IMG/VR virus record: IMGVR_UViG_3300022917_000008
Location: 32,001 to 96,000 of that record
Length of the DNA: 64,000 nucleotides
Origin: a virus
Lineage: Duplodnaviria > Caudoviricetes
Direction: 5' to 3' (one strand)
Made by a program: the position numbers and the translations under genes. Shown here one piece after another: positions 1-64,000 of the stretch. The notes beneath the pieces are model-generated. The model was given only the letters and a program-made list of their open reading frames with translations. It was not told the DNA's origin and searched no databases. How positions within the stretch are numbered: position 1 is the first letter of the stretch; each line of letters opens with the position of its first letter.

Positions 1-435
1 CCTAGGATCGATTACCTTATAGAACAGAGCTTGTAACTGGGGTGTTAGCTTGTCATATTCTTTCTGGTATATTCTCCTCAGTGAAGGGGCCTGTCCAATG
101 GACTTCCAGGTCTTCCATAATGGACTCCTCTGGCTTGGAGGAGACATGTATCTCAATACATCAGAAAGCTTACTCATCCTTCTAACAAGGGTTACATACT
201 TTGGATTCCTGAGTCTACCCTTTTGTGCAACAACATCTAGTGCTGCTTGTAGAATGGGGGCATCAGCTCTCCTCTTGATGTCATCCCTTAGTTCTATGTT
301 AATGGTCCAACCATCTTGATATGGTTTTTCCACTGGTACCCAAGGCAAGTTCCTTTCAGCCTGAAGAAGCTCATTGTACTCTTCAGTGAGTGCTAGGTAT
401 CTCCTGTAATTCCTTTCGTGCTTGTCAAGCAGCAT
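1..435 (-). CDS. Hypothetical protein, runs off the left edge
   Basis: ATG at 435 opens MLLDKHERNYRRYLALTEEYNELLQAERNLPWVPVEKPYQDGW...; same strand as neighbouring genes; absent from the ORF track because it is truncated. Confidence 0.7.
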   Translation of the reverse strand, partial: MLLDKHERNYRRYLALTEEYNELLQAERNLPWVPVEKPYQDGWTINIELRDDIKRRADAPILQAALDVVAQKGRLRNPKYVTLVRRMSKLSDVLRYMSPPSQRSPLWKTWKSIGQAPSLRRIYQKEYDKLTPQLQALFYKVIDPR

Positions 436-438
436 ATG

Positions 439-801
439 TTACTTTTTGTATATAGGGTTGTATATCTCCCACAGACTATACTTCTTTCTGAACAGCAAGG
501 TTTTCCTCCTGCTGTAACCTATTGGTTCCCAGTAGGAAGGACTATTTGCTATTTGCATTTCCCTCTCCATCACCCATCCCTTGTATGTTCTGGGTGTGTA
601 GATGGTCTGAAATGTACTCCTCACAGTCCTTGTTCTACCAGTTGGATATGGCTGTGTGTTCAGCCAATCAATTACTCCCTTTGTAATACCCAGAGCAGTC
701 TTTGTCCTAGCATCCACTGAGTATGGTCCATCAACTAGGGGAATTGTCTGTCCAAAGGACAATGCTGGAATCAGCAGTGCTAACAGTGCTAACTTTTTCA
801 T
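439..801 (-). CDS. Hypothetical secreted protein
   Basis: Signal-peptide-like N-terminus MKKLALLALLIPALSFGQ. Confidence 0.7.
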   Translation of the reverse strand: MKKLALLALLIPALSFGQTIPLVDGPYSVDARTKTALGITKGVIDWLNTQPYPTGRTRTVRSTFQTIYTPRTYKGWVMEREMQIANSPSYWEPIGYSRRKTLLFRKKYSLWEIYNPIYKK

Positions 802-823
802 CTATTGGTTTGTTTTGATTAAA

Positions 824-1276
824 CTAATCCCCTCCATCTCCTCCACCATCTGATCCACCTCCATCACTACTACTACCTGCATCTCCACCATCACTACTCT
901 CTCCATCAGTGTCTGCAGTGTCCACATCTTCTTGTATATCAGCTGGTAGGTCTTCTTCTTCAAGATCAAATTCATCCTCACTTATCAACTTGTATCCTCC
1001 TACTGGAGAAAGACCAGGATTGAATGTGGATTTGGTCCATGATAGTCCAGTAAGATCATCCAACTGAACATCACTGAGGAGTGAGAAGAACTCCTCAATT
1101 GCCTTATTCTTGACACTGAATACATACAGGTAGCCAGCTCTATTATTGATGCTGTCTGTCAGTCTATATTCATGCATCTTAACCACCTTAGGTGGACTAG
1201 TACAACTGGCTAACCTTACGCAGGTTAGGAGTATGAGTGGGACTATGAGTCTCAAGAGACTCAGCTTTCTTGTCAT
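824..1276 (-). CDS. Hypothetical lipoprotein-like protein with acidic Gly/Asp tail
   Basis: Hydrophobic N-terminus with LASC lipobox-like motif; DGGG-rich C-terminus. Confidence 0.6.
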   Translation of the reverse strand: MTRKLSLLRLIVPLILLTCVRLASCTSPPKVVKMHEYRLTDSINNRAGYLYVFSVKNKAIEEFFSLLSDVQLDDLTGLSWTKSTFNPGLSPVGGYKLISEDEFDLEEEDLPADIQEDVDTADTDGESSDGGDAGSSSDGGGSDGGGDGGD

Positions 1277-1751
1277 AGTATTCCGATTTGTTGTGCAAAA
1301 GCTCTACCCATGCAAGTACCAGTGTTCCTAGCAGGAATGCTAGGTGGATTATCAAGTACTTCCATAGCTCATCCCAAGGGATGTTCTCCTGCCTTAGTTC
1401 AAGGAAGGTCTTTAACAGATATATAGATGATATGCCAACTAAAGAAGACCCCATCTTGACCTTTAATATTCCACTAGATACATTCTCATTCTTATACCCA
1501 TGGTCCTTGCTAATGAATGAGTTATAAGAGCCTGTGATGATAGATTTGATTAGGTTGGCAACCATAGCTTCATCCACTGCCTCTAGTGACCATACAATGT
1601 CATCAGTTCCAAGATGTCTATGCACACAGGCCTTCACTACTATGTATATCAGTACTACAAACAGCCTAATAATCATGCCTATGAGTACCCATCTACTAGC
1701 AAAGACCAGAGTTTCAATAGCCTTCTTCACCTTCTTCATCATGAGTTTCAA
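1197..1751 (-). CDS. UPF0114/YqhA-like membrane protein
   Basis: Motifs FASRW, LEAVD..MVANL, SGILKVKMGSSLVGISSIYLLKTF and IIHLAF resemble UPF0114. Confidence 0.75.
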   Translation of the reverse strand: MKLMMKKVKKAIETLVFASRWVLIGMIIRLFVVLIYIVVKACVHRHLGTDDIVWSLEAVDEAMVANLIKSIITGSYNSFISKDHGYKNENVSSGILKVKMGSSLVGISSIYLLKTFLELRQENIPWDELWKYLIIHLAFLLGTLVLAWVELLHNKSEYYDKKAESLETHSPTHTPNLRKVSQLY

Positions 1752-1792
1752 GTTAAAAAGGGGGATTGCTCCCCCTTGTGTTTAGGATTTAA

Positions 1793-2410
1793 TCAACGCC
1801 CATTTGGAGTACCCACATTGATGGTACCAACTGAACCTGCCTGTGCTCTCTTTACAGAGGCTTCACGCTCAGATTCAAGTTGCTTCTTCCATTCAGTTGC
1901 CTGAGTAGTAAGAGTAACCACCTGTGCATTGAGGTTGATAATGGAGGCTTTGTTTTCCGCTTCCTTCGTTGCAAACTGTGCCTCAAGCAGTCTTTTTTCA
2001 GCCTCAAACTGAGATTTTGCTATGCCAGTAGCTTTGCCTATTTCAGACTTTACCCTGTCATCAAAACTAGTCTGAAGGTCTGTGAACCCCTTCTGCAGGT
2101 TCTCCAGTTCTTGCTTAGGAACTGACACTAAATTCTGTAAAGCAAGAATCTCTTCAGCTGTCTTCAGAGCACTCTCCTTTACTTTCAAACCAAACTCCAC
2201 ATCATGGGCCCTGAGCTTTTCAGTGTATTCCACATCCAGGGCCTTGATCCTTGCCTCTTTCTGGGCAATCTCATCTGAAAGGTCCTCAGACTTACCACTG
2301 AGTCCAGTAAGTACTTGGGATATTTTGTTCATCTCTTCCACTACAGTGGACAATTTCTTACTTGCTGAACCAACAACTGCCTCAACAGCAGTACTTGTCT
2401 TCTTACTCAT
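1793..2410 (-). CDS. Coiled-coil hypothetical protein
   Basis: 205-aa ORF with E/K/A-rich heptad character. Confidence 0.7.
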   Translation of the reverse strand: MSKKTSTAVEAVVGSASKKLSTVVEEMNKISQVLTGLSGKSEDLSDEIAQKEARIKALDVEYTEKLRAHDVEFGLKVKESALKTAEEILALQNLVSVPKQELENLQKGFTDLQTSFDDRVKSEIGKATGIAKSQFEAEKRLLEAQFATKEAENKASIINLNAQVVTLTTQATEWKKQLESEREASVKRAQAGSVGTINVGTPNGR

Positions 2411-3446
2411 AAAGCTTGTTAAACACTCTCTCTCTCAATCTATTCGTAATACCTAGGGAGCTGTAAGCCCTTACCTTCTCCCCAAGTAGCGTTCCTGCAT
2501 AGGTTGATGTAGGATTACGCAACATTGATTTGATAGCATTGAACCACTCATCTGGTGTGTTGCATAGAGTCACGCCTGCAGTGCCCTTGTAAAAAGACAC
2601 TGAATATGGTTCTACATTTGATGCTATTATAGGAATGCATTTACATCCTGCTTCCAATATCTTTAGATCAGACTTGTGGGCATTGAATGTGGAATCTTCC
2701 AAGGGTGCTAAGGAAACATCAGCATAGGTGTAACACTCCATGTATGAGGCTACAGGTCTAATTGGGAACACTTCATAGTTACCTGCAGGCTTTATTATCT
2801 TCAGCATCTTTTCAGATACATTGTCAATCCTACCTGTTCCAAACTGCTGGTTATACCCTGCTAGTATGATTGTACCCTTAGCCCTGAACTCAGCATCACT
2901 ACCTAACTTCTTAAAGACACTTGCTATGGTCTTCAAGTCGTGAAAGTGTGAGCTTCCCCCTGTATACATGAACCTAACTTTAGTGTCTGGAATCCTGCTT
3001 AGGTTGAACTGTCCACTGTTGTATGGCAATCCGTTAGGAATCACATACACATTCTTGTTAAGTGCCTCAACAGCTACCTTTAACCTGTCATTTGTTACAA
3101 TAACAGCATCAGCTATTGATATGCACCTTTGAATCTGTTCATGTGTCTTATTCCTTGCCCATACTGCAGCCATTTCATGATGGGGATAAAGCACCCAATG
3201 GTCATCCACATCAACTACGATCTTGAATCCAAATTCCTCCCTCTTTTTTAATAATGCATCAATAGAGAATGTTGGTACTCTATTGAACCACACTATGTTA
3301 GCCCATCTAAGTCTGTCATCAGTTGGAGTATGCTGTTGTGTCCATGTAAATACACTCAGGTTCATGTTCCCCATGTATGTTGCTGGTAGTAACACCCTAT
3401 GGTAGGAACATCCAATCTCTTCATGGTGGTTTGCTATTATATTCAT
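2403..3446 (-). CDS. Glycosyltransferase, GT-B (GT4-like)
   Basis: VVDVDDHW, VIPNG, YTGGSSH..D, APLEDSTFNAHKSDLKILEAG, IIASNVEPY motifs. Confidence 0.85.
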   Translation of the reverse strand: MNIIANHHEEIGCSYHRVLLPATYMGNMNLSVFTWTQQHTPTDDRLRWANIVWFNRVPTFSIDALLKKREEFGFKIVVDVDDHWVLYPHHEMAAVWARNKTHEQIQRCISIADAVIVTNDRLKVAVEALNKNVYVIPNGLPYNSGQFNLSRIPDTKVRFMYTGGSSHFHDLKTIASVFKKLGSDAEFRAKGTIILAGYNQQFGTGRIDNVSEKMLKIIKPAGNYEVFPIRPVASYMECYTYADVSLAPLEDSTFNAHKSDLKILEAGCKCIPIIASNVEPYSVSFYKGTAGVTLCNTPDEWFNAIKSMLRNPTSTYAGTLLGEKVRAYSSLGITNRLRERVFNKLYE

Positions 3447-3528
3447 GGTAATTAGTCAAAGTCACGCCAATCCCCTTCTGGTTTACTCCAGAAGAGAAGT
3501 AATAGAAATAAGCCAATTAGTAGACAGA

Positions 3529-4314
3529 TCATCTCTTCTTTATTGTTAGCATTGTGTATGGTAATAGCCACTCACGTACCTTACGTAGTAGTATATCCAT
3601 ACATATGCCAGTTAACAAAATCAGTAATTGAATAGCCCACACATAGTCGAACTTGAAGTACTTGTTCTGATCACTAATAATCACACCAATACCTCCATCA
3701 CTCTTGCATAGGTTCTCCACCATTGCTATCATCATCCAAGCCATAGCAAAGTTTTGCCTTATAGCCTCAAGCACTTCCCCTAGTTTACCTAATATGATCA
3801 CTTCCCACACTACCCTCCATTCTGAGAACCTTAGTGTTCTGGCATAGTTTAGCTCGTCTTGTGTAGTCCCACTTATTATATTTAGTATAGAAGTCATGAA
3901 AAACACACTTATGCCAAACACCAATAAGTAGACCTTCTGGGAATCCACGTCTCCCCCTGCTATCTTTAGGAACAAGAATGTTAATCCAACGGTTGGTAAG
4001 AACCTTAGCTTTGTTCCTAGTAATGCTAGTGAGGTGAAGAGTGGTAGAACTGATGCATAGCAAAGTACGAGGCTTACAAGGGCTGCATAAAACATTGCTT
4101 GAGTACATAGTCCAATTGATTTAAGAAACTCTCTAAACACTCCTTTATGAAGTATCAGATCAACTAGGGCCCTAGCTATTTCTAAAGGTCTTGGGAACAG
4201 CGTATTGTTAGTGAAATCCCACAATAGCATCACCACTAATAGCTGGCAGGCCACTAGCAGGATTCCTTCCTTTCTGTTCAGTGATGCATTGGGTGTTATT
4301 AATTTTTTGTACAC
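3529..4314 (-). CDS. ABC transporter permease (NitT/TauT/SsuC-like)
   Basis: Several TM segments; EAA-like loop YARTLRFSEWRVVWEVI; W....VE......GGIG motif. Confidence 0.85.
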   Translation of the reverse strand: MYKKLITPNASLNRKEGILLVACQLLVVMLLWDFTNNTLFPRPLEIARALVDLILHKGVFREFLKSIGLCTQAMFYAALVSLVLCYASVLPLFTSLALLGTKLRFLPTVGLTFLFLKIAGGDVDSQKVYLLVFGISVFFMTSILNIISGTTQDELNYARTLRFSEWRVVWEVIILGKLGEVLEAIRQNFAMAWMMIAMVENLCKSDGGIGVIISDQNKYFKFDYVWAIQLLILLTGICMDILLRKVREWLLPYTMLTIKKR

Positions 4315-4485
4315 TTTTCCAGGTTTTAATGGTGAAGGAAGCTATAGACCTACCATTGTGACAATACATCCAGCACACTGCATGCCAACTACCTAACAAC
4401 CCCTGCAGAGTGAATACCTTAAGTGCTGAGTGTATACCTGGAATAGTAGATTCCAAGGATTGATGGGTATCAGTTTCCATAGTAG

Positions 4486-4707
4486 TTACTTTACATTGAG
4501 AAGAAACAGCTCAAACATTTCCCTAGCTACTTTTTGGTTATCCATCTGAGTTCTCATCTCACTCATACACACCTGCACACTTAGGTCTGGGTGGTACACC
4601 TTCACTCCTCTTGGATAAGTGTTGACTTGTTGTCCACCATATGGTCTGTAAGGCCATACTTCCCACTTAAGCTCACTAAGGATTTTGTCAATCTCTTCTC
4701 TTGTCAT
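4486..4707 (-). CDS. Stand-alone class I release factor GGQ (RF-1) domain protein
   Basis: GGQQVNT..GVKVYHP..VQVCMSEMRTQMDNQKVA aligns by eye with the RF consensus GGQHVNK..AVRITH..IVV.CQ.ERSQ..NK..A. Confidence 0.7.
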   Translation of the reverse strand: MTREEIDKILSELKWEVWPYRPYGGQQVNTYPRGVKVYHPDLSVQVCMSEMRTQMDNQKVAREMFELFLLNVK

Positions 4708-4774
4708 GTGATAGAAAAAGTGGGCTCCAGCCCCAATCAGTCTTTACTGGAGCCCTATTAAAGAATGAATGACA

Positions 4775-6595
4775 CTACTTTGCTCTCAACAGCTTGATTT
4801 CCACCCTTCTGTTCTTAGCCCTAGTTGTAGGACTATTCTGGTCAGCAGATGGATCAAGTGGTCTGTCACTACCAAACCCTGTAGAAGTGGTCCTGGGAGA
4901 GAATTCCTCATTCTTGCCTATGAGGTACACAGATACAGCTTTAGCTCTTGCATCAGACAAGTCCTTGTTCTTAGCAGGATCACCTGTATTATCAGTATGC
5001 CCACTAACCTCAATGAATAGATCAGATGCTACAGTCAGCTTGTCTGCAATCTTGTCTAGTATTGCATAGGAAGAAGGACTGATAACAGCTGAACCTGTCT
5101 GGAAGTTTATACTATAGGAAGCATCAGCAGCAGTGGTACCCTTAGTTGCTCTACTAAAGTCTACCTTAGATACACTACCAGCTGTTCCTTTGTTCTTGCT
5201 ATATGCAGCCTTGAGGAAGGACCAGTCTGTTACACTATTATAGTCAGGAAAAGAAGGTATTACTTCAGGGTATGCCTCAGTACATATCTTACCAAAGGTA
5301 TTATATACCGCCTTGTAATTATCCTTAGTACCATCAGCACCAGTATAATTGGCGGCATCAGCAAGATTAAATACCCTACTACCACCAATGTTGACAACAT
5401 TACCATCATCATCAGTGAAGTCATAGCTCAGGTATCCTTTGTACCAATCTTCCTCATGCATTACCTGATCCTGATATACAGCATCAGCTACCTTAGCTGC
5501 AAACCTTAGTGCATCATCATGGCTCTTTACCTGGTCACCACCTTTGCCTACCATAGTACAGAACTTCTCCATAATCTCCCTATTATCCTGTGCCCACTTC
5601 TTTATGAAGATGATGGCGTTAGGCATCTGGGCTGCAAAGTCCTTAGTGGAGGCAATTGAGACCAGACCACCCTTCTTTTGAACAGCATAAAGGTCTCCTG
5701 GGAACCATGTGACAACTCCTGTAATGCCCACTGTGGTATCTTTTCCAGTTCTATGGCCATTCTCCACAAGTGCCAGCTTGACTTGCTGTCCTGCCACATA
5801 TGCTTTTGCAGCCTCCATGTAGTCATCATTAGGAGCTGGTATGAAATTGACCTTAGTCCTGTCATATGTGGTGTTATCATTGTTGACATCCCATCCATTG
5901 AGTTGGCTTTTTATTACAGCAACATTCCAGTCACCATCCCTGATAACCCCTACATTGACTGATCCTCTTGCGTCTTTTTCATATTTCTTCTTGATGAGCC
6001 ACTTGTCTTCACCATAAGATGCACCTCCAAAAGTAACAACAGTAGGCACATACTCAGGACCAAAATCCTTTTTAAGTCTGGCCTCAAGCCCTGCAAAATA
6101 AGACGGGACACCATCTCCCATCCAAGCAATGAAATGAGTACCAGTAGCAGGATTACTCTCACCTTTACTAAGTGCTTGAGCAAATGCATATAAGTCCTCC
6201 CCTTGTTTGCTAGTGTTATTCTGAACACTAAGTTTAATATTTAATCCCAGCTCCTCTGCTATGCTACCTTTGGCAGTACTTGTACCACCTACAGCATACA
6301 TGAGGCCCATCTGGGCATTCCATCCCATTAGTTCTCCTCTTACCTCAGGGCCATTGATGGCTACTGCATTGCCAAAATCAGGTATAGGCCTTGTAGGAGC
6401 ATTGGCATTCTTGTCATATGCCAGTGGAGGTAGGGTGGAGGAGGCCTTAGTCACAATCTTGTCCTGTTTGGCAGCTGGGGGGAAAGCCTTTGTATACCCC
6501 CATTTACCTAGGAAGAACAGTCCTACCAGTACTATCAACAGTAGTACTTTGCCTCCTGGCTGTAGGTTATTGAAAAATCTTGATGCTTTGCTCAT
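4775..6595 (-). CDS. Membrane-anchored substrate-binding-like protein fused to an OmpA C-terminal domain
   Basis: N-terminal TM; C-terminal GHTDNTG..N..LS..RA..V and NRRVEI OmpA motifs; start moved to ATG 6595 (MSKASRFF), which follows an A-rich leader. Confidence 0.8.
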   Translation of the reverse strand: MSKASRFFNNLQPGGKVLLLIVLVGLFFLGKWGYTKAFPPAAKQDKIVTKASSTLPPLAYDKNANAPTRPIPDFGNAVAINGPEVRGELMGWNAQMGLMYAVGGTSTAKGSIAEELGLNIKLSVQNNTSKQGEDLYAFAQALSKGESNPATGTHFIAWMGDGVPSYFAGLEARLKKDFGPEYVPTVVTFGGASYGEDKWLIKKKYEKDARGSVNVGVIRDGDWNVAVIKSQLNGWDVNNDNTTYDRTKVNFIPAPNDDYMEAAKAYVAGQQVKLALVENGHRTGKDTTVGITGVVTWFPGDLYAVQKKGGLVSIASTKDFAAQMPNAIIFIKKWAQDNREIMEKFCTMVGKGGDQVKSHDDALRFAAKVADAVYQDQVMHEEDWYKGYLSYDFTDDDGNVVNIGGSRVFNLADAANYTGADGTKDNYKAVYNTFGKICTEAYPEVIPSFPDYNSVTDWSFLKAAYSKNKGTAGSVSKVDFSRATKGTTAADASYSINFQTGSAVISPSSYAILDKIADKLTVASDLFIEVSGHTDNTGDPAKNKDLSDARAKAVSVYLIGKNEEFSPRTTSTGFGSDRPLDPSADQNSPTTRAKNRRVEIKLLRAK

Positions 6596-6736
6596 TTTTG
6601 TTTGGTTTGTTGTTTGGTTATGACTTCTTTTTGAATAGATTGGATAGCTTTTTGTGTGCAAACCAGCCTAGTAGAAAACATGCTACTCCATATATGATGG
6701 ATTCAAGGCTGGAAAACACAAATAGACCTAGTACCA

Positions 6737-7714
6737 TTAGTCTAAGAGTTTAAAGTTTGATTGAACTACTTCTGCTTCAGGTATCTTGTTGAAGTTGAAC
6801 TGAGGCACAGGCTTTGAATAGTCATCAGGAAGCATCAGTTTGCCATCCCTCATGTAACTATCCAACATGTTGAGTCCTTCATCATGTTGCATTTGGTTCT
6901 CCACCTTAATTCCTGCCATAATGTCCTTACTTCTCTTTTCAAAGTCTTCAATGTAGGCAATCTTGTGTGTGACACTTTCCTCCAATGCCTTCAGTGATTC
7001 CTGGTATATCCTGCCTTCTTCAGTATCACCACTAAGGAATGCTTCAGCTTGATTAAGTGCCCTAGCCTGATCCCTTAGCATGACATACTCTTCTCTTTTC
7101 CTTGCTACTTCTTCCTTGAGTTTAATGATAGACATACCCCAGTTATCAGCTAATAGGTCCAGGAATTCAAGGCTCTTAGTCATCCTCTCATAGTTGGGAG
7201 TGTACAACCTAATGCTTTGTTGTGCACCTGCAGCTCTACTACCACACAAAGAGGCTGTACTAAGGTCCTTCAATTGCTTAGCTGCAGCACCTTTTTTGAG
7301 ATTTTCCTCCACTTGTGCATTCAGCTCCTTTAGCTTCCTCTCAGTCTCTACCTTCCTACCTTTAAGCTGTACTTTAATCTTATTCAGGTTTGCTAGTTTC
7401 TCCTGTAGTATCTCCACATACCTATCCATGTATGAGAGAGGGTCTAACTTAATGAAGAAGCTGATGAACTTATGTATAATGTTCTTGTAAGTCATTACAA
7501 AGAACTTAGGATTGAAGAATGCAGTAAGGACTATCAATGCTATGGGTGCTCCATATACAATAGTCCATAGTGTACTCTTCAATGTCTGCTCTACAAAGGG
7601 TACTATTAACCCCCAAAAGAAGAAGATTGCAGCTCCTATACCTAATGGAATTGCATATCTTATTGCCTTCTCTATAACTGGGGGCCTCCCTCCACTACTG
7701 GGTAGTTGTTCCAT
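6737..7714 (-). CDS. Membrane-anchored coiled-coil protein (PspA/IM30-like)
   Basis: Two N-terminal TM segments, then DP followed by a long helical coiled coil. Confidence 0.55.
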   Translation of the reverse strand: MEQLPSSGGRPPVIEKAIRYAIPLGIGAAIFFFWGLIVPFVEQTLKSTLWTIVYGAPIALIVLTAFFNPKFFVMTYKNIIHKFISFFIKLDPLSYMDRYVEILQEKLANLNKIKVQLKGRKVETERKLKELNAQVEENLKKGAAAKQLKDLSTASLCGSRAAGAQQSIRLYTPNYERMTKSLEFLDLLADNWGMSIIKLKEEVARKREEYVMLRDQARALNQAEAFLSGDTEEGRIYQESLKALEESVTHKIAYIEDFEKRSKDIMAGIKVENQMQHDEGLNMLDSYMRDGKLMLPDDYSKPVPQFNFNKIPEAEVVQSNFKLLD

Positions 7715-8360
7715 TTATCAGGTATTTTTGAATGTTCTCTCTATCCTGCATGATCTTCTCAATGAAGTTCTTGTAGGACACTTCAAATGTTGTTTTCTTG
7801 ATTTCCAGCTTGCCCTTATTAGCAATGACATCACCATTTAGTTTGGCCATTTGCTGGGCATTGGCACTCAGTTTGTTGGTAAGCTCTTCATTTTCAAGCC
7901 TCAACCTCTCTATAGCACTCTCCATGTTCTTTATGGATTGTGCTGCAGTACTAACTGAGGCATCAAACTCACTACTTTTCTTCTGCCCTAGTATGGCAAT
8001 ATACTTACCTGCAGCATCAACTAGGGACTCTGCTGTAACTCCTTGTGCTTGGAACCCAGCAAATACACTCATATACTTCTGTTGTTCAGTGAGTGGAACA
8101 GCAGCAAGTGCTTGGAGTGCTTTGGCAAACTCATAATAATCTGGTCCTGGTAGATTAGCATCATCCATTAACTTCATTAGATACTTGTTGAACTCACTAG
8201 TGGAGTTCTGATCTAACTGGGGAACTGTATGCACTCCAGCTGACGTGGCTCCCATCATACTAACCCCACTACCACTAGGTCCTGTTGTAGGCTTAACAGT
8301 GGTTATCTTTTTGTCTGGTGGTGGTGTATCACTCTTTATGAAAAAGTCCTTGAATGACAT
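7695..8360 (-). CDS. Hypothetical coiled-coil protein, first gene of the membrane cluster
   Basis: 221-aa ORF overlapping the next gene. Confidence 0.7.
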   Translation of the reverse strand: MSFKDFFIKSDTPPPDKKITTVKPTTGPSGSGVSMMGATSAGVHTVPQLDQNSTSEFNKYLMKLMDDANLPGPDYYEFAKALQALAAVPLTEQQKYMSVFAGFQAQGVTAESLVDAAGKYIAILGQKKSSEFDASVSTAAQSIKNMESAIERLRLENEELTNKLSANAQQMAKLNGDVIANKGKLEIKKTTFEVSYKNFIEKIMQDRENIQKYLINGTTTQ

Positions 8361-8429
8361 AACGATTGATTTAAAAATGAGGAGGAAGGCTGGGACCCTC
8401 CTCCTCTATATTACAAAGCAGAGACAGGA

Positions 8430-9371
8430 CTATGATTGAGGCTGTGCTTCAATAGACCTTTCACCTGCTTCCCTGGCTCTCTGAGCCTTGGTTTCTTCAT
8501 CCACCTCATTTGCCTCAGCTGTAGGTGCAGTCCTTGTAGGTTCAGGCCTTGGTCTCAGCAGGTTGCTGGTATAACCAGGCCTTCTGTTCTGCAAGCCTTC
8601 CTGTGCAGGCACACCAGCAGGTGATCCAGGCAGTGTTGGGACACTAATACCAGCTTTAGCCATAGCAGCACGTACAGAGGAACCTGTTATAGTGTTGTTA
8701 TGAGTAATGATGATATCTTCATCCCACATCTTGCCTGTCTTGGGATCATCCATACCTTCAACAGACAGGTGCCTGTTAGCATAGATTTTGTGCTCCACAC
8801 CCTTGGTGTCAGTGTAGATCAGCAGATCACCACCATTACCAGCAGTCTTGGGCCTCTGTTCCCCAGGTGTCTTGTCCTTGTTGACCCATGTGCGGCCTAC
8901 AAAGCTGTCCTCCTCTACAATCTTGCTCTTCAGTTCTTTGCCCTTGAGGTCAATGAACCTGTAAAGCAGTGGGCCACCAGGCTGACCAGGCTCACCATCA
9001 AAAGTGAGCCATCCCTGATACTTCACACCTTCAATTACAGTGACAGCCTCTCCAACCTCTTCCCAGGTCTTGATGAACCCATCTCCAATGGCCTTCATAG
9101 TGCTGTAATTCATCCAGGTAACCCTTTTCCTGGGACCTGTATTGAATGCACTGTGTCCAGCCATTGTCACTGCAAGCAGCCCACTCTGGTTACCCAGGGG
9201 TTGTGGAAACAGCTGTTCCAGCTGAAGCTCCAAAGTTTGCTTGTCTGCTCCCACTGTCCTGATCCTACTGACCAATACAGGGGTGATGGGTTCTGAATTA
9301 GCCACTTTGGCTCCCTCAGGCAGGTTCAGTACTCTGACCTGTGTCTGAGGCATTGATTGTGTTGTTTGCAT
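8430..9371 (-). CDS. Hypothetical phage protein
   Basis: 313-aa ORF with a low-complexity Pro/Glu-rich C-terminus. Confidence 0.75.
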   Translation of the reverse strand: MQTTQSMPQTQVRVLNLPEGAKVANSEPITPVLVSRIRTVGADKQTLELQLEQLFPQPLGNQSGLLAVTMAGHSAFNTGPRKRVTWMNYSTMKAIGDGFIKTWEEVGEAVTVIEGVKYQGWLTFDGEPGQPGGPLLYRFIDLKGKELKSKIVEEDSFVGRTWVNKDKTPGEQRPKTAGNGGDLLIYTDTKGVEHKIYANRHLSVEGMDDPKTGKMWDEDIIITHNNTITGSSVRAAMAKAGISVPTLPGSPAGVPAQEGLQNRRPGYTSNLLRPRPEPTRTAPTAEANEVDEETKAQRAREAGERSIEAQPQS

Positions 9372-9426
9372 TTTGATGCGTTTTTAAGTTAATAAATGTT
9401 TACATGCCCTTATAATGAGTAGCCCA

Positions 9427-9681
9427 TTAGGATTCCTGGATGTTAACCTCCAGTCTTCTTCTGTGAGCCACCAAAAGCTTATGAATAGAGTCTAGCAGCC
9501 TGAAACAGTTCTCCTTTGTATCAGGTTTTCCCCTAAATGCTCTAGTTCTTAAGTAGTCTTTTCTCTTTTCCCTATATGCTAAGGTGGGAACATAGGTCCT
9601 CTTACCATCTGTATGCACCAGCAAAGTGCCACCACCTTTGGTTTTGTATGCTTTCAGGACGGCCATAATAGTATTGTACAA
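9427..9681 (-). CDS. Small basic hypothetical protein
   Basis: 84-aa ORF on the coding strand. Confidence 0.5.
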   Translation of the reverse strand: MYNTIMAVLKAYKTKGGGTLLVHTDGKRTYVPTLAYREKRKDYLRTRAFRGKPDTKENCFRLLDSIHKLLVAHRRRLEVNIQES

Positions 9682-9792
9682 TGTAGTGGAGAATCTTCTT
9701 CAGAAAAAGATAGGGGAGTGTGGAGAGAAGCAGCTCTCCCTTCCACAAAGAAAGCTGTCAGCAAACATGTGGGAGTTCTCCCCTACCTAGTA

Positions 9793-11814
9793 TTATAAGA
9801 CTAACTCCTTTACAGGTTGGTACCTGTTTGAGGCATGCAGAGTCTTCAATGGCAAGAATGCATCAATGATGTCCAGATCATGGATGTTGGTGAACACCTG
9901 ATTCAAGACACCCATATTACATCCTCCAAAGTACATGATATTGGGAATATCCTGGAACTTCTTCCCATCTCCTACAGAGCCCTCCTTGACATCCCATATA
10001 ACAGTAACACCTTCCCATCCAAACCATTGCCTCATCTTGTTCTGGAACTCAAGGAAGCTTGATGTTGGACTATAAGAGCTATTGAACTCACCATCAGACA
10101 TGGCCAGTATGACCTTGTACCTGTTGATCATATCAATCCTCTGTGATGAGAATGCAGGCTCTTCATCTACCCATATCTTTAGTGCATCAGGTATTGCACT
10201 AAAGTTGGTACTACCATGTGGAGTACCAATGTACTTGGATATATTACTGAGATTCCATGAGAATGGCTTAGTCCTATCAACTAGTACATCAACAGTTGTG
10301 ACCTTAGTTGACATAAACTTGTTTCTCCCATTGGTCTCTGACTTAGTACCTGCAGCTACAACATCAGCTGAGGAACCAAACCTTACCAGGAATTCTCCTG
10401 CTTCAGCATCAGGGTTCTTCAGCAAGAATACTGTAGTGGCTAGCTGACAAAGTGCATTGGCACTGAATTCACTACCCTTGTGACTAACAGCTCTCATAGC
10501 CATAGACCCTGAGATGTCAGATGCTACAAGTACAGGTACCTGTAGTATAATCTTCTCAAGCAGGCTAAATGCCTTGACATCCATTTCTGCAGGAGTAAGT
10601 TTCCTGCTTGCAATCTCTGCAATGAGGTCAATGAGAACATCCCCAGCTACATTCACCTTAGCAGCCTTTTGGACTTGCTGAAGTTCCTTAGTGGTCATCT
10701 TCTCCTTTTCCTCAGTTGTGAGTGATGCAAGCTTGGTTTGGGCCTTCTGCTTGTCTGCCAGCCATTGGATGTACACAGCACCACAGTTCTCCCCAGACTT
10801 AAGTTTCCACTTATCCCTGGGTGAAAGTGTTCCTGCTTTGTCCTTGCTACATATCCTGCAGGCTACCCTATACCTTGCCTCAGAAGGCAATGTGTCTAAC
10901 CAATCCATAAACTGAGTCTTGTCCATGAATGTTACACTCCTGGGATCATCCAGATGTGCACTAAACTTAACAGCCTCAGTTTCAGACAGGTAGGTTTTCC
11001 TAAACTGCCTGTAACCCTCGAAATGCAAACCACCCTTCATCTTGGTGATCTTCCAGTCCATCTTGGCAGACAATGCCTTGATGAAATCAATCACCCAAGC
11101 ATCCTTCTGCTTTGTGTGCTCTTTCTTCTCTTTCTTCACTGTGATGGAATCACCCACCTTGGCATCAGCATACTTCTCATTCTTCTTGAATGCCTTGATG
11201 TTCTTGTCAGTAATAACATACTTGCGTATCCTACTACTGTTTGGTACATGGGGTAACCACCTGGCCCACAGCATCTTTTCATTCTCTGTGGTAGTAGTTG
11301 CCTTTAGTACCTTAGTGATGTAATCAGTGACAGGGTTAATGCCTACATCCAGCTTCAGAACTTCCTGTAGTGTACCTTTGTACCTATCAGTCTTCAGCTG
11401 GTAAAACATGATACCCCCCAAATTGTAATACTCTCCTATGATTGGTAGGAAAGTATAGAACTGCACTGGAGCCCTTTCAAGCATCCATTTTAAGCAGTAC
11501 ATAAACACACGTCTCTTACTCTGACCACCAGTGTCAGGTGTCTTGATACCTCTCCTACGGAAGACATTGTGTTCCCTATTGCTCATATCCCCTAGTGAGA
11601 ATACAAGAACATAGAACAACTCTTTCTTCTCCTTAGTGTTGCATTCACTCCATGCAGCGTCAAGGTACCTGTAAACCTGTTGCTGAGTGACTGTAGTATC
11701 TGATAACTTGTTGCCCTGTTGAAACAAGTCCAGTGTACTACTCATCTTGTAGAAAGGATTACTCTCCACAAGCTTTGATGTCTTAGCAGCCATAATTGAT
11801 CCACTCATTGACAT
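9793..11814 (-). CDS. TROVE/Ro60-like (DUF2828-type) helical protein with a C-terminal vWA domain
   Basis: MIDAS motif DISGSM, GSTNF, SDGEFN and VIWDV; basic helical N-terminal part with ARWLP; lies directly downstream of the tRNA-like RNA array. Confidence 0.7.
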   Translation of the reverse strand: MSMSGSIMAAKTSKLVESNPFYKMSSTLDLFQQGNKLSDTTVTQQQVYRYLDAAWSECNTKEKKELFYVLVFSLGDMSNREHNVFRRRGIKTPDTGGQSKRRVFMYCLKWMLERAPVQFYTFLPIIGEYYNLGGIMFYQLKTDRYKGTLQEVLKLDVGINPVTDYITKVLKATTTTENEKMLWARWLPHVPNSSRIRKYVITDKNIKAFKKNEKYADAKVGDSITVKKEKKEHTKQKDAWVIDFIKALSAKMDWKITKMKGGLHFEGYRQFRKTYLSETEAVKFSAHLDDPRSVTFMDKTQFMDWLDTLPSEARYRVACRICSKDKAGTLSPRDKWKLKSGENCGAVYIQWLADKQKAQTKLASLTTEEKEKMTTKELQQVQKAAKVNVAGDVLIDLIAEIASRKLTPAEMDVKAFSLLEKIILQVPVLVASDISGSMAMRAVSHKGSEFSANALCQLATTVFLLKNPDAEAGEFLVRFGSSADVVAAGTKSETNGRNKFMSTKVTTVDVLVDRTKPFSWNLSNISKYIGTPHGSTNFSAIPDALKIWVDEEPAFSSQRIDMINRYKVILAMSDGEFNSSYSPTSSFLEFQNKMRQWFGWEGVTVIWDVKEGSVGDGKKFQDIPNIMYFGGCNMGVLNQVFTNIHDLDIIDAFLPLKTLHASNRYQPVKELVL

Positions 11815-11855
11815 TTGGTTTTTAGCATTTCTCGAAATGGGTTAAAGACATAGAT

Positions 11856-11922
11856 ACTCACTAATGTTGATCAATTACAAGTTGATTGCTTTTGCAAAGC
11901 ATTGATTTGATTCTAAGTGAGT
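11856..11922 (-). ncRNA. Y-RNA-like element 1 (short, no tRNA domain)
   Basis: ACTCACTTAGAATC...ATTAGTGAGT closing helix around two small hairpins. Confidence 0.7.
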
Positions 11923-12000
11923 GAAGAAGTTAGTGTTAAGCTTGTCTCTCGCTACATGGCCTTTGCAGGGTTATTATGTAGACGTTTGCACTTAACACTT

Positions 12001-12121
12001 GTGTAGGGGATGGGATTCGAACCACATACATACGTCCTCCAAAAGGAATTGTATAAGTTATTCTAAGTAGTGTAATATACACTACTAATACTACGTGCTC
12101 TACCAATTGAGCTACCCCTAC
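12001..12121 (-). ncRNA. Y-RNA-like element 2: tRNA scaffold with the motif hairpin inserted between D and anticodon arms
   Basis: Acceptor GTAGGGG/CCCCTAC; D arm GCTCAATTGGTAGAGC; insert TTAGTAGTG-TATATTA-CACTACTTAGAATA; hairpin TCC-TTTTGGA-GGA; T loop TTCGAAT. Confidence 0.75.
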
Positions 12122-12395
12122 AAAATAGGAGTTCCTCCATAGAAAATGGAGGAACTCATAATGTCCTTAAAAACAACCTGTTGCAGAACCAAGCCTTGGC
12201 CATTTCAGCCAATACTTGTTTTTTGAGCAATATTGCTCGCTCTTGGAGGGAGATACAATCCCCTTCCAAGACTGGTAGTGAGCTGTGTCTAGTCTAACAC
12301 CTAGTCACCTGCCTACTAACATAGTTTGACAGTTACAATAGAAAAAGCCCCACATAGATATGTAGGGCCTTTATCAAAATTAACTGTAGGAACAG

Positions 12396-12514
12396 TTGGG
12401 GGACTTGGAATCGAACCAAGGACTATTCCTTATGATGGAATAATTGTTGTTGATGGATTATAAGTAGGTGTACCTACTAAGTAACTAATTGTGATACCAC
12501 TTCACCATCCCCCA
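12396..12514 (-). ncRNA. Y-RNA-like element 3: same topology as element 2, CAT anticodon hairpin, variant motif CTTATAAT
   Basis: Acceptor TGGGGGA/TCCCCCA; insert TTAGTAGG-TACA-CCTACTTATAAT; ATTCC-ATCATAA-GGAAT; T arm CTTGG-TTCGATT-CCAAG. Confidence 0.7.
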
Positions 12515-12521
12515 ATATAGA

Positions 12522-12582
12522 GACTCACTAATTGTTAATCTGGTGTTCCACTTAAGGAACTAGGTTGGATTCTAAGTGAGTC
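12522..12582 (-). ncRNA. Y-RNA-like element 4 (short)
   Basis: GACTCACTTAGAATC...ATTAGTGAGTC. Confidence 0.7.
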
Positions 12583-12591
12583 AAGAAATTA

Positions 12592-12711
12592 AGTCCTCTA
12601 ACTTATTTTTGGATTGATTAAGAATCAATTGCCTAACCATTTGGCTACTGTGGATTGCTCCATAGACAGGATTCGAACCTGTATTATTTGTTAAAGTATT
12701 CTAAGAGGACT
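12592..12711 (-). ncRNA. Y-RNA-like element 5: circularly permuted tRNA-Lys(CTT)
   Basis: Order: AGTCCTCTTAGAATA, T arm ACAGG-TTCGAAT-CCTGT, loop-closed acceptor, D arm, ATTGA-TTCTTAA-TCAAT, TTAGAGGACT. Confidence 0.8.
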
Positions 12712-12716
12712 ATTTG

Positions 12717-12791
12717 TGGAGAAAGTAAGACTCGAACTTACCTCCCTTGCTTATTTAAGGCAAGCCTGTAACCACTCCAGGGCATTTCTCC
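12717..12791 (-). tRNA. Atypical tRNA with a 9-nt anticodon loop
   Basis: Acceptor GGAGAAA/TTTCTCC; CTTGC-CTTAAATAA-GCAAG; T arm GTAAG-TTCGAGT-CTTAC. Confidence 0.6.
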
Positions 12792-12795
12792 AGGG

Positions 12796-12924
12796 ATTTC
12801 ACTAAGTTTAGTTGCCTATTTTCAAGTAGGTGCCTGACCACACAGGCTTACCCCCCATTAAATCTCCTCACATATGTGGGGGGTTAGGATTCGAACCCAT
12901 TTTTTGAGGTATTCTAAGTGAAAT
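12796..12924 (-). ncRNA. Y-RNA-like element 6: circularly permuted tRNA
   Basis: ATTTCACTTAGAATA, T loop TTCGAAT, acceptor CCCCCCA/TGGGGGG closed by a loop, D arm, CCTA-CTTGAAAA-TAGG, TTAGTGAAAT. Confidence 0.8.
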
Positions 12925-13075
12925 AAAGAACTTGAGTGAGCTTGGCCAAGCTGTATTATTCCCCTACACTTTTACAGTAGCACTGAAGCTTTTACAAAAA
13001 AGGCCATATCTTCTTTAGGCCCTAGGGCTCTAGTCTAACTATTAAGTACAGACCTTGTTAACACTCACTCTTTTG

Positions 13076-13158
13076 TGTTGGTGGGAGGGGTTACACCTCC
13101 ATGCCTTGCGGCGCTTTGACATTTAATCGCAGTGTGTCTATATTTCCACCACACCAAC
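13076..13158 (-). tRNA. Degenerate Leu-like tRNA with a disrupted anticodon arm
   Basis: Acceptor GTTGGTG/CACCAAC; variable arm GCC-GCAA-GGC; T stem GGAGG/CCTCC with a non-canonical loop. Confidence 0.5.
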
Positions 13159-13190
13159 AAGTACTGTGCAAACATACAACAATAAACTGA

Positions 13191-13394
13191 AACCCACTAA
13201 TTTTTCTTCTTTTTTGACATAAAAGTGCTCACCACTGAACTTCTCCCCCTAGTTGAAATATAGTAGGCCTATGGAAATAAGCCTACTTGAAACATCCTTA
13301 GAAGCGCGAGCCACGAAGTGCCCCAGAGATGGGGACTTTGTAGAGCAGGGGGAGCCAGAGTCGAACTGGTATTTGTATGTATTCTAAGTGGGCT
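13191..13394 (-). ncRNA. Y-RNA-like element 7: permuted tRNA (GTC loop) with a ~90-nt structured insert closing the acceptor stem
   Basis: AGCCCACTTAGAATA, CCAG-TTCGACT-CTGG, CTCCCCCT...AGGGGGAG, D arm, CTTTT-ATGTCAA-AAAAG, TTAGTGGGTT. Confidence 0.75.
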
Positions 13395-13474
13395 AAAGAG
13401 TTTAAAAGAAGGGTGTAGAAACACCCTTCGAGGTGTTAAGTAACCCCAAAAGGGGCTTTACTTATGAAAAAAGG

Positions 13475-13575
13475 TGTGGAGAGGAGGATTTGAACCTCCA
13501 TGAATGTCTTGCAACATTCCCAGCTATAGTCCAGGGTCCAGCCTATAGCCTGCTCTACTATTGGCATACCTCCAC
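13475..13575 (-). ncRNA. tRNA-like RNA with an enlarged anticodon arm and a long variable arm
   Basis: Acceptor GTGGAGG/TCTCCAC; GCTATAG-13nt-CTATAGC; GAATGT-TGCAAG-ACATTC; GGAGG-TTCAAAT-CCTCC. Confidence 0.6.
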
Positions 13576-13756
13576 ATATGTATATCAGTCACTTATATCC
13601 TCATATATAGTAGCTGATAAAGCTATTATTGATAGTACTATTAATAATGCTATTGAAACCCATGCAGGTAGGTACAATATGGCACATGCTATTATACCAG
13701 CTATCAAAGCCATTACAACCAATATGGCTAGGGCTATGCCTACACTTTCTGCTGCC

Positions 13757-14266
13757 TTACGTGTATCCATCTGCTTCCTCCTTGTATTTGTCTCTGTACA
13801 CATTCCTTAGTATGGATAGGATTCTTGCATTAGGCTTTGTGCTTGGATTGAGAGACCTTGCAGTAAAGTAGTCAATGTCTGCCCAATCATTGATAAATTG
13901 AGCAACTGCACCACTTCTTTTGACCCCAGCAGCACAATGCACTACACATACATCTGCATGGCTATTCTGCTCTATAAAGGCCAAAATAGCCTTTCCCTGC
14001 TCCTCACTCATGGGAACTACAGAAATGTACTCTCTTTTGTCACGACCCAATAAAGGCACCTGTAATGGCTCATCAACATCATCAAATAGTAGTCTTAGAA
14101 CATTTGGATGGTCTTTTTGGAACCAGTGGGGCATTCTTAGCAGGTCTTGCTCTCCTATTATCTCAATGAAGCAAGCCTTGTTCTTTAGGCTAACATTTTC
14201 ATCATTAAGATGTTCCCTAGCTACCATTGCTCCAAACTGATTCCATGATAATGCAAGTGCTATCAT
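13757..14266 (-). CDS. Cys-based (PTP/dual-specificity) phosphatase-like protein
   Basis: VHCAAGVKRS CX5R P-loop; FDDVD acid loop. Confidence 0.85.
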   Translation of the reverse strand: MIALALSWNQFGAMVAREHLNDENVSLKNKACFIEIIGEQDLLRMPHWFQKDHPNVLRLLFDDVDEPLQVPLLGRDKREYISVVPMSEEQGKAILAFIEQNSHADVCVVHCAAGVKRSGAVAQFINDWADIDYFTARSLNPSTKPNARILSILRNVYRDKYKEEADGYT

Positions 14267-14432
14267 CTTTCAGTGTCTTTATAAACATCATAAGATACAG
14301 TGAGGGCAATGGAACTAGCTAGTACCCACCACATATATTCACTGTCATGCTGAATTACCAGTAATATTGTGTTAAGTATAACAGACAGCCCGTTTAGTAT
14401 TACAGCAGCTAAGGCAGCCCAATGTAATGCTC

Positions 14433-14663
14433 TCATTTCTTACCTCCTAATAGCATTATCAAGCCTGTAGCAACACCCAGTCCTATCCATATAGATAGAG
14501 ACAAGACAGTACTAAAGGCAATAACCCATAAGAATATAACCATAACAGCATGAACACTAGGTTCACTTATTCCAGCTGTTATCCAGTGGATGATATGGTT
14601 AGCTGTACTAAAGCACATCCACATTGAAAAGATTGCTATTGCAATCGCAATAATGTATCTCAT
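14433..14663 (-). CDS. Small membrane protein
   Basis: 76 aa, almost entirely hydrophobic; overlaps the stop of the upstream gene. Confidence 0.6.
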   Translation of the reverse strand: MRYIIAIAIAIFSMWMCFSTANHIIHWITAGISEPSVHAVMVIFLWVIAFSTVLSLSIWIGLGVATGLIMLLGGKK

Positions 14664-15085
14664 TTCTCCAGTAACTTGTAATAGCCTTTGCAGTGATCAC
14701 ACTGACTAAGGCACTTTGACTTCCCCTCTACATTCCTCTGACAATAGACATATCTATTGAATTTGGCAATACCCAAGGAGAGTTTAATAGTCTTCGTATA
14801 GGCAACTAGGCTATGCACATACAGATCAGGTCTGAATATGTGCATAAAATCCCCTAAGGAGTAGGTTCTTCCTTTGCAGAAAAATCTAGCCTTTCCCCTT
14901 AGTTTAACATTCATTCTCCACATCCATCCATCTATTGGATCAGTATGTGGGCTAAGAACAGTCTTAGCTGGATACTTGAGTATATACCCATCAAATCCAA
15001 CCCTTCCTATTCTGAGGTAAAGGAAGCACCACTTATAGTAGATAACTCCCTGTTGTCTGCCTGGTATCCACCTAAATAGTTTCAT
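14660..15085 (-). CDS. 2OG-Fe(II) oxygenase-like protein
   Basis: ILKYP....LSPHTD (HxD) and a distal FRPD..VHS His. Confidence 0.65.
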   Translation of the reverse strand: MKLFRWIPGRQQGVIYYKWCFLYLRIGRVGFDGYILKYPAKTVLSPHTDPIDGWMWRMNVKLRGKARFFCKGRTYSLGDFMHIFRPDLYVHSLVAYTKTIKLSLGIAKFNRYVYCQRNVEGKSKCLSQCDHCKGYYKLLEK

Positions 15086-15342
15086 ATCCTGTGTTAAAAA
15101 GAGAGCCCCATAGTAGAAACTAAGGGCTGCTAACGATTGCTTGCCATATTAAAAAGAGTTAATCCTGTCTACCTCCAATAGTAGAATAGTCCAGCAAAAC
15201 TTAATGCTCAGCCCTTGTGAAAGGGTTTTCTCAAACTATCTCCCTTATCAAGCTTGCCTTGGATAGCCTACATTCCTTTTGGGTGTCCTGTAGTGCTTGC
15301 CTAAGAGCAGGACTAAAGAATTTTAGGAGCAATCAAAATGTC

Positions 15343-15621
15343 TTACTGTTGTGCGTTAGCATGAGCATGTTCCTCCTGCTGAGTAGCCTCCTCCTGGGTG
15401 TTCTCCTCAGCATGTATTTCATTCACAGACTCATAGAACATGTTTGTCCTGTTCCTACAGGCCTGTTTGGCATCCTCACTCAGGTCCTCAAAGGGCACCA
15501 TAAGGTTCTCACCATTTACATCCACACTCTTGTGGCCCTGTCCCTCTTTGTCAGAGACCCACTTCTTGTGTTGGCGTGCTGATACTTTCTCAATGTCAGG
15601 TAATTGCAAGTTGTTCTTCAT
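15343..15621 (-). CDS. RyR-domain-like small protein
   Basis: H..W...K...G and LMVPFEDLSEDAKQ..R pattern. Confidence 0.55.
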   Translation of the reverse strand: MKNNLQLPDIEKVSARQHKKWVSDKEGQGHKSVDVNGENLMVPFEDLSEDAKQACRNRTNMFYESVNEIHAEENTQEEATQQEEHAHANAQQ

Positions 15622-15670
15622 ACTTGTTCTGTTTTTATGAAAGTGAATAAATAAGCTTTGTTAAAATAGG

Positions 15671-15789
15671 AACTCACTAAACTTTTTAAGATGGGAGTCG
15701 AACCCATTACCCATTGATTAGAAGTCAATTGCTCTACCAAATGAGCTACTTCTCCAGATTAAGGAGATTTGATGTATTCTAAGTGAGTT
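15671..15789 (-). ncRNA. Y-RNA-like element 8: unpermuted D, anticodon (TCT) and T arms closed by the motif helix
   Basis: AACTCACTTAGAATA...GCTCATTTGGTAGAGC, ATTGA-CTTCTAA-TCAAT, ATGGG-TTCGACT-CCCAT...TTAGTGAGTT. Confidence 0.8.
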
Positions 15790-15866
15790 AAGAAAGTATG
15801 TAGGGGCGTGCTTCCAGCTACACCACAACTTGAAGGGCCTTGACCCTTGCCTCCCCTACAATAATA

Positions 15867-16442
15867 TTACATCTTCCTAAAGGAAGTCTTCTTGTCAAAC
15901 CCATGACTAACTACCTTCTCAATGTCAGTCCTTGTATCCTTGATAATAGGTTCCCTAGTTAAGAACTCTACTATCCTAAGGTACGCATCTTCAGGAGGCA
16001 CTAACCTACCAAACTGAAAGTCTGCTAGCTTTACATTCTTAGTACCTTCCCCATCAAATGTATACCTAGGTAGTAGCACCACAGGACAGTTTAGCTTCTC
16101 ATTCACATCTGTTGGTTTGTTATGTCCAGTAAGGTACTCACGCTCAGTAGGGAGTTTGTATGCATTCTCCTTATCCACAAACTTTCTTAGCACTAGGACT
16201 TCATCCCCTATGTATACCTTCCCATTGTAACAACACACCTTGTACGTTGTTCCACAAAAAGCTATTCCATAATAGTAATACCCAGGTAGGTCAAGATACT
16301 CAGGCCTGTATATGCCACTTTTCACCCATGAGTGCTGTGGTGTTTCAGTTTCACATACTCTCTCATATACTACCTTAGGGTCAATACCATATTTACCAAT
16401 AAGGAAGTCATAGTAGTCCTTGAAGTTAGATACGATCTTCAT
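15867..16442 (-). CDS. Hypothetical phage protein
   Basis: MKIVSNFKDYYD...HGFDKKTSFR; ATGA overlap with the HD gene. Confidence 0.75.
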   Translation of the reverse strand: MKIVSNFKDYYDFLIGKYGIDPKVVYERVCETETPQHSWVKSGIYRPEYLDLPGYYYYGIAFCGTTYKVCCYNGKVYIGDEVLVLRKFVDKENAYKLPTEREYLTGHNKPTDVNEKLNCPVVLLPRYTFDGEGTKNVKLADFQFGRLVPPEDAYLRIVEFLTREPIIKDTRTDIEKVVSHGFDKKTSFRKM

Positions 16443-16990
16443 GACACAGTTTTTGCTTGTCCAAACAGTAGTTGGTCTAGATGATCCTGCATTTCCCTGT
16501 ATTCATTCCCTAGTTGCATCTCACTGAGGAACTGATTGTGCTCCCTCATGTGCATACTAAGCTTGCTGTTCTTGAACATGACACCATGCCTTACATTGGC
16601 TATCTTGTCACAAAGCTTGACAAACTTAGCACCAGGAGTTTCCCTTATGTTCTGCCAGTATATAGGTGGATGTCTTTCATTCCTATTCCTACCAGGATAC
16701 TCAGTAACAGCTAGAATGACTTCAGCTACCCATATAGCATCTTCATTAGTGTGTCCTTCAAGCAGGCTAATGTGTTGAATCACATCACTGTAGTTGGTTC
16801 TTGCATCTTCATACAGGTCATGGCCTGCAATGGCATACCTGTACCTCCAAAACTCTGCTTTGGGCACCAGATGTTGGAACTCCTTAGCTACTTGTAAGGC
16901 AAGCCTCAGATGATACTCATAAGGCAGATAGTCCTCATACATGTGATTTGTTATCTCATGCCTGTGAATGGCCCATGTCACAAAGTCCAT
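16439..16990 (-). CDS. HD-domain hydrolase, SpoT/Mesh1-like (small alarmone hydrolase-like)
   Basis: PYEYHL, GHDLYED and VKLCDKIAN motifs; start moved to ATG 16990 because the track start lies inside RNA element 9. Confidence 0.8.
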   Translation of the reverse strand: MDFVTWAIHRHEITNHMYEDYLPYEYHLRLALQVAKEFQHLVPKAEFWRYRYAIAGHDLYEDARTNYSDVIQHISLLEGHTNEDAIWVAEVILAVTEYPGRNRNERHPPIYWQNIRETPGAKFVKLCDKIANVRHGVMFKNSKLSMHMREHNQFLSEMQLGNEYREMQDHLDQLLFGQAKTVS

Positions 16991-17016
16991 AAATGGTTGT
17001 TTTAAGGTTAAAAATA

Positions 17017-17129
17017 AGCTCACTAATTCTTTTTTTGGCACACCTAGGGGGATTGGATACCCCCACTTCCAGGGCTAGCCTGGCGTCTTATTTAGACTAT
17101 AGATATAAGTAAAGTATTCTAAGTGAGCT
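17017..17129 (-). ncRNA. Y-RNA-like element 9: degenerate cloverleaf ending in CCA, nested inside the motif helix
   Basis: AGCTCACTTAGAATA...TATATCTA/TAGGTGTG-CCA with three internal hairpins...TTAGTGAGCT. Confidence 0.7.
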
Positions 17130-17152
17130 GTTGATATGCATGATACTATGTA

Positions 17153-17260
17153 GGGGGGAAGGTGGGATTTGAACCCACTATTACAAAAACCAAATTTTGC
17201 TTTTTACCAATGTTTGAAGGTATTCTAAGAGGTCAACCTCTAACAAGATTAACTTCCCCC
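17153..17260 (-). ncRNA. Y-RNA-like element 10: motif hairpin in place of the D arm
   Basis: Acceptor GGGGGAAG/CTTCCCCC; TTAGAGG-TTGA-CCTCTTAGAATA; T arm GTGGG-TTCAAAT-CCCAC. Confidence 0.75.
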
Positions 17261-17475
17261 ATTTAGACCCTTCTGGTGGGTCAGCCCGTCCATTCAATGC
17301 CTTTCTGGTATATGTCTCACCACCCTGCTTCCAGTTGCACATACTGTATTGAGTGTAGTCTATTGTGGCGACCCAATACTATGTGAGGCAAAGAGATTCC
17401 ACCTCCTCCTGGACTAGGACTGGAGGTCATTTTGCAGAGTACCACCGTCCAAAAGTACACGTACAGTGTGAACCT

Positions 17476-18057
17476 TTATCTTTGTCTTTGAGTCTGCCTC
17501 AAAGGTACTTTTAGTGCCTCATCATACATCTTAGACAAGTCATTAATGTGTATATGAGCACTAATGCCCCAGTTACCATTAACCCTTAATGTAAGATACT
17601 CACTCTTCAGCCAATCAGGGAACTCCATATTACCCCTTGTCTTATTACACTTCTTGCATGCACTAATAAGGTTCTCTTCAACTGAAGCACCCATCTTCTC
17701 CCAAAGGACAATATGGTCTACAGTCAAGGGTACTTGGTTATTACCACAATACTGACAAGTGTAGTTGTCTCTCCTGAATACATTCCAGGATATAGTTTGT
17801 TCAATGTTTCTTTGAGACTTTCTAAGTACTACCTTGTTGAGTCCCATAACCCCCAATGTATCAAGCTGATACAAGAGGGTCTTCCACTCTTCATGAGTGG
17901 GTTGTATGATGGATAGAGGTACTAGACCAGTCTCTGGAAAAAGCATTAGTTCTGCTTCCTGTCCATTAGCCAGTAACATACCACTTATCTCTAGCTTATC
18001 ACCATACTTCAATAACTCCTCTGGCCTAAATGGCCCAGTCAAATTCTTCATAGACAC
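17476..18057 (-). CDS. HNH endonuclease
   Basis: RDNYTCQYCG...LTVDHI...NLISACKKCNKTRG. Confidence 0.85.
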   Translation of the reverse strand: MSMKNLTGPFRPEELLKYGDKLEISGMLLANGQEAELMLFPETGLVPLSIIQPTHEEWKTLLYQLDTLGVMGLNKVVLRKSQRNIEQTISWNVFRRDNYTCQYCGNNQVPLTVDHIVLWEKMGASVEENLISACKKCNKTRGNMEFPDWLKSEYLTLRVNGNWGISAHIHINDLSKMYDEALKVPLRQTQRQR

Positions 18058-18073
18058 AGTTTGTTTAGAGTAG

Positions 18074-18179
18074 CTGGGGAACCCATATTGCTATGGGCAC
18101 TTGGATTTGGACTCCAAGGTTCAGTGTAATGTTATTCTAAGTAAGGAAGGGTCTTACTAACACTTAATGAATTCCCCAG
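18074..18179 (-). ncRNA. Y-RNA-like element 11: motif hairpin in the D-arm position, CCA anticodon-like loop
   Basis: CTGGGGAA/TTCCCCAG; TTAGTAAG-ACCCTTC-CTTACTTAGAATA; CTTGGA-GTCCAAA-TCCAAG; CCCAT-AGCAAT-ATGGG. Confidence 0.7.
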
Positions 18180-18203
18180 TTTCCCTGATTGTTGTTTGGT
18201 GAC

Positions 18204-18258
18204 AGTCACTAATATCTTAAAACCATATCTAAGTTGTTGTGTTTATTCTAAGTGTACT
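18204..18258 (-). ncRNA. Y-RNA-like element 12 (short)
   Basis: AGTACACTTAGAATA...ATTAGTGACT. Confidence 0.6.
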
Positions 18259-18275
18259 ACCAAACAAAAAAGAAG

Positions 18276-18476
18276 TTATATGCTTATCACATCAATGCCT
18301 ATTCCAATGAAGCCTGGTTCCAAGTCTTCTGCAAGCCTTTGGAACTCAGAGTGAACTGTTTGGCCCTTCTTGCCAATTCCAACAAAGGAGTCACTGACTG
18401 TAACATTGCGAAGTGGTATCTTTTTGATAGTACCCTTCACTTCAATTCTCTTAAATATCACCAGTTTCTTTGGCAT
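18276..18476 (-). CDS. Small hypothetical protein
   Basis: 66-aa ORF packed directly after the 166-aa gene. Confidence 0.5.
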   Translation of the reverse strand: MPKKLVIFKRIEVKGTIKKIPLRNVTVSDSFVGIGKKGQTVHSEFQRLAEDLEPGFIGIGIDVISI

Positions 18477-18482
18477 AAAACA

Positions 18483-18983
18483 TTAATCCTCATCATCATC
18501 AAAGTCCTTCAGTCCAGCAAGTTCTGCTTCAGCCCTTGCTCTTTGCTCCTGTGGTGTAAGAGCAGCCTCAATACTCTTGTGTAGGTCCTTAGCCCTTGCT
18601 CTCTTGTCATGAGCATAGGCATCCCAGTTCTTCTTCCTGATGGTGAGCCTGAAGAATGTCAACCATTTCTCAGCCTCCACCTTGTTGATCATCAGTTCCC
18701 CAGTGTTGCTAAACTCAGGATCATGATTGGCTGCAGCCCCTTTCAGTGCTGATGCCATCTTCTGCAGGCTGGCCACATTTGCTGCACAAAGGTCCTGCAC
18801 AGTCATTGGGGATGCTTGCCCAAATGTCCTTGTGGCAGGATATGTGATATTCCTATCCACACACATACCAATGAAGGCATACCTCTGCTGAGTTTCTTCT
18901 GCAGTCAGTTTGGCTGGCAGCCCTGGCTTAACAGGAACTGGGGCCTGAGCTACAGGTGTAGCATTTGCTTGTCCATCATTCAT
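18483..18983 (-). CDS. Hypothetical protein
   Basis: 166-aa ORF with an A-rich start context. Confidence 0.7.
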   Translation of the reverse strand: MNDGQANATPVAQAPVPVKPGLPAKLTAEETQQRYAFIGMCVDRNITYPATRTFGQASPMTVQDLCAANVASLQKMASALKGAAANHDPEFSNTGELMINKVEAEKWLTFFRLTIRKKNWDAYAHDKRARAKDLHKSIEAALTPQEQRARAEAELAGLKDFDDDED

Positions 18984-19044
18984 TTTATTCAGATTTTGAT
19001 TGTTTCAAAAACAAGGGGAGGACCATTCTCACCCTCCCCTTTAT

Positions 19045-20724
19045 TCAACTTTTGTTAAACAAGTACAGAGTACCTGCAGTCAGACATAATATGCCTGAGT
19101 TGCAGATTCTGAGTACTGACTGCTCAGTCACAAACCTACATGCTATAGTTGCTATCTTTGCAAGGTCAGACTTTCTGTATACATCCATAGCACCATTTGT
19201 TGGTATGTATAGATGGTCTCCTCTTTCAGCAATGATACACATCCCATTTAGCTTCGGGCCCAACTCTACTCTCATACCCTTGACAGCAAATAAGAAGTGC
19301 TCTACTTGGCTGCCCAATTTACTCTCAATGACACCATATTTACCACTAGGGCATAAATACACATCAGTTGCATTAGTAGCTGTTCTCAGTGTTGTCATAT
19401 GACCCAACGAGATGTCAATGATAAACTTACTACCAACTACAGTCTGGACTATGCCAGTTTGCACCACAACTGATTTAGTGTAGATAGAACCCATTGTAGA
19501 GGATATGTGTCCATTGAGGATTTGGTCTACTGCAATAATAATGAAGGAATCACTTCCACTATCAAAGTATATGCTCTTCCCATTACTTGTGTGACCAAAT
19601 GAACCTGATGGGATGAGAAAGTTCTTCACTTCCTCCTCTCCTTGTTGGGTGCAATTGTAGAGTTTACTGTACCTTGTTATTACAACATTGGTATTACCGA
19701 GGATACATCCTTCAGCCTTAGTTGATACATGGTGCTTAGCATATGCACCTGGGCCTGTACTTCTGTAGATTGTGAATGTATCAGTATCTTTCCTTGTGTA
19801 GAAGAAGCTGTCTGTTGCATCAAAGTCTTCCACATCAAGATTGATTGTTCTTACTGTAAGCTCACCTTCCTTAATAGCCTGTATGAATGAGGATACTTTG
19901 CCTACTGGTACATGAGCATTAGTATATACTCCTCCACTCACATTAGGCACAAACCTCTCAGCATCCTGGAATATCTTAATGAACTGGTCAGTGACTCTTC
20001 TGTCACTAAATGGTTCATAGAATGCAGGGATTACCAAATCAGGATCATTTGATAATACTGAGATTTTCCTGATCACTCTGTCCTCAAACTTCTGTACCTT
20101 CCTGTGTATACCCTTGTAAGGGTGTAGATGAGTGAACATCTGGAAGACCATAACTGAAAGTGCATAGTAATCAGACTTGTCATCAATGTGGTTGTACAAC
20201 CAATCCCTTATCTCAGGCAACATCACACCTGAGTGTGGTCTGCTCTTAGTCTGGAATGAGTCCACATCAATGAAATAGACCTCAGCCTTGTTGGACACAA
20301 ATATGTTATAGGGGTTGAAGTCCCCTATCACAATGCCCAACTTATGTGCCTGGATCATGCTGGCTATCATACCAGCATATATATCTTGCTTGACCTTCTC
20401 TGTGAACCCTGCCTTAGTTGCAGTGGGCTTAGAGAAGATAGTTGCAAGTAGGTGCAGTTTATGAGTATCTAAGTACTTCATAGACAGACCTTTAAGAAAA
20501 CCTTGTTTGTCGTAAAACAACTCCAATGGCTTAATGAAGTTGTCAGGGAGTACCATAAGCTCCTGCAGTGTCTGTAGGGATAGATTGCCTCTCTGGTGAT
20601 ACACTTTGATGACTTGATGGGAATCTTTTGGATGCTCATACAATGTACCTTCACCCCCTCTATTGATCTCCTTGTTTGTATCAACAGACAAAGCTATCTT
20701 CCCATAACCATCATATAGTGTCAT
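19045..20724 (-). CDS. Ser/Thr protein kinase-like protein (TerY-P triad kinase)
   Basis: RGGEG Gly loop, VIKVY, IVIGDFNPYNI, FIDVDSFQ, SDYYAL, HPYKG. Confidence 0.85.
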   Translation of the reverse strand: MTLYDGYGKIALSVDTNKEINRGGEGTLYEHPKDSHQVIKVYHQRGNLSLQTLQELMVLPDNFIKPLELFYDKQGFLKGLSMKYLDTHKLHLLATIFSKPTATKAGFTEKVKQDIYAGMIASMIQAHKLGIVIGDFNPYNIFVSNKAEVYFIDVDSFQTKSRPHSGVMLPEIRDWLYNHIDDKSDYYALSVMVFQMFTHLHPYKGIHRKVQKFEDRVIRKISVLSNDPDLVIPAFYEPFSDRRVTDQFIKIFQDAERFVPNVSGGVYTNAHVPVGKVSSFIQAIKEGELTVRTINLDVEDFDATDSFFYTRKDTDTFTIYRSTGPGAYAKHHVSTKAEGCILGNTNVVITRYSKLYNCTQQGEEEVKNFLIPSGSFGHTSNGKSIYFDSGSDSFIIIAVDQILNGHISSTMGSIYTKSVVVQTGIVQTVVGSKFIIDISLGHMTTLRTATNATDVYLCPSGKYGVIESKLGSQVEHFLFAVKGMRVELGPKLNGMCIIAERGDHLYIPTNGAMDVYRKSDLAKIATIACRFVTEQSVLRICNSGILCLTAGTLYLFNKS

Positions 20725-21436
20725 ACCTTATGATTGTCAGATCATCATTGAGTGTCATGCCTTCCTTGCTCATTATAGTAATCTTGCGATTCAACATAGT
20801 GTTGATATGCATCTGGTCTTTGTTCTCCAATAAGAAGCTAATGCACTCTTCCAATGGTCTGTGGGCATGCTTAATAGCATCAATCCCATCAGTACATATG
20901 GACCAGTTCCTAACTCCTGTATAGAAGAATCCAGGCCTACCAGCAAATATAGAAGGACTAGGGTCTTCTTCCTCAATGTATGCAATGTAACTAGGGGCAT
21001 TATCCTCTCCTGAAGTCACCCTTTCATACTCTCCATCCACATATAACATACCATCTCCTAAGAACTTGACTGCCAGACTCTTAGTTTCAGTGTTGTATAT
21101 GGCAAGGACTACAGTAGAAAGAGATTCAAGGATGGTCAGTCCACTTACTTCTCTTAGGGACGCTGCATAGGTACATAGGACAGCACACAAGTCATCCAGA
21201 ACCCCTACCTGGCTCTTAAATCCCTTGGACATACTTTGCTCACACAGGAACCAAGATGTCTGTATTGTCCTCCTAAGGGCATATGCATGCATTTGGGATG
21301 CATAGTGGGACCTAATCCCATCACTACACCCATCAAACACTGCAGCAATGACCCAAGGCCCTCTTTGCTCTAAATGGTAAGCATCCTCACAAAAGTCCTG
21401 ATGGGTTGTTGCCCTCTTGTTCAGTACATGGATCAT
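20711..21436 (-). CDS. PP2C-like protein phosphatase
   Basis: CEDA, AVFDGCS, LGDG, ICTDG, DDLT motifs. Confidence 0.85.
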   Translation of the reverse strand: MIHVLNKRATTHQDFCEDAYHLEQRGPWVIAAVFDGCSDGIRSHYASQMHAYALRRTIQTSWFLCEQSMSKGFKSQVGVLDDLCAVLCTYAASLREVSGLTILESLSTVVLAIYNTETKSLAVKFLGDGMLYVDGEYERVTSGEDNAPSYIAYIEEEDPSPSIFAGRPGFFYTGVRNWSICTDGIDAIKHAHRPLEECISFLLENKDQMHINTMLNRKITIMSKEGMTLNDDLTIIRYDTI

Positions 21437-21602
21437 TTAAGTGTTTTTTGTAAATCTTCAATCACTCCCCTAGCCTTATGGTAGGGGCAATTCTGCCTCT
21501 CATAATACCTCCCAAACATAAAGGCTATGAAAGCTATCCCCAGTGTAACCACAACTGTGGATAGTTGTTTAAGCACCCACCCAGGTTCTTGGTTAGCTGC
21601 CA

Positions 21603-22298
21603 TTAGAATGCAATTGTTTGGTTAGAGGCAGATTTGCTTACAGAAGCACTGATGAAGCCAATCATCTTCCTAATCTCCTTACCACTCTGGCCTACCACAG
21701 CAAGATGCTTGAAGTGCATATCCTGCTGTGCCTTGGTGAATGAAGAAGCATTATTACCTACACCAAAGAGTATGGTGTCAAAGGCCATAATGTTCCTTTC
21801 TTCCTTGGCCAGGTTATCCAGAATACTGGCTACTTCACTGGCCCTAGTAGAAGACACATTGTTCTCACCATCAGTGATGACAAAGATCAGTACCTTCACA
21901 TTGATGCCAGTCTTTTCCAGCTGCTCCCTGTATTCCACAGTGGATTCCAGTGCCTTCTTGGCACCTGCAAACAGTGCAGTGGAACCATCCCTGGGCTTGA
22001 AGTGCATTGCCCTGGGGTCCAACTGAGAAATGGGAACATATCCACTCTTCTCATAGACCTTTTCCCCAAACTCAAGCACTTTGATCATGATTCTGGGAGC
22101 TACATGAGACTTCTGCATTTCCTCAGTGAATGTGGAGAATGCCTCATTGAGTTCCTTCTCAAAGCCCTGTACTGAGCCTGATATGTCCATGGCAACACAC
22201 ATGAGGATGATCTCATCTTCCTGTACGTTGCTTGGATCAAAGTTGGTGATGGTGTAACCTGTACCCATCATACCAAAGTCATATTCTTGTGTGTTCAT
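21603..22298 (-). CDS. vWA-domain protein (TerY-like)
   Basis: DISGSV MIDAS, GSTALF, FVITDGENN; adjacent to PP2C and kinase. Confidence 0.8.
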   Translation of the reverse strand: MNTQEYDFGMMGTGYTITNFDPSNVQEDEIILMCVAMDISGSVQGFEKELNEAFSTFTEEMQKSHVAPRIMIKVLEFGEKVYEKSGYVPISQLDPRAMHFKPRDGSTALFAGAKKALESTVEYREQLEKTGINVKVLIFVITDGENNVSSTRASEVASILDNLAKEERNIMAFDTILFGVGNNASSFTKAQQDMHFKHLAVVGQSGKEIRKMIGFISASVSKSASNQTIAF

Positions 22299-22393
22299 TT
22301 GCTTCTTTTGTTTGGCTAAATTAACCTTGTTTCAAATTCCCAATCATGGTCCTTAATCCATTGAAACTTTCTGGGACTAACCCCAGGGTTTCT

Positions 22394-23224
22394 TCAGACA
22401 GTTGCTAGCACATTGTCTGTGCTCTTGACAAACTGTACACCTGCAGCTTTGGCTTTGTTCCAGATGTCATTCACTGCAGTGTAGAATCCAGGCGGCAATC
22501 CAGGCACATCAGACATACAGTCCTCCATCACAAATATCTTGGGTGCCAACTGGGGCACTTCTGTGATGGCTTGGCGTAGTGAATTCACCACACAATGGCT
22601 CTTGGCTTCACCTGCCAGAAACACCCTCTCATATTCCATGAGTGTTTTGATGAGTGGTTGGTTGAACTGTGTCTTGGGGTCCCTAGGTATCTCAATGTTT
22701 GCCCTGAAGATACCAAAGTGTTCTGTGTACTGGTTGTCCCCCTTTGTGACGTAGTTCACAGGCTTGCCATTGCTGGATTCCCATTCACACACTGCCAGAT
22801 GGAGTGGTTTGTACAGAGCTGCACCTACAGAACCAATGAGGCAATGGTTAGGCCAGATGCAGTGAGTAAACTCACCTTGCTTCTCCAGTTCAGCCACATA
22901 GTCTATTGACCATGCAGGAGAGATACGAGGGGTGTACTTACCATCATTCAGGTCCTTGGGAGTGATGAGTGTAAATGGTGCTACAGGGCTACCATCTGCG
23001 TTCATCCACCAGCAGCTGTGTGCAATATCCAGAGGTCTGTGAGAATCCAGGCTCATGGAGATGTGATCTATCTCCTTGCTATTCTTCTGGATGAATGCAA
23101 CTACCCTGTCCATGTCCTTGGTTGCACCAGGTACTCCCAGTGCAGCTGTAAACTCAGGAGTAGCAATGTCCATGAAATCATTCTGACCATCAATGATCAA
23201 AAGAGCAATTCTTTTGTTGTTCAT
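22394..23224 (-). CDS. Nicotinamidase/isochorismatase-family cysteine hydrolase
   Basis: LLIIDGQNDF, LDSH, WPNHC, VTKG, AGEAKSHCV; start moved to ATG 23224 (MNNKRIALL). Confidence 0.85.
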   Translation of the reverse strand: MNNKRIALLIIDGQNDFMDIATPEFTAALGVPGATKDMDRVVAFIQKNSKEIDHISMSLDSHRPLDIAHSCWWMNADGSPVAPFTLITPKDLNDGKYTPRISPAWSIDYVAELEKQGEFTHCIWPNHCLIGSVGAALYKPLHLAVCEWESSNGKPVNYVTKGDNQYTEHFGIFRANIEIPRDPKTQFNQPLIKTLMEYERVFLAGEAKSHCVVNSLRQAITEVPQLAPKIFVMEDCMSDVPGLPPGFYTAVNDIWNKAKAAGVQFVKSTDNVLATV

Positions 23225-23251
23225 TTTATTTGTTTGGTTTAATGTATAAGA

Positions 23252-23510
23252 TACTGAGGAGTGTGTTGTTACACCAAATGCTCTGAGACTATTCCATGCC
23301 TCACATCTCCTAAGGAAATGGAACCTTAGGCTGCTTAACCTTCCATGTTTGACAGCATGGTATACATGGACCACGATTCATCTATGGAATATAAGTCCCC
23401 CACACCATTTGTTTGGAGATACTACCTATTACTAGGCTGTCCTTTCTCAAGACATTCCATTCGCAACTCATCATAGGATGGCTACTTCCAAGCCTACCTC
23501 CTCCTCAGTA
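23252..23510 (-). ncRNA. Structured RNA resembling 23S rRNA helices 43-44 (uL11-binding GTPase-associated centre) with a large insert
   Basis: 10-bp closing stem TACTGAGGAG/CTCCTCAGTA; 5' AGGAGGTAGGCTTGGAAGTAGCCATCCT; 3' GGTGTAACAACACACT. Confidence 0.7.
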
Positions 23511-23516
23511 ATAAGG

Positions 23517-23828
23517 TTACTCCATGTTGTGGATAGTGATGTCAGTACCCATAATGGTAACTGCAGACACCTTTTTCTTGTCCACCATGATGGTGGTGCC
23601 GTTACATGAGATGAGCATCTTGTTGGTGAGTTCAGACAGGTCCACTGTCTTCAGCGCTGGCTTAGCTGCAGCCTGTTTGTAGGAAGAACCAAGGTATCTC
23701 CTCATAGCCCTTATTGAGCCTGGGGTTGTACCCATTTCCTTAGCCAGCTGCTTGTCCCCTGATGGGTCTGCTGCCTGAATAGTGTCAATGTCTTGCTGTG
23801 TGAAGTCGAGATCATCATTCTTTTTCAT
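23517..23828 (-). CDS. Small protein with a possible HTH
   Basis: DKQLAKEMGTTPGSIRAMRRYLG. Confidence 0.6.
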   Translation of the reverse strand: MKKNDDLDFTQQDIDTIQAADPSGDKQLAKEMGTTPGSIRAMRRYLGSSYKQAAAKPALKTVDLSELTNKMLISCNGTTIMVDKKKVSAVTIMGTDITIHNME

Positions 23829-23910
23829 TGTATGTTGTTTTTTGTTTGGCTTAATAAAGGAGGTCTTACATAGACATGCAAGGCCTGTAATTTATACCCT
23901 TAAACTAAAA

Positions 23911-24315
23911 GTGGAGGTGAGGGGAGTTGAACCCCTGTCCAACTTCAGTATCAATGTGTAGGAGTTTATATGCTTATCTGTGTTTGTCTTCTACAGTAGA
24001 ATAGTCAATTCACTTATCGCGTAGCACTGGGCAGAATTGACAATCACCACACTACTTTAGGTAGTGACTCTTTTGCTTTAGCTTATTAGGCAGCTATAGC
24101 TACACCTGTGTAAAGGCTTCTTACAGCCCCTTTGCTTCTGCTGTCACCAGCTTTGGCTACACTTGCTTTCAGCATAAATGCTGATTTACCTACTTTATTA
24201 GCAGATATTGTTCCGTCTCATTTGTTAGGTACATTACTGTACTTTAGGCCCTCATGACGCTTGGGCCTGCATAACTACCTATCAATACACAAAGCTGTCT
24301 AAACCTGGCACCCCC
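23911..24315 (-). ncRNA. ssrA: tmRNA
   Basis: 5' GGGGGTGCCAGGTTTAGAC and 3' GACAGGGGTTCAACTCCCCTCACCTCCAC give a G3-U70 Ala acceptor; internal frame ends ...VAIAA-TAA-TAA. Confidence 0.9.
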
Positions 24316-24390
24316 ATAAAAGTGGGGAGAGGGCTTGCCATCCTCTCCCCAAGAACTCAAATGATCCGCAGTCTCCAGACTGTTTGCTAA

Positions 24391-25821
24391 CTAACCAGCT
24401 GCTTGAGTCTTCCTTTTGGGAGCAGACTTCTTAGCAGTAGTATTCTTGGCTGCAGGTCTTGCAGCTGCTTTCTTCTTTGCTCCACCAAAGAGGTTGAGGC
24501 CATTACCACCACTCATGGCTTGCATGAGCAGTAGTTGACCAATACCACCTCCATTCAGTGATCCACCATTACCACTCATCATGAGTAAGGGCAGCATGCT
24601 GGACAGGTCACCATTACCCTTGGCTTTGGATAGCTGGCTAAGTACCAGTAGCTGACCAATGTCATTACCACCTGCACCTACTCCTACCTGACCACCCTGT
24701 CCACTCATCAGCATGAGCATGAGGGGATCAATGCCATTAATACCCAGGCCATTGGCCTCACCACCTACCATGCTGAACAGGGATATAATCTTGGTATAGA
24801 AGTACATACCAAGAATGTTGCTCCTCTGTAGCTTGTTGGTAGTTGCCCCAGTTACAGGGTTGATGAACTTGTAGTCACCATTGACCTTTTTGCCAGTGAT
24901 AAGCAGTTCTCCATCCAACAGGATGACATCTCCTTCTTCCAGGTCCTGTGTAGGGACCTTGTAGAAGTCTACATCAAACTTCAGGCTGCCTACATCCACA
25001 CGAGTCTTCTCAGTGCCTTCTGTCTGAATGGTAACATAGTTACCCTGTTTGTCCTTAAATGCCAGTTCTCCATTCATGGAGATGGCTATCCTTCCTGGCT
25101 CCAACTTACCAAAGTTGAGGTTCATACCAGGTATGTTGCTCAGTAAATCCATTGTGTTGTTTTGTTGTGCCTCTACAGGCTGATTTGAAATTGTTTGTTT
25201 TGTCCTTTCACTAGGATTGCCCCACATCAGCTGGGCTTCACTAGGTGAGATACTAAGGGCTTCCTTAGTGTTATCACATGAGATGAACCCCCCAGGACTA
25301 TAGGTTTTCCCTCCAATTGTTGCATAGGATGGTATATTACCACCTATCGATTTGACAGGCTCCAGTACTGGGATTACTGCTCCTTTGTCTGCCTCTATGA
25401 CAAAGTGTATCCTATTAGTACTCTTAAGTAATGTGAGGGCCCCAGTTGCTTCGCCTATTACAGCAAAGAGCTTGTCTTTGAGTGTGTTATTATTCACTTC
25501 CTCAGGTTTATGACCATAAATACTTTCATAGTATTTCTCTCTGATCAGTAGATTGGACGCTATTGCATCAAGTTGGTAAGACCTAGGCAATTGATCCCAT
25601 TCTACGATGCGTATCTTGTGGAATTGTGCAGGATACTCTTTACCACTGAGGAGATGTAATATTCTCATCTCCCTATAGTATGCTATAGTGACCCTATTGG
25701 AGTTCTGACAGTTAGCCTCAGTGTGAGTTCTGTCAAAATCGTCTTTGCCCACAAAATAGTAGGCTACCCCCTGCTCCAATTTGCAGAGGTATAAGCCTGG
25801 TAGTACTTCATTGCGTTGCAT
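24391..25821 (-). CDS. Hypothetical protein with Gly/Met/Leu-rich C-terminal repeats and a basic tail
   Basis: 476-aa ORF with repeated PLMLMLMSG / LPLLMMSG / QLLLMQAMSG units; an internal start at MDLLSN is possible. Confidence 0.65.
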   Translation of the reverse strand: MQRNEVLPGLYLCKLEQGVAYYFVGKDDFDRTHTEANCQNSNRVTIAYYREMRILHLLSGKEYPAQFHKIRIVEWDQLPRSYQLDAIASNLLIREKYYESIYGHKPEEVNNNTLKDKLFAVIGEATGALTLLKSTNRIHFVIEADKGAVIPVLEPVKSIGGNIPSYATIGGKTYSPGGFISCDNTKEALSISPSEAQLMWGNPSERTKQTISNQPVEAQQNNTMDLLSNIPGMNLNFGKLEPGRIAISMNGELAFKDKQGNYVTIQTEGTEKTRVDVGSLKFDVDFYKVPTQDLEEGDVILLDGELLITGKKVNGDYKFINPVTGATTNKLQRSNILGMYFYTKIISLFSMVGGEANGLGINGIDPLMLMLMSGQGGQVGVGAGGNDIGQLLVLSQLSKAKGNGDLSSMLPLLMMSGNGGSLNGGGIGQLLLMQAMSGGNGLNLFGGAKKKAAARPAAKNTTAKKSAPKRKTQAAG

Positions 25822-26046
25822 TGCATTTGTTTGACAGCTTTCTAAATGTTGTTTACTTCTGTTGCTGCTCTCTGGGGGATACTTCCAAGATCAAGCCTTC
25901 AGCTACTGTATAATCAAAGACCTTCAGATTGTCCTTGATTGTGATAACTGTTGCTCCATCTAATAATTTGAGTGCCTCTTTATCCAGAGCATCCTCCCCA
26001 GTTAGAATGAGTCTTAGTTTCCCATTCTTTACTATGGTTCCTTTAA

Positions 26047-26463
26047 TCATGCAGCGATTGTTTTAAGGTTATGCCCACCATGTAATACATGCCCATGGTT
26101 AAGCCATGCTGCCTCATCCCCTATGATGAGAGGCATCCTATGGTGGTATGGCAGTACCACATTGTTTGCAGCAGTAGTTACTATGACAAAGTTGTGACTA
26201 GGCATGTATAGACATCCTACCTTCATAGGCCCATCCATACCAAAGCCCACATTCTTCTCATAGAACTCATCTACTTCAATAATACCTCTCTGGGCATCCT
26301 TCTTATGCCAGAACCCATGGAGGCTTTCTTCTCTGGCATTAAGTATAGGACCCTGCCCAAAGTCCAATCCAAACTTGCCTTGTAGGATACCAGACAATAC
26401 TCTGTATTGTGCCAGTACACCAGGTGTTATAAGGCCTGTACCTTTTCTGAGTCTTGTACACAT
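26047..26463 (-). CDS. SRAP/HMCES (SOS response-associated peptidase) family, compact
   Basis: N-terminal MC, NAREE, FYE, HHRMPLII..WL. Confidence 0.8.
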   Translation of the reverse strand: MCTRLRKGTGLITPGVLAQYRVLSGILQGKFGLDFGQGPILNAREESLHGFWHKKDAQRGIIEVDEFYEKNVGFGMDGPMKVGCLYMPSHNFVIVTTAANNVVLPYHHRMPLIIGDEAAWLNHGHVLHGGHNLKTIAA

Positions 26464-26992
26464 AAAAAATGATTTGATTAGTGAAAATTAGAGGCTATCT
26501 AACCCCATGTCATGAGCCTTTGTCCTGACTGCTTTAATGGTCTCTACCAGGTCATTGAATCTGTCCTCATCCATATTGAGAACTTCCTCCAATACATTGT
26601 TAGCCATACTACACAATTCACCTCCACTTGCATCAACTTCTGTGACACAACCATCTTCATAGTTGACTGTGAAGCTGTTACCCAGAGGAGAGATCACACT
26701 GAAACCTGTAGCCTTGGTTATCTCCTTGATTACCAGAGCCTTCTTCTTTCTTGCTGTTGCCATTGTAGCAATTTGTAAACTTGAACACTTTTCCTTCAAT
26801 ACTCCTACTTATAGGAGAGCTTTCTTTTGGGTGTGGGTCTATTGAGCCTATCATTAATGGTCTTAGTACCCTTAATCCTGGGGCTCTTAACACTATGTGA
26901 TTCATTCCTTGAGTCAGAGGAGGACCCTGGCCATATGAATGAATTGTACAGAATATCATCTGTAGTCTTGAACTGTTCCTCCTGTGCCATAA

Positions 26993-27493
26993 TTACAGCT
27001 TTTGGTAATTGTTCTGTATGAACTTGATTAGGTCTGTAGTAGAGTTGGCAGGATACACATCAGCTACCTGTACCAATTCAACTCCAGGCACTTGGACTAC
27101 AGGCTCACCATAGTAAGATGTTAGTCCTTTATACAGTTTCACTGGGGTGTTGCGTGAGGTTTGTTCCATGAGATATTCCAGTATACCCTGCAACATATCT
27201 ACAGACTCCATGGTAAATGCTATGTCCACTACATGTAGAGCAGCTACCATTGTGCCTCTGTCCTGTTCAGAGAATACTGGATACTTGCCTTTGGTGGCAA
27301 ACATTAAGGCATCACTATCCACGCCTACAATAAGCATGTCACAGCTAGCCTTGCATTTCTCCAGGTATTGCACATGGAGAGGGTGCAATATGTCAAAGCA
27401 ACCACTGGTTACGCCAATGGTAATACCATCCTGAAGATTCTCCAGGAATGAGCCTAATAGCATTTGGGCTCTGTCTGTGTTGGGGAAGTACAT
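26993..27493 (-). CDS. Cytidylyltransferase-like nucleotidyltransferase (RfaE domain II/TagD-like)
   Basis: TSGCFDILHPLH (HxGH-like), LIVGVDSD, KG..P, NSTT motifs. Confidence 0.85.
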   Translation of the reverse strand: MYFPNTDRAQMLLGSFLENLQDGITIGVTSGCFDILHPLHVQYLEKCKASCDMLIVGVDSDALMFATKGKYPVFSEQDRGTMVAALHVVDIAFTMESVDMLQGILEYLMEQTSRNTPVKLYKGLTSYYGEPVVQVPGVELVQVADVYPANSTTDLIKFIQNNYQKL

Positions 27494-30400
27494 ATGTTGT
27501 TTGTTTGGTTTAAGGTGTTAGGTCTGCTATGCGTGTCAAACTCCTCTTATGTATTGGTATGATCCTCACTGATTTGCCTTGTGATGCTAACACCTCCTTG
27601 GCAATAACCATCTGTTTATCTGTGTATATCATTGCTTGTCTCTCATCAGTAGTATGAGTAGTAACTGGGGCACTAAGCACTGGTATCACACCATAATACA
27701 CAGTCTTGGCAATGTTTGAAATCATGAATCTCTTCATAACAATGAATGTTTAACCCTGGATACCCTGTGCACCTTTGCTGCACTAGGATAGCCTACTAGG
27801 GTTGGAACCCCTAGTTATAAGAAAATGAAACTCATATACTACAATGTGACCATCTGCAAGGTCCCTTCACATTATAGCAATTACCCAACTATGCCCTTCT
27901 TCACAGCCCTAAATCCAGAACGCTTTGTTCCAATTTACATTCATATGTTACAGCAGGGTAATGTGCTGTCTTACATAGCATACAACTCCTATTACTAGGA
28001 TTCTTGAAAGTAGTGGTTCCACACTACACTCTATACATTGCATGTTGCATAGAGGTTACAGTAACATGAGCACAGGGATGAAGGCAAGAGAACATGACGG
28101 CTAAATCCTTGTTACACACCTATCCTGTGCTCAATAAAATAGAACCCCAGTATAGACATACCGGGGGATCAGGTATCTGGTACCTGATTAGTGTATCTTT
28201 AGACCAGCTCCAATACTTGGGTGGTCTCAATTATTTTGTTCACCACAGACTGTACATTCTCCTGTGGTGGAGCTACTTCTACATAGAATGTTGGTGGTAC
28301 ACCAACCCTATGTGGTTCTGCATAGCCAGGTCGTCTTACGAGGAACACTACTGGTATCTCCTCTACAGTGATCTGTGTGAGGTGTGGATGGGTTGGTACA
28401 GGTTCTACACGTGCTACTGTGTATATTGTGCCATGCTTTGGCATCTCCACTAAGAAACTCAACAAGCCTGCTAAAGCAGCAAAGGCTAAGTTCTCTTCAT
28501 CAGGGCGTACAGGTGTGACTAATGATCCTGGTTTCATATAATGTTGTTTATGTGTTTGTAATAAAGGGAACTCCTTCAACCTATCTTCTGTTAAGGAGAT
28601 ATCCAGAGTTCCCTTGTGCCAACTGAACTGCTCTCACAGAGCTTCTTTACTCAGCAATTTCTTCAGGTATGTGAACAATATAGGAGCGTGAATACACCTC
28701 CCTACCATGCTTAACACCTTGTGCCCAGAGGAAGCTAGTAGCCACCCCTAGTTGCACACAGTAAATAAGCACAGTTTCCTCGTTCTTACACTTGTTTGTT
28801 GCTTCTTTCCAGGCCTTGAGTTTGGCATGATCCAGGTTTGGTTCAACCTTAGGATGCCTTTGTCTCTCCTGGGGGATTTCTTGACAGATGGTCTCTGTAC
28901 TGTACATATGCTGATTGTTTGGTTTAGTGGTACCTGAGTGCACCCCCAGCAGTATGCATAAAGACGTGTGTCTTCATACCTCTACCAGCATCAGGCTCTT
29001 TCTTAGTGCCTGCTGGGTACTGTACTCCACTAATTATTTGGCTATCAGTAAGCCTTCTAAGTGCCCTCCTATGCTTCCTGGAGGATACTTCTAGTGACAC
29101 AAAGCCACGATTTGCCCTGCGTACTGATCTTTGTGAATCAGGACTGGGTGCTGCCTTAGTTGCTCTCTTCTGTCTGCTCATTAGTTTAAACAAAGGGGTT
29201 GTGAATGCCAAAATGCCTGTTGTTGCCTCACTGCGGGTGCCATTTTATTGAGCATCTTCTTTGAATGTAAGAAGTTCTTCTTAGACTGTTGTGCTGCCAT
29301 CCTCAATACATCAACCCTAGCTTTGGTCACATCATCATCAACCATACCAGAATCACCTTGTATCTCAGCTGCTGTTATTGCATTGTCAGCTAGTTTTGCT
29401 GTCCTCCTACTGCGGTCCACAATGTCAGTGTATATTACAAACTCAACATATTGCCCTAGTGCTTCTGGTAAGTGCACACTCCTATGATCTCTTTTCTTTG
29501 TCATAAGTGTATAATTTTAGTAACGAATGAAGTAATACCTAATGCTACCATGAAGGCTATCCCCATCCAATACAGGGCGCTTGGTAGAGTTTGTCCATAT
29601 CCAAGGGTATGGAAAATCTGTGTTATTACACCCCTTTTCATACTCATTTAGTTTAGTACTAAGACCCAATATTGTTGTTAGATACTCCCTTTTCACCTGC
29701 ATGAATGCTTCTTGATACTTCAGTTTCACATCAGCCAGGCTACTCTCAGCTTGTAATAGTGTTACATTCACACAATCAAGCAGAGGTGCTGACCTATTCT
29801 TGGTATGCCTCAGGTAGTGCACTGCTGAATTTGCTAGTTTAATGCTCTGCAATGTACTCTGCAACTGTGCTGCAGCCCTAGTGTACATGGTATCACTTTG
29901 CTGAGCACTAAGGCCGAAAGACACCATGAGGACAATAAGTAATGTACCTGCTACTCTTTTCATAAGAACTGTGTTTTGGTTAAAGAAAAGGAGGGGGCCT
30001 TGCTATGGCCTACCCTCCCTAATCAAGATCAAGATTGCTCTCATCTATCATTGTACATACTACGAGACCATCGCGTAGTTATTTTTAGTGTGTGTATGTT
30101 CTATGTTATTAAAGACAGGAGGGGGAAGTTCTCCCCCTCCAATCTAGGTACTGATGGCCATGTAGCTACCACCTTTTTGTCTTAGTGCAGCCTTATCCTT
30201 ATGCCTAGTACTGTCAAGGTACTTCTGCAATTTAGCAGGGTCCTTAGTTCTCAGGGTGTATACATTCTCACCTGGCTCAAATGGTGTTAGTATGCCCATT
30301 CTCTTAGGTACACAGCTGGACATTGTAGACAGGTGTGAGTTAATGCCCACTGCTACCACATGGGTGTCAGTAATGTCTATTACCACATGTACCTCAGTGT

Positions 30401-31937
30401 CATTGTGGTACCTAAAGAAGCCTATTGACATCTTTTGCATCTCCCCAATGTGTGCACTGAACTGCTCCATTTTCTCATTCATATGATGAAGTTTTTGGTT
30501 TACCTTATTGGTCCAAGTACTGGTATCCTGGACACACCACCTGGAGCCTTAGTTATCTCCTCAGCTGTGATAGGTATCTGCACCACATCACCAGTGTATG
30601 TCAACCTACCCTCATCAATGTGTTTGGTCTCAGTACCATGCTTCCTCTTGTTTGGAGAGAGTCCATACTGGTTACAGCCTGTGATATTATCACACCTGTA
30701 TACCACTACACCCTCAAAGCCAGTGACTTCATCCCTCAATACCCATCCAAGGCCAAACTTGAATGTGGGTAGTTTGTTTGTGATGTTTGCAACCAGGGGC
30801 TTGGGTGCCCTTGTCTTAGTTGCTTTCTTCTCTGTTGCCATATTGGTATTGTTTGGTGTCACTGAATGTAATGGTCCTTACTACAGTCCCATCGAAGTTA
30901 TGCTCTTTAGCCTTCTTACTGTCCTGTATAAAGTCCTCATGTTCGTATGCAGGTGGTACCTTAGGGTCATGCTCCCTGAACTTTACCACAAACTTGGGAC
31001 GTACAGACTTCTTGGAGAAGGCATGTGATAAGGCCATTCTCCAATCATCTCCCCATTGCTCTCTTATTGCTCTAGCCAGGGCACATTCACAATTGCTTCC
31101 AAATATCACATCTTTGAAGTGACTAGCTTTCAGTTGTATAATGTATTCAGCCATTAGCGCTTGTTTTTGTATAGTGTAGGCTCAAATAACCAAACCCCAG
31201 CTGTATACTCCTTATTCTTCTTGTTCCATGCTATTGGGAACATGTACTCACCAGGAGGTAATAGTCTCTTATCAGGCTGTGCACCTACACCTTCTACACA
31301 TCTTACAGACTCAATACTGTAGTTGAGGCTGTCATACAAGGAATCCACAGTAAAAACAGTGTCACCATGTGGTGGGATCAACTGCTCAATATTGTGATCC
31401 TGCAGCTTGAGAATCAGCTCATGTTTGTCATTGTTATGCACATGTAGCTTGTATTGTGCCTTAGCTCCTAGACTAACTAGGGCTATTGACAGTAGGAGAA
31501 ACAGTTTTATGCCCATGGTATTCTCTTAGTTTTTGGTGCAGTTCAGCTGCCTGCTTGTTAGTTAATTTGATGTCTTCAGGAGTGAATGGTGTTCCCATCT
31601 TATATCTCCACTTGAGGTCTGCTTTATATGTGTGTGGTGGCCATAGTGTGAAGTTGACTGAGTATGTATTATACCTCTTCCTAAGCTCTGCATAATCAGC
31701 TACATTCAGTAAAGATTCTACATACATAGGTGGGCCTTCCTCTATGCCTTTAGGTTTCTTGTCTGTCATATCTTGGTTTTGTGTTACTGCGCCCCCATAG
31801 TGATAGTGGCTTTAGCATAGAGAGGATTAAATGAGTATCTTTCAACTCAATTGGGCTACTATTCACCCTCACCCCAATCACTTGCATAACCCTTAATAGC
31901 TTGAGGTATCCACATCTATGAGGGAGCAGTAACTGAA

Positions 31938-32498
31938 TTATTTTGGATAGTTGAGTGTATATACATCTTTTATAGCCTGTTCTCCTTCCCTAGTTAGTTC
32001 CCTTGAACCTACACCAGTGAATTGCTTGTACAGTTCAGGTACTTCAGACTCTCTGAATGTATGGAAGTTATAGTTCCATACATACCACTTATTGGTTAGC
32101 ATGTCAAAGACCTTTACCTCATGCCCAGCCATTATACCAAACTGTACAGTCCAACCAGTACCCCCAGATACTATAGGATATGCAGTCTTGTTTACATAAC
32201 CCTTGTGATCCTTATGCCCAGGGGCTATGATATAGGATACAGCCACTACCTGCTGGGAGCCCATGTTAACCTGTAACCAATCCCTTCTCACATAATTCTT
32301 ACCACTAAACTCAGATGGTCTACCTAATACTAGGGCAGCTTTACTGAGTGAAATGTCAATCTGCTGCAGTATTGTAGGGTGTTGGGATTTGAGATCATTC
32401 TTGGACCACACGTTCACGGTAATATTAGAATGTTCAGCTAGGTCTGTCCATGCTTTATCAGCACCTGGAGCACCTCCTGTATGTAGTATTCTGCTCAT
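31938..32498 (-). CDS. SLOG-superfamily (YpsA/DprA-like) nucleotide-binding protein
   Basis: HTGGAPGAD, RRDWLQV, SGGTGWTV, FTGVGSR; start moved to MSRILH. Confidence 0.6.
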   Translation of the reverse strand: MSRILHTGGAPGADKAWTDLAEHSNITVNVWSKNDLKSQHPTILQQIDISLSKAALVLGRPSEFSGKNYVRRDWLQVNMGSQQVVAVSYIIAPGHKDHKGYVNKTAYPIVSGGTGWTVQFGIMAGHEVKVFDMLTNKWYVWNYNFHTFRESEVPELYKQFTGVGSRELTREGEQAIKDVYTLNYPK

Positions 32499-33879
32499 AT
32501 GATTTGGTTTAAGTGTTAATGGAAACGTCCACATGGACCTTTTAACTGATAGCAATAACCTGTAATGAATTCCTGTGGTATAGGTAGAGTAGCGAACATA
32601 AAGCCATTACCATTCTTCACTATAGCCACTTCTCTAACCTCATTCTCATCAAACTCATCTCCTTCTTTTACCCATGTAGCTTCAGGAGATATAGGACCTA
32701 TTATTTTATAAGAGGATTCAAAAGTACAATCATTAGGATTTAATTTCTGCCCATTTTCATAATCCTTGATTACTATGTAATCATCTCCATTCTCACGACT
32801 CCCACCTATTTCAGATATTACCCCCCATGGATCACTCTTAGACCACTTGGCTTTATCACCCACCTTTATATCCCTACTACATAGGAATAGCTTCAATATC
32901 TTAGCCTCCTGATCTCTTTGTGCTTCTGGTGTAAAGTCTATAACAGCAGTACCTATGTACCCTTTACCATAGGCAGCAAGACCAAGAGACTTACCAAGGA
33001 TGTACTTATCCCCAGCCTTTATAGGGCCTTCTACAGGCACTAGCTTAGCAAAATATGGTTTCATGGCTGTACTTTTATCTCACTAAGGGACCTGTACTCT
33101 TTAGTATGTCCATTAGTGAATGTGACTGTGTATGTTGTCCAGGTCTCTTGTGCAGGCCACCAATCATTCTCCCTAGTTGAAGGACCTATATCCCTACTGT
33201 TGTGTTCCTCCTTAATTCCAGCCACAACTAGGGGAACTTCTACACCCATATCAGTCTTGACTAACACTGTCTTACCCTTCAATAAGTCTAGTACATTCAT
33301 ATAATGAGTTTATCCAATTATGGTATGTTTGTTTGGGCATTTCTCAAAGTTGGTGCCATCTGTCTTGTAGACTAATGTATCAGAGTCATCATAGAATGAA
33401 GTTAGAATCTCATTCCATGCCTCGTCATAGGTGTCATAGAGTTGGTAGTATTCCCCATTGTTATAGAACTTACGTGCATACTCATCATCTATCCATGACC
33501 TAACCTTTACACAGACAAAGTATTTGCTCATACAACGAGGTTATTTATATTAAGAATGGATTGTTCATCAACTGTTGCCCATATCTCTCCTGTACCATAG
33601 TCATCATGGTTCTGGTGTGCAGTGGCCTTGGCATGCTTAGCAGCTAACACTAGGGCTTGATGTATAGCCTCCCTTGCCATTGCCTTGGCATATTCCTTGG
33701 GTGTCCATAATGGTTTGTCCTCCTGTAGTTTTGCTAATACCTTAAGGCATGTGGCATCAAGGTCTATTTTGTCCTCCATGATTGTTTGATTTAGAATGTG
33801 TAATTGTCCCAGTAATCCATTGGATTACCTACCTCCATTGGGTAACTGGGGGAATCATACTCTTCAGGTACTTGGTCCA

Positions 33880-34362
33880 TTATTGTTGCATTTGTTTACT
33901 GAATGATTGATACTCAGCACGTATTTCCATAAGTAATACGCCTAATCTATTGAGGCCATGTCCTGTTTTATAGTCCACACCCCAGTACTGATCTCCCCAG
34001 TTGTTCCACTCTATGATGGGAGTGTCACCAGTAGCCATTAGAAGCCCAAACCAGGGCTGTTGCATAAACTTCTGCTCCAGGGCCCTTTTCATTACAGAGT
34101 CCTTTATTTGGCTCCATTTAGGCCCAGGATCAAGCCTCTTACCCATTCTCTTTGCATCAAATGCACTCATGAGCCTGATCTTTTCCCTTAGTTCCTCATT
34201 ATCAGTCTTCATAGCCTGGTAATAATTCTCAACTGAGGGCCAAGGCCAGTCACCACCACAATAGAACTCACATGGGTCTATATTGGAGAACCAGTTCTTT
34301 ATCCATCTGCCTTTGTATTCAAAGACTAGCGGCTTATGTTCTGACCAGTCTAGTGTACTCAT
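33880..34362 (-). CDS. NADAR/YbiA family protein
   Basis: WFSN, WPSVENYYQAMK, AKRMG, KF.Q, IIE...WGDQYWGV, GLNRLGVLLMEIR. Confidence 0.9.
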   Translation of the reverse strand: MSTLDWSEHKPLVFEYKGRWIKNWFSNIDPCEFYCGGDWPWPSVENYYQAMKTDNEELREKIRLMSAFDAKRMGKRLDPGPKWSQIKDSVMKRALEQKFMQQPWFGLLMATGDTPIIEWNNWGDQYWGVDYKTGHGLNRLGVLLMEIRAEYQSFSKQMQQ

Positions 34363-34938
34363 GGTTCTGGGTATTTATAGGTAGGTAATCCTAAGGATGT
34401 AGCTAGTTTAGAAGCCTCTGCATGTTGTTCCCTAGTTAGTACAATAGTAAGGTCTTCATTCCTGTACACGTTGCAGGGCATCTTCAGGCCCTCATACTGT
34501 TGGAATGCAACTAGGGATAGCTGACCATCAGTGGCTAATACTCTAGCTTCCCTATGTACAGCCTTAGTTTCATTCCATGCACATGCCCAGTTAGGTACAA
34601 CTAAGGAAAGTACTGGTATCTCTATTGTATAAAGAGGATATGTACCACACATCTTGTGTGCCTCCTCTATAAGCATAGTTGCATCATCCCTATGTGTTTG
34701 GTCCAGCTTGTCATAGTATTGTATCTCTCTCATATCTCAGAGTTTATTGGGTATGCAAGAGTACCACCACCTGTATGCTCACAAGGCATGAATTCTATCT
34801 CCATACCTACCTTAGCCTTTACATCATTGAAGAAAGACTTGGATACTGGTATTGCCTGGTTTCTACTTACCTGACCACCAATTAGTGTCATGTACTCAAC
34901 TGTGAACACACCAGGCATATGTTCTCTTACTATACCTT

Positions 34939-35322
34939 TCATGATTGTTTGTTTAGTACATTAAGGAATAACTGGGGCAGTATTACATTAGGTGGTGCAT
35001 CCTTGAACATAGGTGCTATTTCTTCAGGTGTATAACCTGCTCTACCACAGCCTATTGCACACATATTGAATGTGTCATCCTTGTGCTTAGTTAGTGCAGC
35101 ATAGAACATAGCCTTTACTTGCACTTCAATCCAAGGTAGTGGAACTGACCTCAGTTGTCTATGCTTAGGCTTTGTTAAGTCCTTGGTTATGATGGCCCAC
35201 GCATTGCCTTGTAGGCCCATAGCTTGTCCATATATAGCTCCATGGTATAGCTTTGCTGTTTCAGCATCACCAGCACCATGCCTGCCCTCAGTATTTGATC
35301 CAAATCCAAATATGTTGGCCAT
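34939..35322 (-). CDS. Macro-domain-like phage protein
   Basis: FGSNTEGRHGAG..A and IGCGRAGY...IAPMF motifs. Confidence 0.6.
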   Translation of the reverse strand: MANIFGFGSNTEGRHGAGDAETAKLYHGAIYGQAMGLQGNAWAIITKDLTKPKHRQLRSVPLPWIEVQVKAMFYAALTKHKDDTFNMCAIGCGRAGYTPEEIAPMFKDAPPNVILPQLFLNVLNKQS

Positions 35323-35699
35323 TATACAAATGCTTTAATACATGTACAATCTGCTATTTTCTGTACAGCCTTGACTGCATCCCCGTAGTGATGCTCAATC
35401 ACTGAATCAGGTATAAACACAGGTATAATCATACCTTCAAGCTCCTCCCTCTCACCCCTGTCAAACCTTTCTATCAGCTCTTGCTGAGCCTCAGTGGTGG
35501 GTATAGAAGCCAATGTGAAGCAATTGCTTTTGTCCACATATGTTATGTGGCTTTCACCTACATGACAAGGAACTATTTCCTTGATGGGTAGTGCTAATGC
35601 ACAGCTTTCACCTTCACATTCCTTTGCCTCATTGAGAATGTCTTTAGTGATGACTAGATTGAATTTCATAACAATGTGTGTTTATTAGTTAATGAATTG

Positions 35700-35771
35700 T
35701 TGCGGGACTAGGATTCGAACCTAGATTTCTGGGTTATGAGCCCAGTGAATTAACCTTTACTCTATCCCGCG
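35700..35771 (-). tRNA. tRNA-fMet (CAT)
   Basis: CGCGGGA/TCCCGCA with C1-A72 mismatch; CTGGG-CTCATAA-CCCAG with three G-C pairs. Confidence 0.9.
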
Positions 35772-38700
35772 ATGTAATAAGCTCCTATACAGGGATTATC
35801 CCACTTATTGACCCATCCCTGTATTTGTTACTTAAATGCACGGCATATACATAACATCGGTACAAGGCTTAATCTATCAATAAGGTGTATAGGAGCTTAA
35901 GAAGTTAAAAAGAGAGCATATGATATCTTACCTGGGTAGTTAGTCCTTTCATTTATCTCTGCTCCCTATGGATTTTATTTTTGGACACTGCTGGTGGAAA
36001 TGCCTTAAACCACCTCACGCATAGTTATACCTGCTAGAGAACTACCAATAGCTAGTATGCTAACTGTCATCTTCTTGCTAACGCAATAAGTTAATGATAC
36101 TCCAATTATACAAGGTTAGGATAATTAATCCCTTGAATTACCCAGTGTTTTGCTGGTACCCTCACCATTAGTATTAGTCTGGTACTACCCAATTGGATAT
36201 AATCAGAGTATCAAAGAGATATACTCCCTCAATCAATAGCAATAGATTACTCAGAGACTCGTGAGACTCTGGACATACTTGGCCATTGCACAGGTCATAC
36301 TATGCAGTTAAGCTAGTGACTCCTGTACATTTGATGTGGTCCTTTACAACTTTCGTAAGTATGTAGACTATCCCTAGTTTGTCCCTGCTAATCATGTAGT
36401 TCTCAGGACATACTGAGCATGTAACAGGGTCTGTTTAGAGCTATTGAAGAGGGAGTAATATGTTTAGTCTTCTTTGTATACTACAAGCCTTTCACCAGGT
36501 TTATAGCCTCTGAATGAATGAAAGAATCCCACCTCCACTGATGTGTCAGTCTCATTGAGTATGAGTGTGTCCCCATCTTTTACAAGGGGCCATTCATCAG
36601 GATCAGGGAAGTGCATGTGTTTGAGCACCAATGGTGGTCTGTAGAACCAGCATAGTGCTGGTACACCAAGGATGATAATGATTGAGCTTATTATAGCCCA
36701 TGTGTTTATCCTCTTCATAGTAGAAGATTTAAGGTTAAAAATACAGGCTTTACCTACCTGCTTGCCATTGTGCTGTTGCTAGTTGGTTTGACCCAATAGC
36801 CCTTATTGCCCAATGCGAGGATGAATACTTTGGCACCTGAGGTTAAATCATATTACCTAGACAACACTGATACTGGATGTATCTCTGTGGAAGCCTGTGG
36901 GTTGATCACAGGCTGTCTCCACGTATTGTCTGTGTAGGATTGTACACTCCTACATTGTGCGTGTAACCCTGCTACTACTGCCTAGGATCATTCATAGCAA
37001 GGTAAAAGGATTGACTGTAGAACTGATTTACTGCCTACTGATGGCTCTAACTTACAGTATTTGGTATCGCAGTGAATGTTTACCACTTGGGTGTCTGTTC
37101 CTGCTATTACAGTCAATCACTATCTTCTGTCATTGTGATCCAATGGTGGATGGTTGAAGTAATACATGTATGCCAGGAATACTACGAGTGTTCCAACCAA
37201 TAGTACCCCTAACCACAGCTCTTCACTCTTGTACCATGGTACTTTTGGCTTAGCATTCATAGTTCTAGGTTTATAGTGTTAATAATAGCGTTAATATAAC
37301 AACAGCACACTTACATATCATTCTGTTCCTCAATACCTTCCTTTGTTGTACTACCTCAGCATGTATGGTGAGTATTAGTACTGCGTGCTTTATCATTGCA
37401 TGTGATCCTTGCTCCTCTATCATCTTGTTCCACTGTTCAGGTGTGTACACCCTATGTAGTATCTCTGTGTTTCTCATGTCTAATAGGTTTAGGGTTGGTT
37501 AATAATTGTACCAGTGCTTATACCCTACCACCTTGTGATCTACTTTCAGCCAGAATGGTGGTCTTCTTATGAAGAATGTCCATTTACCCTTGCTGAATAA
37601 TGGCTTTCTCCTACCATCATAGAAGTGACCACTCATAACCCAGGTTCTTTTGTAACCAAATGTACTGTCACCATTGCTGTAGTACATCATAACAGGCATT
37701 GTATCCACCCTGTTGAAGTGTCCAATTGTGGTATAATATCCAATGGTATTCTTGTAATAACCAGGATATCTATGATCAGTGATCAGGGGACCATAATGCC
37801 CCTGTGCTGGTGCTTTGAATGCCATTGAGCATATGGTTAGCAGTATAAGCACAACTACTATTAACCTGCCCTTTTCTTTATCTGACATATGATTGGTTTG
37901 TTTGGTGTTATAGTACTATGTTTAACCTGGTATACTTACTTGTACCACTACTGTATACATACAGTAATAACAGTCCTCCTTCATCAGTGCCATACACATA
38001 ATGAGCACTAGGGTTAACCTTCATCACAGCTTCATACACCTCCTTCCTTAGTACATCTACTGGTATGATATTAACCTCAGTATCTCTGCTGTTAGGTAGT
38101 TGTTGTGCCTCCTCTACCTTTATTTCTCTTACTTCTTTCATAATAGTTGGTTTAATGTTTGGTGTGCAGCCCTCACCATAAGGGTATTGGGCTTAACACA
38201 CAAAAAGAAGTTCAATTGGGACTTATTTTGCTCTTTATTATGCGCCCCTTATGTATTGATATCTGTTCCTTGGGTATAGTTGCCAGGTACTCACAATAGG
38301 CATTGTATGCCTGCTGTTCCCCCTCCCTGCTCAGTGAGAAGTAACCAAAGGATTTGGGTGCACTACAGCCCTGGTATCTAGCTACAAATGAGTGCTTCTT
38401 ACCATTCTTCTTGATGTATACACCCTTGTACCTTGATCTTACACTAATACCCTTCTTCTTGGCATCCCTGACAAACACTTCCCAATTAGTCTTATTGAGT
38501 GGTATTACTATAGCCATGTTGTTTGAATTAATGCCCTAGCTAGTTCATATTCTTCTCAGGGAATAGTTCATCTAACTAGGGCAATATGTTATTTGCATTC
38601 ATCCTGGTATGATTGTATGTGCACAGCCATATTCTCCTCCATTCTCACTTCCTCCTCAGTTTGTGTCTTCACACCACCCTTGCTGAGGATTCTGTCATCA

Positions 38701-41700
38701 CCACTGAGGCATACAGGCACATAACCCTTGGATTCCCAATGATCTATAAGCTCAATGAATCCCCATATTCTTGGGTCTTTCTTAACCTCCTCATCAGGTA
38801 TCTCATACTTCCTGTATACCTCAAGAAGCGCATCTTTGAGGCCTTTCCATGTGGTATTGCCCTGGGCTATCTTCCAGCCTATATAATCAAACCAATTGGC
38901 TCTGGATGCATAGAATGCCACTTCTCCCACTATACCTGAGTATTTGTATTCCCCTCTCATGTAGGCATCATATACTCCAGGTTTGTCATATGGTGAAGCA
39001 TAAGAACCCCTTGGTTCATTGTCTATCTTAGTACCCCATAGATCACATGCCTCGTGATCTAAGTCATTGATAACTATGGCCTTGCCATCCTTATCATGTA
39101 TTTGGAACTGGTTCATAATGTTTGTGCCTGTATCGTAGGCTTACGCTTTTTTGTTTGTGTTATAATATGTTTAGTCAACACTGCGGTATATGACTTTGCC
39201 TCTCTTACCATTCTTAGTGAGATAGTAATCCCTACTATAGATTAGTACATTGAGTGGTACTTTTACCTCATATACACCCAATGGTGTATCACCTATCTTA
39301 GTCTTCTTGATCACAGGTCTGTCAGTTGATATGAACTCAGAGTTCAATATCTTGATGTATGCTATGTTTCTTCCATCATACATCTGCAGCTCCAATAAAC
39401 TGACTGGCCTCTCATTATAGAAGTATTTTATGGGCTTATCAGTGTCAAATACATATTTCACACTGTCTTTGCTGTAGTCGTACTGTAGTGTGTGTACATG
39501 GTCTGATACACATGTTATTACACTTGGATTGTTATTCCATTCATCTCTCAGATCATAGTATTCTGATGCAGGCTCTGAGAATACACCTGAGGTATATGCA
39601 TCATCCAGCTCTTTCCTCCTGTCCTTCCTGTGTGTGACAATGGCAGCCTTTAATAGCCTCACAGAATCTGCCTTAGTTGTCTCATGGATATAACCATTAG
39701 CACAACACGTGAAGTAATGCACCATTGGTCTATGCCAATGACAAGGACATAAACAAGGTATTGAGTCTTTGTATACTGTGTCCTTCTGTCCAAATACTAT
39801 CATTGGACATATTAGTAGCAATAGTAGTATGTATCTCATAAGTAATGATTTGATTGTTATGTCCCTCTGCACTCTATTGTAGTTCACAGTTATAGTTACA
39901 TTTAGATGTATTTCTACATTGCACTGTAAGGATGTGAACCCAAGTTATATTACAATAGCCTACCCTTGGGTAGCTGATTAAAATTGTCTGACTCTAGGCA
40001 CTCTTATAAGTAGGCATTAACCAGACAGTACACCTCAGTTGAATGTAGAATGTTAATCAGGAGGATTGGCTATACCTCTAGGTTGTGGTGCATTACAAAG
40101 AGGAGGATGTAGAAACACCCTCCGTGCTTTAAATCCAATATCCTATGAAACCCTATCCATGTTCTGAATAAGTAAGTTTGTTCGTGTGTTTTTGTGGTCT
40201 TACAAACATAGCTAATTGACTTAGCTTGTGTATTGATTGTTAAAGATAAGGGCTAACCAAATGAATGATTAGCCCTCTGTTGAGCTGCCAGGTGTATCAA
40301 TAATATGACAATACTATGACAATTGTCAATGCATTGTATACCAATATGTTACATAATACCTCTGAGTCTTAGGTATTGGAAATGTGGAGAATAATTTGTA
40401 GCTTTGAGCTAAGACAAGCATATTCAAAGCTCCTTCACACTGCGTGTTTGTGATTCGACAAGCAATGCACTAAGAAATGTATTCCACTGTGATCCTCACA
40501 TAAGGAGCATCTCTGTTCTCTCCAGTGTATACAAATATGAAGTCCTGACCTCTACCATGTATTAGGTACACTTCCTCAGCATCACTCCTGTAATGGAATA
40601 TTTTATCCATTATTTCCTTGTTGAACAACAACACACTTAGTGTTGTAGCTGATTTGTTCTCAGGCATTGTCATCTCTTTGTGCACAATGATGTTGGTCTT
40701 GGATGGCTTTTTGTCATTGCTCATCCACATTACATTGCTGATTGGCATTATGCACATGTACTGGTCAGCTATTGGCTTGTTCTTGTCTTTGTTCTCAACA
40801 AACCTTATTTCCCCAGCTATTGTGTCTATGCTTACATGTGATGTTTCATAGACCTTTCTGTCATTTGTCTTGACTTGCATAAAATGGTGTATTTGTGTGT
40901 TAATGAATGCATTAGCTGTTCAGCTCATGTGCTCTCCTCACAGCCTCTTCCCTAGTTAGTCCTAAGTCTAGTATTACTATTCTCTTTGTCCACCTGTTTG
41001 TGCGAAATGTACCATATCCTTCTCTGTATGGCCAAATGGTCTTTATCACTCTCCACTTAGTCCATATTAGTCTGTTGAGCATATGATTGAGTGTTAGTGT
41101 GTTAGGTAATAGAACACAGCCCACATAATGCAGGCAGCAGTGAGTCTTCCAATACTCACATTACTTGACTCACTGCCTTTGTTTGATGCAACTAGTATGA
41201 TATTACCCACTACTAGTGTGGACAACAACAGTGCAAGACCAAATGTTAGTGCTGTAATCATATATATAGTGTTGATTGTGAGGCAATTGGGTCGCATGAA
41301 ATTAATACCTTTTTCTCTTTAGCTTACTCCACCATATTTGTACCTCTACTATAACAGCGAAGTATAGTATGACACACAATATGTATAGCACTGCTCCTAG
41401 TACTAATATTGCTGCTGACCATATCAATATGGCTATTGGTAATGATACGTTATACATAATATGTTGAGTTTTAGGTTGTTGAGGTTACTCTGTGTCACCA
41501 AATGCCTCATTCCATTCTTCAGGTACAATACCACTAAGGAGAAACTCTCTTTCTTCCATGCTTAGATTAGGGAATGCATGTTGTACTTTAGTTCCATTAC
41601 TAAATGCAGTAACTTGCTCCTTAGTTATTGCTAACTCAGCAAAGTGTGCTAAGCCTGTAATAGTTGAGCATTTGGCTATTATCATAGTGCCTTCAGGCTT

Positions 41701-43009
41701 GGCTAACCACATCTCATTCCACACCTTCAATTGCTCCATGTGTGTACTATTGGCTGGTAATGACTTGTACTTCATATGATTGAGGTTTAATTGGTTAAGT
41801 GGTTGTACTGTTGGGGCTCATGCCTCTGGCATTTCGCCTGTTAGTCAGGTATCTGTTTCAAATGGCCTGTTCCTTGTGGATACTCATCAGCCAGCTCACT
41901 GAGTGATGTACCTAATAGTCTTATTAATTGACTATCTGAACCATTTATCACCTCTGTTATGTTGGACACAATGGCCTCAGCTAGTGTAGTATTAAATCCT
42001 TTTGATACTAGTATTCTGATTAGGTCAATATCTGCTTGTGTGGCCATAGAACTGAGTATTTAGTTATGTGATCAATTAGTATGAGGAATATGATGAAGTA
42101 CGGATGACTTGTAGATGTGATGTGGTGTTGATGCAGATCAAATAAACACTCATAATCAATGAGTTATACATCAGATGACTGTGTTTCACGTGGAACATAG
42201 CACAATAATCATAAGAGCTTGGTATATTTTCTCTCTGAGTTGTGAGATAAGAGAAAAATTACACCAAGAAATAGGGTCAATGACCTATTCTGTGATGTAA
42301 TTAACTAACATTCAGTGATACACTGAGAATACGAGACCAGAATTGGCCTTAGTTGTTAGACTGCTAAGGCAAACAATGCAGTGCCTTGAGGCATTAGCCT
42401 GATCATGTTGGCTGTCTTACTGTCAACCCCTTCGAATTCCAGGCTTGACATGTTCAGGAACTCACCACTCTTGGAAGGTGTGAGAACTGCCTTGGCAATG
42501 ACTGGCTTTCCAACAGGAATGTGAGTTGGAATGTTAGTGATTGCGCTCTCCAAAGGGAAGAATGTACCAAGGTCAGTGACTACAATCTTAGTCTTCCTGC
42601 CATCAGTGGTGCTCTTCCAGCCTCCAATGGATAATACCTGAATCTCAACAGTCTCAGACTTGGAATTCTTGCTTGCTTCGAGGTTCTTAGCAATGAGTTG
42701 CTCTACAAGGCTAAGTGGTTTTGCTGCTGGTGTGTTGTTCTGTTCCATGATAAATGAAATTTAGATGTAAATAAAGTGATTCCAAACACCACATGGGATT
42801 TGATCTCACAGTATAGGGGGTACCCCCAACTCCAGATTCTGCATGGGGTTGGTGATGGGGAAGGTACTTACATCTCTACGTACTATAAACTTGGTACCAT
42901 ACAGGTACTTACACTCGTGTATACCAATTAGAACAAGGGTGGGGGTATCTTATATACAACCAAACATAGGGGGTTATTTATTTGGAAGTACCAACTAGGG
43001 GGTGTATAT

Positions 43010-44077
43010 TTGTGTATAAACAAATCAACAAGTATGAACAACCCAAATGACACATTAGAGTCTGCAGCTATTGACCAGATAAAAGGGGCAAACCAAAAGG
43101 CCTTAGCAGGTAAGGTAGTAGACAGTGAACAGCCAGTAACTCCACAGAAGCCTATGTCAATAGAGCAGTACACACAGGCACTAAAGAAGGAGCATGAGGT
43201 AGCCAGGCTTAGGGCAGGCATAGCAAAGTTCATGTTTGAAGAGAACATGGCTATGGTACAACTCAATCAGCTAAGGGCTGGACAACACATGGTGCAGCAA
43301 GCACAGATGCCTGATAATCAACCAACTGAGGAAATCCCACAAACTGAAGACAATGGAGATCAAGGATAATCAATACAAGGAAGCACCATCAGGTCCTCCT
43401 GTGTTTCTAGCCCCAGCTGATGCTCCTGACAGGGATGCATTAGAGGCTTATAGGCATGGGTTAATGGAGAGGGTATGTAACCTTGATCCTGAGATTGGAC
43501 TGACTATTAGGAAGGACCTAATAGAGTTTGATGAGCAGCAGACAGCAGTATGGAGCTTGGATAGGATTCAGGATCAGCCTACTGATTGTTTGAGGGATTT
43601 GATAGTGAGGGTAGAGAACACAGAAGACATTCTTAAGGAAGACCCAAGACTACTGTAATGGAGCATTTACATGAACCTGAGATAGACCCTCTGGATATAG
43701 ATAGGCCTGGATACTATACACCCAGGATAGAAGAATTATTCTTCAGTTGTGAAGTAGATGTGTATGAAGGAGACAAGTGGATGTCCTATATCATAGATGA
43801 GGAGTTTGATCTGAACAACATATCAAGCTTTAGTCTAAGGATGAAATACTTACAGGCTAAGGATGTGATGGAACTAGGGTTTGCAAGAGTAATGCCTAAC
43901 ACTCCTATGTATCAAAGAGGGTCTTACACTATTACTACATACAGGCTACTTGATCCAACTTATAGCAGAGTGAAGATCAGTCAGAATGGTGTGACAGTGT
44001 TTGAGGGTCATGTGAAGAACAAGTCAGAGTTAAGAAGGATTCTGATACTTAATGAAATAAATTTTGCTGATAACTAA
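43010..44077 (+). other. Three hypothetical genes opening the plus-strand block (43010-43369, 43353-43658, 43658-44077)
   Basis: Overlapping ORFs downstream of TATATTTG near 43005. Confidence 0.7.
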
Positions 44078-44093
44078 GGAAGGAGTATATTTG
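44063..44093 (+). promoter_or_regulatory. Bacteroidota-type promoter for leader 1
   Basis: TTTG (44063) N19 TATATTTG (44086); ATG 3 nt later, so probably leaderless. Similar elements at 44806-44836, 50897-50928, 52742-52773 and 53850-53881. Confidence 0.75.
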
Positions 44094-44096
44094 GGT

Positions 44097-44192
44097 ATGC
44101 AACAACATGCAATAGATATGGCCAATAGAGAGATCAGGGTGAAGAAAAGCTCTGAGGGTATGCTATTTGCTAGACTAGATTACACAAGTTAA
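44097..44192 (+). CDS. Leader peptide 1 (MQQHAIDMANREIRVKKSSEGMLFARLDYTS), putative attenuator
   Basis: Translated by hand; codons 5-17 encode only amino acids of the downstream tRNA block; carries antiterminator 44149-44160. Confidence 0.8.
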   Translation: MQQHAIDMANREIRVKKSSEGMLFARLDYTS

Positions 44193-44215
44193 CAGGTTCC
44201 TAAGCAATAAGACTA

Positions 44216-44255
44216 CCCCCAGAGCAGCCAAAAGCTACCTGGGGGTTTTTGTTTT
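44216..44255 (+). terminator. Intrinsic terminator of attenuator 1
   Basis: CCCCCAG...CTGGGGG then TTTTTGTTTT, immediately before tRNA-Lys. Confidence 0.85.
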
Positions 44256-44257
44256 AT

Positions 44258-44329
44258 CCCCTTGTAGCAAACAGGTGTAGGCAAGAGTCTTTTAAACTCT
44301 GGGGTTTGGTTCAATTCCAAACAGGGGGA
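44258..44329 (+). tRNA. tRNA-Lys (TTT)
   Basis: AGAGT-CTTTTAA-ACTCT; terminal stem CCCCTTG/CAGGGGG. Confidence 0.85.
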
Positions 44330-44332
44330 CAA

Positions 44333-44405
44333 GCTGTTATAACTCAACAGGTAGAGTAATTGATTCTTAATCAATGAGTTCTAGGTTCGAGCCCTAGTAG
44401 CAGCA
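44333..44405 (+). tRNA. tRNA-Lys (CTT)
   Basis: ATTGA-TTCTTAA-TCAAT; GCTGTTA/TAGCAGC. Confidence 0.9.
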
Positions 44406-44406
44406 C

Positions 44407-44580
44407 ATGATAACAATACACACAGGAGCAGGTGGTATGGAGCTATTCCAAGAAATGATGGATAGGGAACTTGGATATGAAAGAGTATATCTTAGGAAGG
44501 TGCCAAGAATACTAAAGTCTAAGTTCAAAAAGAGTCCCTACACAGGGAAGTACTATAAAAGGATAAAGATGCCCCTTTAG
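44407..44580 (+). CDS. Small hypothetical protein (MITIHTGAGGMELFQEMM...)
   Basis: 57-aa ORF whose TAG stop lies inside tRNA-Val. Confidence 0.55.
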   Translation: MITIHTGAGGMELFQEMMDRELGYERVYLRKVPRILKSKFKKSPYTGKYYKRIKMPL

Positions 44581-44642
44581 CTCATTGGTAGAGCTTGTCC
44601 CTTACATGGATAGAGTAGGGAGTTCGATTCTCTCAGGGGGTA
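44571..44642 (+). tRNA. tRNA-Val (TAC)
   Basis: TGTCC-CTTACAT-GGATA; GCCCCTT/AGGGGGT. Confidence 0.85.
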
Positions 44643-44647
44643 CTAAT

Positions 44648-44719
44648 GCACCTGTAGCTCAATGGTAGAGCTGCAAACTTCTAATTTGCAGGCTGGAAGT
44701 TCGACCCTTCCCAGGTGTT
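44648..44719 (+). tRNA. tRNA-Arg (TCT)
   Basis: GCAAA-CTTCTAA-TTTGC; GCACCTG/CAGGTGT. Confidence 0.9.
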
Positions 44720-44725
44720 CTATAA

Positions 44726-44798
44726 GGCCAGTTAGCTCAGTGATAGTAGCAAGAAGCTGTTAACTTCTAGGTCCTAGGTTTGATCCCTAGACTGGCCT
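44726..44798 (+). tRNA. tRNA-Asn (GTT)
   Basis: AGAAG-CTGTTAA-CTTCT; GGCCAGT/ACTGGCC. Confidence 0.9.
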
Positions 44799-44840
44799 CA
44801 GATATTTTGTTCTTTGGAATAAACTTCATACATTTGTATT

Positions 44841-45230
44841 GTGACACAAAGAGAACAAACAATAGCAACCAAGTTCCTATATTTGATAGGAGTAACTAAG
44901 GGGCAGATATTTGCCAAGTGTAAGAACTGGCAGTCAGCTAGAACAACCATAAGGAGACATGCTGTGAAGATATATGAGACCTCAGGGAAGCCAAAAGCAT
45001 GTAACTCTTGTGGATATGATAAGCATTATGAAATATGTCACATAAGGGCTGTGTCTGACTTTCCAGATGAAGCCTTAGTTGAAGAGATAAATAGTATAGA
45101 CAACCTGATGGCACTATGTCCAAACTGTCATTGGGAGTTTGACAATTTAGATTGTGGGGTGGATGTAACGGTAACACAAGACTCTCATAAGGTCTTAATT
45201 GACAGTTCGATTCTGTCCCCCGCAACGTAA
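44841..45230 (+). CDS. HNH endonuclease, 3' end overlapping a tRNA
   Basis: CNSCG...EICHI...NSIDNLMALCPNCHWEFD. Confidence 0.85.
   Translation: MTQREQTIATKFLYLIGVTKGQIFAKCKNWQSARTTIRRHAVKIYETSGKPKACNSCGYDKHYEICHIRAVSDFPDEALVEEINSIDNLMALCPNCHWEFDNLDCGVDVTVTQDSHKVLIDSSILSPAT
45153..45225 (+). tRNA. tRNA with CAT anticodon (Met-like)
   Basis: AGACT-CTCATAA-GGTCT; TGTGGGG/CCCCGCA. Confidence 0.8.
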
Positions 45231-45327
45231 CACAACAAAACTTGGAGCACAAGTATCTACTCATAAAAGGAGTGCTTAGGGCATAGGCTGGTGACTTCAG
45301 TAATAACCCTTCCAGTGAGAGTAGATT

Positions 45328-45399
45328 AGTACTATCGTCTAGTGGCTAGGACATTGCACTTTCACTGCAATAAAGGGGGATCGAAACCCCCTAGTACTA
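45328..45399 (+). tRNA. tRNA-Glu (TTC)
   Basis: TTGCA-CTTTCAC-TGCAA; AGTACTA/TAGTACT. Confidence 0.9.
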
Positions 45400-45406
45400 C
45401 AACCAT

Positions 45407-45483
45407 AGCCTCAGGGGCTGCTAGAAGTGGCCACTCCCCTGTCACGGGAGAATATCAGGAGGGTTTGAATCCCTTTGGGGCTG
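45407..45483 (+). tRNA. tRNA-Asp (GTC)
   Basis: CTCCC-CTGTCAC-GGGAG; AGCCTCA/TGGGGCT. Confidence 0.85.
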
Positions 45484-45484
45484 C

Positions 45485-45616
45485 ATGAAAGAGACATTCA
45501 ACAGGATATGGAATGATCCAGTGGGATCAGATATCATAGCTGGACTGATAGTGTTAGTAATAGCATTTGTACTATCCAGAGTATTCAACATCAAGATTCC
45601 TCATTTTGACCCTTAG
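45485..45616 (+). CDS. Small single-TM protein
   Basis: MKETFNRIWNDPVGSDIIAGLIVLVIAFVLSRVF...; TAG stop inside the next tRNA. Confidence 0.55.
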   Translation: MKETFNRIWNDPVGSDIIAGLIVLVIAFVLSRVFNIKIPHFDP

Positions 45617-45679
45617 CTCAATAGGTAGAGCAGGATACTCATAATATCAAGGTAGTGGGTTCAAATCCCTCAGGGTCAA
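45607..45679 (+). tRNA. tRNA with CAT anticodon (Met, or Ile2 if lysidine-modified)
   Basis: GATA-CTCATAA-TATC; TGACCCT/AGGGTCA. Confidence 0.8.
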
Positions 45680-45691
45680 CAAACTAACATT

Positions 45692-46471
45692 ATGTTCTAC
45701 GTATTGCAAGAGAATGTTTTCAAGGAGTCCCATCATGAACTAATAATGAACTGGATGGAAAAGGCTGGAATAGAGCATGAAGTAATCAAGTTCAGACCTT
45801 TCACAGACACATTAGAAGTAGAGACTAAGAGGAAGGACATATGGTTATGGGGATCAGTTAGTGCATCCAGGATAGCTGAGAAGTACGGATGGTCTCCTGG
45901 TAGTATGTACAATGACAATCATGACCTTGAGGTCTACTCCAAGTACTATGGTGAGAACATGCTAAACCATGATGGTGTGGTAATGAGAGTTACTGATCCA
46001 CTCCCAGATGGTTTAGTCTCATTCTTTGCTAGACCAACTAAGGATACTAAGGCATTCACAGGACAGGTCTTTGATGCTAAGGAATGGAATGAATGGGTAG
46101 ATGATATGACTAGGGCAGGCTTAGTTAGAAGCTTCAGTAAGGATACTAAGGTACTACTAGCGCCTCTCAAGTTGATACAGCAAGAGGTAAGGTGCTGGGT
46201 GATAGGAGGTAAAGTAGTGTCTGCAAGTAGATATAAGATGCATGACAGGATACAATACCAGAACTATGATGATGAGACTTTCTACACTGACTTTGCCCAG
46301 AAGATGGCAGACATTTATTGTCCAGCAGAAGCCTTTGTGATAGATGTATGTTTGGCTGAGGGAGAACTTAAAGTGGTAGAAATCAACTGCATAAACTGTT
46401 CTGGTTTCTATCATATGAACGTAGATAAAGTAATGAGTGCTCTTGAGACTCATTTTGGCAATGTCACATAG
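45692..46471 (+). CDS. ATP-grasp domain protein (DUF4343-like)
   Basis: FARPTKDTKAFTGQV, EVRCWVIGGKVV, FVIDV, VVEINCINCSGFY. Confidence 0.8.
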   Translation: MFYVLQENVFKESHHELIMNWMEKAGIEHEVIKFRPFTDTLEVETKRKDIWLWGSVSASRIAEKYGWSPGSMYNDNHDLEVYSKYYGENMLNHDGVVMRVTDPLPDGLVSFFARPTKDTKAFTGQVFDAKEWNEWVDDMTRAGLVRSFSKDTKVLLAPLKLIQQEVRCWVIGGKVVSASRYKMHDRIQYQNYDDETFYTDFAQKMADIYCPAEAFVIDVCLAEGELKVVEINCINCSGFYHMNVDKVMSALETHFGNVT

Positions 46472-46533
46472 CTCAATGGTTGAGCACCAATCTGATAAGT
46501 TGGGGGATGTAGGTTCAAATCCTACTGTGACAA
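46462..46533 (+). tRNA. tRNA-Ile (GAT)
   Basis: CCAAT-CTGATAA-GTTGG; TGTCACA/TGTGACA. Confidence 0.9.
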
Positions 46534-46536
46534 CTA

Positions 46537-47074
46537 TGAAACAAGAAATACTAGATGCAGGATGGAAGTACTATCAGAGCCCATATCTAGCTGAGAAGTA
46601 CAGAGAGGGGGTATATGAAAAGGGCAACTACTGGATGAAGATAAATGAAGATAGCAGAGACATAACAGTGATTGCACAAGACCCAGTAAAGCTACTAGAT
46701 GAGGGATGGGTATACCCAGAGAATTTTAAACTCTGTGTTCCTTATAAAGGGCCCAAAACACTAGAAGGCTTGGATAAACTACTAGATTTATGATGCTCCA
46801 ATTGAACCCTATACTACCAGTTTTCGTTCCTAGGTTCAACATAGAGGGATTTGCCTTTCTTGTAACTAGGGAATCACAAGAGCATTATACAATCTTCACT
46901 GTGGCCTTAGACAATGGTGAGATATGGGACCTAAGTAACAGGGAGGTAAGGTTTTGTGTTAATCACACTATGGACAGATCATTTATTAACAAGGGGGACA
47001 CAATATTCAAAGATGCTTTTAGACCACATAACAGGGCTGTTCCTGATGATAAAACACAGGAGAAGGGTAGTTAG
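46537..47074 (+). other. Two small hypothetical genes (46537-46793, 46790-47074)
   Basis: MKQEILDAGW... and MMLQLNPILPVF... joined by an ATGA overlap. Confidence 0.6.
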
Positions 47075-47176
47075 GTTCAAGGTACCCAGGGCTAAGGTAA
47101 TGCAGGTATACAGGTTCTCTAGGCCCAATGCCAAGGCTTTGTACTTAGGGCTGGGCAGGTTCATCTTTATCAACTA

Positions 47177-47246
47177 GGGCTAGATGCCAATGGCAGGTCA
47201 ACTCCCTTGCAAGGAGATTGTTTGGGTTCGACTCCCACTATGTCCA
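47177..47246 (+). tRNA. tRNA-Ala (TGC), irregular acceptor stem
   Basis: CTCC-CTTGCAA-GGAG; G3-U70 present; TGGG-TTCGACT-CCCA. Confidence 0.75.
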
Positions 47247-47302
47247 CTAATTTAATCCCAAGTATGGAGTTAATTTTGTATCTTTATTTGTAAAGATATA
47301 CT

Positions 47303-48673
47303 ATGGCTACTGCAACAATAAATTGGGTACCCACCAATGGAAGTGGGTATGAAATATGGTATGGTAAGCTAACTATGGTTGGCACTACTTTCTTACCTCC
47401 TTCTACAGGCTGGATACAAGCTCCTGGTTCACCTTTTGATTCTACTCTGGGTACAGCTACTATCAATGGACTGGATGACAACACTCAGTACAGGATAGTA
47501 ACTAGGGCTGACTGTACATCTGCTGACAGTCCATGGATTGATAAGAGTGTGGACAAGATAGTCTGCCCTACTTTCACTGTAGTAGCTAATCCAGTAGGTG
47601 GAACAGATGTGGGAGCTTCAATCACAGCAAACATTAGCCTGTCTAATATTGTTGAATTTGGATTGATAGTCTCCTCAGTTACTCTCACTGTCAAGAAGAC
47701 AAGTGATTCTTCAGTAGCAGCAACTAAGGTATTCTCTGCTCCATATACAGACACTACTCTCACTAACACATTCACATCTTTACTTACTAATACCAGTTAC
47801 ACAGTATATCTGACTTTGCATGATAGTGTGAATTCAGTGGATGTTACATGCACAAATCATGCTGTAACAACACTTGCATTCATACCACCTCCTACATGTA
47901 CAGCTCCAACATTCTCTATTAGCAATATCACACAATCTTCTGCCTTAGTTACAATAACATCAACTCTTCTAACTGGGGACACATATGATATTTCTATCAA
48001 TGGTGGATCATCCTATGTCTATACAGGACTAACTGGGGCAACATTCAGTCTTACAGGACTAACCCAGGGCACTAATTATGTAGTTGTGGTAAGGAGGAAC
48101 TGTGCAGCTGGTAATCAAGGCATTAGCACAAGTCAGACATTCACTACTGCAAGTAACATCATACCAGCAACTATACAAGCTAATAGGAGTAATGGACAGA
48201 TCAATACTGGTGGTGGACCAAGGTGGCAGTATTCAATGGTAATAACATTCCAACAACCTACACCATTCCCCATTACTATTTACTTTGGTCAGTCTGTGAT
48301 TGTAGGACAAGTAGGTGGAGGACAGTGTAGGTACAGTCAGGGATATGATATGTATACACCTCCAACTACAGGACCAATAGCTTGTTGTTTTGGTGGATGT
48401 ACATATCCAGCTCCAAACTCTAACAAGCCTTGGAGGATAGATGTACCTGCAGGTGTGGTCACATATACAGTACCATTTGACACTGCATTCAGAGATGGGG
48501 TCACTCATGCTGACTTGCAACAAGTGTGGTGTGTACAGGAGCCTGTGGGCACAGGTGCAGTGGATTACATTAGTGATTTGTGGATGAAGATTACTGCTCC
48601 TTCAGGATATTTCTGTAACTTCACTCCTGTACCTGGAGCACATACATCAGGGATAACAATACACAATCTATAA
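47303..48673 (+). CDS. Thr-rich protein with fibronectin type III-like repeats (possible virion decoration/adhesion)
   Basis: GLDDNTQY, SLLTNTSY and GLTQGTNY FN3 signatures. Confidence 0.75.
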   Translation: MATATINWVPTNGSGYEIWYGKLTMVGTTFLPPSTGWIQAPGSPFDSTLGTATINGLDDNTQYRIVTRADCTSADSPWIDKSVDKIVCPTFTVVANPVGGTDVGASITANISLSNIVEFGLIVSSVTLTVKKTSDSSVAATKVFSAPYTDTTLTNTFTSLLTNTSYTVYLTLHDSVNSVDVTCTNHAVTTLAFIPPPTCTAPTFSISNITQSSALVTITSTLLTGDTYDISINGGSSYVYTGLTGATFSLTGLTQGTNYVVVVRRNCAAGNQGISTSQTFTTASNIIPATIQANRSNGQINTGGGPRWQYSMVITFQQPTPFPITIYFGQSVIVGQVGGGQCRYSQGYDMYTPPTTGPIACCFGGCTYPAPNSNKPWRIDVPAGVVTYTVPFDTAFRDGVTHADLQQVWCVQEPVGTGAVDYISDLWMKITAPSGYFCNFTPVPGAHTSGITIHNL

Positions 48674-48674
48674 T

Positions 48675-49652
48675 ATGAGTTTGATTAAGGATTTCTGCAA
48701 ATGGTTCAATGGGGAAGAGGATGTTGACAATACCCTCTATGTGATTACAGTGGTATTCAATCCTTTCAATTTCAAGTCCAGGTACAAGTTGTACAGGGAG
48801 TTCAGGGAGTACATGTCTACACAGAAGAATGTGAGGCTTCTAACAGTAGAAGTAGCACTAGGGGATAGGCCATTTAGAGTAACTAGGGCCAATAACTCTT
48901 GGAATGTGCAACTAAGGACTGAGGAAGAGATGTGGCACAAGGAGGCAGCTATTAATAGAGGGTTCAAACATCTATTACACTTGGTACCTAATGCCAAGTA
49001 TGTTGGATGGTTTGATTCTGATGTTAGGTTTGCTAATCCAGACTGGGTTAAGGAGACTATTCATGCCCTACACAGGTACAAGATAGTCCAGCCCTTCTCA
49101 CAAGTTGTATACATGGATGCAAAGTATGAAGAGTTGTGGCATACACCAAGTGCACTGAAACACTACCATAACAAATTAGGATACTATCAATATCCCCAAG
49201 TACCTCCTGGGTATCTATGTGGAGGACATCCAGGGTTAGCTTGGGCTGCAAGAGTAGATACTTTCAGGAAACTAGGAGGACTAATGGACTTCTGTATAGC
49301 AGGATCAGCAGACACACACATGCTGAATGCACTACTGGGAGATGTCAACATATTCTACAAACCTGGTATGACACAGGTGTTCAGGACTGAGCTTAAGAAG
49401 TGGCAGGACAAAGCAGATGAGCATGTTAAACAAAATATAGGCTACGTCAATGGAATCTGCTATCATTACTGGCATGGGAAGAGTGAGAAAAGGGGATATG
49501 AGAAGAGGTGGGACATAATGAACTTTCATCAATTTGACCCTTCTACTGACATTGTGAGGGGTCATAATGGACTATGGAAGTGGGCTGGAAACAAGCCCCA
49601 GTTAGTCTATGATCTAAGGAAATCAATGTCAGAAAGGAATGAAGATGAGTAA
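48675..49652 (+). CDS. Glycosyltransferase-like protein (GT-A)
   Basis: WHKEAAIN.G, WFDSDV (DxD), GHPGLAWA, HYWHG. Confidence 0.7.
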   Translation: MSLIKDFCKWFNGEEDVDNTLYVITVVFNPFNFKSRYKLYREFREYMSTQKNVRLLTVEVALGDRPFRVTRANNSWNVQLRTEEEMWHKEAAINRGFKHLLHLVPNAKYVGWFDSDVRFANPDWVKETIHALHRYKIVQPFSQVVYMDAKYEELWHTPSALKHYHNKLGYYQYPQVPPGYLCGGHPGLAWAARVDTFRKLGGLMDFCIAGSADTHMLNALLGDVNIFYKPGMTQVFRTELKKWQDKADEHVKQNIGYVNGICYHYWHGKSEKRGYEKRWDIMNFHQFDPSTDIVRGHNGLWKWAGNKPQLVYDLRKSMSERNEDE

Positions 49653-50184
49653 TACACTGATAACACAGGACAGGTTAACAACTTTCTCCTTGCTAAGGCC
49701 CCTAGTTCCTAAAGAAGGATTAGTAGCTGAGGTAGGAGTATATAAGGGAGGATCACTTAAAGTACTAGCTAAACTGTTTGATGACACAGCAGTACTAGGA
49801 TTTGATACATTTGAGGGGTTACCTAAGGAGCAATGGATTGAGAGTGAGATACATGAGCCTGGTGACTTTCATGATACTACAATGAAGGATGTGCAGGAAT
49901 TCTTGCATGATTGTCCAAACGTGGTACTGATCAAGGGACTATTCCCAACATCAGCTAAGGGAATGGATGATTACAAGTTCAGGCTAGTACATTTGGATAC
50001 AGACTTTTATCTGGGTACAAAGTTATCACTAGAGTGGTTTTGGCCAAGGATGGAAAGTGGAGGTATTATAGTGTTTGATGACTATAAGTGGCCCAATTGT
50101 CCAGGTGTAGAACAAGTACTGAAGGAGTTTGGAGAACCTGTGCACCAAGCAGCAGATTATCAGGCATACATAAAGAAACCATGA
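49639..50184 (+). CDS. TylF/MycF-like SAM-dependent O-methyltransferase
   Basis: AEVGVYKGGS, GFDTFEGLP, KGLF, VHLDTD.Y, GGIIVFDDY. Confidence 0.85.
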   Translation: MKMSNTLITQDRLTTFSLLRPLVPKEGLVAEVGVYKGGSLKVLAKLFDDTAVLGFDTFEGLPKEQWIESEIHEPGDFHDTTMKDVQEFLHDCPNVVLIKGLFPTSAKGMDDYKFRLVHLDTDFYLGTKLSLEWFWPRMESGGIIVFDDYKWPNCPGVEQVLKEFGEPVHQAADYQAYIKKP

Positions 50185-50912
50185 CATACATACAGAACAA
50201 GGACGGACTTATAGGAGACTTCCTGGGATCAGTACCTGCAATGCAGGAGCTAGGTAGAAGGGACAAGCTAGTGGTACAGATTCATCCAGAGGCATTGAAG
50301 TTAGTACCTCTTATATACAACCCAGATGGGATTGTATTTACTGAGATAGCAACTGGGCAAGTGTCACATACAATCTACTCAGCTACTGCATTCCAGATTG
50401 CAACAGCAAAGAATCTGTACATGTCACAAGCATTCTTTGAGCAGGTGGGATTGGAGATTCCCCTAGTTGCTCCTAAAGCTGATTTAAGGCTCATAGAGGT
50501 CCATACTCCAACTTATGACTACATCATATCACCTTTTGCTAGAAGCCTACCAAGCAGCCAGAAATTGCCTAAGAGTGAATGGAAGCAGTTGGTGGATAGC
50601 ATGCCTAACAAGAAGTTCTGTGTAATTGGTACAACAGTGCATGATGATCCTGAGTTCATAGTAGGACCTAATGTGGAGACTAGATTTGATATGGACTTCA
50701 ACTATGTAGGTAGCCTGCTAAGGAATGCAACTAAGGGACTCATCAGTGTTGTGACAGGCACTTCTCATTTAGCATTTCACCTAGGAGTGAAGAACTGGAT
50801 ACTTAATAATCAGGACTTTGCATGGGGTACTAATCCAGATGGAGTATCAATCAGGGATCATATTCCAGCTCTATTTGGAGAAAAGATTAGAGAATATTTG
50901 GAAAATAGCTAG
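50181..50912 (+). CDS. GT9-like (heptosyltransferase-like) glycosyltransferase
   Basis: IGDFLGSVPAMQEL, ISPFA, ISVVTGTSHLA; start moved to ATG 50181 (ATGA overlap). Confidence 0.7.
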   Translation: MTYIQNKDGLIGDFLGSVPAMQELGRRDKLVVQIHPEALKLVPLIYNPDGIVFTEIATGQVSHTIYSATAFQIATAKNLYMSQAFFEQVGLEIPLVAPKADLRLIEVHTPTYDYIISPFARSLPSSQKLPKSEWKQLVDSMPNKKFCVIGTTVHDDPEFIVGPNVETRFDMDFNYVGSLLRNATKGLISVVTGTSHLAFHLGVKNWILNNQDFAWGTNPDGVSIRDHIPALFGEKIREYLENS

Positions 50913-50936
50913 GACTGCACTATATTTGTATTACAT

Positions 50937-51115
50937 GCGGGGGATACTTAGAGAGCCCTGTTCTCTTATAACCCTTTAATACAGCCATAAAAGCTGTCCC
51001 CCGTTCCATGGAGAGGTGCTTCTAAGCTTTAGGTTGGTGTGATCCCAACTCTCTCTGCAAATGGGTAGAAATAGCATAGAGCTGTCAGTTGGGTGTAAGC
51101 CCCACCTACCCACCA
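50937..51115 (+). ncRNA. Three tandem truncated tRNA-like units
   Basis: 50937-51008 GCGGGGG/CCCCCGT-TCCA; 51010-51059 GGAGAG/CTCTCT with a GGTTGG/CCAACT hairpin; 51062-51115 TGGGTAG/CTACCCA-CCA. Confidence 0.6.
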
Positions 51116-51116
51116 T

Positions 51117-51189
51117 GCCTTCCTAGCTCAATTGATAGAGCGTCCATCTCTAAAATGGAAAGATGTGGGTTTGAGTCCCACGGATCGCA
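51117..51189 (+). tRNA. Amber suppressor-type tRNA (anticodon CTA)
   Basis: TCCAT-CTCTAAA-ATGGA; normal D arm and T stem; acceptor GCCTTCC/GGATCGC has two mismatches. Confidence 0.8.
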
Positions 51190-51204
51190 CTTAAACTAAA
51201 CACA

Positions 51205-51567
51205 ATGGCTTAGATTACATCAACATCCAGATTGATAACTATAGTAAGGAGAGACCTTAGTCATGGTTATCAGACAGCACAGACAGGTCATGCAATAGCA
51301 GAATGGGCTTATAACAATCCCAGGACCTTTAGAAGGTGGAGAAAAGAAAGTGGGTACTTAATATGTCTTTCAGTAAGAAACCTAGCAGAGCTAGAGGCAT
51401 TCAACAGAAAGTTATATGACAACAAGATAAAGTACACAGCATTTTATGAACCTGACATTGGAGAGTTTACAGCAATAGCAATAACTCCTTCAACTAAGGC
51501 AGACCAGTTAACTAAGCATCTACAGCTAGCCAATGTAAAGGCTGGCACTAAGGACAAACACAAATGA
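51205..51567 (+). CDS. Pth2-like peptidyl-tRNA hydrolase with in-frame TAG at codon 3
   Basis: IVRRDLSHG...AQTGHA and FYEPDIGEFTAIAI motifs; ATG-GCT-TAG at 51205 is in frame with the ORF called from TTG 51232. Confidence 0.75.
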
Positions 51568-51635
51568 AGCAATTATCCTCATATTATCTCCTAAGTTCCC
51601 TGTTGAATAGACAGGCTGAGATAGTATTGAGTTAA
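51564..51635 (+). CDS. Leader peptide 2 (MKQLSSYYLLSSLLNRQAEIVLS), putative attenuator
   Basis: Codons 4-14 are all Leu, Ser or Tyr; ATGA overlap with the Pth2 stop. Confidence 0.85.
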   Translation: MKQLSSYYLLSSLLNRQAEIVLS

Positions 51636-51660
51636 GTCATTCTTCGGAGACCCTTATACT

Positions 51661-51696
51661 AGCCCTCAGCCTAAAAACTGGGGGCTTTTTGTTTTT
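51661..51696 (+). terminator. Intrinsic terminator of attenuator 2
   Basis: AGCCCTCAG-CCTAAAAA-CTGGGGGCT then TTTTGTTTTT. Confidence 0.85.
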
Positions 51697-51698
51697 AT

Positions 51699-51774
51699 GG
51701 CAGTGTGGGCAAAATGGTAAAGTCGCTTCACTTAGGATGAAGAGGTTCTGAGAGTTCGAGTCTCTCCACTGTCA
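51699..51774 (+). tRNA. tRNA-Leu (TAG), short variable region
   Basis: CTTCA-CTTAGGA-TGAAG; GGCAGTG/CACTGTC. Confidence 0.85.
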
Positions 51775-51777
51775 CAT

Positions 51778-51857
51778 ACCTCCATGGTGAAATTGGTAGA
51801 CGCGACAGACTTAAAATCTGTTCCTTCGGGGTGCCAGTTCAAATCTGGCTGGGGGTA
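51778..51857 (+). tRNA. tRNA-Leu (TAA)
   Basis: ACAGA-CTTAAAA-TCTGT; variable arm CCTTCGGG. Confidence 0.9.
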
Positions 51858-51859
51858 CT

Positions 51860-52258
51860 ATGGATAATAAAACCTACTATAGCTCCATAGCGGAGCTAAA
51901 AGTAATGGCTGATCTAACAGCTAAGCACTATCATATATTCAATCAAGTATCTGGTAAGGCACCATTTGACTTGGTTGCATACAGGGATGGAGAGCTAAGG
52001 AGAGTCAGTGTCAAGAGTTGCAACAAAGACCCTAGGAAGGACGGGGGATTTGTGATAGAAGTTGGCAGGGTAAGAGCCAATAAAACAGAGAATAAGATAT
52101 ACAAGTTTGATCAGTCTGAATGTGATCTGCTGGCCATCTACATAGTCAAAGAAGATAGAATAGTCTATGTGGAGTCAACAGTAGCGCATGATAAAAGGCA
52201 GATCATCATACAAGGAAGGTCCCAGTTGACAGAGGTACATGATCTTGAAAATCACTAG
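51860..52258 (+). CDS. PD-(D/E)XK homing-endonuclease-like protein
   Basis: AELKV...PFDLV......RVSVKS and CDLLAIY; 3' end overlaps tRNA-Ser. Confidence 0.75.
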   Translation: MDNKTYYSSIAELKVMADLTAKHYHIFNQVSGKAPFDLVAYRDGELRRVSVKSCNKDPRKDGGFVIEVGRVRANKTENKIYKFDQSECDLLAIYIVKEDRIVYVESTVAHDKRQIIIQGRSQLTEVHDLENH

Positions 52259-52299
52259 GTCCCTAAAAAGACGTGGGGGTTGAACTCCCCCACCTTCCT
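52214..52299 (+). tRNA. tRNA-Ser (TGA), degenerate D arm
   Basis: TGAT-CTTGAAA-ATCA; long variable arm; GGAAGGT/ACCTTCC. Confidence 0.7.
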
Positions 52300-52307
52300 C
52301 AAACTAA

Positions 52308-52392
52308 GGAGAGTTGGCTGAGAGGCTTAAAGCACCACATTGCTAACGTGGGGGCTGTAATAGGTCCACTAGTTCGAATCTAGTACTCTCCT
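52308..52392 (+). tRNA. tRNA-Ser (GCT)
   Basis: CCAC-ATTGCTAAC-GTGG; GGAGAGT/ACTCTCC. Confidence 0.9.
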
Positions 52393-52398
52393 CTTAAT

Positions 52399-52482
52399 GC
52401 CTACCATGGTAGATTGGATACTACCTGTGGACTGTAAATCCACTGCCCTTGGGCTTATTCAGTTCGATTCTGAAGGGAGGCA
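52399..52482 (+). tRNA. tRNA-Tyr (GTA)
   Basis: GTGGA-CTGTAAA-TCCAC; variable arm GCCC-TT-GGGC. Confidence 0.85.
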
Positions 52483-52504
52483 CATTTTGTTGTATATTTG
52501 TATA

Positions 52505-52765
52505 ATGGAATACAACATCACACCTCAGGCCCTAGTTGATAGGGGATTCAAGTACCATGCACCAGGCATAAGTGGAGCAGACATGTGGCAGGGAATGCCA
52601 TGGTGGATTCATAAGGAGAAGGATATAGGTCTATGCCTTAGAGGGACTACTTCTACAGCAAAGCCTAGAGGACTAAGGTTAGCTGGACATTTCAATACAG
52701 AGGTGAGAACAATAAAGCAGTTAGAAGTTTTGATGGAAATATTTGGTTTGAATCCAAATAGTTAG
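52505..52765 (+). CDS. Hypothetical protein
   Basis: ATG 52505 (MEYNITPQ) follows TATATTTG; the track start lies inside tRNA-Tyr. Confidence 0.65.
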   Translation: MEYNITPQALVDRGFKYHAPGISGADMWQGMPWWIHKEKDIGLCLRGTTSTAKPRGLRLAGHFNTEVRTIKQLEVLMEIFGLNPNS

Positions 52766-52776
52766 TATATTTGATT

Positions 52777-52848
52777 ATGAAACAGACTTGGCAACATACC
52801 TTTACGACACAAACTCCACTAAAAGGAGAAGGGTATCTGTTGTCATAA
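52777..52848 (+). CDS. Leader peptide 3 (MKQTWQHTFTTQTPLKGEGYLLS), putative attenuator
   Basis: Codons 3-14 are all Gln, Thr, Trp, His, Phe or Pro; ATG 3 nt after TATATTTG. Confidence 0.85.
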   Translation: MKQTWQHTFTTQTPLKGEGYLLS

Positions 52849-52883
52849 CATTCCAAGAAAGATTGTAATAATGAAACACTGAT

Positions 52884-52913
52884 ACCCTCCATTCCTGGAG
52901 GGTTTTTTATTTT
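52884..52913 (+). terminator. Intrinsic terminator of attenuator 3
   Basis: ACCCTCCA-TTCC-TGGAGGGT then TTTTTATTTT. Confidence 0.85.
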
Positions 52914-52984
52914 GGGTGGTTGACCAATGGTAGGTCCCTACATTTGGGATGTAGAATTTGCAGGTTCGAGTCCTGTTCACCCAA
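52913..52984 (+). tRNA. tRNA-Pro (TGG)
   Basis: CTACA-TTTGGGA-TGTAG; TGGGTGG/TCACCCA. Confidence 0.9.
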
Positions 52985-52988
52985 CTAT

Positions 52989-53061
52989 GGTGCACAAGCT
53001 AATCTGGTGAAAGCACTAGACTGAAAATCTAGGGAGCTTGGATCAAAACCAAGGTGTACCG
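52989..53061 (+). tRNA. tRNA-Phe (GAA)
   Basis: CTAGA-CTGAAAA-TCTAG; GGTGCAC/GTGTACC. Confidence 0.9.
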
Positions 53062-53062
53062 C

Positions 53063-53494
53063 ATGAAACAATCAAATAGAAAGGATGCTAGAAGGGTCAT
53101 AGACTGTGAAAACTGTGGTAACCCAACAAAGAATGATAGATTCTGTAGTCTATCTTGCTCAGCAGAACATGTATCAAAGGAGCAGTATAGAAAGTTCTTG
53201 AGCAGCCCTGAGGACTTCCAGGGTGAGGAGTACTCTCCTAAGTCCTTTAAGAAGTTTATACTGAAGGAACAGGATTGCAAGTGTAGCATCTGTAGTATAG
53301 ACAATATATGGAATGGTAAGGAACTGGTGTTTGTACTAGATCACATAGATGGAAATCCAGGCAACAATACTAGGGACAACCTTAGGCTAGTATGTCCCAA
53401 TTGTGATAGCCAGTTGGACACATTTAAAAGTGGAAATAAGGGAAGTGGTAGGTACTACAGAACACAAAGAAGATTAGAGGGCAAATCCTCATAA
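53063..53494 (+). CDS. HNH endonuclease
   Basis: CENCG, FCSLSC, LDHIDGNPGNNTRDNLRLVCPNCDSQ. Confidence 0.9.
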   Translation: MKQSNRKDARRVIDCENCGNPTKNDRFCSLSCSAEHVSKEQYRKFLSSPEDFQGEEYSPKSFKKFILKEQDCKCSICSIDNIWNGKELVFVLDHIDGNPGNNTRDNLRLVCPNCDSQLDTFKSGNKGSGRYYRTQRRLEGKSS

Positions 53495-53567
53495 GGCCGG
53501 TTAGTTTATATGACTAAAATACGTCTCTTGTAAAGATGAGTACTGAGTTTGATGCTCAGACTGGCCT
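53495..53567 (+). tRNA. tRNA-Thr (TGT)
   Basis: CGTCT-CTTGTAA-AGATG; GGCCGGT/ACTGGCC. Confidence 0.85.
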
Positions 53568-53573
53568 CTTAAT

Positions 53574-53644
53574 AGCCCTTTAGCACATTGGTAGTGCGTG
53601 GAGCTTTGGACTCCATGAAGTTAGTTCGATCCTAGCAGGGGCTT
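53574..53644 (+). tRNA. tRNA-Gln (TTG)
   Basis: TGGAG-CTTTGGA-CTCCA; AGCCCTT/AGGGGCT. Confidence 0.85.
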
Positions 53645-53651
53645 CTTATAT

Positions 53652-53726
53652 GGTGCTTGTAGCATAAAGGTAATGCACTGCTCTGTGAAAGCAGTGAAGA
53701 GGGATCAATACCCTCCTTGTACCCCA
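53652..53726 (+). tRNA. tRNA-His (GTG)
   Basis: CTGCT-CTGTGAA-AGCAG; G-1/C73 and encoded CCA. Confidence 0.85.
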
Positions 53727-53729
53727 AAC

Positions 53730-53798
53730 ACGTGCTAGGCTATGGTAGCCACCCAGTCTCCAAAACTGAAGGAAGTAGTTCGATTCTACTAGTGCGTG
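53730..53798 (+). tRNA. tRNA-Trp (CCA)
   Basis: CAGT-CTCCAAA-ACTG; ACGTGCT/AGTGCGT. Confidence 0.85.
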
Positions 53799-53883
53799 CA
53801 ATAGAATAGTTTGATAAGCAAACCTATAAAGTTTGCATGTCAAACTATTTTTGTTTATATGAACTAAGACCCATATATTTGTA

Positions 53884-54246
53884 TTGAAGACCAACAATAT
53901 GAGTGTAGACTTAATCAAGGACAAGATAACAGTAAGTGATAAGACTGAGGCACTCAGGCTGCACCTACTTATTAAGTCCTTCCAGACAGGTCTAAACCTC
54001 TCAGAGTCAGACATTAACAGTCTGGTTGAGCTTAGCATAGTAGGGTATAACCCAGAGTTCTTCAAGGCTTGTGTAGACAAGGGCTATTACAAGAGTGAGC
54101 AGACTGTAAGGAATGCCATAGCCAAGATGACTAACATGGGGATACTGTACTACAGGAAGAGAGGGGAAAGGAAGATCAATGAGGACTTCCTACCTAAAAC
54201 AAGTTCAGACAAGGTAATGTTTCAATACTTAGTGGGTAACATATGA
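53884..54246 (+). CDS. Possible winged-helix DNA-binding protein
   Basis: SEQTVRNAIAKMTNMGIL helix-wing pattern. Confidence 0.55.
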   Translation: MKTNNMSVDLIKDKITVSDKTEALRLHLLIKSFQTGLNLSESDINSLVELSIVGYNPEFFKACVDKGYYKSEQTVRNAIAKMTNMGILYYRKRGERKINEDFLPKTSSDKVMFQYLVGNI

Positions 54247-54581
54247 TAGTAAGGGCATCTGAAATATATACTGTAACAGCACTAAGGCATGGATTGGACC
54301 AAGAACTTGTTTCCTCAGTTGGTGAGACAGTGTTCAAGTCCTTGATGGAAAAGATGGTAGTACCTCATGACCTAGCTTATGAGTTGGATCATGTGGGGAC
54401 ATTTGCTATTAGACACAAGAAGTTCTTGGGTAAGCATGCAACCCTTTTGAGTAATAACCCTGACCATCCCTTTGTGTCAACATGGAGGCATGTTATAGAC
54501 ATGGTACAGGACTTCAGAAACACTAAGGCACAATTTCAATCTAGGAGGGCAGAATATGACAGAGCCAAAAAACAAGGCTAA
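54243..54581 (+). CDS. HU/IHF-like DNA-binding protein
   Basis: Helix-helix start followed by YELDHVGTFAIR. Confidence 0.55.
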   Translation: MIVRASEIYTVTALRHGLDQELVSSVGETVFKSLMEKMVVPHDLAYELDHVGTFAIRHKKFLGKHATLLSNNPDHPFVSTWRHVIDMVQDFRNTKAQFQSRRAEYDRAKKQG

Positions 54582-54873
54582 GATCAGCCTTAAGAATATA
54601 GGTAGGTTCTTGCAGGGATACTCCAGGATGTTCTCAGAGACCTTTGGCTTGCTTGAAAAGCACAAACAGGAGCAAGTTATATGGAGATCAGAACAGGCCA
54701 AGGAATGCCTTAAAAATGGCTCCTGCTTGTATTGTGGATGTGACACCCCAGCTAAATTTTATGGAGATGAAGCATGTGAGGACCCTCAAAGGCAATGTTA
54801 CCCTAGTATGATGGATGTACCAACTTGGGAACAGTATAAGGCAGAACATCAAATAACCATTAAAGTAGACTAA
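54556..54873 (+). CDS. Cys-rich hypothetical protein
   Basis: C....SCLYCGC.......C......CYP.MM...WEQYK. Confidence 0.7.
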   Translation: MTEPKNKAKISLKNIGRFLQGYSRMFSETFGLLEKHKQEQVIWRSEQAKECLKNGSCLYCGCDTPAKFYGDEACEDPQRQCYPSMMDVPTWEQYKAEHQITIKVD

Positions 54874-55181
54874 TGGGACAAGAAGTAACAATAAGCCCTA
54901 GTAGGATGGACTTGGGCAAGATAGATAACAAACCCAGAAAGTTCTGGTTTGAAGTCAGGAATAACCACCATGCAACTCTTGACTTAGCAGCTTGGGCCTC
55001 TTGTGGCTGTACTACACCAATAGTAGTCCCTAGTAGGGTTGAACCTGGGCAGACAGCACAACTGAGGGTAGAATTTGATCCCACTGGTAAAAGTGGCCTC
55101 CAGGAGAAGGGAGTGGGAGTAACTTATGTTATAGAGGGCCATCAGAAGAACACAGGAGCAACCTTTGTTGCAAACATCTAA
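54873..55181 (+). CDS. DUF1573-like Ig-fold protein
   Basis: ASCGCTTP....VEPGQT..LRVEFD..GKSG. Confidence 0.8.
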   Translation: MGQEVTISPSRMDLGKIDNKPRKFWFEVRNNHHATLDLAAWASCGCTTPIVVPSRVEPGQTAQLRVEFDPTGKSGLQEKGVGVTYVIEGHQKNTGATFVANI

Positions 55182-55192
55182 AACAAAATACT

Positions 55193-55492
55193 ATGAGTTT
55201 CCACAATCACACACATGAAGAGGGTCATCTATGTGATGACTGCAAGGCAGAATTGAAAGAGGACATTCACCTTATGATCACTATCCTACACTCTCCAGCA
55301 GGGGAATCTACTAGGGACTTGGCTGATAGCCTACTATACAGCTTCCTTATGGAGCTATATGGGGTATGTGACTGTGAGGACCCTGATGAGGATGATGATG
55401 AACAGTCAGATAATGATAGCCCTGTACAAGGTCCTATAATTGGGAACTTGAGGGAGTTCCTCACAGCTATGGGTACACAGCACCACACCTAA
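55193..55492 (+). CDS. His/Cys/acid-rich hypothetical protein
   Basis: HNHTHEEGHLCDDC...CDCEDPDEDDDE. Confidence 0.6.
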   Translation: MSFHNHTHEEGHLCDDCKAELKEDIHLMITILHSPAGESTRDLADSLLYSFLMELYGVCDCEDPDEDDDEQSDNDSPVQGPIIGNLREFLTAMGTQHHT

Positions 55493-55522
55493 TTATCATG
55501 TTGGGGGCCAGTCTAGTCAGGA

Positions 55523-55984
55523 ATGGAAAAGTATTGTCCTAAATGCAAGCAGAAGAAAGACACATCCTTCTTCAGACCTAACAAATCTAGGAAGGATGGT
55601 CTTCAACCTTGCTGCATAGATTGTGATAAGGAATATCAAAGGCAATGGTACCAGAGCAACAAGGAAAAGGTAAAAGCTAAGTCCTTAGTAAGCAATAAGG
55701 TAAATAGAGAAAGAGTACAAGAGATTCTACTAAGGGAACTAGAAGGTAAGAAATGTGAACACTGTGGGGAAGGTGATATACTAGTACTAGAGTTTGACCA
55801 CCTAAGAGACAAGCAGTTCACCATAGGCAATACACAGTGGGAGAGCGAAGACAAAATAATAGAGGAGGTAGGAAAGTGCCAAGTACTATGTGCCAACTGC
55901 CATAGAAGGAAAACTCATGAAGATATGAACACATACAAATGGAGGTATAGCCAAGGGGTAAGGCAGGAGTCTGCAAAACTCTGA
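55523..55984 (+). CDS. HNH endonuclease, 3' end overlapping tRNA-Cys
   Basis: CPKC, CIDC, CEHCG..LEFDHL..KCQVLCANCHRRKT. Confidence 0.85.
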   Translation: MEKYCPKCKQKKDTSFFRPNKSRKDGLQPCCIDCDKEYQRQWYQSNKEKVKAKSLVSNKVNRERVQEILLRELEGKKCEHCGEGDILVLEFDHLRDKQFTIGNTQWESEDKIIEEVGKCQVLCANCHRRKTHEDMNTYKWRYSQGVRQESAKL

Positions 55985-56014
55985 GCGAAGGTTCAATTCC
56001 TTCTACCTCTTCCA
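55941..56014 (+). tRNA. tRNA-Cys (GCA)
   Basis: GGAGT-CTGCAAA-ACTCT; U73 and encoded CCA. Confidence 0.9.
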
Positions 56015-56047
56015 GAAATCCAACAAACCTTAAATAAACCAACACTA

Positions 56048-56120
56048 GCATCAGTAGTATAAAGGCTGATTATACTGCACTTCCAATGCAGGGATGAGGT
56101 TTCGATTACCTCCTGGTGCT
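56048..56120 (+). tRNA. tRNA-Gly (TCC)
   Basis: CTGCA-CTTCCAA-TGCAG; GCATCAG/CTGGTGC; U73. Confidence 0.9.
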
Positions 56121-56137
56121 CAAAAAGAAACCAACTA

Positions 56138-56857
56138 ATGAAGTTTATTGAAAGTACACACAAGTACATTGACGAGGAAGAGAAAGAATATGCCCCAGTT
56201 ACATCTCTACTGAAGAGTTTTCAGGAGAAGGTGGATTGGGATGCAGTAGCAACCAAGAAAGCTAAGAAGGATGGCACAACTAAGGAGGCCTTACTTGCTC
56301 AATGGGCAGACAAGAGAGATAGGGCAGCAGAGAGGGGTACAGCTTACCATAAGCAGAAGGAAGAGGAGTTACTAGGCTATCCCAATGTTGTTGGATACCA
56401 TACAGATCATAGTGGGATTAAGTCTGATGCTGACATGAAGTTAGAGGAAGGCCTGATCTATGTGGAGAAGATGATATGGTCCAAGAAGTATAAGGTGTGT
56501 GGTACAGCAGACTTGGTTGAAGTAGTCAATGGAAAGATCAATATTAAAGACTACAAGACAAATGAAAAGTTGGATTTCGAGTCATGGAAACACCCAAGAA
56601 ATGGATCAAAAAGGCTCCTCTATCCAGTTCAACACCTGGATGACTGCAATTTCAACCTATACCAGCTTCAGGTTAACTGCTATATGTATATGCTACTCCA
56701 GCACAATAGGCACCTTAAGATGGGAGAGATGGAAATCCTCCACGTAGTGTTTGATGAGAACAAGCAGCACAAGGAAACAAGAGTATACCCAGCTATGAAC
56801 TTCCAGAGAGATGTGAAGAACATGTTGGAACAACATCTAAAAACCAGGCATGCTTAG
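56138..56857 (+). CDS. PD-(D/E)XK exonuclease-like protein
   Basis: RGTAYH, CGTADLV, IKDYKTN, YQLQVNCY. Confidence 0.85.
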   Translation: MKFIESTHKYIDEEEKEYAPVTSLLKSFQEKVDWDAVATKKAKKDGTTKEALLAQWADKRDRAAERGTAYHKQKEEELLGYPNVVGYHTDHSGIKSDADMKLEEGLIYVEKMIWSKKYKVCGTADLVEVVNGKINIKDYKTNEKLDFESWKHPRNGSKRLLYPVQHLDDCNFNLYQLQVNCYMYMLLQHNRHLKMGEMEILHVVFDENKQHKETRVYPAMNFQRDVKNMLEQHLKTRHA

Positions 56858-57356
56858 TATAAGAATATTTGAGGCAGTAGATGGGAAACTAGTGATCACT
56901 GATCAATGTCTGAGGATACCCCAGTTGAAAGCTGTGTATGATAGTCAGAAAGACCCTATACCCGCTTTCAATTACATAGACTGGATGACAGCCCCAGATA
57001 GTCCCTATTCAAGATTACCTGAAGAGGAGAAGCTACAAATGATCTCTGAGGATGCAGGAGGTGACTTTGAGGTGGATGATGAACTGATAACAGCTGCCAT
57101 AGACAAGCTCAATGCTTTATATGTAACTCCCACAAAGAGGTACTATGAAGCTGTGAAGAAGTCTCTGGATATAACTAGTGAGCAGTTATCCAACATTACC
57201 CAGATCACATATGGTAAGGATGGTAATGCAGAGATGATAGACAAGATGCAGATGAATGCAGGCAAGAAGATTGAAGCATTCAAGAAGCTAGAGAAGATAA
57301 CTGAGGAGGAGATAAAGGTTGTCCTGCGTGGTAAAGCGCAAAGTGGCATGTACTAA
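56850..57356 (+). CDS. Hypothetical protein directly upstream of the terminase
   Basis: 168-aa ORF tightly packed between the nuclease and terminase genes. Confidence 0.7.
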   Translation: MLSIRIFEAVDGKLVITDQCLRIPQLKAVYDSQKDPIPAFNYIDWMTAPDSPYSRLPEEEKLQMISEDAGGDFEVDDELITAAIDKLNALYVTPTKRYYEAVKKSLDITSEQLSNITQITYGKDGNAEMIDKMQMNAGKKIEAFKKLEKITEEEIKVVLRGKAQSGMY

Positions 57357-57358
57357 GT

Positions 57359-59521
57359 ATGTATGAATATCCATTAGAGGTAAAAACCTATACCAAAGAG
57401 ACTGATGCATGGTCTTCTACTACCTTCAGTACTAAGCAGGAGCACATAGAGTTTGTTAGGAACTGTGTAAAGCTACCTGGGGAGTACAGGCTGAAAGGTA
57501 CAAAGAAATGGACTGAGCAGTACACTAACTTCAAAAAGGAAGGTCTGTACACTCCACATGTTCCTAACTCTCGTCAATGGGAGAAGTACTGGCAGGAGGA
57601 GATACATAAGGTCAAGCATGGTGTAATCATAGATGGATGGTACATACCTGGCTTCTACTACTTTTATCTGAACTTCATGGAGATATTCGTGAAGGAGAAG
57701 AGAACTGTACTAGGGCCATCAGTGTGGGATTCTGACTATCACTTCATGATGTACATTATGAGGTGTATACTGGAAGGGCATCATGCAGTTGTAGTTAAGA
57801 CCAGACAAAGAGGATACTCATACAAGATTATGGCCATATTATACTGGTCATATTGCTGGTTCCAGGGAGCAGTGAACACACTAGGGGCATCAGACAAGTC
57901 TTATGTGCAGAAGACATGGGGCTATGTAGAGTCATTCAGGAACTTCATTAACACCAAAACTCCTTGGCTGAGGGGGCCACAAATCCCAAAAGCATTGGAA
58001 TGGGCTGAGAGGAAGCTGGATGAGAATGGTAACTATGTGGGTAATGACTCAATTCTAAGGGGCATATCCTTCCAACAATCACCAACTAAGGGTGTAGGTG
58101 GATACCAATCATTCTTCTTCTATGAGGAAGCTGGTGTAGCTCCAAGCATGTTAGAGACTATAGAGTACATGCTACCTGCCTTAAGAGCAGGTAGAGAAGT
58201 AACAGGTACTATTATAGTCTCAGGCTCTGTAGGTGACCTTGAGGATTGTCAGGACCTAAAGACCCTATTTACTGATCCAGAGAAGTATGGCTTCCTAGGT
58301 GTACCCAATATCTGGGATGACAAACCAGATAGGACCACATGTGGGTTCTTTGTACCAGATAGTTGGTCCCTAGTTGGATTCATAGATGCTGATGGCAATT
58401 CCTTAGTTGCAGAAGCTGAAAGGGATATTAGAGCAGCTAGGGAAAAGGACAAGGAGAGTTTAAGGCCAGAAAAGTACCAATTAAGGGTGTCACAGAATCC
58501 TCTTAGTCCTGAAGAAGCATTTGCCTTCAGAAAGAGTTCTTACTTCCCTCAATGGTTAGTACAGAGACAAAAGGACAGACTAGCTGTAGAAAAGCCTAAA
58601 GACAAGCCTGTAGTACTGTTTGAGGATGATAATGGAGCAGTAAAGTTCAGGTTTGCAGATGAGAAGGACCCACTTCCAATTGAGAACTGGCCTCTCAAAG
58701 ATGCTCAGGATAAAAGGGGATGTGTAGTTATTAGTGAGTTTCCTGGGGATACACCTGATCCATTACTGTATTTTGCTGGGGTTGACCCTGTAGCAACTGA
58801 TGTTACTACCACTTCAGAGTCACTATTCTCAGTTACCATCTTCAAGAACCTCATAGAAACTAAGGTAGAGGATGATGAGGGTAATATAAAGATCAAACTA
58901 TCAGGTTTCAGGCCTGTAGCTAGGTATGTAGGTAGGATGGAAGATATCCCTAGTACCAATAAACAGGGAGAGATGTTGATTAGAATGTACAATGCAAGGG
59001 CTAATGTTGAGTCTAATGTACCTAACTTCATCAACCATATGCAACAGAAGGGTCTGCAGAGACACTTATTCTCAAAGAAGGAGATTGGATTCCTTGAAGA
59101 TATGAAGTTCAATGAGAATGTGCACAAGCAATATGGTACACATATGACTCCCAATGTCAAATCTTACATCTTACAGAACATCAAGGACTATATAACAGAG
59201 GAGTTGGACCACATCAGGAAGGAAAATGGGGAGGTAGTTAAGACTATCTATGGGATTGAGAGGATAACTGACCTGGGATTGTTGGAGGAACTAAAGGAAT
59301 ACAGAGATGGAGTCAATACTGACAGGCTTATTTCATTTGGTCTGGCACTATCTGTGGCAAAACACTATGCTGTGAATGGTGCCCTAGTTAGGAAAGATGA
59401 AACTAAGAAGAAAGATGAGGTAATGATGCCGCACAAAAGGTCATTCTTCAAGTCACTTGATCAGAACCTTAACTATTTGCCTGGATTAAAGCCCAGGTCT
59501 TTTTTCAAACACTTAGGCTAA
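57359..59521 (+). CDS. terL: Terminase large subunit
   Basis: Walker A-like KTRQRGYSY, Walker B FFYEEAG, nuclease FAGVDP, NVESN, NTDRL. Confidence 0.9.
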   Translation: MYEYPLEVKTYTKETDAWSSTTFSTKQEHIEFVRNCVKLPGEYRLKGTKKWTEQYTNFKKEGLYTPHVPNSRQWEKYWQEEIHKVKHGVIIDGWYIPGFYYFYLNFMEIFVKEKRTVLGPSVWDSDYHFMMYIMRCILEGHHAVVVKTRQRGYSYKIMAILYWSYCWFQGAVNTLGASDKSYVQKTWGYVESFRNFINTKTPWLRGPQIPKALEWAERKLDENGNYVGNDSILRGISFQQSPTKGVGGYQSFFFYEEAGVAPSMLETIEYMLPALRAGREVTGTIIVSGSVGDLEDCQDLKTLFTDPEKYGFLGVPNIWDDKPDRTTCGFFVPDSWSLVGFIDADGNSLVAEAERDIRAAREKDKESLRPEKYQLRVSQNPLSPEEAFAFRKSSYFPQWLVQRQKDRLAVEKPKDKPVVLFEDDNGAVKFRFADEKDPLPIENWPLKDAQDKRGCVVISEFPGDTPDPLLYFAGVDPVATDVTTTSESLFSVTIFKNLIETKVEDDEGNIKIKLSGFRPVARYVGRMEDIPSTNKQGEMLIRMYNARANVESNVPNFINHMQQKGLQRHLFSKKEIGFLEDMKFNENVHKQYGTHMTPNVKSYILQNIKDYITEELDHIRKENGEVVKTIYGIERITDLGLLEELKEYRDGVNTDRLISFGLALSVAKHYAVNGALVRKDETKKKDEVMMPHKRSFFKSLDQNLNYLPGLKPRSFFKHLG

Positions 59522-62308
59522 ATGGCTAATTCAAAGAAAACAAAGAAGGGTGCAGTAGTATTAACTGCCAGAGACCTACTCAATGGGTATGTAGCTGGGG
59601 GATTAGACTACAACATATACAATATGACTCCTCTGCAGATGGTATCAGCAGATGAGAAGGATGAGGATTGGAAGAAATGGAACCTGGATTGGCTTGAAAG
59701 AGCAGGTATAAGACAGTTAATGAGGGAAAGTAGGAGACTGATCAAGAATTACCACCTTGCAAATGGTATCATAGACAAGTTTGACTACATGATAGGTCCA
59801 AACAATGATATGAGTGATCATATTGCAGTGATAGCTGAGGAGAATCAGAACACTATTCCTATCAGATTCTATCCCCTAATACCCAATGTAATCAACACAA
59901 TGGTGTCTGAGCATGCAAAGAGGGACAATAGGATCATTGCTAAGCAAGTGGATGAGCAATACTACAATGAGATGAATGAGCAGAAGATGGGTGATCTAAC
60001 TCAAATCCTTGTAGCTAGAGCTGAACAGAAGCAAATAGAGAGATTCCAGGAGATGGGCATTGACCTAAGTGATCCTGAGATGCAACAACAGGTTCAGCAA
60101 CAGCTGGATACTGCTAAGCAACTAGCTGAATTGGAGGTCAAATACAAGAACTACAGGGGTATAGCAGAGCAATGGGCTAATCATATGATAGCATATGATG
60201 ATGCTAGGTTTGACATGTACAATCTTGACAACTTGGGCTTTAGAGATTCCCTGGTTTGTGATAGAGAGTTCTGGCATATCAGGCTACTGGATGATGATTA
60301 CAAGGTGGAACTATGGAATCCAGTTACTACATTCTATCACAAGAGTCCTGAGACCTATTACATCTCTGAAGGCAACTATGTAGGTAGAATACTACTAATG
60401 TCCATTCCAGATGTAATTGATCTATTTGGGGATAAGATGACTGAGGAACAGATAACAGAGCTAAAGAATGGCTACAGGATCATTAATCACCTTCCCTTAG
60501 TTGATGACGCATATAGAGATCAGTACAACTTCTATACCAACTATGGACAGCCTTATCCGAAGAACATACAGAATGTAACCTGGGGGCAATCCATTGATGG
60601 TAAGTTTGTTAAGAGTATGGGACAACCTACTACTCCTGATAACAATGCATTCAACATGTCATGGCATGATCTAGGTAAGATCACTAGTGACTACTTTAGT
60701 ACACTGGAAGGTCCAGGTATGGTAAGAGTGACTGAGGCCTATTGGAGGTCCCAGGTCAAGGTCTTTAAGTTGACTAGAATAACTAAGGAAGGGGACATCA
60801 TAAAGACTATTGTGGATGAGAATTATATAGTCAGTGAACCACCTGTTTATGACAAGAGTATACACCAAGTAGAGAGTGCAGACAATCTCATTTCAGGAGA
60901 ACATCTGGATGCCACATGGATTAACCAGACGAGGTATGGAGTAAAGATAAATAGTTCCTTAAGCACCTACTACACAAGAAACTACACTAACTTTGATCCA
61001 ATATACATAGGAGGTGATCCTATTCCCTTTGAATTCAAGGGGCAGGGGAACCTCTATGGGTGCAAGTTGCCAGTAGAAGGTAAGATATATAGTGAAAGGA
61101 ACTCCTATTCCAGTAGTATGGTAGATAAGATGAAGAGCTACCAGATTCAATACAACATCTTCAATAACCAAATACTGGAGATGACAGCTGATGAAGTAGG
61201 TAGTGTGTTCATGATAGACCAGAACATGATACCTCGTAACTCGCTGAATGGGGAATGGGGCAAGTACAACTACCCAATGTTCCATCAAGTGATGAAGGAG
61301 TACAACATTGCCCCAGTTGATACAAGTGTTATCAATACTGGTGTAGGTACTAACTTTCAGCACTTCCAGGTAGTGGACCTTACAAAGACACAACAAATAC
61401 TTAGTAGGATACAGCTAGCTGAATGGGCTAAGACACAATGCTATGAAGTAGTAGGAATAACTAAGGAGAGGCAGGGTAATATAGCTGCATCATCATCTGC
61501 AACTGGGGTACAACAAGCAGTGCAGAACAGTTATGCTCAGACAGAGATATACTTTGATCAGCACATGAATGACCTGATGCCTAGAGTTAGACAGATGATG
61601 TTAGACGCTGCTCAATTCATTAGTGCTACTAAGCCTCAAAGTAAGATCACTTACCTGAATAGTGACGACCAGAATGTATTCTTTGAGATCGAAGGGTACA
61701 GACTACTTATGGCTGACTTCAGGGTGTATGCAAGGAGCACAGCTGATATTAAGGCTACTGTAGAGCAACTAAGGAAACTGGCAGTGGAGAACAATACTGC
61801 AGGTGGTTCCCTATATGAGATAGCACAGATGTTAACTATGCAGAGTCCAGCTGAGATCATGTCTAAACTGAAGGAAGCAGATGAGAAGAGACAACAACAG
61901 GCACAAGCTCAGAATGATCATGAGATGATGCTACAACAACAACAGCAACAGTTCCTTGAGAAAGAAGAAGAGAAGAAGGGTGCAAGACAGGATTACTGGG
62001 AAGCTAAGAAGCTTGAAACAGAGATACTTGTGGCTCAGATTAGGGCATCACAGAGTAAATCCAATGATGTCAATGGTAATGGTGTACCTGATCCTCTTGA
62101 GGCTCTGGATATACTTGAACAGCAGAAAGTCAATGCTGCAGCTATTCTGAACAACCAACAGAAGTTGGACCTGGATGAGAAGCAACACAATGACAATATC
62201 AACCTTCAAAGGGAGAAGTTGCAGGTTGAAAGAGACAAGATGGCATCAGATCAGAAGATTGAGGCCATGAAAGCCAAGGCACAGAAGAATAAGCCAAAGG
62301 CTAAATAA
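59522..62308 (+). CDS. Portal protein (crAss-like)
   Basis: 928 aa directly after TerL; FYPLIPNVIN, VGITKERQG, Q-rich coiled coil and DVNGNGVPD near the C-terminus. Confidence 0.85.
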   Translation: MANSKKTKKGAVVLTARDLLNGYVAGGLDYNIYNMTPLQMVSADEKDEDWKKWNLDWLERAGIRQLMRESRRLIKNYHLANGIIDKFDYMIGPNNDMSDHIAVIAEENQNTIPIRFYPLIPNVINTMVSEHAKRDNRIIAKQVDEQYYNEMNEQKMGDLTQILVARAEQKQIERFQEMGIDLSDPEMQQQVQQQLDTAKQLAELEVKYKNYRGIAEQWANHMIAYDDARFDMYNLDNLGFRDSLVCDREFWHIRLLDDDYKVELWNPVTTFYHKSPETYYISEGNYVGRILLMSIPDVIDLFGDKMTEEQITELKNGYRIINHLPLVDDAYRDQYNFYTNYGQPYPKNIQNVTWGQSIDGKFVKSMGQPTTPDNNAFNMSWHDLGKITSDYFSTLEGPGMVRVTEAYWRSQVKVFKLTRITKEGDIIKTIVDENYIVSEPPVYDKSIHQVESADNLISGEHLDATWINQTRYGVKINSSLSTYYTRNYTNFDPIYIGGDPIPFEFKGQGNLYGCKLPVEGKIYSERNSYSSSMVDKMKSYQIQYNIFNNQILEMTADEVGSVFMIDQNMIPRNSLNGEWGKYNYPMFHQVMKEYNIAPVDTSVINTGVGTNFQHFQVVDLTKTQQILSRIQLAEWAKTQCYEVVGITKERQGNIAASSSATGVQQAVQNSYAQTEIYFDQHMNDLMPRVRQMMLDAAQFISATKPQSKITYLNSDDQNVFFEIEGYRLLMADFRVYARSTADIKATVEQLRKLAVENNTAGGSLYEIAQMLTMQSPAEIMSKLKEADEKRQQQAQAQNDHEMMLQQQQQQFLEKEEEKKGARQDYWEAKKLETEILVAQIRASQSKSNDVNGNGVPDPLEALDILEQQKVNAAAILNNQQKLDLDEKQHNDNINLQREKLQVERDKMASDQKIEAMKAKAQKNKPKAK

Positions 62309-62409
62309 CTATGTGATCACCAGAATTAGGCCAAAATAACTTTACAGATTTGGAATTGATCTAACTATTCAATACAATTATACTGTAGAACTCTAAAAAC
62401 CAAATAGAT

Positions 62410-63636
62410 ATGCCAGAGATTTTAACTGACGAGCAGGCAGCTGCTATATGGTCAGGACAAACAACGAGTCTACTAGGGCTTGAGCCAGAGAAGAAAGTGG
62501 ATACTCCACCACCACCTGTTACAAAGCAAGAGGAGCCTCCTAAGGAACCTGTAACAACAGTAGTAAAGGATGAAGACCTTGCTAATGTGTTCCATGAGGA
62601 TGAAGAGGAAGAAGTGGAGGAACAAGAAACCCCACCTGCAACCCCTGCAAATGCTCCTCCTGCAGAGAAGAAGCCAGGGAGAAAGGCTTCAGATTTAGTA
62701 ACTGGGGTTAACCAGATGATTGAAGAAGGCCTACTCCTTGCAGCAGATGATGGACAAGGGGGTATAGTAGAGATCAAAACTATTGAAGATGCCAAAAAGC
62801 TCATTAAGTCAAACCTGGAACACAGACAGGAACAGGATGAGGAACAGTGGTGGGAGTCAAAAAAGAAAGCCTACAGTCCACAAGTACAGGCAGTACTGCA
62901 TTATGCAGACCAAGGTGCCCAGAGTGCTAGTGAAGTGATAGAGCTGCTAGGTGCAATCAGGGAAGTAGAAGAAGCTGCTGAGATTGATATCAAGACCCCA
63001 GCTGGAGCTGAGAAGGCTGTCAGAGAGACATATAGGTCCAAAGGATTCAAGGATGCTTATATAGACAAGCAGATAAACATACTCAAGGACCTGGGAGGAA
63101 GTAGACTCCAGGAAGAAGCTGCAGATTTATATCCTGAGCTTTTAGCCTCAAAACAGGCCCTAGTTGAGAAGAGTATGACAGAAAAGGAACAGAGAAGACA
63201 AGAGGCTGAAGAAGCAAGTAAGGTCTATGTTTCTACAATAAGAAAGACCCTTGACAAAGATGTTATTGGGGCTGTAAAGCTAACCAGAGAGGACAAGGCT
63301 AAGTTGTATGAAGCAATCACATTGCCTAAATACCAGTCCCTTAATGGATCAAAGACCAATCTCTTTGTGAAGACACTGGAAGAACTCCAGTTTGGCAATA
63401 ATGCCAACTATGATCATTACATGAATGTGGTACAGTTTGCTATAGACCCTCAAGGGTTCATAGATAAGTTGAAGACCTCAGTTACTAATACAGTGACTGA
63501 AGAGACCTTCAAGAAGCTGAAGACAGCTAAGGCAACATCTGCTACCACAAACAATGATGATGCAAACAACAGAACACAAGTAGGCAGAACAAATAAAACA
63601 CTCCCTAGTAAAGGATTTGTAAACCCCTACTCCTAA
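62410..63636 (+). CDS. Probable capsid scaffold/assembly protein
   Basis: Acidic Pro-rich N-terminus; position between portal and capsid genes. Confidence 0.6.
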   Translation: MPEILTDEQAAAIWSGQTTSLLGLEPEKKVDTPPPPVTKQEEPPKEPVTTVVKDEDLANVFHEDEEEEVEEQETPPATPANAPPAEKKPGRKASDLVTGVNQMIEEGLLLAADDGQGGIVEIKTIEDAKKLIKSNLEHRQEQDEEQWWESKKKAYSPQVQAVLHYADQGAQSASEVIELLGAIREVEEAAEIDIKTPAGAEKAVRETYRSKGFKDAYIDKQINILKDLGGSRLQEEAADLYPELLASKQALVEKSMTEKEQRRQEAEEASKVYVSTIRKTLDKDVIGAVKLTREDKAKLYEAITLPKYQSLNGSKTNLFVKTLEELQFGNNANYDHYMNVVQFAIDPQGFIDKLKTSVTNTVTEETFKKLKTAKATSATTNNDDANNRTQVGRTNKTLPSKGFVNPYS

Positions 63637-63660
63637 TTAGATTAAATCCCCTTATAAGAT

Positions 63661-64000
63661 ATGAGTACACCAGTAATTAATAATGGTATATTCTACAGAC
63701 AGACACAGTTCGACATGAGGTCCCACATGGCTAAGAACTATCTGCCATTCATGAATGTAGATAAGGTCACTGACCTTGGTCCTGTAGAGTATTGGGCAAT
63801 GACTAGAAAGTCAGAGATGCCATTATATAAGATGTCTAGCTTTGGAGGTAAGAACATTGTTGAGATTGATGGCAATGTAGCTAGATTCCAAGTCCCAGTG
63901 TCAATGGATGATACTGTTGAAATAGTAGCAGATATTACTACTGTTGACAAGCCTGGACTTGATGGAATGAAGTTTGAAATCCTTGTGTCTACAGACAGAT
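63661..64000 (+). CDS. Major capsid protein, N-terminal part (runs off the right edge)
   Basis: MSTPVINNGIFYRQTQFDMRSH...DLGPVEYWAM...MPLYKMSSFGGKN; gene order TerL-portal-scaffold-MCP. Confidence 0.75.
   Translation, partial: MSTPVINNGIFYRQTQFDMRSHMAKNYLPFMNVDKVTDLGPVEYWAMTRKSEMPLYKMSSFGGKNIVEIDGNVARFQVPVSMDDTVEIVADITTVDKPGLDGMKFEILVSTDR

What the first reader, a model, noticed from the sequence alone, without database searches (positions are those of the whole stretch)
9793..18258. Ro60/TROVE-like gene with 12 divergent Y-RNA-like tRNA mimics sharing a bulged CUUAGAAU/UUAG helix
SEEN: on the minus strand CTTAGAAT occurs 11 times in intergenic DNA between 11.9 and 18.3 kb, plus one CTTATAAT. 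Each copy has a partner TTAG, and the flanking helix co-varies (ACTCAC/GTGAGT, GTCCTC/GAGGAC, TTTCAC/GTGAAA, GCCCAC/GTGGGT, CCTAC/GTAGG, CTTAC/GTAAG), which supports an RNA helix with one bulged U followed by GAAU. Nine of the 12 carry tRNA arms. The array is directly upstream of, and co-oriented with, a 673-aa helical plus vWA protein. ESTABLISHED: bacterial Ro60 (Rsr) binds Y RNAs through a bulged helix with a GNCGAA-type 5' strand; YrlA RNAs are permuted tRNA mimics encoded next to rsr, usually one or two per locus. INFERENCE: this is a distinct Ro-like RNP family with its own binding motif and a library of RNA adaptors, possibly decoys for anticodon nucleases or tethers for RNA repair or decay enzymes.
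Basis: partly seen in the sequence, partly recalled or inferred. Interest (0 to 1): 0.93.

Follow-up and report, generated by a model that had tools for sequence, protein, structure and literature searches.

The report
Ro-like protein with tagged tRNA-mimic RNAs
A large uncultured phage encodes a ring-protein look-alike of the Ro60 autoantigen next to twelve small tRNA-like RNA genes that all carry one short tag; related phages put the tag around real tRNA genes and the protein's own start codon, and crAss001 has a near-identical tag beside its TROVE gene, so it is probably this protein's RNA handle.

Summary
Eleven CTTAGAAT and one CTTATAAT lie on the minus strand at 11.9-18.3 kb. That is 11 of the genome's 15 exact copies. 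Eleven of the 12 have a partner TTAG plus a complementary strand; the twelfth pairs only 3 bp.

The unit is a 7-bp covarying helix plus fixed inner pairs. After it come UUANAAU on the 5' strand and an A on the 3' strand. It either closes an RNA or caps a hairpin inside a tRNA-like body.

The 673-aa protein has a MIDAS vWA domain and a helical N-domain. Ro60 is its best full-length structural match. No TROVE or DUF2828 profile hits it, and the N-domain alone gives no Ro60 match.

- About 100 such cassettes lie beside homologous genes (26-42% identity). There they enclose canonical tRNAs, permuted tRNA mimics and small hairpin RNAs.
- In 30 of 76 distinct gene starts a cassette encloses the gene's own start codon.
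- Three new phage records found by cassette alone all carry the gene.
- crAss001, which has a Pfam-certified TROVE gene, has four analogous cassettes directly beside it.

Best reading (0.6): a divergent Ro60/Y-RNA-type particle with its own RNA handle. Binding and transcripts are untested.

The parts
9793..11814 (-). Ro60-like gene, 673 aa (a collection entry starts 7 codons later, 666 aa): helical repeat N-domain (about 1-420) plus C-terminal vWA with MIDAS DxSGS at 433-437
11855..11923 (-). E1: end-closing cassette. 6-7 bp helix, CTTAGAAT at 11917-11910, TTAG at 11864-11861. The 48-nt insert has two hairpins, one with a 5-bp stem and 7-nt anticodon-loop-like loop. No tRNA arms.
12002..12121 (-). 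E2: tRNA-like body (acceptor, D arm, T arm; Rfam tRNA 42.7 bits) with the tag as an internal hairpin (TTAG 12088, CTTAGAAT 12067)
12396..12514 (-). E3: tRNA-like body (Rfam tRNA 43.6 bits) with acceptor, D arm, a CAU anticodon-like arm and T arm. The tag hairpin (TTAG 12480, CTTATAAT 12464) is inserted between the D and anticodon arms.
12522..12582 (-). E4: small end-closing cassette, 7-bp helix, 40-nt insert with one hairpin
12592..12711 (-). E5: end-closing cassette holding a permuted tRNA mimic (T arm, closed acceptor, D arm, anticodon-like arm CUU). Weak full-length YrlA match, 19.9 bits.
12796..12924 (-). E6: end-closing cassette with permuted tRNA mimic (T arm, 7-8 bp closed acceptor, D arm, further hairpin)
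13191..13394 (-). E7: end-closing cassette with permuted tRNA mimic. The acceptor strands are separated by about 100 nt of hairpins. Anticodon-like arm GUC.
15671..15789 (-). E8: end-closing cassette enclosing an unpermuted tRNA core (Rfam tRNA 53.8 bits, model positions 5-66, UCU loop). A hairpin stands in place of the acceptor stem.
17017..17129 (-). E9: end-closing cassette, 7-bp helix, with two GC-rich hairpins (one T-arm-like)
17154..17260 (-). E10: 8-bp acceptor-like stem and T arm. The tag is a short internal hairpin (4 bp plus tetraloop, CTTAGAAT 17229). UGG anticodon-like arm.
18070..18180 (-). E11: 7-bp acceptor-like stem, tag hairpin (5 bp, CTTAGAAT 18141), T-arm-like hairpin and an extra hairpin
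18205..18258 (-). E12: CTTAGAAT at 18252 with only a 3-bp partner. A weak or decayed copy.

Best explanation
The 673-aa protein is a very divergent Ro60-type RNA-binding protein: a helical repeat domain plus a MIDAS vWA domain. The twelve elements are its Y-RNA-like partners. Each carries one modular handle. The handle is a 7-bp helix of free sequence whose inner end is fixed (A-U, C-G, U-A). It is followed on the 5' strand by UANAAU plus an A/C-rich linker, and on the 3' strand by an unpaired A or U-rich stretch. The handle projects from the RNA body in two ways: as the paired 5'/3' ends, or as a capped hairpin inside a tRNA-like scaffold. Inferred: the protein grips this handle, and the tRNA-like body or anticodon-loop-like hairpin is displayed to tRNA-handling or RNA-decay proteins, as YrlA and the phiLo Yrl RNAs do for Ro60. 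In related phages the same handle is placed around genuine tRNA precursors and around the protein's own translation start. This suggests that the protein also holds pre-tRNAs and represses its own mRNA. Shown here: the handle, its covariation, its exclusive linkage to this gene family, and its near-twin next to a certified TROVE gene. Inferred only: binding, transcript ends and the downstream effect.
For: Handle and covariation:
- Statistics in the window.
- About 100 cassettes in 24 relatives' loci; 39 distinct helix strands among 75; 4-5 pair types at five helix positions; inner pairs invariant.
- RNAalifold recovers the outer helix with compensatory changes at 4 of 8 pairs around 17 canonical tRNAs.
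- In E2, E3, E10 and E11, 7-8 bp acceptor stems pair across the tag, so the tag lies inside the RNA.

Protein:
- The top 12 Foldseek PDB hits are all Ro60, over about 670 columns, E 2e-7.
- VIA Z 14.4 (Rsr), Z 13.5 (Xenopus Ro60, 383 residues aligned), Z 10.9 (phage phiLo Ro60, 413 aligned).
- Language-model neighbours of the N-domain alone are DUF2828 and TROVE clusters, scores 0.90-0.92.

Linkage:
- The Ro-like gene is the only window ORF (70 aa or more, first 30 kb) found in all 21 IMG/VR loci; one HNH ORF matched a single locus.
- Cassettes lie directly upstream of the gene in lineages of 26-42% identity.
- ACTTACAAT clusters in the tRNA/gene region and is not genome-wide.
- 3 of 3 new records found by cassette alone have the gene; 0 of 5 chance-match records do.

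Own start codon: enclosed by a cassette in 30 of 76 distinct gene starts, with at least four helix versions.

crAss001: all four minus-strand TTACTTCAA copies lie in the 906-nt gap beside TROVE gene gp96, with 7-bp covarying helices and tRNA-like scaffolds, and this is conserved in its clade.

Precedent: phiLo Ro60 binds two Yrl RNAs encoded directly upstream of its gene (PMC12135203). YrlA RNAs are tRNA mimics encoded beside rsr (PMC4201824).
Against: - No sequence profile links the protein to TROVE or DUF2828. hhalign against crAss001 gp96 aligns only the MIDAS segment.
- The N-domain folded alone matches only generic HEAT, MIF4G and CID repeats (Z 6.8 or less). Ro60 is not in its top 50. 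The full-length Ro60 match may therefore lean on the vWA domain.
- The tag differs from the GNCGAA/CGAA Ro-binding motif.
- Gene-tag linkage could be shared ancestry within one phage group and need not be a physical partnership.
- In relatives the tag sits 5-16 nt before tRNA +1 and about 25 nt before the gene's ATG. A promoter or a processing site would sit in the same places.
- No RNA data could be obtained.
Confidence: 0.6

Rival explanations
1. The cassette is an RNA processing or insulating signal, and the Ro-like gene is only a syntenic neighbour. The leader-trailer helix would fold each tRNA or small RNA as its own domain in a polycistronic transcript. It would mark the cut sites for a host or phage nuclease, as the leader-trailer helices of rRNA operons do for RNase III.
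For: In relatives the cassettes enclose canonical tRNAs with short leaders (5-16 nt) and trailers (2-8 nt). They can abut directly with no room for a promoter. U-rich tracts follow the 3' strand. The helix length is fixed at 7-8 bp.
Against: The window's own 24 canonical tRNAs carry no cassette, yet the cassette persists on non-tRNA RNAs next to the gene. Hairpin-type copies inside tRNA-like bodies, and cassettes over the gene's start codon, are hard to read as excision sites. No nuclease gene co-occurs in the loci. The same architecture sits beside the TROVE gene in crAss001, away from its tRNA block.
Confidence: 0.2
2. The conserved TTA(N)AAT is the -10 element of a phage-specific promoter class for small RNA genes and for the Ro-like gene. 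The helix would be secondary.
For: TAGAAT, TACAAT and TATAAT are good -10 hexamers. In several relatives the spacing to tRNA +1 is 5-7 nt. A TTACAAA/TTACAAT box lies about 25 nt before the gene's ATG in most lineages.
Against: The 7 nt upstream of the box covary with a partner 40-240 nt downstream, which a promoter does not explain. Only 1 of 12 window copies has a -35-like hexamer, and promoter-like sites are not above shuffles. In four elements acceptor stems pair across the box. In one lineage group the ATG overlaps the box itself. The mapped crAss-like middle promoter of phi14:2 is an ordinary TTGACT-17-TATATT. The box is not spread over the genome.
Confidence: 0.08
3. E5-E7 and their relatives are true circularly permuted tRNA genes. 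The closing helix would guide end-joining, and cuts in the acceptor loop would then give working tRNAs, as in the red alga Cyanidioschyzon.
For: Gene order is T arm, acceptor 3' strand, loop, acceptor 5' strand, D arm, anticodon arm. In two related copies the acceptor loop reads N-CCA.
Against: No bulge-helix-bulge motif was seen. Joining at the helix would leave a 20-30 nt variable region. No RtcB or CCA-adding enzyme was found in the phage. The same helix also flanks unpermuted tRNAs and non-tRNA RNAs.
Confidence: 0.04

Closest known systems
Bacterial and mycobacteriophage Ro60 (Rsr) with YrlA/YrlB Y RNAs (Chen et al. 2014, PMC4201824)
   Same: A ring-type RNA-binding protein with a vWA domain, encoded beside co-oriented small RNA genes. 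The RNAs have paired 5'/3' ends carrying a short conserved 5'-strand motif that contains GAA. The tRNA-mimic domain has the order T arm, closed acceptor, D arm (E5-E7).
   Different: The protein does not hit PF05731. The motif is UUANAAU after an ACU/AGU helix end, not GNCGAA. There are 12 RNAs where one or two are usual. Several keep an anticodon-like arm. The tag can also sit as an internal hairpin. The YrlA model scores 19.9 bits against a cut-off of 69.
Thermus phage phiLo Ro60 with Yrl1 and Yrl2 (PMC12135203; PDB 9KOP, 9L5Y)
   Same: A phage-encoded Ro60 with its RNA genes directly upstream of the gene. The RNAs have a 5'-3' stem plus an internal loop motif. It gives a full-length structural match to the model here (413 residues aligned, Z 10.9).
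   Different: phiLo Ro60 is recognisable as TROVE and uses a CGAA motif on two RNAs. No tRNA scaffolds, no tRNAs inside cassettes and no cassette over the start codon were reported.
Bacteroides phage crAss001 gp96 TROVE protein (early gene; PMC8375218) and the four tagged RNAs seen here beside it
   Same: A 7-bp covarying helix followed by UUAC..CAA, with the partner strand mostly preceded by A. Both end-closing and internal-hairpin forms occur. It has tRNA-like scaffolds and lies next to the gene and co-oriented with it.
   Different: The protein there is a Pfam TROVE of 472 aa. The tag reads UUACUUCAA, and the RNAs lie downstream of the gene. I found no paper describing these RNAs.
Leader-trailer helices of rRNA operons (RNase III processing stems)
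   Same: Sequences flanking a structural RNA pair with each other across it.
   Different: Those stems are long, there is one per rRNA, and they carry no such junction motif. Here the helix is 7-8 bp and repeats on each small RNA.
Circularly permuted tRNA genes of Cyanidioschyzon merolae and Thermofilum (own knowledge, not checked here)
   Same: The 3' half lies before the 5' half, and the termini are paired.
   Different: No bulge-helix-bulge motif, and the junction lies in the variable region with long linkers. No ligase was found in the phage.

Membership tests
Ro60 / TROVE protein (PF05731) | Sequence match to the TROVE profile | tested here: not met
   No Pfam hit at E 0.1 or below. Six-frame search of the genome with PF05731 found nothing at E 10 or below, while the controls rang. 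Ten distant family members also lack it.
Ro60 / TROVE protein (PF05731) | C-terminal vWA domain with MIDAS motif | tested here: met
   D433, S435 and S437 are invariant in 24 sequences. vWA structures match residues 416-649 at Z 9-13.
Ro60 / TROVE protein (PF05731) | HEAT-repeat domain closed into a ring | tested here: inconclusive
   The full-length model matches Ro60 best. The N-domain alone gives only generic helical-repeat matches with Z 6.8 or less. Language-model neighbours are DUF2828 and TROVE clusters.
Ro60 / TROVE protein (PF05731) | Co-oriented small RNA genes beside the gene, with paired ends and a conserved stem motif | tested here: met
Ro60 / TROVE protein (PF05731) | Binds those RNAs | not testable with these tools
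   Needs EMSA or RIP.
DUF2828 (PF11443) | Sequence match to the profile | tested here: not met
   Only an embedding lead at 0.91-0.92.
YrlA RNA (RF02553) | Covariance-model score at or above the gathering score (69 bits) | tested here: not met
   The best hit is E5 at 19.9 bits, full model length.
YrlA RNA (RF02553) | tRNA-like domain in the order T arm, closed acceptor-like stem, D arm, closed by a protein-binding stem | tested here: met
   E5, E6 and E7. Relatives L017 17114 and L023 18481.
YrlA RNA (RF02553) | GNCGAA(N)G motif on the 5' strand | tested here: not met
   The motif here is UUAGAAU; only GAAU lines up in the model alignment.
Sigma-70-type promoter | A -35-like hexamer 16-18 nt upstream of the box | tested here: not met
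   Found for 1 of 12 copies; sites are not above shuffles.
Permuted tRNA gene (algal or archaeal type) | Bulge-helix-bulge at the paired termini, and a ligase | tested here: inconclusive
   No such motif was seen in the folds. No RtcB in the phage. Host enzymes were not examined.

The most novel reading that the evidence does not exclude
The tag is a universal RNA handle of crAss-type phages. One Ro-like ring protein would use it to grip every phage tRNA precursor, a set of tRNA and anticodon-loop mimics, and its own mRNA. That would make a virus-encoded, self-limiting tRNA-handling particle that controls or shields the phage's tRNA supply during infection, for example against host anticodon nucleases.
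Probability: 0.3. Interest if true: 0.85.

Novelty: new variant of a known kind. Interest (0 to 1): 0.72.

Why it matters
Ro60/Y-RNA particles are known in animals, in bacteria and in a few phages, but what they act on is still unclear. Four things here bear on that.

- The protein family has about 250 clusters at 50% identity and no annotation. It appears to be a hidden branch of that system.
- Its RNA partners are marked by a simple tag that can be searched for.
- The tag shows what the system touches: tRNA mimics, real tRNA precursors and the protein's own message. That points the long-open question of Ro function towards tRNA handling in phage infection.
- A near-identical tag lies beside the TROVE gene of crAss001, a cultured model of the most abundant human gut phage group. 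The idea can therefore be tested at the bench now.

Tried and rejected
- No RNA holder was listed for the stretch. Only four leaf-litter DNA runs hold it.
- Laying their contigs showed strain differences between elements and a 74-base deletion at 15793-15866, but no listed change fell inside a tag or helix (46 further differences were not shown). This gave no extra covariation.
The closest relatives (42-66% identity, Logan contigs) therefore could not be fetched.
- megablast and tblastn against GenBank phages found nothing.
- PHROGs gave no family for the protein.
- A PDB sequence profile search gave nothing at E 1 or below.
- The exact CTTAGAAT is not enriched in relatives. The family tag had to be found by k-mer counting.
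- The pattern scan of IMG/VR gave mostly chance matches and had to be filtered by the helix.
- phi14:2: its abundant early noncoding region holds no such cassette, and its middle promoter is an ordinary sigma-70 type.
- K-turn, loop E, bulge-helix-bulge and boxA readings of the tag were considered from memory. I dropped them because the conserved bases do not fit.
- Homologues of crAss001 gp96 were too alike (77% identity or more) to build a useful TROVE profile for hhalign.
- No RtcB or CCA-adding enzyme was found in the phage.
- Neighbouring ORFs gave only an HNH endonuclease, an HD phosphohydrolase-like hit and a kinase-like hit.

Full report
**Setting.** The window is bases 32001-96000 of a 155.7-kb, CheckV-complete IMG/VR phage record. 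The DNA is held by leaf-litter metagenome runs. The phage has 24 tRNA-type genes and a tmRNA elsewhere in the window. Earlier notes of this scan call it crAss-like. I did not test that, but it led me to the crAss literature.

**The observation.** CTTAGAAT occurs 12 times in the window, all on the minus strand (3.5 expected; none of 100 shuffles reaches 12). Eleven copies lie between 11910 and 18252. The whole genome has 15 copies. A twelfth, CTTATAAT, lies at 12464. For 11 of the 12, the bases just 5' of the motif are complementary to the bases just 3' of a nearby TTAG. Using each copy's own strand, 10 of 12 reach 6 bp or more; with strands borrowed from other copies 1.0 is expected.

There are two topologies.
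- In E1, E4-E9 and, weakly, E12, the motif strand is 5' and the TTAG strand is 3'. The helix then closes the whole RNA.
- In E2, E3, E10 and E11 the order is reversed and a short loop caps the helix. The tag is then a hairpin inside a body closed by a 7-8 bp acceptor-like stem.

In both, the conserved junction faces the RNA body and the helix points away from it. Minimum-energy folds reproduce these helices. Nine elements have T-arm-like hairpins. E5-E7 have the order T arm, closed acceptor, D arm, anticodon-like arm. E8 holds an unpermuted tRNA core (Rfam 53.8 bits). E2 and E3 score as tRNAs with large insertions. E1 and E4 are small and carry anticodon-loop-like hairpins.

**The protein.** The 673-aa ORF has no Pfam or PHROG family. 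Six-frame searches with TROVE and DUF2828 profiles find nothing. It belongs to an unannotated family: 38 close clusters and 246 representatives at 50% identity. The MIDAS motif is invariant.

An AlphaFold model (pLDDT 80) has a helical N-part with small beta insertions and a vWA C-part. Its 12 best Foldseek matches in the PDB are all Ro60, aligned over about 670 columns (E 2e-7, but TM 0.35-0.5). An aligner independent of Foldseek ranks D. radiodurans Rsr (Z 14.4), Xenopus Ro60 (Z 13.5, 383 residues) and phage phiLo Ro60 (Z 10.9, 413 residues) as the only full-length matches.

Folded alone, the N-domain matches only generic HEAT, MIF4G and CID repeats. Its language-model neighbours, however, are DUF2828 and TROVE clusters (0.90-0.92). 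hhalign against the crAss001 TROVE protein aligns only the MIDAS segment. So the protein has a Ro60-like architecture, and TROVE homology is not shown.

**Relatives.** Twenty-one IMG/VR loci (26-35% identity) all have the gene embedded in co-oriented tRNA arrays. The exact window motif is not enriched there. The commonest 8-mers there are ACTTACAA and CTTACAAT, the same tag with C or T at the variable position.

When the 3' junction is relaxed to 'A before G', about 100 cassettes appear. They have 39 distinct helix strands among 75 full copies, 4-5 pair types at five helix positions, and fixed A-U, C-G and U-A pairs at the inner end. What they enclose:
- canonical tRNAs, with leaders of 5-16 nt and trailers of 2-8 nt;
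- permuted tRNA mimics like E5-E7;
- 32-58 nt RNAs, often with an anticodon-loop-like hairpin.

RNAalifold on 17 tRNA cassettes recovers the outer helix, with compensatory changes at four of eight pairs. Cassettes can abut directly, so arrays are probably co-transcribed. In whole relatives' genomes ACTTACAAT clusters in the tRNA/gene region. The Ro-like gene is the only window ORF found in all these loci. Metagenome relatives of 39-42% identity have three to five cassettes directly upstream of the gene, with T, C or G at the variable base.

**Reciprocal test.** I scanned IMG/VR for the tag plus a T loop and kept only hits with the 7-bp helix. Four records could be checked; one was already known. 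All three new ones carry the gene, and none of five chance-match records does. These may all belong to one phage group, so shared ancestry remains a caveat.

**The gene's own start.** In 30 of 76 distinct gene 5' regions a cassette encloses the start codon. At least four different helix versions occur. In one lineage group the ATG overlaps the last bases of the tag, and the 3' strand lies in the codons before the conserved NPFY. Most other lineages have the box about 25 nt before the ATG. This pattern is typical of autogenous translational control by an RNA-binding protein, though a promoter would sit in a similar place. The window's own gene lacks this feature.

**crAss001.** This cultured phage has an early-expressed gene annotated TROVE (PMC8375218), whose homologs carry PF05731. 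All four minus-strand copies of TTACTTCAA in its genome lie in the 906-nt gap directly beside that gene, co-oriented with it.
- Two are end-closing cassettes with 7-bp helices.
- Two are hairpins inside tRNA-like scaffolds, one of which scores 46.6 bits as tRNA.
- In its clade (down to about 75% identity) the 9-mer is the top repeat beside the gene, and the helices covary.

The tag differs from the relatives' AGTTAC-TTACAAT by little more than one base. I found no paper describing these RNAs. The same RNA architecture therefore accompanies a bona fide TROVE protein. This is the strongest argument that the window's protein is the functional counterpart.

**Rivals.**
- Promoter. This fails to explain the long-range covariation, the acceptor stems that pair across the tag, the lack of -35 boxes (1 of 12) and the restricted distribution.
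- Processing or insulation signal. This fits the tRNA cassettes of relatives. It fits less well the window, where real tRNAs lack the tag, and less well the hairpin form and the start-codon cassettes.
- True permuted tRNA genes. This is unlikely: there is no bulge-helix-bulge motif, the junction linkers are long, and the phage has no ligase or CCA enzyme.

**Verdict.** This is most likely a divergent Ro60/Y-RNA-type particle with its own modular RNA handle. It is a new variant of a known kind. Binding, transcript ends and biological role are untested.

Noticed in passing
window 12717-12791 (-): A tRNA that ARAGORN misses but Rfam scores at 42.4 bits. The model alignment shows an over-long anticodon loop of about nine bases. 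It lies between E6 and E5 and has no tag.
   Followed up: partly
window 13475-13575 (-): A weak tRNA hit (27.7 bits, just under the cut-off) with a roughly 30-nt insertion, upstream of E7 and without a tag.
   Followed up: no
window 15793-15866: A sister strain in another leaf-litter run lacks these 74 bases, which hold a hairpin-rich piece with a 7-bp GC-rich stem. Three other letters stand in their place. A second strain difference replaces 15403-15574.
   Followed up: no
MH675552 (crAss001) 96,000-96,870; locus L236 3966-4870 (-): Four TTACTTCAA-tagged RNAs lie beside the TROVE gene gp96. Two are inside tRNA-like scaffolds. They appear to be undescribed, and a band-7/SPFH gene lies nearby.
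   Followed up: partly
loci L009 9979-10035, L028, L159, L162, L163, L164, L024: A cassette encloses the start codon of the Ro-like gene. In L009 and L028 the ATG overlaps the tag, and the 3' strand lies in the codons just before the conserved NPFY.
   Followed up: partly
L017 17114-17255 and L023 18481-18622: Permuted tRNA mimics whose closed acceptor loop reads N-CCA, as if a 3' end were encoded.
   Followed up: no
window 15867-17041 (-): Two overlapping ORFs sit inside the RNA array: phrog_4243, and an HD-type phosphohydrolase-like ORF (phrog_990). No nucleotidyltransferase profile hit was found in the genome.
   Followed up: partly
window 12129-12157, 12343-12372, 13424-13453 (-): Terminator-like hairpins lie between elements of the array. 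There are 14 in the region, against 4.2 in shuffles.
   Followed up: no

Follow-up and report, generated by a model that had tools for sequence, protein, structure and literature searches.

What are the twelve copies of a single RNA module, all on the minus strand at 11856-18258 of the 64,000-nucleotide stretch of phage DNA analysed here (the window), and what do they carry? The original prediction had placed the same module on tRNA-like RNAs at four different positions, and the motif, the helix partners and the topologies bear this out. We consider it fairly probable that the twelve elements are small structured RNA genes of a Y-RNA-like family, in which the module, here called the handle, binds the adjacent Ro60-fold protein and the cargo is mostly a tRNA mimic. 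Most probably the system is a form of the Ro60/Y-RNA particle not described before; we found no published description of such a handle-RNA system.

The handle and its twelve elements

The handle consists of a covarying helix ending in ACU/AGU and an adjoining asymmetric loop with UANAAUA opposite UU, so that the conserved 5'-strand motif reads CU followed by UANAAUA. Between 11.9 and 18.3 kb of the window the minus strand has 12 copies of its core, CTTA(G/T)AAT, and no core with a partner helix was found elsewhere in the 155,657-bp genome. The complementary partner, TT followed by AG, lies downstream in seven copies ("open" handles, which close the ends of the RNA) and just upstream in four ("closed" handles, which form a capped hairpin within a tRNA-like body); in the remaining copy, 18205-18258, the helix is only 4 bp. 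Variants with UACAAU and UAUAAU occur, and a U-rich tract follows the 3' arm. The sigma-70 -10 consensus is likewise UANAAU, an uncomfortable coincidence for a reading as an RNA handle.

Of 231 sense-strand cores in 710 kb, comprising the genome and 28 related loci, 75 reach a helix score of at least 7, against 2 of 105 antisense cores in the same 710 kb and about 5 of about 110 in shuffled controls. Three to six pair types are found at each of helix positions 3-7. The whole set of twelve is confined to the 6.5 kb upstream of the gene for the Ro60-fold protein. The features are as follows.

9793-11814, minus strand: gene for the 673-aa predicted Ro60-fold protein, the proposed handle partner (AF2 model, Foldseek, VIA).
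11856-11924, minus strand: minimal handle RNA, separated from the downstream protein gene by 42 nt; besides handle helix ACTCACT/AGTGAGT it has one small hairpin and a stem-loop resembling an anticodon arm, with CUUGUAA (UGU) in the loop.
12002-12121, minus strand: class b, colinear tRNA-Gln(UUG)-like body (Rfam tRNA 42.7 bits, 57-nt insert); a closed handle hairpin (about 12057-12090) interrupts the 5' strand of the anticodon stem.
12343-12372, minus strand: intrinsic-terminator-like hairpin that ends the RNA array 13394-12396.
12396-12514, minus strand: class b, colinear tRNA(CAU)-like body (Rfam tRNA 43.6 bits, 59-nt insert); closed handle hairpin (TATAAT variant) between D arm and anticodon stem.
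12522-12584, minus strand: minimal handle RNA, an 8-bp handle helix around one hairpin with a 6-nt loop; the helix is present in the MFE fold (z -2.8).
12592-12713, minus strand: class a, mimic of tRNA-Lys(CUU) in circularly permuted form; the T arm comes first, followed by an acceptor stem with a GCAA tetraloop cap, the D arm and the anticodon arm; the variable region is opened by handle helix AGTCCTCT/AGAGGACT.
12796-12926, minus strand: class a, permuted tRNA-like RNA inside a handle helix (alignment A2); T arm, 7-bp acceptor stem closed by a 19-nt linker, D arm and a non-canonical anticodon-like arm with a loop of 8 or 6 nt.
13191-13394, minus strand: class a, permuted tRNA-Asp(GUC) mimic inside handle helix CCCACT/AGTGGG; acceptor stem closed by a linker of about 95 nt.
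15671-15791, minus strand: class d, body resembling tRNA-Arg(UCU) (53.8 bits to Rfam tRNA, covering only model positions 5-66) without acceptor ends; a 7-nt loop closes the acceptor end, and the 3' acceptor strand is split into CTT and CTCC, the handle helix leaving at the break.
17017-17131, minus strand: class d, degenerate cloverleaf (an inner stem and three hairpins) in handle helix GCTCACT/AGTGAGC (MFE fold, z -4.0).
17153-17260, minus strand: class c, canonical T arm and an acceptor stem of 8 bp; a closed handle hairpin (about 17220-17243) occupies the D-arm position.
18074-18179, minus strand: cloverleaf-shaped RNA of weak tRNA likeness (MFE fold, z -4.4); arm 1 is a closed handle hairpin (about 18132-18160), arm 2 has a 7-nt GUCCAAA loop and arm 3 is GCAA-capped.
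18205-18258, minus strand: weakest copy, a handle loop, 4-bp helix and one small hairpin; the helix is absent from the MFE fold (z +0.36).

The array 13394-12396 is tightly packed, with gaps of 4-9 nt between elements, and it is probably one transcript that is cut into single RNAs.

tRNA-like bodies and their anticodons

The handle is usable either as a closing helix or as a capped hairpin and is therefore grafted at several places on the tRNA body, namely the variable region of permuted tRNAs, the junction of D arm and anticodon stem, the D-arm position, and outside or within the acceptor stem. Relatives additionally have it in the anticodon-loop position, like canonical YrlA. The predicted order T-acceptor-D-anticodon of class a stands, with ARAGORN calling Lys(ctt) in 12592-12713 and Asp(gtc) in 13191-13394 only when these are re-permuted; 12796-12926 has the same order and gives no call at the default threshold after re-permutation. 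The anticodon stem-loop of 12592-12713 is indeed identical to that of the tRNA-Lys at 44333, over 17 of 17 nt. The closed hairpin proposed for class b, between the D and anticodon arms, is seen in the Rfam inserts and in the ARAGORN calls obtained once the hairpin is deleted, Gln(ttg) for 12002-12121 and Met(cat) for 12396-12514. Replacement of the D arm in class c holds for 17153-17260 but was over-read for 18074-18179, which is only a cloverleaf-shaped four-way junction. For class d, the handle does enclose the acceptor stem of 17017-17131, an element with no Rfam match; it does not replace that stem, as had also been claimed, because an inner stem of its own is present.

As they stand, the 12 elements yield no ARAGORN tRNA call. 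The Rfam tRNA matches require the 57-59 nt inserts or miss the acceptor ends, class a requires re-permutation, and none of the twelve combines colinearity, free acceptor ends, a 7-nt anticodon loop and recognition as it is, as a functional tRNA gene would. Three elements have no tRNA body. The seven-nucleotide anticodon-like loops that had been noted (CTT, GTC, TCT, CAT, TTG and CCA) are all present, and for every anticodon displayed the phage also has a canonical tRNA.

Classes a and b are backed by compensatory changes across related phages. The class a alignment A2 has 26 pairs, 22 of them changed on both sides, and its pairing of 94.7% compares with 64% in shuffles (0 of 500 as high) and 32-47% when the alignment is slid. 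The class b alignment A3 (RNAalifold, 9 relatives) has 24 pairs, 17 of them compensatory, and in these closed forms the acceptor strands of the conserved tRNA-like body pair across the handle hairpin. Classes c and d recur in related phages: the arrangement of 15671-15791 is found in L027 near 5014-5131 and at L003:1577-1696, with compensatory change; 17153-17260 has an orthologue in L002 near 4723; and the class c hairpin lies within the D loop in L013, L016, L019 and L008. Orthologues of 18074-18179 (L002 near 2907, L027 near 3110) have the outer stem and handle hairpin only, two arms being missing, and those of 11856-11924 (L002:9893-9960 and L028:289-358) keep the CUUGUAA loop while hairpin 1 covaries. 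The acceptor stems of class a are GNRA-capped in three relatives (GCAA, GUAA, GCAA). Altogether 18 permuted tRNAs and 17 intact tRNAs enclosed by handles occur among the relatives. Simple release of the apparently intact ones by RNase P and RNase Z is conceivable.

The predicted Ro60-fold gene and the reading of the system

The 673-aa protein has no Pfam match. Sequence searches for TROVE (PF05731) found no match in the genome, in this protein or, at E up to 10, in any of 24 homologues, and a profile search of PDB sequences likewise gave no TROVE match. The AF2 model (pLDDT 80) predicts a Ro60-like fold over the full length, with a helical ring domain followed by a vWA domain with a DxSxS MIDAS motif, whose residues D433, S435 and S437 are invariant in the 24 homologues. 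The top 12 PDB matches of the model in Foldseek are all Ro60/TROVE, with E from 2e-7, and full-length matches include 1yvp, 9nfa, 2nvo and 9kop. VIA comparison with Ro60 gives Z scores of 13.9-11.5 over 400-420 residues, the best match (Z 13.9) having 419 aligned residues spanning 19-655, and a Z of about 14 is attainable by helical repeats through shape alone. The TM to Ro60 is only 0.36-0.57. The nearest ESM Atlas neighbours are viral DUF7788/DUF2828, followed by TROVE+vWA_Ro60 clusters at TM 0.46-0.57.

In about 25 of 29 related loci the Ro60-fold gene has handle RNAs on its own strand, in many cases no more than about 100 nt away. The family spans 26-66% protein identity and differing gene neighbourhoods, and this gene is the only one that accompanies the handle throughout. 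The single protein platform of the original prediction gains indirect support from the predicted Ro60 fold of the neighbouring protein and from the handle RNAs travelling with its gene.

The handle would be a common protein-binding site on each RNA, with a helix sequence free to vary, and the Ro60-fold protein encoded immediately downstream may be what binds it. The remainder of each RNA would be cargo, in most cases a tRNA mimic that originated from a tRNA gene and in some no more than an anticodon-like hairpin. The role of the particle, by analogy with other Ro60/Y-RNA systems, would be to tether this cargo or present it to host tRNA-recognising proteins, with nucleases, modification or repair enzymes and PNPase as candidate targets. 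The anticodon loops of the handle RNAs do match the phage's own tRNAs. The proposed decoy role against anticodon nucleases is plausible as a hypothesis.

Promoter and tRNA-splicing readings are disfavoured. If CTTANAAT acted as the -10 element (TAnAAT) of promoters driving the small-RNA genes and ORFs downstream, and not as an RNA motif, it would explain why the hexamer fits the sigma-70 consensus and varies only at the least conserved position, and why many elements stand directly upstream of ORFs; one site (11939-11910) also scores promoter-like. This is hardly credible, however, with an unconserved -35 (information content below 0.15 bits at -45 to -20), no TG of an extended -10 (A and C at positions -3 and -2) and fewer promoter-like sites in the region than expected from shuffles (13 versus 15.4). 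Moreover, the partner strand, 30-190 nt away, covaries with the bases just upstream of the hexamer, the closed forms are embedded in conserved tRNA-like bodies, with pairing between the acceptor strands to either side, and the motif is limited to the surroundings of one gene in a 155-kb genome. It is also very unlikely that the handle is a splice or processing site at which tRNA genes that are interrupted (class b) or permuted (classes a and d) are cut and religated into ordinary chargeable tRNAs, the permuted genes passing through a circular intermediate as in Cyanidioschyzon. Such splicing would fit the canonical anticodon stems and the Gln and Met calls that hairpin removal restores, the calls that appear upon re-permutation, and the 7-bp acceptor stem that is regained in 15671-15791 when CTT is joined to CTCC. 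Yet in three relatives the class a acceptor stems have GNRA tetraloop caps, with no room for a discriminator or trailer. The distance from handle to junction varies among elements, no RtcB or Rnl2-type ligase domain was found in the genome, and the displayed anticodons would be redundant with the canonical phage tRNAs; the elements without a tRNA body, and YrlA-type relatives without an anticodon loop, also speak against splicing.

A further alternative accepts the handle RNAs as real and disconnects them from the Ro60-fold protein: the handle would be the site of another factor or punctuation for cutting polycistronic transcripts, with the tRNA-like bodies serving as signals for RNase P/Z processing or being tRNAs that are released. 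The tightly packed array bounded by one terminator, the handle leader and trailer that enclose intact tRNAs in relatives, the U-rich tract after the 3' arm and the other conserved neighbours (HNH, AAA ATPase and DUF7873) count in its favour. We nevertheless judge it unlikely, since the family-wide companion of the handle is the Ro60-fold gene alone and Ro60 is the one fold known with this layout of terminal stem, 5'-strand motif and variable effector domain.

Comparison with known systems

As in the permuted and intron-containing tRNA genes of Cyanidioschyzon merolae and archaea, the 3' half precedes the 5' half and inserts occupy non-canonical positions. Unlike those genes, the elements described here show no bulge-helix-bulge motif and have tetraloop-capped acceptor ends; no ligase or endonuclease gene was found, and the anticodons duplicate those of canonical tRNAs. 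In layout, the handle RNAs resemble the Dictyostelium Class I RNAs (Kjellin et al. 2021, PMC7919456; RF01414), where a short stem conserved in structure and not in sequence joins the 5' and 3' ends, an invariant single-stranded motif lies beside the 5' strand and the remainder is variable. Neither 11800-13450 nor L008:5000-9000 gives a match to RF01414 at E up to 10.

Bacteria and phages encode Y RNAs beside Ro60, with a terminal stem, a conserved 5'-strand motif and a tRNA-like domain (PMC4201824, 10.1101/312249, PMC12135203). In canonical YrlA this domain opens at the anticodon stem and the acceptor stem is loop-closed (10.1101/312249; PMC4201824); the earlier statement that a Ro-binding stem takes the place of the anticodon arm is correct according to the same papers. 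Like Ro60 (Rsr)/YrlA (Chen et al. 2014, PMC4201824; Wang et al. 2018, 10.1101/312249; RF02553), the system described here has RNA genes adjoining a gene of predicted Ro60 fold, a 5'-strand motif conserved in the terminal stem and, in class a, a mimic of a circularly permuted tRNA that has a T arm, a D arm and an acceptor stem closed by a loop. The full YrlA arrangement, with the stem continuing from the anticodon stem, is found only in the relatives L027:2929-3041 and L001:1225-1333 and in no element of the window. In contrast to Ro60/YrlA, the phage protein lacks the TROVE sequence signature, there are twelve RNAs instead of one to four, and the handle can be a capped hairpin. Its points of attachment are the variable region, the junction of D arm and anticodon stem, the D-arm position and the acceptor end, and full anticodon stem-loops are therefore kept. 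Its motif is UANAAUA/UU and not GNCGAA, which sets it apart from YrlA; with the published Ro-binding motifs GNCGAA and GGUCCGA it has only GAA in common, and this is lost in the UACAAU and UAUAAU variants. The best match to RF02553, at 12604-12706, scores 19.9 bits (E 0.4), below the gathering cut-off of 69 bits.

The Ro60 of Thermus phage phiLo, with its Yrl1 and Yrl2 (PMC12135203), differs in having two RNAs with a CGAA bulge and no described tRNA-like cargo, whereas tRNA mimics and another motif are found here. It is nevertheless similar in being phage-encoded with partner RNAs directly upstream of the gene, and its Yrl RNAs share the 5'-3' stem flanking an internal loop with a conserved motif (PMC12135203). 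The phiLo structures 9KOP and 9L5Y are among the top structural matches of the 673-aa model.

A portable handle on tRNA-like RNAs

From 11.9 to 18.3 kb of the window, the minus strand carries 12 copies of the core CTTA(G/T)AAT, and on minus-strand reading each forms the same element, here called the handle: a helix ending in ACU, the loop UA(G/U)AAUA(C/A) opposite a partner UU, and the returning AGU-helix. In the open form (n=7), the partner lies 33-176 nt downstream and the helix closes the RNA; in the closed form (n=4), the partner lies just upstream and the helix is a capped hairpin. The copy at 18205-18258 has a helix of 4 bp only. Arm sequence varies from copy to copy while complementarity is kept (CUCACU/AGUGAG, CCCACU/AGUGGG, UUUCACU/AGUGAAA, GUCCUCU/AGAGGAC, CUUACU/AGUAAG, CACUACU/AGUAGUG).

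Statistics were collected from this genome and 28 related phage loci (L001-L028), 710 kb in total. A partner helix scoring at least 7 accompanies 75 of 231 cores on the sense strand; a partner helix was found for 2 of 105 cores on the antisense strand and for about 5 of about 110 in block shuffles. Each of helix positions 3-7 is occupied by 3-6 types of Watson-Crick or wobble pair, and the loop varies only at its third base (G 30, C 23, U 21, A 1), with UU as its 3' side in 59 of the 75. Of the 11 motif elements folded, 10 showed the handle helix at minimum free energy (z -1.8 to -4.4); the set also took in the handle-less tRNA-like gene at 12717-12791.

A MITE or terminal inverted repeat was ruled out, as the arms diverge between copies yet remain complementary. 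A T7/T3-type promoter, in which CTCACTTAGAATAC resembles CTCACTATAGGGAGA, was dropped because the partner strand covaries; no match to Pfam RNA_pol (single-subunit polymerase) was found in the genome, and control genomes likewise gave none. The RNA region had no blastn match among GenBank phages, and the five IMG/VR matches to the pattern CACTTAGAATAC..TTAGTG were all due to chance, with no helix extension, a coding-like context and no Ro-like gene.

Attachment of the handle to the tRNA-like bodies

Handle-bearing elements, classed by the site of the handle on the tRNA-like body
12592-12713, minus strand: class a (variable region), permuted tRNA-like body
12796-12926, minus strand: class a, permuted tRNA-like body
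13191-13394, minus strand: class a, permuted tRNA-like body
12002-12121, minus strand: class b (D/anticodon junction), Rfam tRNA 42.7 bits, 57-nt insert
12396-12514, minus strand: class b, Rfam tRNA 43.6 bits, 59-nt insert
17153-17260, minus strand: class c (D-arm position), 8-bp acceptor stem, canonical T arm, handle hairpin right after the acceptor 5' strand
18074-18179, minus strand: folds as a four-way junction, handle in arm 1, GUCCAAA loop in arm 2
15671-15791, minus strand: class d (acceptor), best-scoring tRNA match in the region, 53.8 bits across model positions 5-66
17017-17131, minus strand: class d, degenerate cloverleaf within the handle, with an inner stem of its own
11856-11924, minus strand: minimal element, hairpins only
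12522-12584, minus strand: minimal element, hairpins only
18205-18258, minus strand: minimal element, hairpins only

The class a RNAs run from the handle 5' arm through a T arm with GUUCGAAUC, the acceptor 3' strand and a linker to the acceptor 5' strand, a D arm with GG, the anticodon arm and the handle 3' arm, and the acceptor cap is GCAA in the window (12592-12713), GUAA in L002 and GCAA in L027. ARAGORN called tRNA-Lys(ctt) and tRNA-Asp(gtc) among them exclusively once the body was re-permuted; for the third member, whose anticodon loop is non-canonical, ARAGORN gave no call. RNAalifold of 8 class a RNAs from 6 phages gave 26 pairs in 5 helices, 22 of the 26 with changes on both sides, and 94.7% of cells are paired in this consensus. 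Shuffles reach 64%, with none of 500 as high as the real alignment, and sliding the partners lowers the value to 32-47%.

Class b RNAs keep the colinear tRNA order and have free acceptor ends. Their insert contains a closed handle hairpin that enters past position 26 or 29 on the anticodon stem's 5' side, and its removal in silico produces Gln(ttg) and Met(cat) calls. The consensus of 9 RNAs from 8 phages comprises acceptor stem, D arm, handle hairpin, anticodon hairpin and T arm, with 17 of its 24 pairs compensatory. For class c, the L002 orthologue of 17153-17260 retains the acceptor stem, T arm and handle hairpin alone, and in L013, L016, L019 and L008 the hairpin sits within the D loop with the D stem GCUA/UAGC retained; the RNAalifold alignment was poor, with no arms recovered beyond those of the acceptor and T. 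In the class d element at 15671-15791 the 3' acceptor strand is split, CUU following the T arm and CUCC lying upstream, the handle helix leaves where the strand is broken, and the acceptor end is closed by a loop of 7 nt; L027 and L003 have the same split arrangement with a compensatory difference. One minimal-element hairpin resembles an anticodon stem-loop (CUUGUAA) and is kept in L002 and L028.

Among the relatives, ARAGORN identified 18 permuted and 17 intact handle-enclosed tRNAs, and in L027:2929-3041 and L001:1225-1333 the handle is joined at the anticodon loop, as in canonical YrlA. The four attachment positions of the original prediction are therefore real, with this fifth in relatives; the reading of 18074 as a replaced D arm went too far, because arms 2 and 3 are missing from its L002 and L027 orthologues. 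The anticodon-like loops said to be kept (CUU, GUC, UCU, CAU, UUG and CCA) are all present in the elements, together with UGU, and the Lys arm does match that of the tRNA-Lys at 44333, over 17 of 17 nt. The Arg and Thr loops are also identical to phage tRNA loops, the others being 1-2 positions off, and every displayed anticodon is also served by a canonical phage tRNA. On comparative sequence grounds, a single short handle has proved portable, serving as closing helix or capped hairpin and moved round the tRNA scaffold in evolution.

Handle-less permuted tRNA-like modules occur in L001 at 3195-3780 (plus strand), adjoining a DUF7873 gene; one example is ordered T arm and acceptor 3' strand, hairpin linker, acceptor 5' strand and D arm. 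Near L001 3565 is TTAACCTCACTAAAGGAAC, close to the T3 promoter consensus. In the distant relative L020, 21.7 kb contain about 20 copies of TTATCTTTGCAT (plus strand), and the locus has few clear handle copies.

The adjoining protein gene and the genome setting

The minus-strand gene 9793-11814 encodes a 673-aa protein and starts 42 nt past the last handle RNA. Close relatives with 49-66% protein identity (L001, L002, L003, L026, L027, L028) have handle RNAs on the strand of this gene, and distant relatives (26-35% identity) have them too, with UAUAAU or UACAAU loops, the UACAAUA variant being that of L005, L008 and L024. About 25 of 29 loci have one or more clear handle copies, in many cases no more than about 100 nt from the protein gene, which is constant among loci whose other genes near the handle RNAs differ.

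The protein belongs to no Pfam family, has no sequence-level match to solved structures and no tblastn match among GenBank phages; its 38 homologues are all unnamed, and D433, S435 and S437 are invariant in 24 homologues. The AlphaFold2 model (pLDDT 80, pTM 0.73) matched Ro60 of Xenopus, human, Deinococcus and Thermus phage phiLo in Foldseek, with alignments of about 670 columns and E from 2e-7 to 5e-4. A second structural aligner gave Z 13.9-11.5 for Ro60, with 400-420 residues aligned and both domains spanned, and Z up to 12.8 for matches to the vWA domain only, over about 180 residues. The nearest ESM Atlas clusters are viral DUF7788/DUF2828 (TM 0.65/0.80), followed by TROVE+vWA_Ro60 clusters. 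The protein is predicted to have a Ro60-like fold and is not a member of the TROVE sequence family. The earlier label "DUF2828-type" has no Pfam support on this protein and corresponds to the nearest named Atlas cluster; our literature search found no paper on DUF2828 function. The originally predicted single protein platform gains support from the modelled fold and from synteny.

The window covers bases 32001-96000 of an IMG/VR phage record of 155,657 bp, judged complete. Canonical tRNA genes number at least 24, nearly all of them on the plus strand past 44 kb, and there is one tmRNA; by GC skew, the handle cluster sits in a minus-strand block.

Other genes in the window
23909-24315, minus strand: phage-encoded tmRNA, Rfam 75.6 bits, predicted tag peptide ETEQYLLIK
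51117-51190, plus strand: tRNA with anticodon CUA (amber suppressor; ARAGORN label Pyl)
52989-53061, plus strand: tRNA detected by Rfam and not ARAGORN, anticodon by eye GAA (Phe)
47178-47246, plus strand: tRNA detected by Rfam and not ARAGORN, anticodon by eye UGC (Ala)
12717-12791, minus strand: handle-less tRNA-like gene within the array, Rfam 42.4 bits, 9-nt anticodon loop CUUAAAUAA, no ARAGORN call
13475-13575, minus strand: aberrant handle-less tRNA-like gene, 27.7 bits, 8-bp anticodon stem, long extra arm, followed by a terminator at 13453-13424
13076-13158, minus strand: aberrant handle-less tRNA-like gene, 29.2 bits
19045-20724, minus strand: protein-kinase/RIO-like ORF, 559 aa, flanking the RNA cluster
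13757-14266, minus strand: weak dual-specificity-phosphatase-like ORF, flanking the RNA cluster
17476-18057, minus strand: HNH endonuclease gene directly downstream of a handle RNA

The long late ORFs read through under table 11 and give no indication of wholesale recoding. The Phe(GAA) and Ala(UGC) tRNAs, with anticodons read by eye, would make the phage set cover all 20 amino acids. About 200 nt at 12160-12340 (minus strand) have no ORF between strong terminator-like hairpins at 12372-12343 and 12157-12129, and may be one more small RNA. An HNH gene lies directly downstream of a handle RNA in four relatives (L001 8747-9649, L002 2953-3534, L003 8234-9112, L027 3155-3748), and relatives additionally encode PP2C, an RF-1 domain mini-protein, HD_4 and a TerD/TerC/vWA-TerF set.

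Possible roles and known Ro60 systems

The handle RNAs might be permuted or interrupted genes that are spliced into real tRNAs. Repair in silico succeeds; however, the acceptor stems are capped by tetraloops, handle distances are variable, RtcB and Rnl2 domains were not found in the genome, the anticodons are redundant with canonical phage tRNAs and some elements contain no tRNA at all, which leaves this very improbable. A promoter is harder still to credit: UANAAU is identical to the -10 consensus, but both the -35 element and the TG extension are absent, promoter-like sites are not enriched, and the covarying partner and the closed forms within tRNA bodies would go unexplained. It is possible that the handle is a site for another partner or pure processing punctuation. 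The array 13394-12396 has inter-element gaps of 4-9 nt and a single terminator, and therefore processing is required under any reading.

We tentatively propose a multi-headed decoy particle, an unlikely model as it stands, in which one Ro60-like ring would bind a universal handle and each RNA would trap or misdirect a different tRNA-attacking host enzyme. Grafting of the handle at different points of the tRNA body would expose different faces in different RNAs: the elbow, the acceptor/T minihelix, or an anticodon loop (Lys, Arg, Gln, Asp, Met, Thr and Trp). Candidate targets would include an anticodon nuclease or a defence-system toxin. More broadly, the handle RNAs provide a candidate RNA partner and a candidate function for an unannotated protein family, a clade lacking Pfam matches whose nearest neighbours are DUF2828/DUF7788, and place it within the tRNA-centred arms race between phage and host. 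If the decoy model is true, uncharacterised viral and eukaryotic DUF2828/DUF7788 proteins may be Ro60 analogues with handle-tagged partner RNAs. The purpose of the tRNA-like domain of bacterial Y RNAs has, to our knowledge, been an open question since 2014, and the handle positions represent a natural construct series for probing its role.

Known Y RNAs number one to four per genome and have a single fixed layout. The best score of the model for YrlA, the tRNA-like Y RNA of bacteria and phages (RF02553), on the handle RNAs was 19.9 bits, against a cut-off of 69, and the Dictyostelium Class I RNA model RF01414 had no match at E up to 10 in 11800-13450 or in L008:5000-9000. In over 250 bacteria and phages, YrlA RNAs are encoded adjacent to Ro60; GNCGAA lies close to their 5' end, and they imitate a tRNA whose acceptor stem is closed by a loop (PMC4201824; 10.1101/312249). 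The Ro60 of phage phiLo binds two upstream RNAs with CGAA in a bulge, and forms complexes with these RNAs and the host PNPase (PMC12135203). The phage handle system has its logic in common with both, and differs from them in protein sequence family, handle, number of RNAs and points of attachment.

Follow-up and report, generated by a model that had tools for sequence, protein, structure and literature searches.

The window, that is, the whole stretch of DNA that was analysed, comprises 64 kb of a 156-kb phage genome. It carries a 259-nt non-coding RNA gene whose two ends together form a free-standing copy of the GTPase-associated centre (GAC) of 23S rRNA, the domain to which uL11 binds and at which translation factors dock. 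The parts of this RNA, listed from its 5' end with the numbering of E. coli 23S rRNA, and the genes around it are the following.

23252-23510, minus strand: whole RNA, a GAC mimic of the U-type, 259 nt; matched in cmsearch by the family model R1 (see below) over 23253-23509.
23501-23510, minus strand: 5' strand of P1, UACUGAGGAG, the H42-like closing helix (approximately 1046-1055), in perfect pairing with 23252-23261.
23475-23499, minus strand: H43-like hairpin, AGGUAGGCUUGGAAGUAGCCAUCCU, equivalent to 1057-1081 in the alignment with E. coli 23S rRNA, with the loop UUGGAAGUA.
23466-23474, minus strand: junction loop, AUGAUGAGU, equivalent to 1082-1090, in which 1082:1086 is A:U and G1087, A1088, G1089 and U1090 are retained.
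23279-23465, minus strand: insert of 187 nt, 'Hx', a predicted fourth helix or domain between U1090 and G1091.
23275-23278, minus strand: UUUG, which links the insert to H44, near-invariant in the U-type (63 to 66 of 66 members) and usual in the C-type.
23262-23274, minus strand: H44-like hairpin, GUGUAACAACACAC (1091-1104), of which GUGUAACAACACA represents 1091-1103, with the pair U1092-A1099.
23252-23261, minus strand: 3' strand of P1, CUCCUCAGUA, complement of 23501-23510, its end lying 28 nt from the ATG at 23224.
22394-23224, minus strand: 276-aa open reading frame of the program-made ORF list, starting 28 nt downstream of the RNA.
23517-23828, minus strand: 103-aa open reading frame between the tmRNA gene and the RNA, with a faint match to Sigma70_r4_2 (E 0.067).
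23909-24315, minus strand: tmRNA gene (Rfam RF00023, 75.6 bits; aragorn), 399 nt upstream of the RNA and on the same strand.

A closing stem of 10 bp and an insert of about 190 nt had been proposed when this DNA was read from its letters. The stem is indeed a perfect helix, formed on the minus strand by 23510-23501 with 23261-23252, and the insert measures 187 nt. The hallmarks of the GAC fold are present in the window, namely an H42-H43-H44 junction, an H43 loop of the UUAGAAGCA type and an H44 loop of the GUAAUA type, here GUAACA. In the H43-like hairpin, position 1067 is G, 1072 is U and the 1058:1080 pair is G-C. The insert follows GAGU (23469-23466, minus strand), and it opens with the closing pairs UGC/GCA and a purine-rich internal loop. 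Positions 1091-1100 of the H44-like hairpin (GUGUAACAAC) are identical to those of H44 in real 23S rRNAs from CPR bacteria and from archaea; there, UCAC follows after 1100, where the phage RNA has ACAC. The minimum free energy (MFE) fold of the whole RNA gains only modestly over shuffled sequences (z -2.75), and the structural support thus comes from comparison with other copies, not from the MFE fold by itself.

The RNA is not part of an rRNA gene, and nothing in the window matches an rRNA model at the Rfam gathering score. The resemblance of the RNA to the GAC was evaluated with a covariance model of the family, R1, which has 147 positions and was seeded with eight other phage copies, the window being excluded. 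R1 recognizes the RNA over its full length (model positions 1-147; 79.4 bits, E 4.7e-17), and this is the only strong match in the 64 kb. Applied to an E. coli rrn operon, the same model yields 23S 1046-1112 as its sole match (37.7 bits, E 3.1e-7). In blastn searches of 28 Gb of E. coli genomes with a family member, matches were restricted to 23S 1050-1085, and with blastn-short every member matches 23S 1053-1088. In the reverse direction, an alignment to the LSU rRNA model, as suggested in the sequence-only reading, was obtained in part: the Rfam LSU_bacteria model gives a weak local match on another member (model 1096-1145), with the same structure line including the 1082:1086 pair, but the window copy matches no Rfam family at the gathering score or at E<=10. 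Family members and the 23S GAC thus recognize each other reciprocally by covariance models. The E. coli 23S sequence of the initial comparison agrees with the rrn operon, except that bacterial 23S rRNAs usually read AAAGAGU, as does the phage RNA (Rfam LSU consensus). No description of a GAC-mimic RNA family was found in the literature, and Rfam holds no family for it.

Pattern searches for the split motif, which had been proposed as a check, recovered 154 distinct members from viral contigs. Among the named carriers are Acinetobacter phage ME3, Ralstonia phage RSP15, Cronobacter phage GAP32, Pectobacterium phage CBB and the Prevotella Lak phages. The approximate positions of the RNA are 161,970-162,300 on the minus strand in ME3 (NC_041884), 289,513-289,760 on the plus strand in GAP32 (NC_019401) and 95,690-95,980 in RSP15. 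A minimal member has a length of about 95-130 nt. Two candidates were set aside. The record of Paenibacillus phage Pd_22F contains a real 23S rRNA fragment and not a mimic, and rnaC and rnaD, the stable RNAs of T4 (species 1 and 2) whose genes adjoin its tRNA genes, do not belong to the family, R1 giving only a 12-bit chance match in segB. The window copy shares the traits of the family, with a closing helix of its own, GAGU before and UUUG after the insert, and an insert closed by a helix.

Homologues in these numbers allowed covariation to be examined, and both the helices and the tertiary pairs covary. Among 66 U-type sequences, all nine P1 pairs (9/9) show two-sided changes, with 88% of cells paired, and P1 behaves likewise in the C-type. 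The 1058:1080 pair of the same 66 sequences occurs as UA (28), GC (20), AU (13) and CG (3), and it also covaries in the C-type. The 1082:1086 pair is U:A in 51, A:U in 6 and C:G in 5 U-type members, and U:A in 48, C:G in 27 and A:U in 6 C-type members. The first three pairs of Hx covary as well (66 members). None of 500 shuffles reached the observed covariation score.

The tertiary contacts of the E. coli GAC include those between C1072 and C1092 and between C1072 and G1099 (PMC2952862). In the family, position 1072 varies in concert with the 1092:1099 pair, the combination being U with U-A(G) in 65 of 66 U-type and C with C-G in 107 of 109 C-type members, hence in 172 of the 175 members included in this count. 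The compensatory change from C-G to U-A in H44 that had been noticed in the window copy is real, and it belongs to this three-way covariation. G1071 and G1091-C1100 are invariant in the family and A1088 is present, with the reservation that the 'invariance' of H43 and H44 is largely a product of the search patterns with which the members were gathered. The window copy displays the whole signature, that is, 1082:1086, 1072 with 1092:1099, G1071 with G1091-C1100, and A1088. At the tips of the hairpins, in turn, position 1067 is G in 35 and A in 30 U-type members and A in 72 and G in 13 C-type members, and positions 1096 and 1097 vary freely across the family. As these are the nucleotides that contact factors and thiostrepton, ligands that require A1067 are disfavoured. 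Sequence comparison thus shows that the family keeps the secondary structure and the tertiary signature pairs of the rRNA domain, and the proposal that the locus resembles the uL11-binding GTPase centre under selection for structure is borne out far above chance, by the covariance model as well as by covariation. We are nearly certain that 23252-23510 is a real GAC-fold non-coding RNA of the GAC-mimic family. The locus is most likely the gene, on the minus strand, of a stable, structured non-coding RNA belonging to a large family.

The inserts are far less uniform than the domain that they interrupt. They range from approximately 40 to more than 400 nt and cannot be aligned with one another, and RNAalifold applied to ten members of the same subtype recovered P1, H43 and H44 and nothing further. 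At the base of the insert lies a conserved GA(G/A) / (U/C)AGA loop, of which the C-stem expected for a K-turn pairs inconsistently. Folded alone, the window insert reaches an MFE of -56.4 kcal/mol (z about -2.8). It has no relatives among the collected family loci; a 17-mer specific to it gave three chance matches in IMG/VR, and a metagenome scan returned one identical copy, besides two large members whose inserts differ from it. As no diverged relatives of the 187-nt insert are at hand for a covariation test, its fold rests on energy prediction, and the fourth helix or domain is a predicted one. An intron of the self-splicing kind in an rRNA-like exon was considered and rejected, since neither the window copy nor another member matches an intron family at E<=10 and the inserts share no core. 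In 16 of the 154 members, the insert harbors hairpins with AGUACGAGAGGA, a copy of the sarcin-ricin loop (SRL), whose stems covary and whose motif is degenerate in some members (AGUACAAGCGGA). The window copy does not contain AGUACGAGAGGA, even with 3 mismatches allowed.

Across the family, the RNA is encoded among or beside genes of other stable RNAs. A tRNA or tmRNA gene lies within 3 kb of the RNA in 109 of the 154 members and within 500 nt in 92, and 583 of 584 such neighbouring genes are on the strand of the RNA, many at a distance of 2-15 nt. In the window, the neighbour is the tmRNA gene; the tRNA arrays are found elsewhere, at 44-56 kb on the plus strand. No conserved neighbouring protein was detected, the clusters of HNH or HTH homing-endonuclease-like, TerD and RNase H proteins each being confined to related phages. 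The 276-aa product of the downstream reading frame, with its putative 'nicotinamidase' label, reaches only an E of 0.14 with Pfam Isochorismatase, across 13 profile positions, and has no ribosomal-protein match. Neither uL11 (PF00298) nor translational GTPase (PF00009) genes were detected in five carrier genomes, those of the phage of the window and of four other carriers, each estimated to be at least 93% complete.

Relatives without insert occur in cyanobacteria, as free-standing GAC copies of 56-70 nt in Microcoleus, Moorena, Calothrix, Oscillatoria, Potamolinea and the Dolichospermum plasmid pAfl69 (D. flos-aquae CCAP 1403/13F, about 66,359-66,471). These copies are of the U-type, lie outside rRNA operons and are on the strand of long tRNA arrays (L-arrays). 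The phage model scores them above the 23S rRNA of the same organism, and an insert-less relative matches Rfam LSU_eukarya with 48.3 bits (E 1e-8). They differ from the phage RNA in that they have no insert, keep U1101, carry a conserved 3' extension of approximately 55 nt and are chromosomal or plasmid-borne. A search for the exact pattern showed them to be rare, with 3 of 401 genomes sampled. Downstream of them are tRNAs, an RNA-ligase gene or a conserved ORF of 280-300 aa, and in their vicinity genes for a PARG-type ADP-ribose hydrolase and for a tRNA-binding RNA ligase are found. The L-arrays are induced by translational stress and aid survival under ribosome-targeting antibiotics (PMC8421152); the paper that describes them does not mention a 23S-, L11- or GAC-like element.

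In the ribosome, the GAC is an autonomous domain that binds uL11 and thiostrepton and contacts EF-G and EF-Tu; biochemically, the 58-nt rRNA domain has been well characterized with uL11, thiostrepton and EF-G. The phage RNA shares with it (H42 tip, H43 and H44; E. coli 1051-1108) the order of elements and the secondary structure, the H43 loop and the junction loop are near-identical, and G1087-C1102 and the H43-H44 contacts are kept. Unlike the 23S GAC, the phage RNA lies outside an rRNA gene, has its own closing helix of 9-10 bp and possesses an extra helix or domain at U1090/G1091 that would turn the junction into a four-way one; moreover, 1101 is A instead of U, and variation is tolerated at 1067, 1096 and 1097 in the tips. 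The SRL (H95 of 23S rRNA) is copied as well in the 16 members mentioned above, and not in the window copy. Extraribosomal RNAs that copy a protein site of rRNA are also found among the leaders of ribosomal-protein genes (L1, L10, L20, S15, S4), whose imitation of rRNA sites was reportedly reviewed by Meyer in 2018. Such leaders are 5' UTRs of the gene of their own protein and copy a few contact nucleotides, and a survey of them reports none for uL11 (PMC7247131). The phage RNA, in contrast, represents a whole domain with its tertiary fold, has no link to a uL11 gene and lies amid stable-RNA genes. With other phage RNA mimics, such as the antitoxin mimic pseudo-ToxI that phage PhiTE directs against a host system (PMC3475682), or phage tRNAs, tmRNAs and Y-RNA-like RNAs, it has in common that a phage-borne stable RNA imitates a host RNA; unlike them, it copies a ribosomal RNA domain, for which no precedent was found.

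The RNA would be co-transcribed with the stable-RNA genes next to it and processed back to the P1 helix that closes it, and it would adopt the compact fold of the GAC, which depends on Mg2+. Away from the ribosome, it might bind the ligands of the GAC, host uL11 in the first place, and, with or without uL11, a ligand directed at the docking site. Candidates for the latter are a GAC-directed toxin, for instance an rRNA ADP-ribosyltransferase, RelA, or a translational GTPase. Two published observations favour a mimic of the factor site: the toxin Tre23 ADP-ribosylates H44 of the GAC (PMC8661411), and oligonucleotides that represent the SRL or the GAC alone bind EF-G and IF2, as stated in a passage of PMC3496166 that cites Munishkin and Wool (1997). 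Action as a decoy or sponge of the factor-docking site during infection would follow from binding, off the ribosome, of what the GAC fold binds. That the RNA imitates this site in trans is the reading that we favour, with about equal belief and doubt. A decoy had also been an option of the sequence-only reading, and it agrees with all observations made here. Its more specific forms are less secure. Possibly, the RNA together with host uL11 constitutes an off-ribosome replica of the docking site that absorbs an attack on the GAC, with the SRL included in the larger members. It is similarly tentative that large phages and cyanobacterial mobile tRNA arrays make use of such a replica beside spare tRNAs, tmRNA and RNA-repair genes, and one may only speculate that the attackers are defence toxins that modify or cleave rRNA, or else a stress factor of the host, for example RelA.

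Other roles have been weighed against this imitation in trans. The sequence-only reading had offered, as one option, a uL11-sensing leader of the downstream operon. In this case, the RNA would act in cis as the 5' UTR of the genes from 23224 onwards and, like ribosomal-protein leaders, would respond to free uL11, or to another GAC ligand, by controlling their translation or transcription. The arrangement in the window would be compatible with a leader, as the RNA ends 28 nt ahead of the ATG with no terminator-like site in that gap, no promoter or terminator was detected on its strand and no tRNAs flank it; the 3' extension of the cyanobacterial copies likewise resembles an expression platform. 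Across the 154 phage members, however, the RNA is usually followed by a tRNA or some unrelated gene, there is no conserved neighbour protein, and the carrier phages searched are devoid of uL11; in addition, P1 closes the RNA on itself with no evident alternative pairing to the start region. The idea of a uL11-sensing leader thus finds no support in the family, and a leader of any kind appears unlikely. A role directed at tRNA, whereby the RNA would bind tRNA elbows or precursors as a chaperone, a processing aid or a protection of phage tRNAs, has a marginally better standing, and is improbable nonetheless. In the ribosome, incoming tRNA meets the GAC/uL11 region with its elbow, A1067 being the contacting base, and the close linkage to tRNA genes of the same strand, seen in phages as well as L-arrays, would suit such a function. 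In roughly half of the U-type members, though, this base is G, the SRL copies of large members suggest ligands of the GTPase type, and the window copy adjoins tmRNA, not tRNAs.

That the RNA is a sponge or aptamer for small molecules of the thiostrepton class, which would protect host ribosomes or sense the drug, is highly improbable, even if thiopeptides do bind H43/H44 of the GAC (PMC8661411) and L-arrays favour survival under ribosome-targeting antibiotics (PMC8421152). Position 1067 is often G or C, 1096/1097 are free to vary, and many of the hosts are Gram-negative bacteria, poorly reached by thiopeptides. Changes of A1067 weaken thiostrepton binding, and weaker binding is therefore expected for the window copy, in which this position is G. 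The sequence identity with 23S rRNA, high over 1053-1088, and the genuine 23S fragment in the Pd_22F record might evoke a non-functional relic, either a captured or decaying remnant of the 23S rRNA of a host or a fragment of rRNA split by an intron. Such an origin can practically be dismissed, given that no rRNA sequence surrounds the RNA, that it has a covarying closing helix of its own, and that compensatory change has preserved the secondary and tertiary pairs in 154 diverged members. Besides, U-type copies reside in hosts and cyanobacteria with C-type 23S rRNA, and inserts of such different lengths, devoid of a shared intron core and of an Rfam intron match, do not speak for an intron.

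To our knowledge, the only copies of rRNA protein sites described previously are short motifs within ribosomal-protein leaders. The present RNA comprises an entire autonomous rRNA domain, encoded separately, its tertiary fold kept by compensatory change. GAC mimics span at least 154 distinct phage lineages and horizontally spreading tRNA arrays, and some of them add the SRL, the other half of the GTPase-docking site. Imitation of this site can be tested directly in the cultured carriers GAP32, ME3, RSP15 and CBB. If true, phages would possess a novel type of tool, directed against the host or serving its translation, and the GTPase centre would have to be attacked or controlled during infection in a manner still undiscovered.

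The RNA encoded at 23252-23510 on the minus strand of the window is almost certainly a genuine non-coding RNA with the fold of the GTPase-associated centre of 23S rRNA (GAC; the tip of H42, with H43 and H44; E. coli numbering throughout), and it belongs to a family of such RNAs in phages.

Parts and surroundings of the window RNA
23510-23501 and 23261-23252, minus strand: perfect closing helix of 10 bp, UACUGAGGAG pairing with CUCCUCAGUA
23499-23475, minus strand: hairpin AGGUAGGC-UUGGAAGUA-GCCAUCCU
23474-23466, minus strand: loop AUGAUGAGU
23465-23279, minus strand: insert, 187 nt
23278-23275, minus strand: UUUG
23274-23262, minus strand: hairpin GUGUAACAACACA
23909-24315, minus strand: tmRNA gene (Rfam, 75.6 bits)
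23517-23828, minus strand: 103-aa ORF between the tmRNA gene and the RNA, with a faint match to sigma-70 region 4 (HTH; E 0.067)
22394-23224, minus strand: 276-aa ORF, ATG at 23224; the RNA ends 28 nt before this ATG

The sequence-only reading had likened this RNA to H43-H44, and the likeness is borne out by a covariance model, a local match of the Rfam large-subunit (LSU) model, blastn and blastn-short. With a real E. coli rrn operon as reference, the ends of the phage RNA align with 23S 1046-1090 and 1091-1112, that is, with the tip of H42, H43, the 1082-1086 junction loop and H44. The covariance model R1, which was built from eight phage copies other than that of the window and whose E-values are rough, matched the window copy over its full length (79.4 bits, E 4.7e-17), as its sole strong match in the 64 kb, and E. 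coli 23S 1046-1112 (37.7 bits, E 3.1e-7), as its sole match in the rrn operon. When a family member was compared by blastn with 28 Gb of E. coli genomes, the sole target was the 23S gene, matched at about 1050-1085 in seven places per genome (91.7% identity, E 3e-3). By blastn-short against the rrn operon, most of the 66 first-collected members matched 23S 1053-1088 (E down to 4e-11), and the window copy gave 84% over 25 nt (E 0.024). A family member matches the Rfam bacterial LSU model locally, at model positions 1096-1145; the structure line of the model agrees with the assumed pairs (G1055-C1104, H43, 1082:1086 and G1087-C1102), and the AAaGAgu of its consensus is identical in the phage RNA. 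No family in Rfam 15 matched the window RNA, at gathering score or at E<=10.

Two observations concern 23S genes themselves. The reference rrn copy, from E. coli SCU-204 (L108:2499-2505; L-numbers denote the loci compared), reads GCCGGGGAUG, one base more at 1053-1054 than the K-12 sequence, which we take to be GCCAGGAUG; the extra base could reflect either strain variation or an error in sequencing. The record of Paenibacillus phage Pd_22F (MZ092003 82477-85512) holds about 2.6 kb of a genuine 23S rRNA gene, which was either captured from a host or is an artefact of assembly.

Entry to the family came from a match of 28 nt, which pointed to an intergenic copy without annotation in Acinetobacter phage ME3. 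Three pattern scans of IMG/VR then brought the family to at least 154 distinct members; as these were gathered by exact patterns, both the census and the figures for conservation carry a bias in favour of those patterns. Members share a closing helix of 9-10 bp followed by GGAnGUnGGCUUnGAAG(U/C)AGCCAUCnUnUAAnGAGU, then a variable insert that is helical at both ends, UUUG, and G(U/C)GUAAnA(A/G)CACAC. From 1054 to 1104, the members measure 79-496 nt, the median being close to 200 (154 members among the matches listed). Carriers include Prevotella Lak megaphages, Ralstonia RSP15, Acinetobacter ME3, Cronobacter GAP32, Pectobacterium CBB, Yersinia fHe-Yen9-04, and Xanthomonas XaC1 and XacN1; the ME3 and GAP32 copies were confirmed, the latter at 248 nt and 76.6 bits. 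Two members (L013:934-1111 (-) and L071:4064-4327 (+)) have a second insertion in the 3' strand of H43, between U1078 and C1079: a hairpin of 21 nt in one and of 58 nt in the other.

Covariation among homologues is present in the closing helix, H43, the junction loop and the base of the insert. In an alignment of 66 sequences, all nine pairs of the closing helix changed on both sides, with 88% of cells paired; 1058:1080 is U-A in 28, G-C in 20, A-U in 13 and C-G in 3, 1064:1074 is C-G in 61, G-C in 3 and A-U in 2, and the lone pair 1082:1086 that closes the junction loop is U:A in 51, A:U in 6 and C:G in 5. The observed covariation score was reached by none of 500 shuffles, and slid controls attained a quarter of it. 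The insert helix covaries at its first three pairs, as U-A, A-U, G-C and C-G, in 58-62 of the 66 sequences. The overall pattern of covariation recurs in a second set of 87 distinct members.

Selection extends to tertiary contacts. In rRNA, C1072 contacts C1092 and G1099, and G1071 contacts G1091 and C1100 (PMC2952862). Members with U1072 have U-A or U-G at 1092:1099 in 65 of 66 cases, and those with C1072 have C-G in 107 of 109 among the matches listed; as no scan constrained both sides at once, the three-way covariation is real. Across the phage family, G1071 and G1091-C1100 are invariant. The search patterns themselves account in part for the lack of variation at many positions of H43 and H44. 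Real 23S rRNAs obey the same rule. Those of E. coli and cyanobacteria combine C1072 with C-G, and those of CPR bacteria (L129, L146, L156, L158) and several archaea (L111, L116, L119, L125) read GAAGUAGCC ... GUGUAACAAC, with U1072 and U1092-A1099, the GUGUAACAAC being exactly that of the window copy; the latter score 52-64 bits with the phage model, above E. coli 23S (38 bits). The compensatory C-G to U-A change that had been noticed in H44 is thus correct, and belongs to this triple.

On the ribosome, the GAC tips are contact sites of factors, tRNA and thiostrepton. What the family conserves is the fold and the junction, not the tips: position 1067 is G in 35, A in 30 and U in 1 of the U1072 (U-type) set, A in 72, G in 13 and C in 2 of the C1072 (C-type) set, and G in the window copy, and 1096 and 1097 vary freely. 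Judged from these sequences, a ligand that reads the fold, for which uL11 would be the obvious candidate, fits better than one that depends on A1067.

The insert always lies between U1090 and G1091, turning the three-way junction into a four-way one. It ranges from about 40 to more than 400 nt and does not align between lineages, many of which (the window, ME3, RSP15, GAP32 and the Lak-like group included) have a purine-rich internal loop, GA(G/A) opposite (U/C)AGA, just above its 3-bp base. In 16 of 154 members among the matches listed, it carries one or two AGUACGAGAGGA hairpins corresponding to the sarcin-ricin loop (SRL) of H95 (L088:4825-5254 (+), L010:853-1262 (-), L044, L072, L005, L284, L285 and relatives), with covarying stems (UUCCA/UGGAA, UUGCA/UGCAA, UUUCA/UGAAA); some members have degenerate copies (AGUACAAGCGGA). 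These large members therefore hold both GTPase-docking-site elements of rRNA in a single RNA. The SRL motif was not found in the window insert, which is predicted to form several hairpins (-56.4 kcal/mol, z about -2.8); its only relative found is an identical copy in another metagenome (L286), so that this fold is a prediction from energy. Rfam intron families gave no match at E<=10 in the window copy or in L088. A motif, CAGGGGAAGGAC(A/C)AGU, is common to the inserts of several distant members (L080, L001, L032, L105, L296), and blastn-short found no rRNA counterpart for it.

Among the matches listed, a tRNA or tmRNA gene lies no more than 3 kb away in 109 of 154 members and no more than 500 nt away in 92, and 583 of 584 such genes lie on the strand of the RNA; in many members a tRNA starts or ends 2-15 nt from the closing helix. 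This arrangement suggests that the RNA is co-transcribed with tRNA genes and released by tRNA-processing enzymes. The window RNA adjoins the tmRNA gene, not the tRNA arrays of the window, and a promoter and terminator scan of its strand found neither a sigma-70-type promoter nor a terminator-like site. No neighbouring protein family common to the lineages was found; neighbours include HNH/HTH homing-endonuclease-like, TerD and RNase H genes. TerD-domain genes lie directly downstream in related phages (L032:8490-9194 (-), L018, L023, L086, L087, L090, L100), which is probably synteny of these phages, not a functional link. HNH and HTH homing-endonuclease-like genes repeatedly adjoin the RNA/tRNA clusters of otherwise unrelated phages (L057:8708-9763 (-), L098:10096-10785 (+)); such genes beside tRNA clusters have been described for T4 segB and cyanobacterial L-arrays.

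When prokaryotes, represented by a single genome for each species, were scanned for the U-type 5' motif, the matches comprised the 23S genes proper of CPR bacteria and archaea and about 20 free-standing copies in filamentous cyanobacteria, without nearby rRNA (L110:4526-4581, L127:363-424 (-), L149:4311-4366, L133, L143, L148, L122, L123, L160). A copy is also borne on a plasmid of Dolichospermum flos-aquae (pAfl69, L287:2462-2574). The cyanobacterial copies are insert-less, 56-70 nt long, retain U1101 and have a conserved 3' extension of about 55 nt (GGAGUCCCUCUAGUAACUGAGAAAACGC...CUUGCACGC); one matched the Rfam eukaryotic LSU model (48.3 bits, E 1e-8). The element is rare (3 of 401 cyanobacterial genomes sampled, by exact pattern). 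Two complete genomes have exactly one copy each besides three to five rRNA operons, and as this copy is U-type whereas their own 23S is C-type, it is not a recent copy of host rRNA. Most copies lie inside, or at the end of, same-strand arrays of 18-29 tRNA genes. In cyanobacteria, long tRNA arrays spread horizontally, are induced on impaired translation and help survival under ribosome-targeting antibiotics (PMC8421152); the GAC element is not mentioned in that study. Beside the element are encoded a 466-aa protein with tRNA_bind and RNA_ligase domains (L133:283-1680 (-)) and a 280-aa protein of the microbial-type PARG (ADP-ribose glycohydrolase) family (L110:2949-3788 (+)), possibly providing RNA-repair or de-ADP-ribosylation functions in these islands.

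Among known RNAs, the 23S GAC domain and the leaders of ribosomal-protein genes that mimic rRNA come closest; a survey of such leaders does not include a uL11 leader (PMC7247131). No description of a GAC copy standing free in a phage or a tRNA array was found in the literature or in Rfam 15. The sequence-only reading had offered both a decoy and a uL11-sensing leader of the downstream nicotinamidase/TerY-P operon. The ORF that it called a nicotinamidase has only a faint Pfam Isochorismatase match (E 0.14), confined to an N-terminal motif. The short distance to the ATG of this ORF would suit a leader, but a leader at the window locus appears improbable.

The RNA is a self-closed, conserved copy of the GAC fold, encoded with stable-RNA genes and in part of the family accompanied by an SRL copy. 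An imitation or decoy acting in trans has, on our analysis, about an even chance of being the mechanism. Off the ribosome, the stable RNA would bind the uL11 of the host, another ligand of the factor-docking site, or both, and would then act as an imitation of that site. Genes for uL11 and translational GTPases are absent from five carrier genomes, each estimated to be at least 93% complete and the window phage among them, so that any such partner would be the host's. Isolated from the rest of the rRNA, the GAC domain still binds uL11 and thiostrepton. EF-G and IF2 are bound by isolated SRL and GAC oligonucleotides (PMC3496166), and H44 of the GAC is ADP-ribosylated by a bacterial toxin, the SRL being cut by VapC toxins (PMC8661411). 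These precedents make imitation off the ribosome plausible. The neighbouring tRNAs and tmRNA, together with the cyanobacterial RNA ligase and ADP-ribose hydrolase, fit, as circumstantial evidence, a role of the RNA in a kit for sustaining translation under attack.

Follow-up and report, generated by a model that had tools for sequence, protein, structure and literature searches.

Why would a phage place a short open reading frame and a predicted transcription terminator in front of each of its tRNA operons? Control of bacterial and phage tRNA genes is usually ascribed to the promoter and to processing, and why and when phages use their tRNAs is debated, with codon-usage matching, host shut-off and escape from anticodon nucleases as the proposed answers. 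The uncultured crAss-like phage considered here has a 156-kb genome (155,657 bp), of which we analyzed a window of 64,000 nucleotides that holds three tRNA blocks, each behind its own leader ORF (all features below lie on the plus strand, in window coordinates). We put the probability at roughly 0.7 that these leaders are ribosome-mediated attenuators giving each tRNA operon negative feedback on decoding capacity. Given leader codons that are also the codons of the block, and a transcription stop that appears switchable, the phage probably makes a set of tRNAs only when ribosomes decode the corresponding codons slowly.

Leader 1 (class K; 44097..44192, 31 codons, ATG at 44097) precedes tRNA block 1 (44258..47246), leader 2 (class L; 51564..51635, 23 codons) precedes block 2 (51699..52483), and leader 3 (class P; 52777..52848, 23 codons from its ATG or 25 from a TTG at 52771) precedes block 3 (52913..53799). 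An earlier sequence-only reading had placed three ORFs of 23-31 codons upstream of the tRNA blocks, and this is borne out. The tRNA rosters given in that reading were recovered with ARAGORN and Rfam, except that one alanine and one serine tRNA are less secure. Block 1, in which HNH, ATP-grasp and other ORFs are interspersed, starts at 44258 with the first of two tRNA-Lys genes and runs, in order, Lys(UUU), Lys(CUU), Val, Arg(UCU), Asn, CAU, Glu, Asp, CAU and Ile(GAU); its last member, Ala(TGC) at 47178-47246, is weak, with a score of 29.8 bits that equals the Rfam cut-off. Block 2 starts with tRNA-Leu at 51699 and comprises Leu(UAG), Leu(UAA), Ser(UGA), Ser(GCU) and Tyr(GUA), with a PD-(D/E)XK endonuclease ORF within it; the second serine tRNA, Ser(TGA) at about 52214-52299, is a by-eye reading for which Rfam gives a sub-threshold match only. 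Block 3 starts with tRNA-Pro at 52913, followed by Phe(GAA) (52989-53061, 51.5 bits), Thr, Gln, His and Trp, and it too has an ORF within, of the HNH type.

The central regions of the leader peptides mirror these rosters. The 13-residue core of leader 1 (44109-44147) is composed of A, I, D, M, N, R, E, V and K only, and 13 of its 13 codons are readable by block 1 tRNAs. Likewise, the 11 residues of the leader 2 core (51573-51605) are all L, S or Y, encoded with five different Leu and three different Ser codons, and the 12 residues of the leader 3 core (52783-52818) are all Q, T, W, H, F or P, with all four Thr codons used. Every core contains all and only the amino acids of its downstream block (9, 3 and 6 for leaders 1, 2 and 3), and together the three cores cover 18 amino acids with zero overlap, as the sequence-only reading had it. 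When the whole 155,657-bp genome was scanned in six frames, runs of at least 11 residues from the L set and of at least 12 from the P set were unique, as was a K-set run of at least 13 residues holding all nine members. Per-position probabilities of the three runs are 3e-6, 2e-8 and 5e-9. The match between leader and roster exceeds chance by a wide margin and has no second instance in the genome. Short ORFs are common, with 175 of at least 20 codons overlapping 43000-55000, and one might therefore regard the leaders as chance ORFs beside ordinary terminators of upstream genes, or as small proteins with a function of their own. However, the runs are found nowhere else in the genome and lie at the right three places, and in relatives the order of residues is not conserved, whereas composition tracks the tRNA roster even to the codon family. 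This explanation is scarcely credible, being already contradicted by the genome-wide uniqueness, the codon-level match and the co-variation.

Each leader is followed by a predicted intrinsic terminator. Terminator 1 (44215..44257) has a hairpin at 44215-44246 of -18.2 kcal/mol and a T tract adjoining tRNA-Lys; terminator 2 (51661..51698) has a hairpin at 51661-51686 of -15.0 kcal/mol plus a T tract, and terminator 3 (52884..52912) a hairpin at 52884-52903 of -12.9 kcal/mol plus a T tract. At all three sites the T-rich tract ends 0-2 nt before the first tRNA, in agreement with the GC hairpin and U-tract described earlier at that distance from each tRNA block. Also confirmed for all three leaders is a segment just 3′ of the core, here called region 2, with complementarity to the terminator 5′ arm. 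In leader 1, region 2 (44148..44161) can pair either with the core (1:2) or with the terminator 5′ arm (2:3, the antiterminator), the latter through 11 of 12 possible pairs, and its duplex is predicted at -19.6 kcal/mol compared with -10.5 +/- 2.7 in shuffled sequences. For leader 3, region 2 (52824..52838) is the 5′ strand of the antiterminator, with a duplex of -14.2 kcal/mol versus -6.8 +/- 2.0 in shuffles. Region 2 of leader 2 (51613..51626) has as its partner either the core or 51655-51672; a simple duplex test against shuffles gave no significant result for leader 2, because the arm had been truncated in it.

Folded without a mask, the three window leaders adopt the 1:2 hairpin together with the terminator. 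When a ribosome footprint was masked on early or middle core codons, all three shifted to the antiterminator, in keeping with the sequence-only reading. The same potential is evident in a wider set of leaders. Complementarity between region 2 and the terminator arm exceeds that of dinucleotide shuffles in 21 of 26 leaders (mean z -3.4), and in the K class the antiterminator helix shows 87.7% pairing, with changes in both strands, a value matched by 0 of 500 shuffles. The 1:2 hairpin appears in the minimum-energy folds of all three window leaders and exceeds shuffles in only 11 of 28 clade leaders. Stop codons lie 19-37 nt 5′ of the terminator in nearly all leaders, and region 2 ends no more than 15 nt from the stop codon in 20 of 28, which is within the footprint of a terminating ribosome. 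It is conceivable that the short ORFs are translated and relevant while their output is tRNA precursor processing or stability (for example, RNase P or RNase E access to the hairpin beside the first tRNA) or Rho action, rather than terminator read-through. A gap of just 7-13 nt separates the hairpin from the 5′ end of the first tRNA, and in relatives the leader persists where homing endonuclease genes lie between these two elements; both observations would suit such an output. However, the hairpins are canonical GC stems with U tracts, and a terminator/antiterminator switch requires the very complementarity that is conserved between region 2 and the 5′ arm. We regard this alternative as improbable.

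Putative promoters indicate where the leader transcripts would begin. We used a Bacteroidota sigma-A pattern (TTTG at -33 and TAnnTTTG at -7, with the boxes 19-20 nt apart), for which there are 5 strict matches in the window versus 0.10 expected, and 9 matches in the genome as a whole, 6 of them clustered at window positions 42981-53881. The predicted leader 1 promoter (44063..44093; a TTTG box, 19 nt, and a TAnnTTTG box) ends 3 nt 5′ of the ATG, as does that of leader 3 (52742..52773). Pattern matches of this kind accompany 18 of 28 clade leaders, and in 9 leaders the TTTG/TAnnTTTG site ends 3-4 nt before the ATG.

If the leaders operate as attenuators, a host-type promoter would yield an RNA starting at or near the ATG of a 23-31 codon ORF whose core offers one to five codons per tRNA of the downstream block. 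A fast ribosome would reach the stop codon, leaving region 2 either covered or re-paired with the core, and the terminator hairpin would form and halt RNA polymerase at the U tract just 5′ of the first tRNA. With a scarce tRNA, the ribosome would instead stall on a core codon and region 2 would be free to pair with the terminator 5′ arm, allowing polymerase to read through into the tRNA genes. New tRNA should then speed translation of the leader and turn the operon off again, so that decoding capacity would be under separate negative feedback for each block. Structurally, the trp/his-type attenuator proposed earlier is borne out computationally, by the anatomy, the alternative folds, the complementarity beyond shuffles, the codon match, and the co-variation in relatives, with a second lineage in addition; on the functional side, we infer translation of the ORFs, termination, and a read-through response to tRNA supply. 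Elsewhere, ORFs of this leader-like kind with terminators did not stand up to mutational tests, one example being S. coelicolor ilvB as cited in PMC1262725.

Three features weaken a picture of one leader for one block. First, leader 2 lacks its own promoter and is instead joined to an upstream ORF (51232..51567) resembling PTH2 peptidyl-tRNA hydrolases (Pfam PF01981, E 4.5e-10), whose stop codon overlaps the leader ATG (ATGA), a junction shared by relatives L004 and L100. The transcript carrying both ORFs probably starts at a promoter-like pattern match 5′ of a suppressor tRNA (50897..50928). Second, another promoter-like site, 44806-44836, sits within block 1 and could supply the later tRNAs of that block, bypassing the attenuator. 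Third, the last three or four core codons (Val, Lys, Lys in leader 1) may escape sensing in a simple model because a ribosome stalled there would cover region 2.

A further comparison covered fourteen related phage genomes whose TerL proteins are 33-70% identical. The same three leader classes are kept across this set, and the order of the peptide varies while its codon content tracks the tRNA roster. In a codon-level match of 27 leaders from 12 phages, a leader's own block received the top score every time, and over a fixed window of codons 4-15 the own block could read 261 of 312 codons versus 29 of 312 for other blocks. That leader codon content co-varies with the downstream tRNAs was upheld for three features, which represent at least four separate changes on the TerL tree: Cys in the P leader and tRNA-Cys in the P block are present or absent together (12/12), the same holds for Gly in the K leader and tRNA-Gly in the K block (10/10), and CGN codons track tRNA-Arg(ACG/GCG) (10/12). 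The correspondence extends to Arg isoacceptors, with Arg encoded by AGA or AGG (9/9) in K-class cores, where the block carries tRNA-Arg(UCU), and by CGT or CGC (5/5, plus L101 and L103) in P-class cores, where the block carries tRNA-Arg(ACG or GCG). There are also mismatches: L084 and L094 carry tRNA-Arg(ACG) with a leader that has no CGN codon, L090 is missing three tRNAs yet retains the leader of L089, and L098 has K-type tRNAs without a leader. The same design is present in an unrelated phage of 635 kb that belongs to another lineage: Arg(ACG) and four Ser tRNAs follow a Ser-rich leader containing one CGC codon, and four Lys tRNAs follow a Lys-rich mini-ORF.

The elements resemble trpL, hisL and pheL and the multivalent enterobacterial attenuators thrL (Thr and Ile) and the ilvGMEDA leader (Ile, Leu and Val) in having a promoter-proximal short ORF rich in regulatory codons, predicted alternative 2:3 and 3:4 RNA structures along with a putative 1:2 hairpin, a predicted intrinsic terminator before the first regulated gene, and a leader RNA of about 135-160 nt. 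As in trpL, hisL and thrL, the short ORF lies near the predicted transcript 5′ end (leaders 1 and 3, with leader 2 instead coupled to its upstream ORF), the codons are tied to what the operon supplies, and sequence and folds predict an intrinsic terminator with a mutually exclusive antiterminator. However, the first downstream genes are tRNA genes rather than genes for amino-acid biosynthesis or an aminoacyl-tRNA synthetase, and we therefore class the elements as an attenuator variant, not a plain member. Moreover, the phage leaders differ in sampling between 3 and 10 amino acids, mostly with one or two occurrences apiece and with the whole roster of the block covered, in an output that would feed directly back on the sensed quantity, and in belonging to a phage with a probable Bacteroidota host and apparently leaderless mRNA. 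Comparable too are the attenuators of aminoacyl-tRNA synthetases, such as the gamma-proteobacterial pheST leader and those predicted for trpS and leuS in Streptomyces (PMC1262725), in which classical attenuation controls a component of the translation apparatus through its cognate codon; these sense one amino acid per leader and control a protein gene, whereas the phage leaders precede sets of the decoding RNAs themselves. In mycobacteria, operon expression is attenuated by leaderless polycysteine short ORFs (bioRxiv 10.1101/834739), which share a short sensor ORF at the transcript 5′ end with codon-specific ribosome stalling as the signal, but involve a single amino acid, another downstream mechanism and a biosynthetic target.

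T-box riboswitches also exert terminator/antiterminator control by reading tRNA status via a codon-like specifier, and the leader codons are cognate to the downstream tRNAs, so that a row of codons might bind tRNA anticodons directly, like a multi-specifier T-box and independently of the ribosome. T-boxes, however, bind uncharged tRNA without a ribosome through a conserved stem I and T-box motifs, whereas the phage codons form a predicted translated frame. A cmscan of 43900-56400 at E up to 1 returned tRNAs and chance hits only, with nothing matching the T-box model (RF00230, which comprises stem I, specifier loop and T-box sequence) and no further Rfam cis-regulator. Also, the codons lie in a single frame between ATG and stop, the spacing from stop to terminator is conserved, and the position of the predicted promoters would place the ATG at the RNA 5′ end. 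We consider direct binding very improbable.

What the attenuators are for is a separate matter. The sequence-only reading took them as an inducible answer to tRNA cleavage or starvation, and negative feedback on decoding capacity fits the same anatomy more simply. Amino-acid starvation is an unlikely target, since a shortage of amino acid is not remedied by more tRNA. It is known that phage tRNAs stand in for host tRNAs after cleavage, and the same attenuators could serve counter-defence, being off in a healthy cell and switching a block on only when an anticodon nuclease of the host (PrrC, RloC, colicin-like enzymes, AriB) or another tRNA-depleting defence removes the matching host tRNA. Such a sensor would read the decoding of just those codons for which the block can compensate, resolving isoacceptors in the case of Arg, and separate blocks would permit a targeted response. 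However, feedback or timing of tRNA supply accounts for the anatomy without any nuclease, and all 18 amino acids would be sensed, not just those that nucleases usually target (Lys, Arg, Glu, Tyr, His, Asn, Asp). We consider a role of this kind unlikely. A bolder possibility, less likely than not, is that large phages possess a modular controller of tRNA supply, in which the leader of each tRNA operon samples its own codons down to the isoacceptor family and a block is induced only on slow decoding of those codons, which would let the phage answer tRNA-cleaving defences block by block. This might then be the first case of ribosome-mediated attenuation of tRNA genes; our literature search found no paper describing leader-peptide attenuation of tRNA genes.

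If negative feedback through these leaders is confirmed, phages would gauge translation capacity and adjust tRNA supply on demand, and the debate over phage tRNAs would become testable, as the leaders would name the codons that are limiting from the phage's point of view. They would also offer small, programmable parts for sensing several codons simultaneously. A rule equating leader content with tRNA roster could aid the annotation of divergent tRNAs and operon boundaries in metagenomic phages.

Block 3 ends at a strong hairpin with a T tract (53805..53849), which is followed by a further predicted promoter (53850-53881). Beyond it, outside the three blocks, lie tRNA-Cys and tRNA-Gly as a separate pair (55941..56121) with neither leader nor terminator upstream, and Cys and Gly are the two amino acids missing from all three leader cores.

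Three tRNA blocks of this phage are each preceded by a short open reading frame (ORF), the leader, whose central stretch, or core, reads as a roster of the tRNAs that follow. Leader ORF 1 (44097-44192, +; core AIDMANREIRVKK) stands before Lys, Lys, Val, Arg, Asn, CAU, Glu, Asp, CAU, Ile and Ala tRNAs (44258-47246, +), leader ORF 2 (51564-51635, +; core LSSYYLLSSLL) before Leu, Leu, Ser, Ser and Tyr tRNAs (51699-52483, +), and leader ORF 3 (52777-52848, +; core QTWQHTFTTQTP) before Pro, Phe, Thr, Gln, His and Trp tRNAs (52913-53799, +). A GC hairpin of -12.9 to -18.2 kcal/mol lies 22-35 nt past each leader stop codon, and the T tract after it extends to the first tRNA of the block, which is the arrangement of ORF, hairpin, U tract and tRNA block that the sequence-only reading had described. 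Its further claim about the cores agrees with the tRNA calls: each contains all of the amino acids of its own downstream block and no others, and no residue is common to any two of the three. Cys and Gly are the two amino acids missing from all cores, and their tRNAs form a pair (55941-56121, +) without a leader. Leaders were sought before this pair, before the suppressor tRNA(CUA) at 51117 (+) and before the minus-strand tRNAs at 35699, 15688 and 12002, and none was seen.

In a six-frame search of the entire genome, which covered 254,536 stop-to-stop residues, a Leu/Ser/Tyr run of at least 11 residues is found once, as leader 2, and a Pro-set run of at least 12 is likewise found once, as leader 3. 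Lys-set runs of at least 13 number nine, and only one of these, leader 1, includes all nine members of the set. A chance origin is rejected by this uniqueness together with per-position probabilities of 3e-6, 2e-8 and 5e-9 for the leader runs.

The whole virus record is 155,657 bp, with the window representing its bases 32001-96000, and every tRNA gene of the genome falls inside the window. ARAGORN reports 22 tRNA genes and one tmRNA gene, and Rfam contributes two further tRNAs, Phe(GAA) and a weakly scoring Ala(UGC); a Ser(UGA) gene at about 52214-52299 was read by eye. By its capsid, portal and terminase genes this is a distant member of the crAss-like phages, whose large terminase subunit (TerL) is at most 30% identical to that of any GenBank phage, and a search of GenBank phages for near-identical DNA found none. 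The runs carrying this stretch are DNA only, from leaf-litter and soil metagenomes, with no RNA run listed.

When folded free of ribosomes, the core (region 1) of all three leaders pairs with the segment immediately behind it (region 2) in a hairpin, which is followed by the predicted terminator (regions 3:4), with z-scores of -1.6, -3.1 and -2.7 for leaders 1, 2 and 3. A ribosome was mimicked by masking 30 nt around the A site. With the mask on the first or a middle core codon of leaders 1 and 3, region 2, the predicted complement of the terminator 5' arm, pairs with that arm instead. Leader 2 adopts this antiterminator (2:3) with the first codon masked, and its two folds are nearly equal in energy with a middle codon masked. 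The terminator forms again when the A site is at the last core codon or the stop codon. This mask-dependent switch follows the same logic as the trp leader, as had been proposed from the sequence. Leader 1 closes its core with Val, Lys and Lys codons that are so near region 2 that a ribosome stalling on them would keep the antiterminator from forming. A T-box or other known RNA family was rejected by an Rfam covariance-model scan.

The tRNA arrays of relatives were reached via TerL homologues in IMG/VR records and in Logan and ENA contigs; the comparison does not extend to the arrays of L003, L005, L099 and L104 or to the leader of class K in L100. Three leader classes, K, L and P, are common to fourteen genomes with TerL 33-70% identical, in which every class carries a hairpin and U tract before a Lys, Leu or Pro block, respectively. 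The order of residues varies among phages, and their composition tracks the roster. By a log-odds score corrected for set size, a leader's own block ranks top in all 27 leader-block pairs, and in most of these the best segment lacks no member of the set. Over codons 4-15, a stretch fixed independently of the sets, the leader's own block has tRNAs able to read 261 of 312 codons, and the same genome's other blocks have them for only 29 of 312. A few relatives show mismatches between leader and block.

The match extends to codon families, most sharply for Arg. K-class cores use AGA or AGG in nine of nine cases, with tRNA-Arg(UCU) in their own block, and P-class cores use CGT or CGC in five of five, plus L101 and L103, with tRNA-Arg(ACG or GCG) in theirs. 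The window phage, whose codons include 64 CGN vs 1713 AGR, lacks tRNA-Arg(ACG or GCG), and its P leader lacks Arg. Similarly, tRNA-Cys resides inside the Pro block in eight genomes, all with Cys in the leader core, and elsewhere in four (the window phage, L100, L101 and L103), none of which has a core that includes Cys. Cys and Arg(CGN) are found in all four combinations. For Cys, leader and block agree in 12 of 12 genomes; for Arg(CGN) they do so in 10 of 12, the exceptions being L084 and L094, where the leader has no CGN codon. In nine genomes the Lys block includes tRNA-Gly and the K core includes Gly; in the window phage tRNA-Gly is apart from the Lys block and the K core has no Gly. On the TerL tree, Cys requires at least two changes, and Arg and Gly at least one each.

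Elements of the switch are also conserved. Complementarity between region 2 and the terminator arm exceeds that of dinucleotide shuffles in 21 of 26 leaders (mean z -3.4). Pairing of the antiterminator helix in the K-class alignment stands at 87.7%, a value reached by none of 500 shuffles, and sliding the partner columns lowers it to at most 56%. Two pairs of this helix have changed on both sides; loop-length indels disturb the alignment of K-class terminators. In 20 of 28 leaders, region 2 ends no more than 15 nt from the stop codon, within the stretch that a terminating ribosome would cover. Pairing 1:2 is less widespread, being significant in only 11 of 28.

A qualitative comparison is provided by LR745206.1, an unannotated 635-kb uncultured phage reached through a chance tRNA match, which is a lineage independent of the crAss-like clade with the same design. 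Its tRNA-leader region (7757-9583 of L105, the section LR745206.1 334624-350690) includes a 24-codon ORF, whose core has eight Ser codons and a single CGC codon for Arg, before Arg(ACG) and four Ser tRNAs; an antiterminator-capable segment, then a hairpin and U tract, follow this ORF. A nine-codon ORF (start and stop counted) with four Lys codons precedes four Lys tRNAs, and an ORF with His, Phe, Trp and Lys codons precedes His, Phe, His, Phe, Trp and Trp tRNAs.

The most economical reading, to which we give a probability of about 0.7, is that these leaders are classical attenuators whose regulated genes would be the tRNAs themselves. A ribosome slowed at any of the early or middle core codons would open the operon, and the newly made tRNAs would close it again. 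Anticodon nucleases, suggested by the sequence-only reading, are a possible trigger, and starvation is unlikely to be the purpose. Leader-like ORFs elsewhere have failed mutational tests, as cited in one report (PMC1262725). The multivalent attenuators of thrL and ilvGMEDA are assembled from the same parts as the phage leaders. Among aminoacyl-tRNA synthetase genes, pheST is controlled by attenuation. This type of control, also predicted for trpS and leuS (PMC1262725), is the nearest precedent in the translation apparatus. Unlike either group, however, the phage leaders have a roster-like composition with isoacceptor resolution, and their target would be tRNA genes, with direct feedback. The sequence-only reading knew of no description of this arrangement for phage tRNA arrays, and our search of the full-text literature likewise found none of attenuators before tRNA genes.

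A Bacteroidota-type promoter pattern, a TTTG box followed after 19-20 nt by TATATTTG, occurs five times in the window vs 0.1 expected; genome-wide there are nine, six of them clustered at window 42981-53881. The sites of leaders 1 and 3 end 3 nt upstream of the ATG, and their messages would thus be leaderless or nearly so. A further promoter-like site (44806-44836) could feed the later tRNAs of block 1, bypassing attenuator 1. No such site was found for leader 2, which is probably dependent on an upstream transcript: a promoter-like site at 50897 is followed by the suppressor tRNA, a PTH2-like peptidyl-tRNA hydrolase gene (51232-51567, +) and leader 2, whose ATG overlaps the stop codon of the PTH2-like gene. 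This ATGA overlap with the Leu/Ser/Tyr leader recurs in L004 (about 3100-3235) and L100 (about 4580-4680), and because of it ribosomes reaching the end of PTH2 may go on to translate the sensor ORF.

Several other features were observed. For tRNAs with G34, leaders prefer the U-ending wobble codon over the C-ending cognate (104 vs 16 over codons 4-16 of all leaders; 9 vs 1 in the window leaders), and U-ending codons make up 58% in the long ORFs of the window phage; this preference may tune the sensor to the weakest-read codon. A distant clade (L085, reverse-complement 1658-1747; L089, L091, L092, L094, L095) has an extra small ORF between promoter and Pro-class leader, with a Gly/Cys-alternating motif followed by Lys/Pro-rich residues, which is fused to the leader in L092 and absent from the window phage. 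The suppressor tRNA(CUA) (region 50897-51190, +) lies about 190 nt downstream of a promoter-like site of its own and has neither a terminator nor a matching leader; in L091 a promoter box lies 12 nt upstream of the suppressor tRNA. The portal and terminase genes of the window phage are open in the standard code despite this TAG suppressor. A tRNA-like gene (12002-12121, -; Rfam 42.7 bits) with an insertion of about 45 nt has a 12-bp hairpin and short T tract in front, and a short ORF upstream shows no roster match. The tmRNA gene (23911-24315, -; Rfam 75.6 bits; ARAGORN tag peptide ETEQYLLIK) co-occurs with the full tRNA set and the PTH2-like hydrolase. Block 1 includes, between a CAU tRNA and tRNA-Ile, an ATP-grasp protein of the R2K clade (45692-46471, +; PF14243, E 2e-21), for which a search of IMG/VR found no close relatives. 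HNH and PD-(D/E)XK homing endonuclease genes are dispersed in the tRNA arrays (window 44841-45152, 51860-52258, 53054-53494 and 55523-55939), and in several relatives such a gene is inserted between hairpin and first tRNA, exactly so at the attenuators of L084, L085 and L089.
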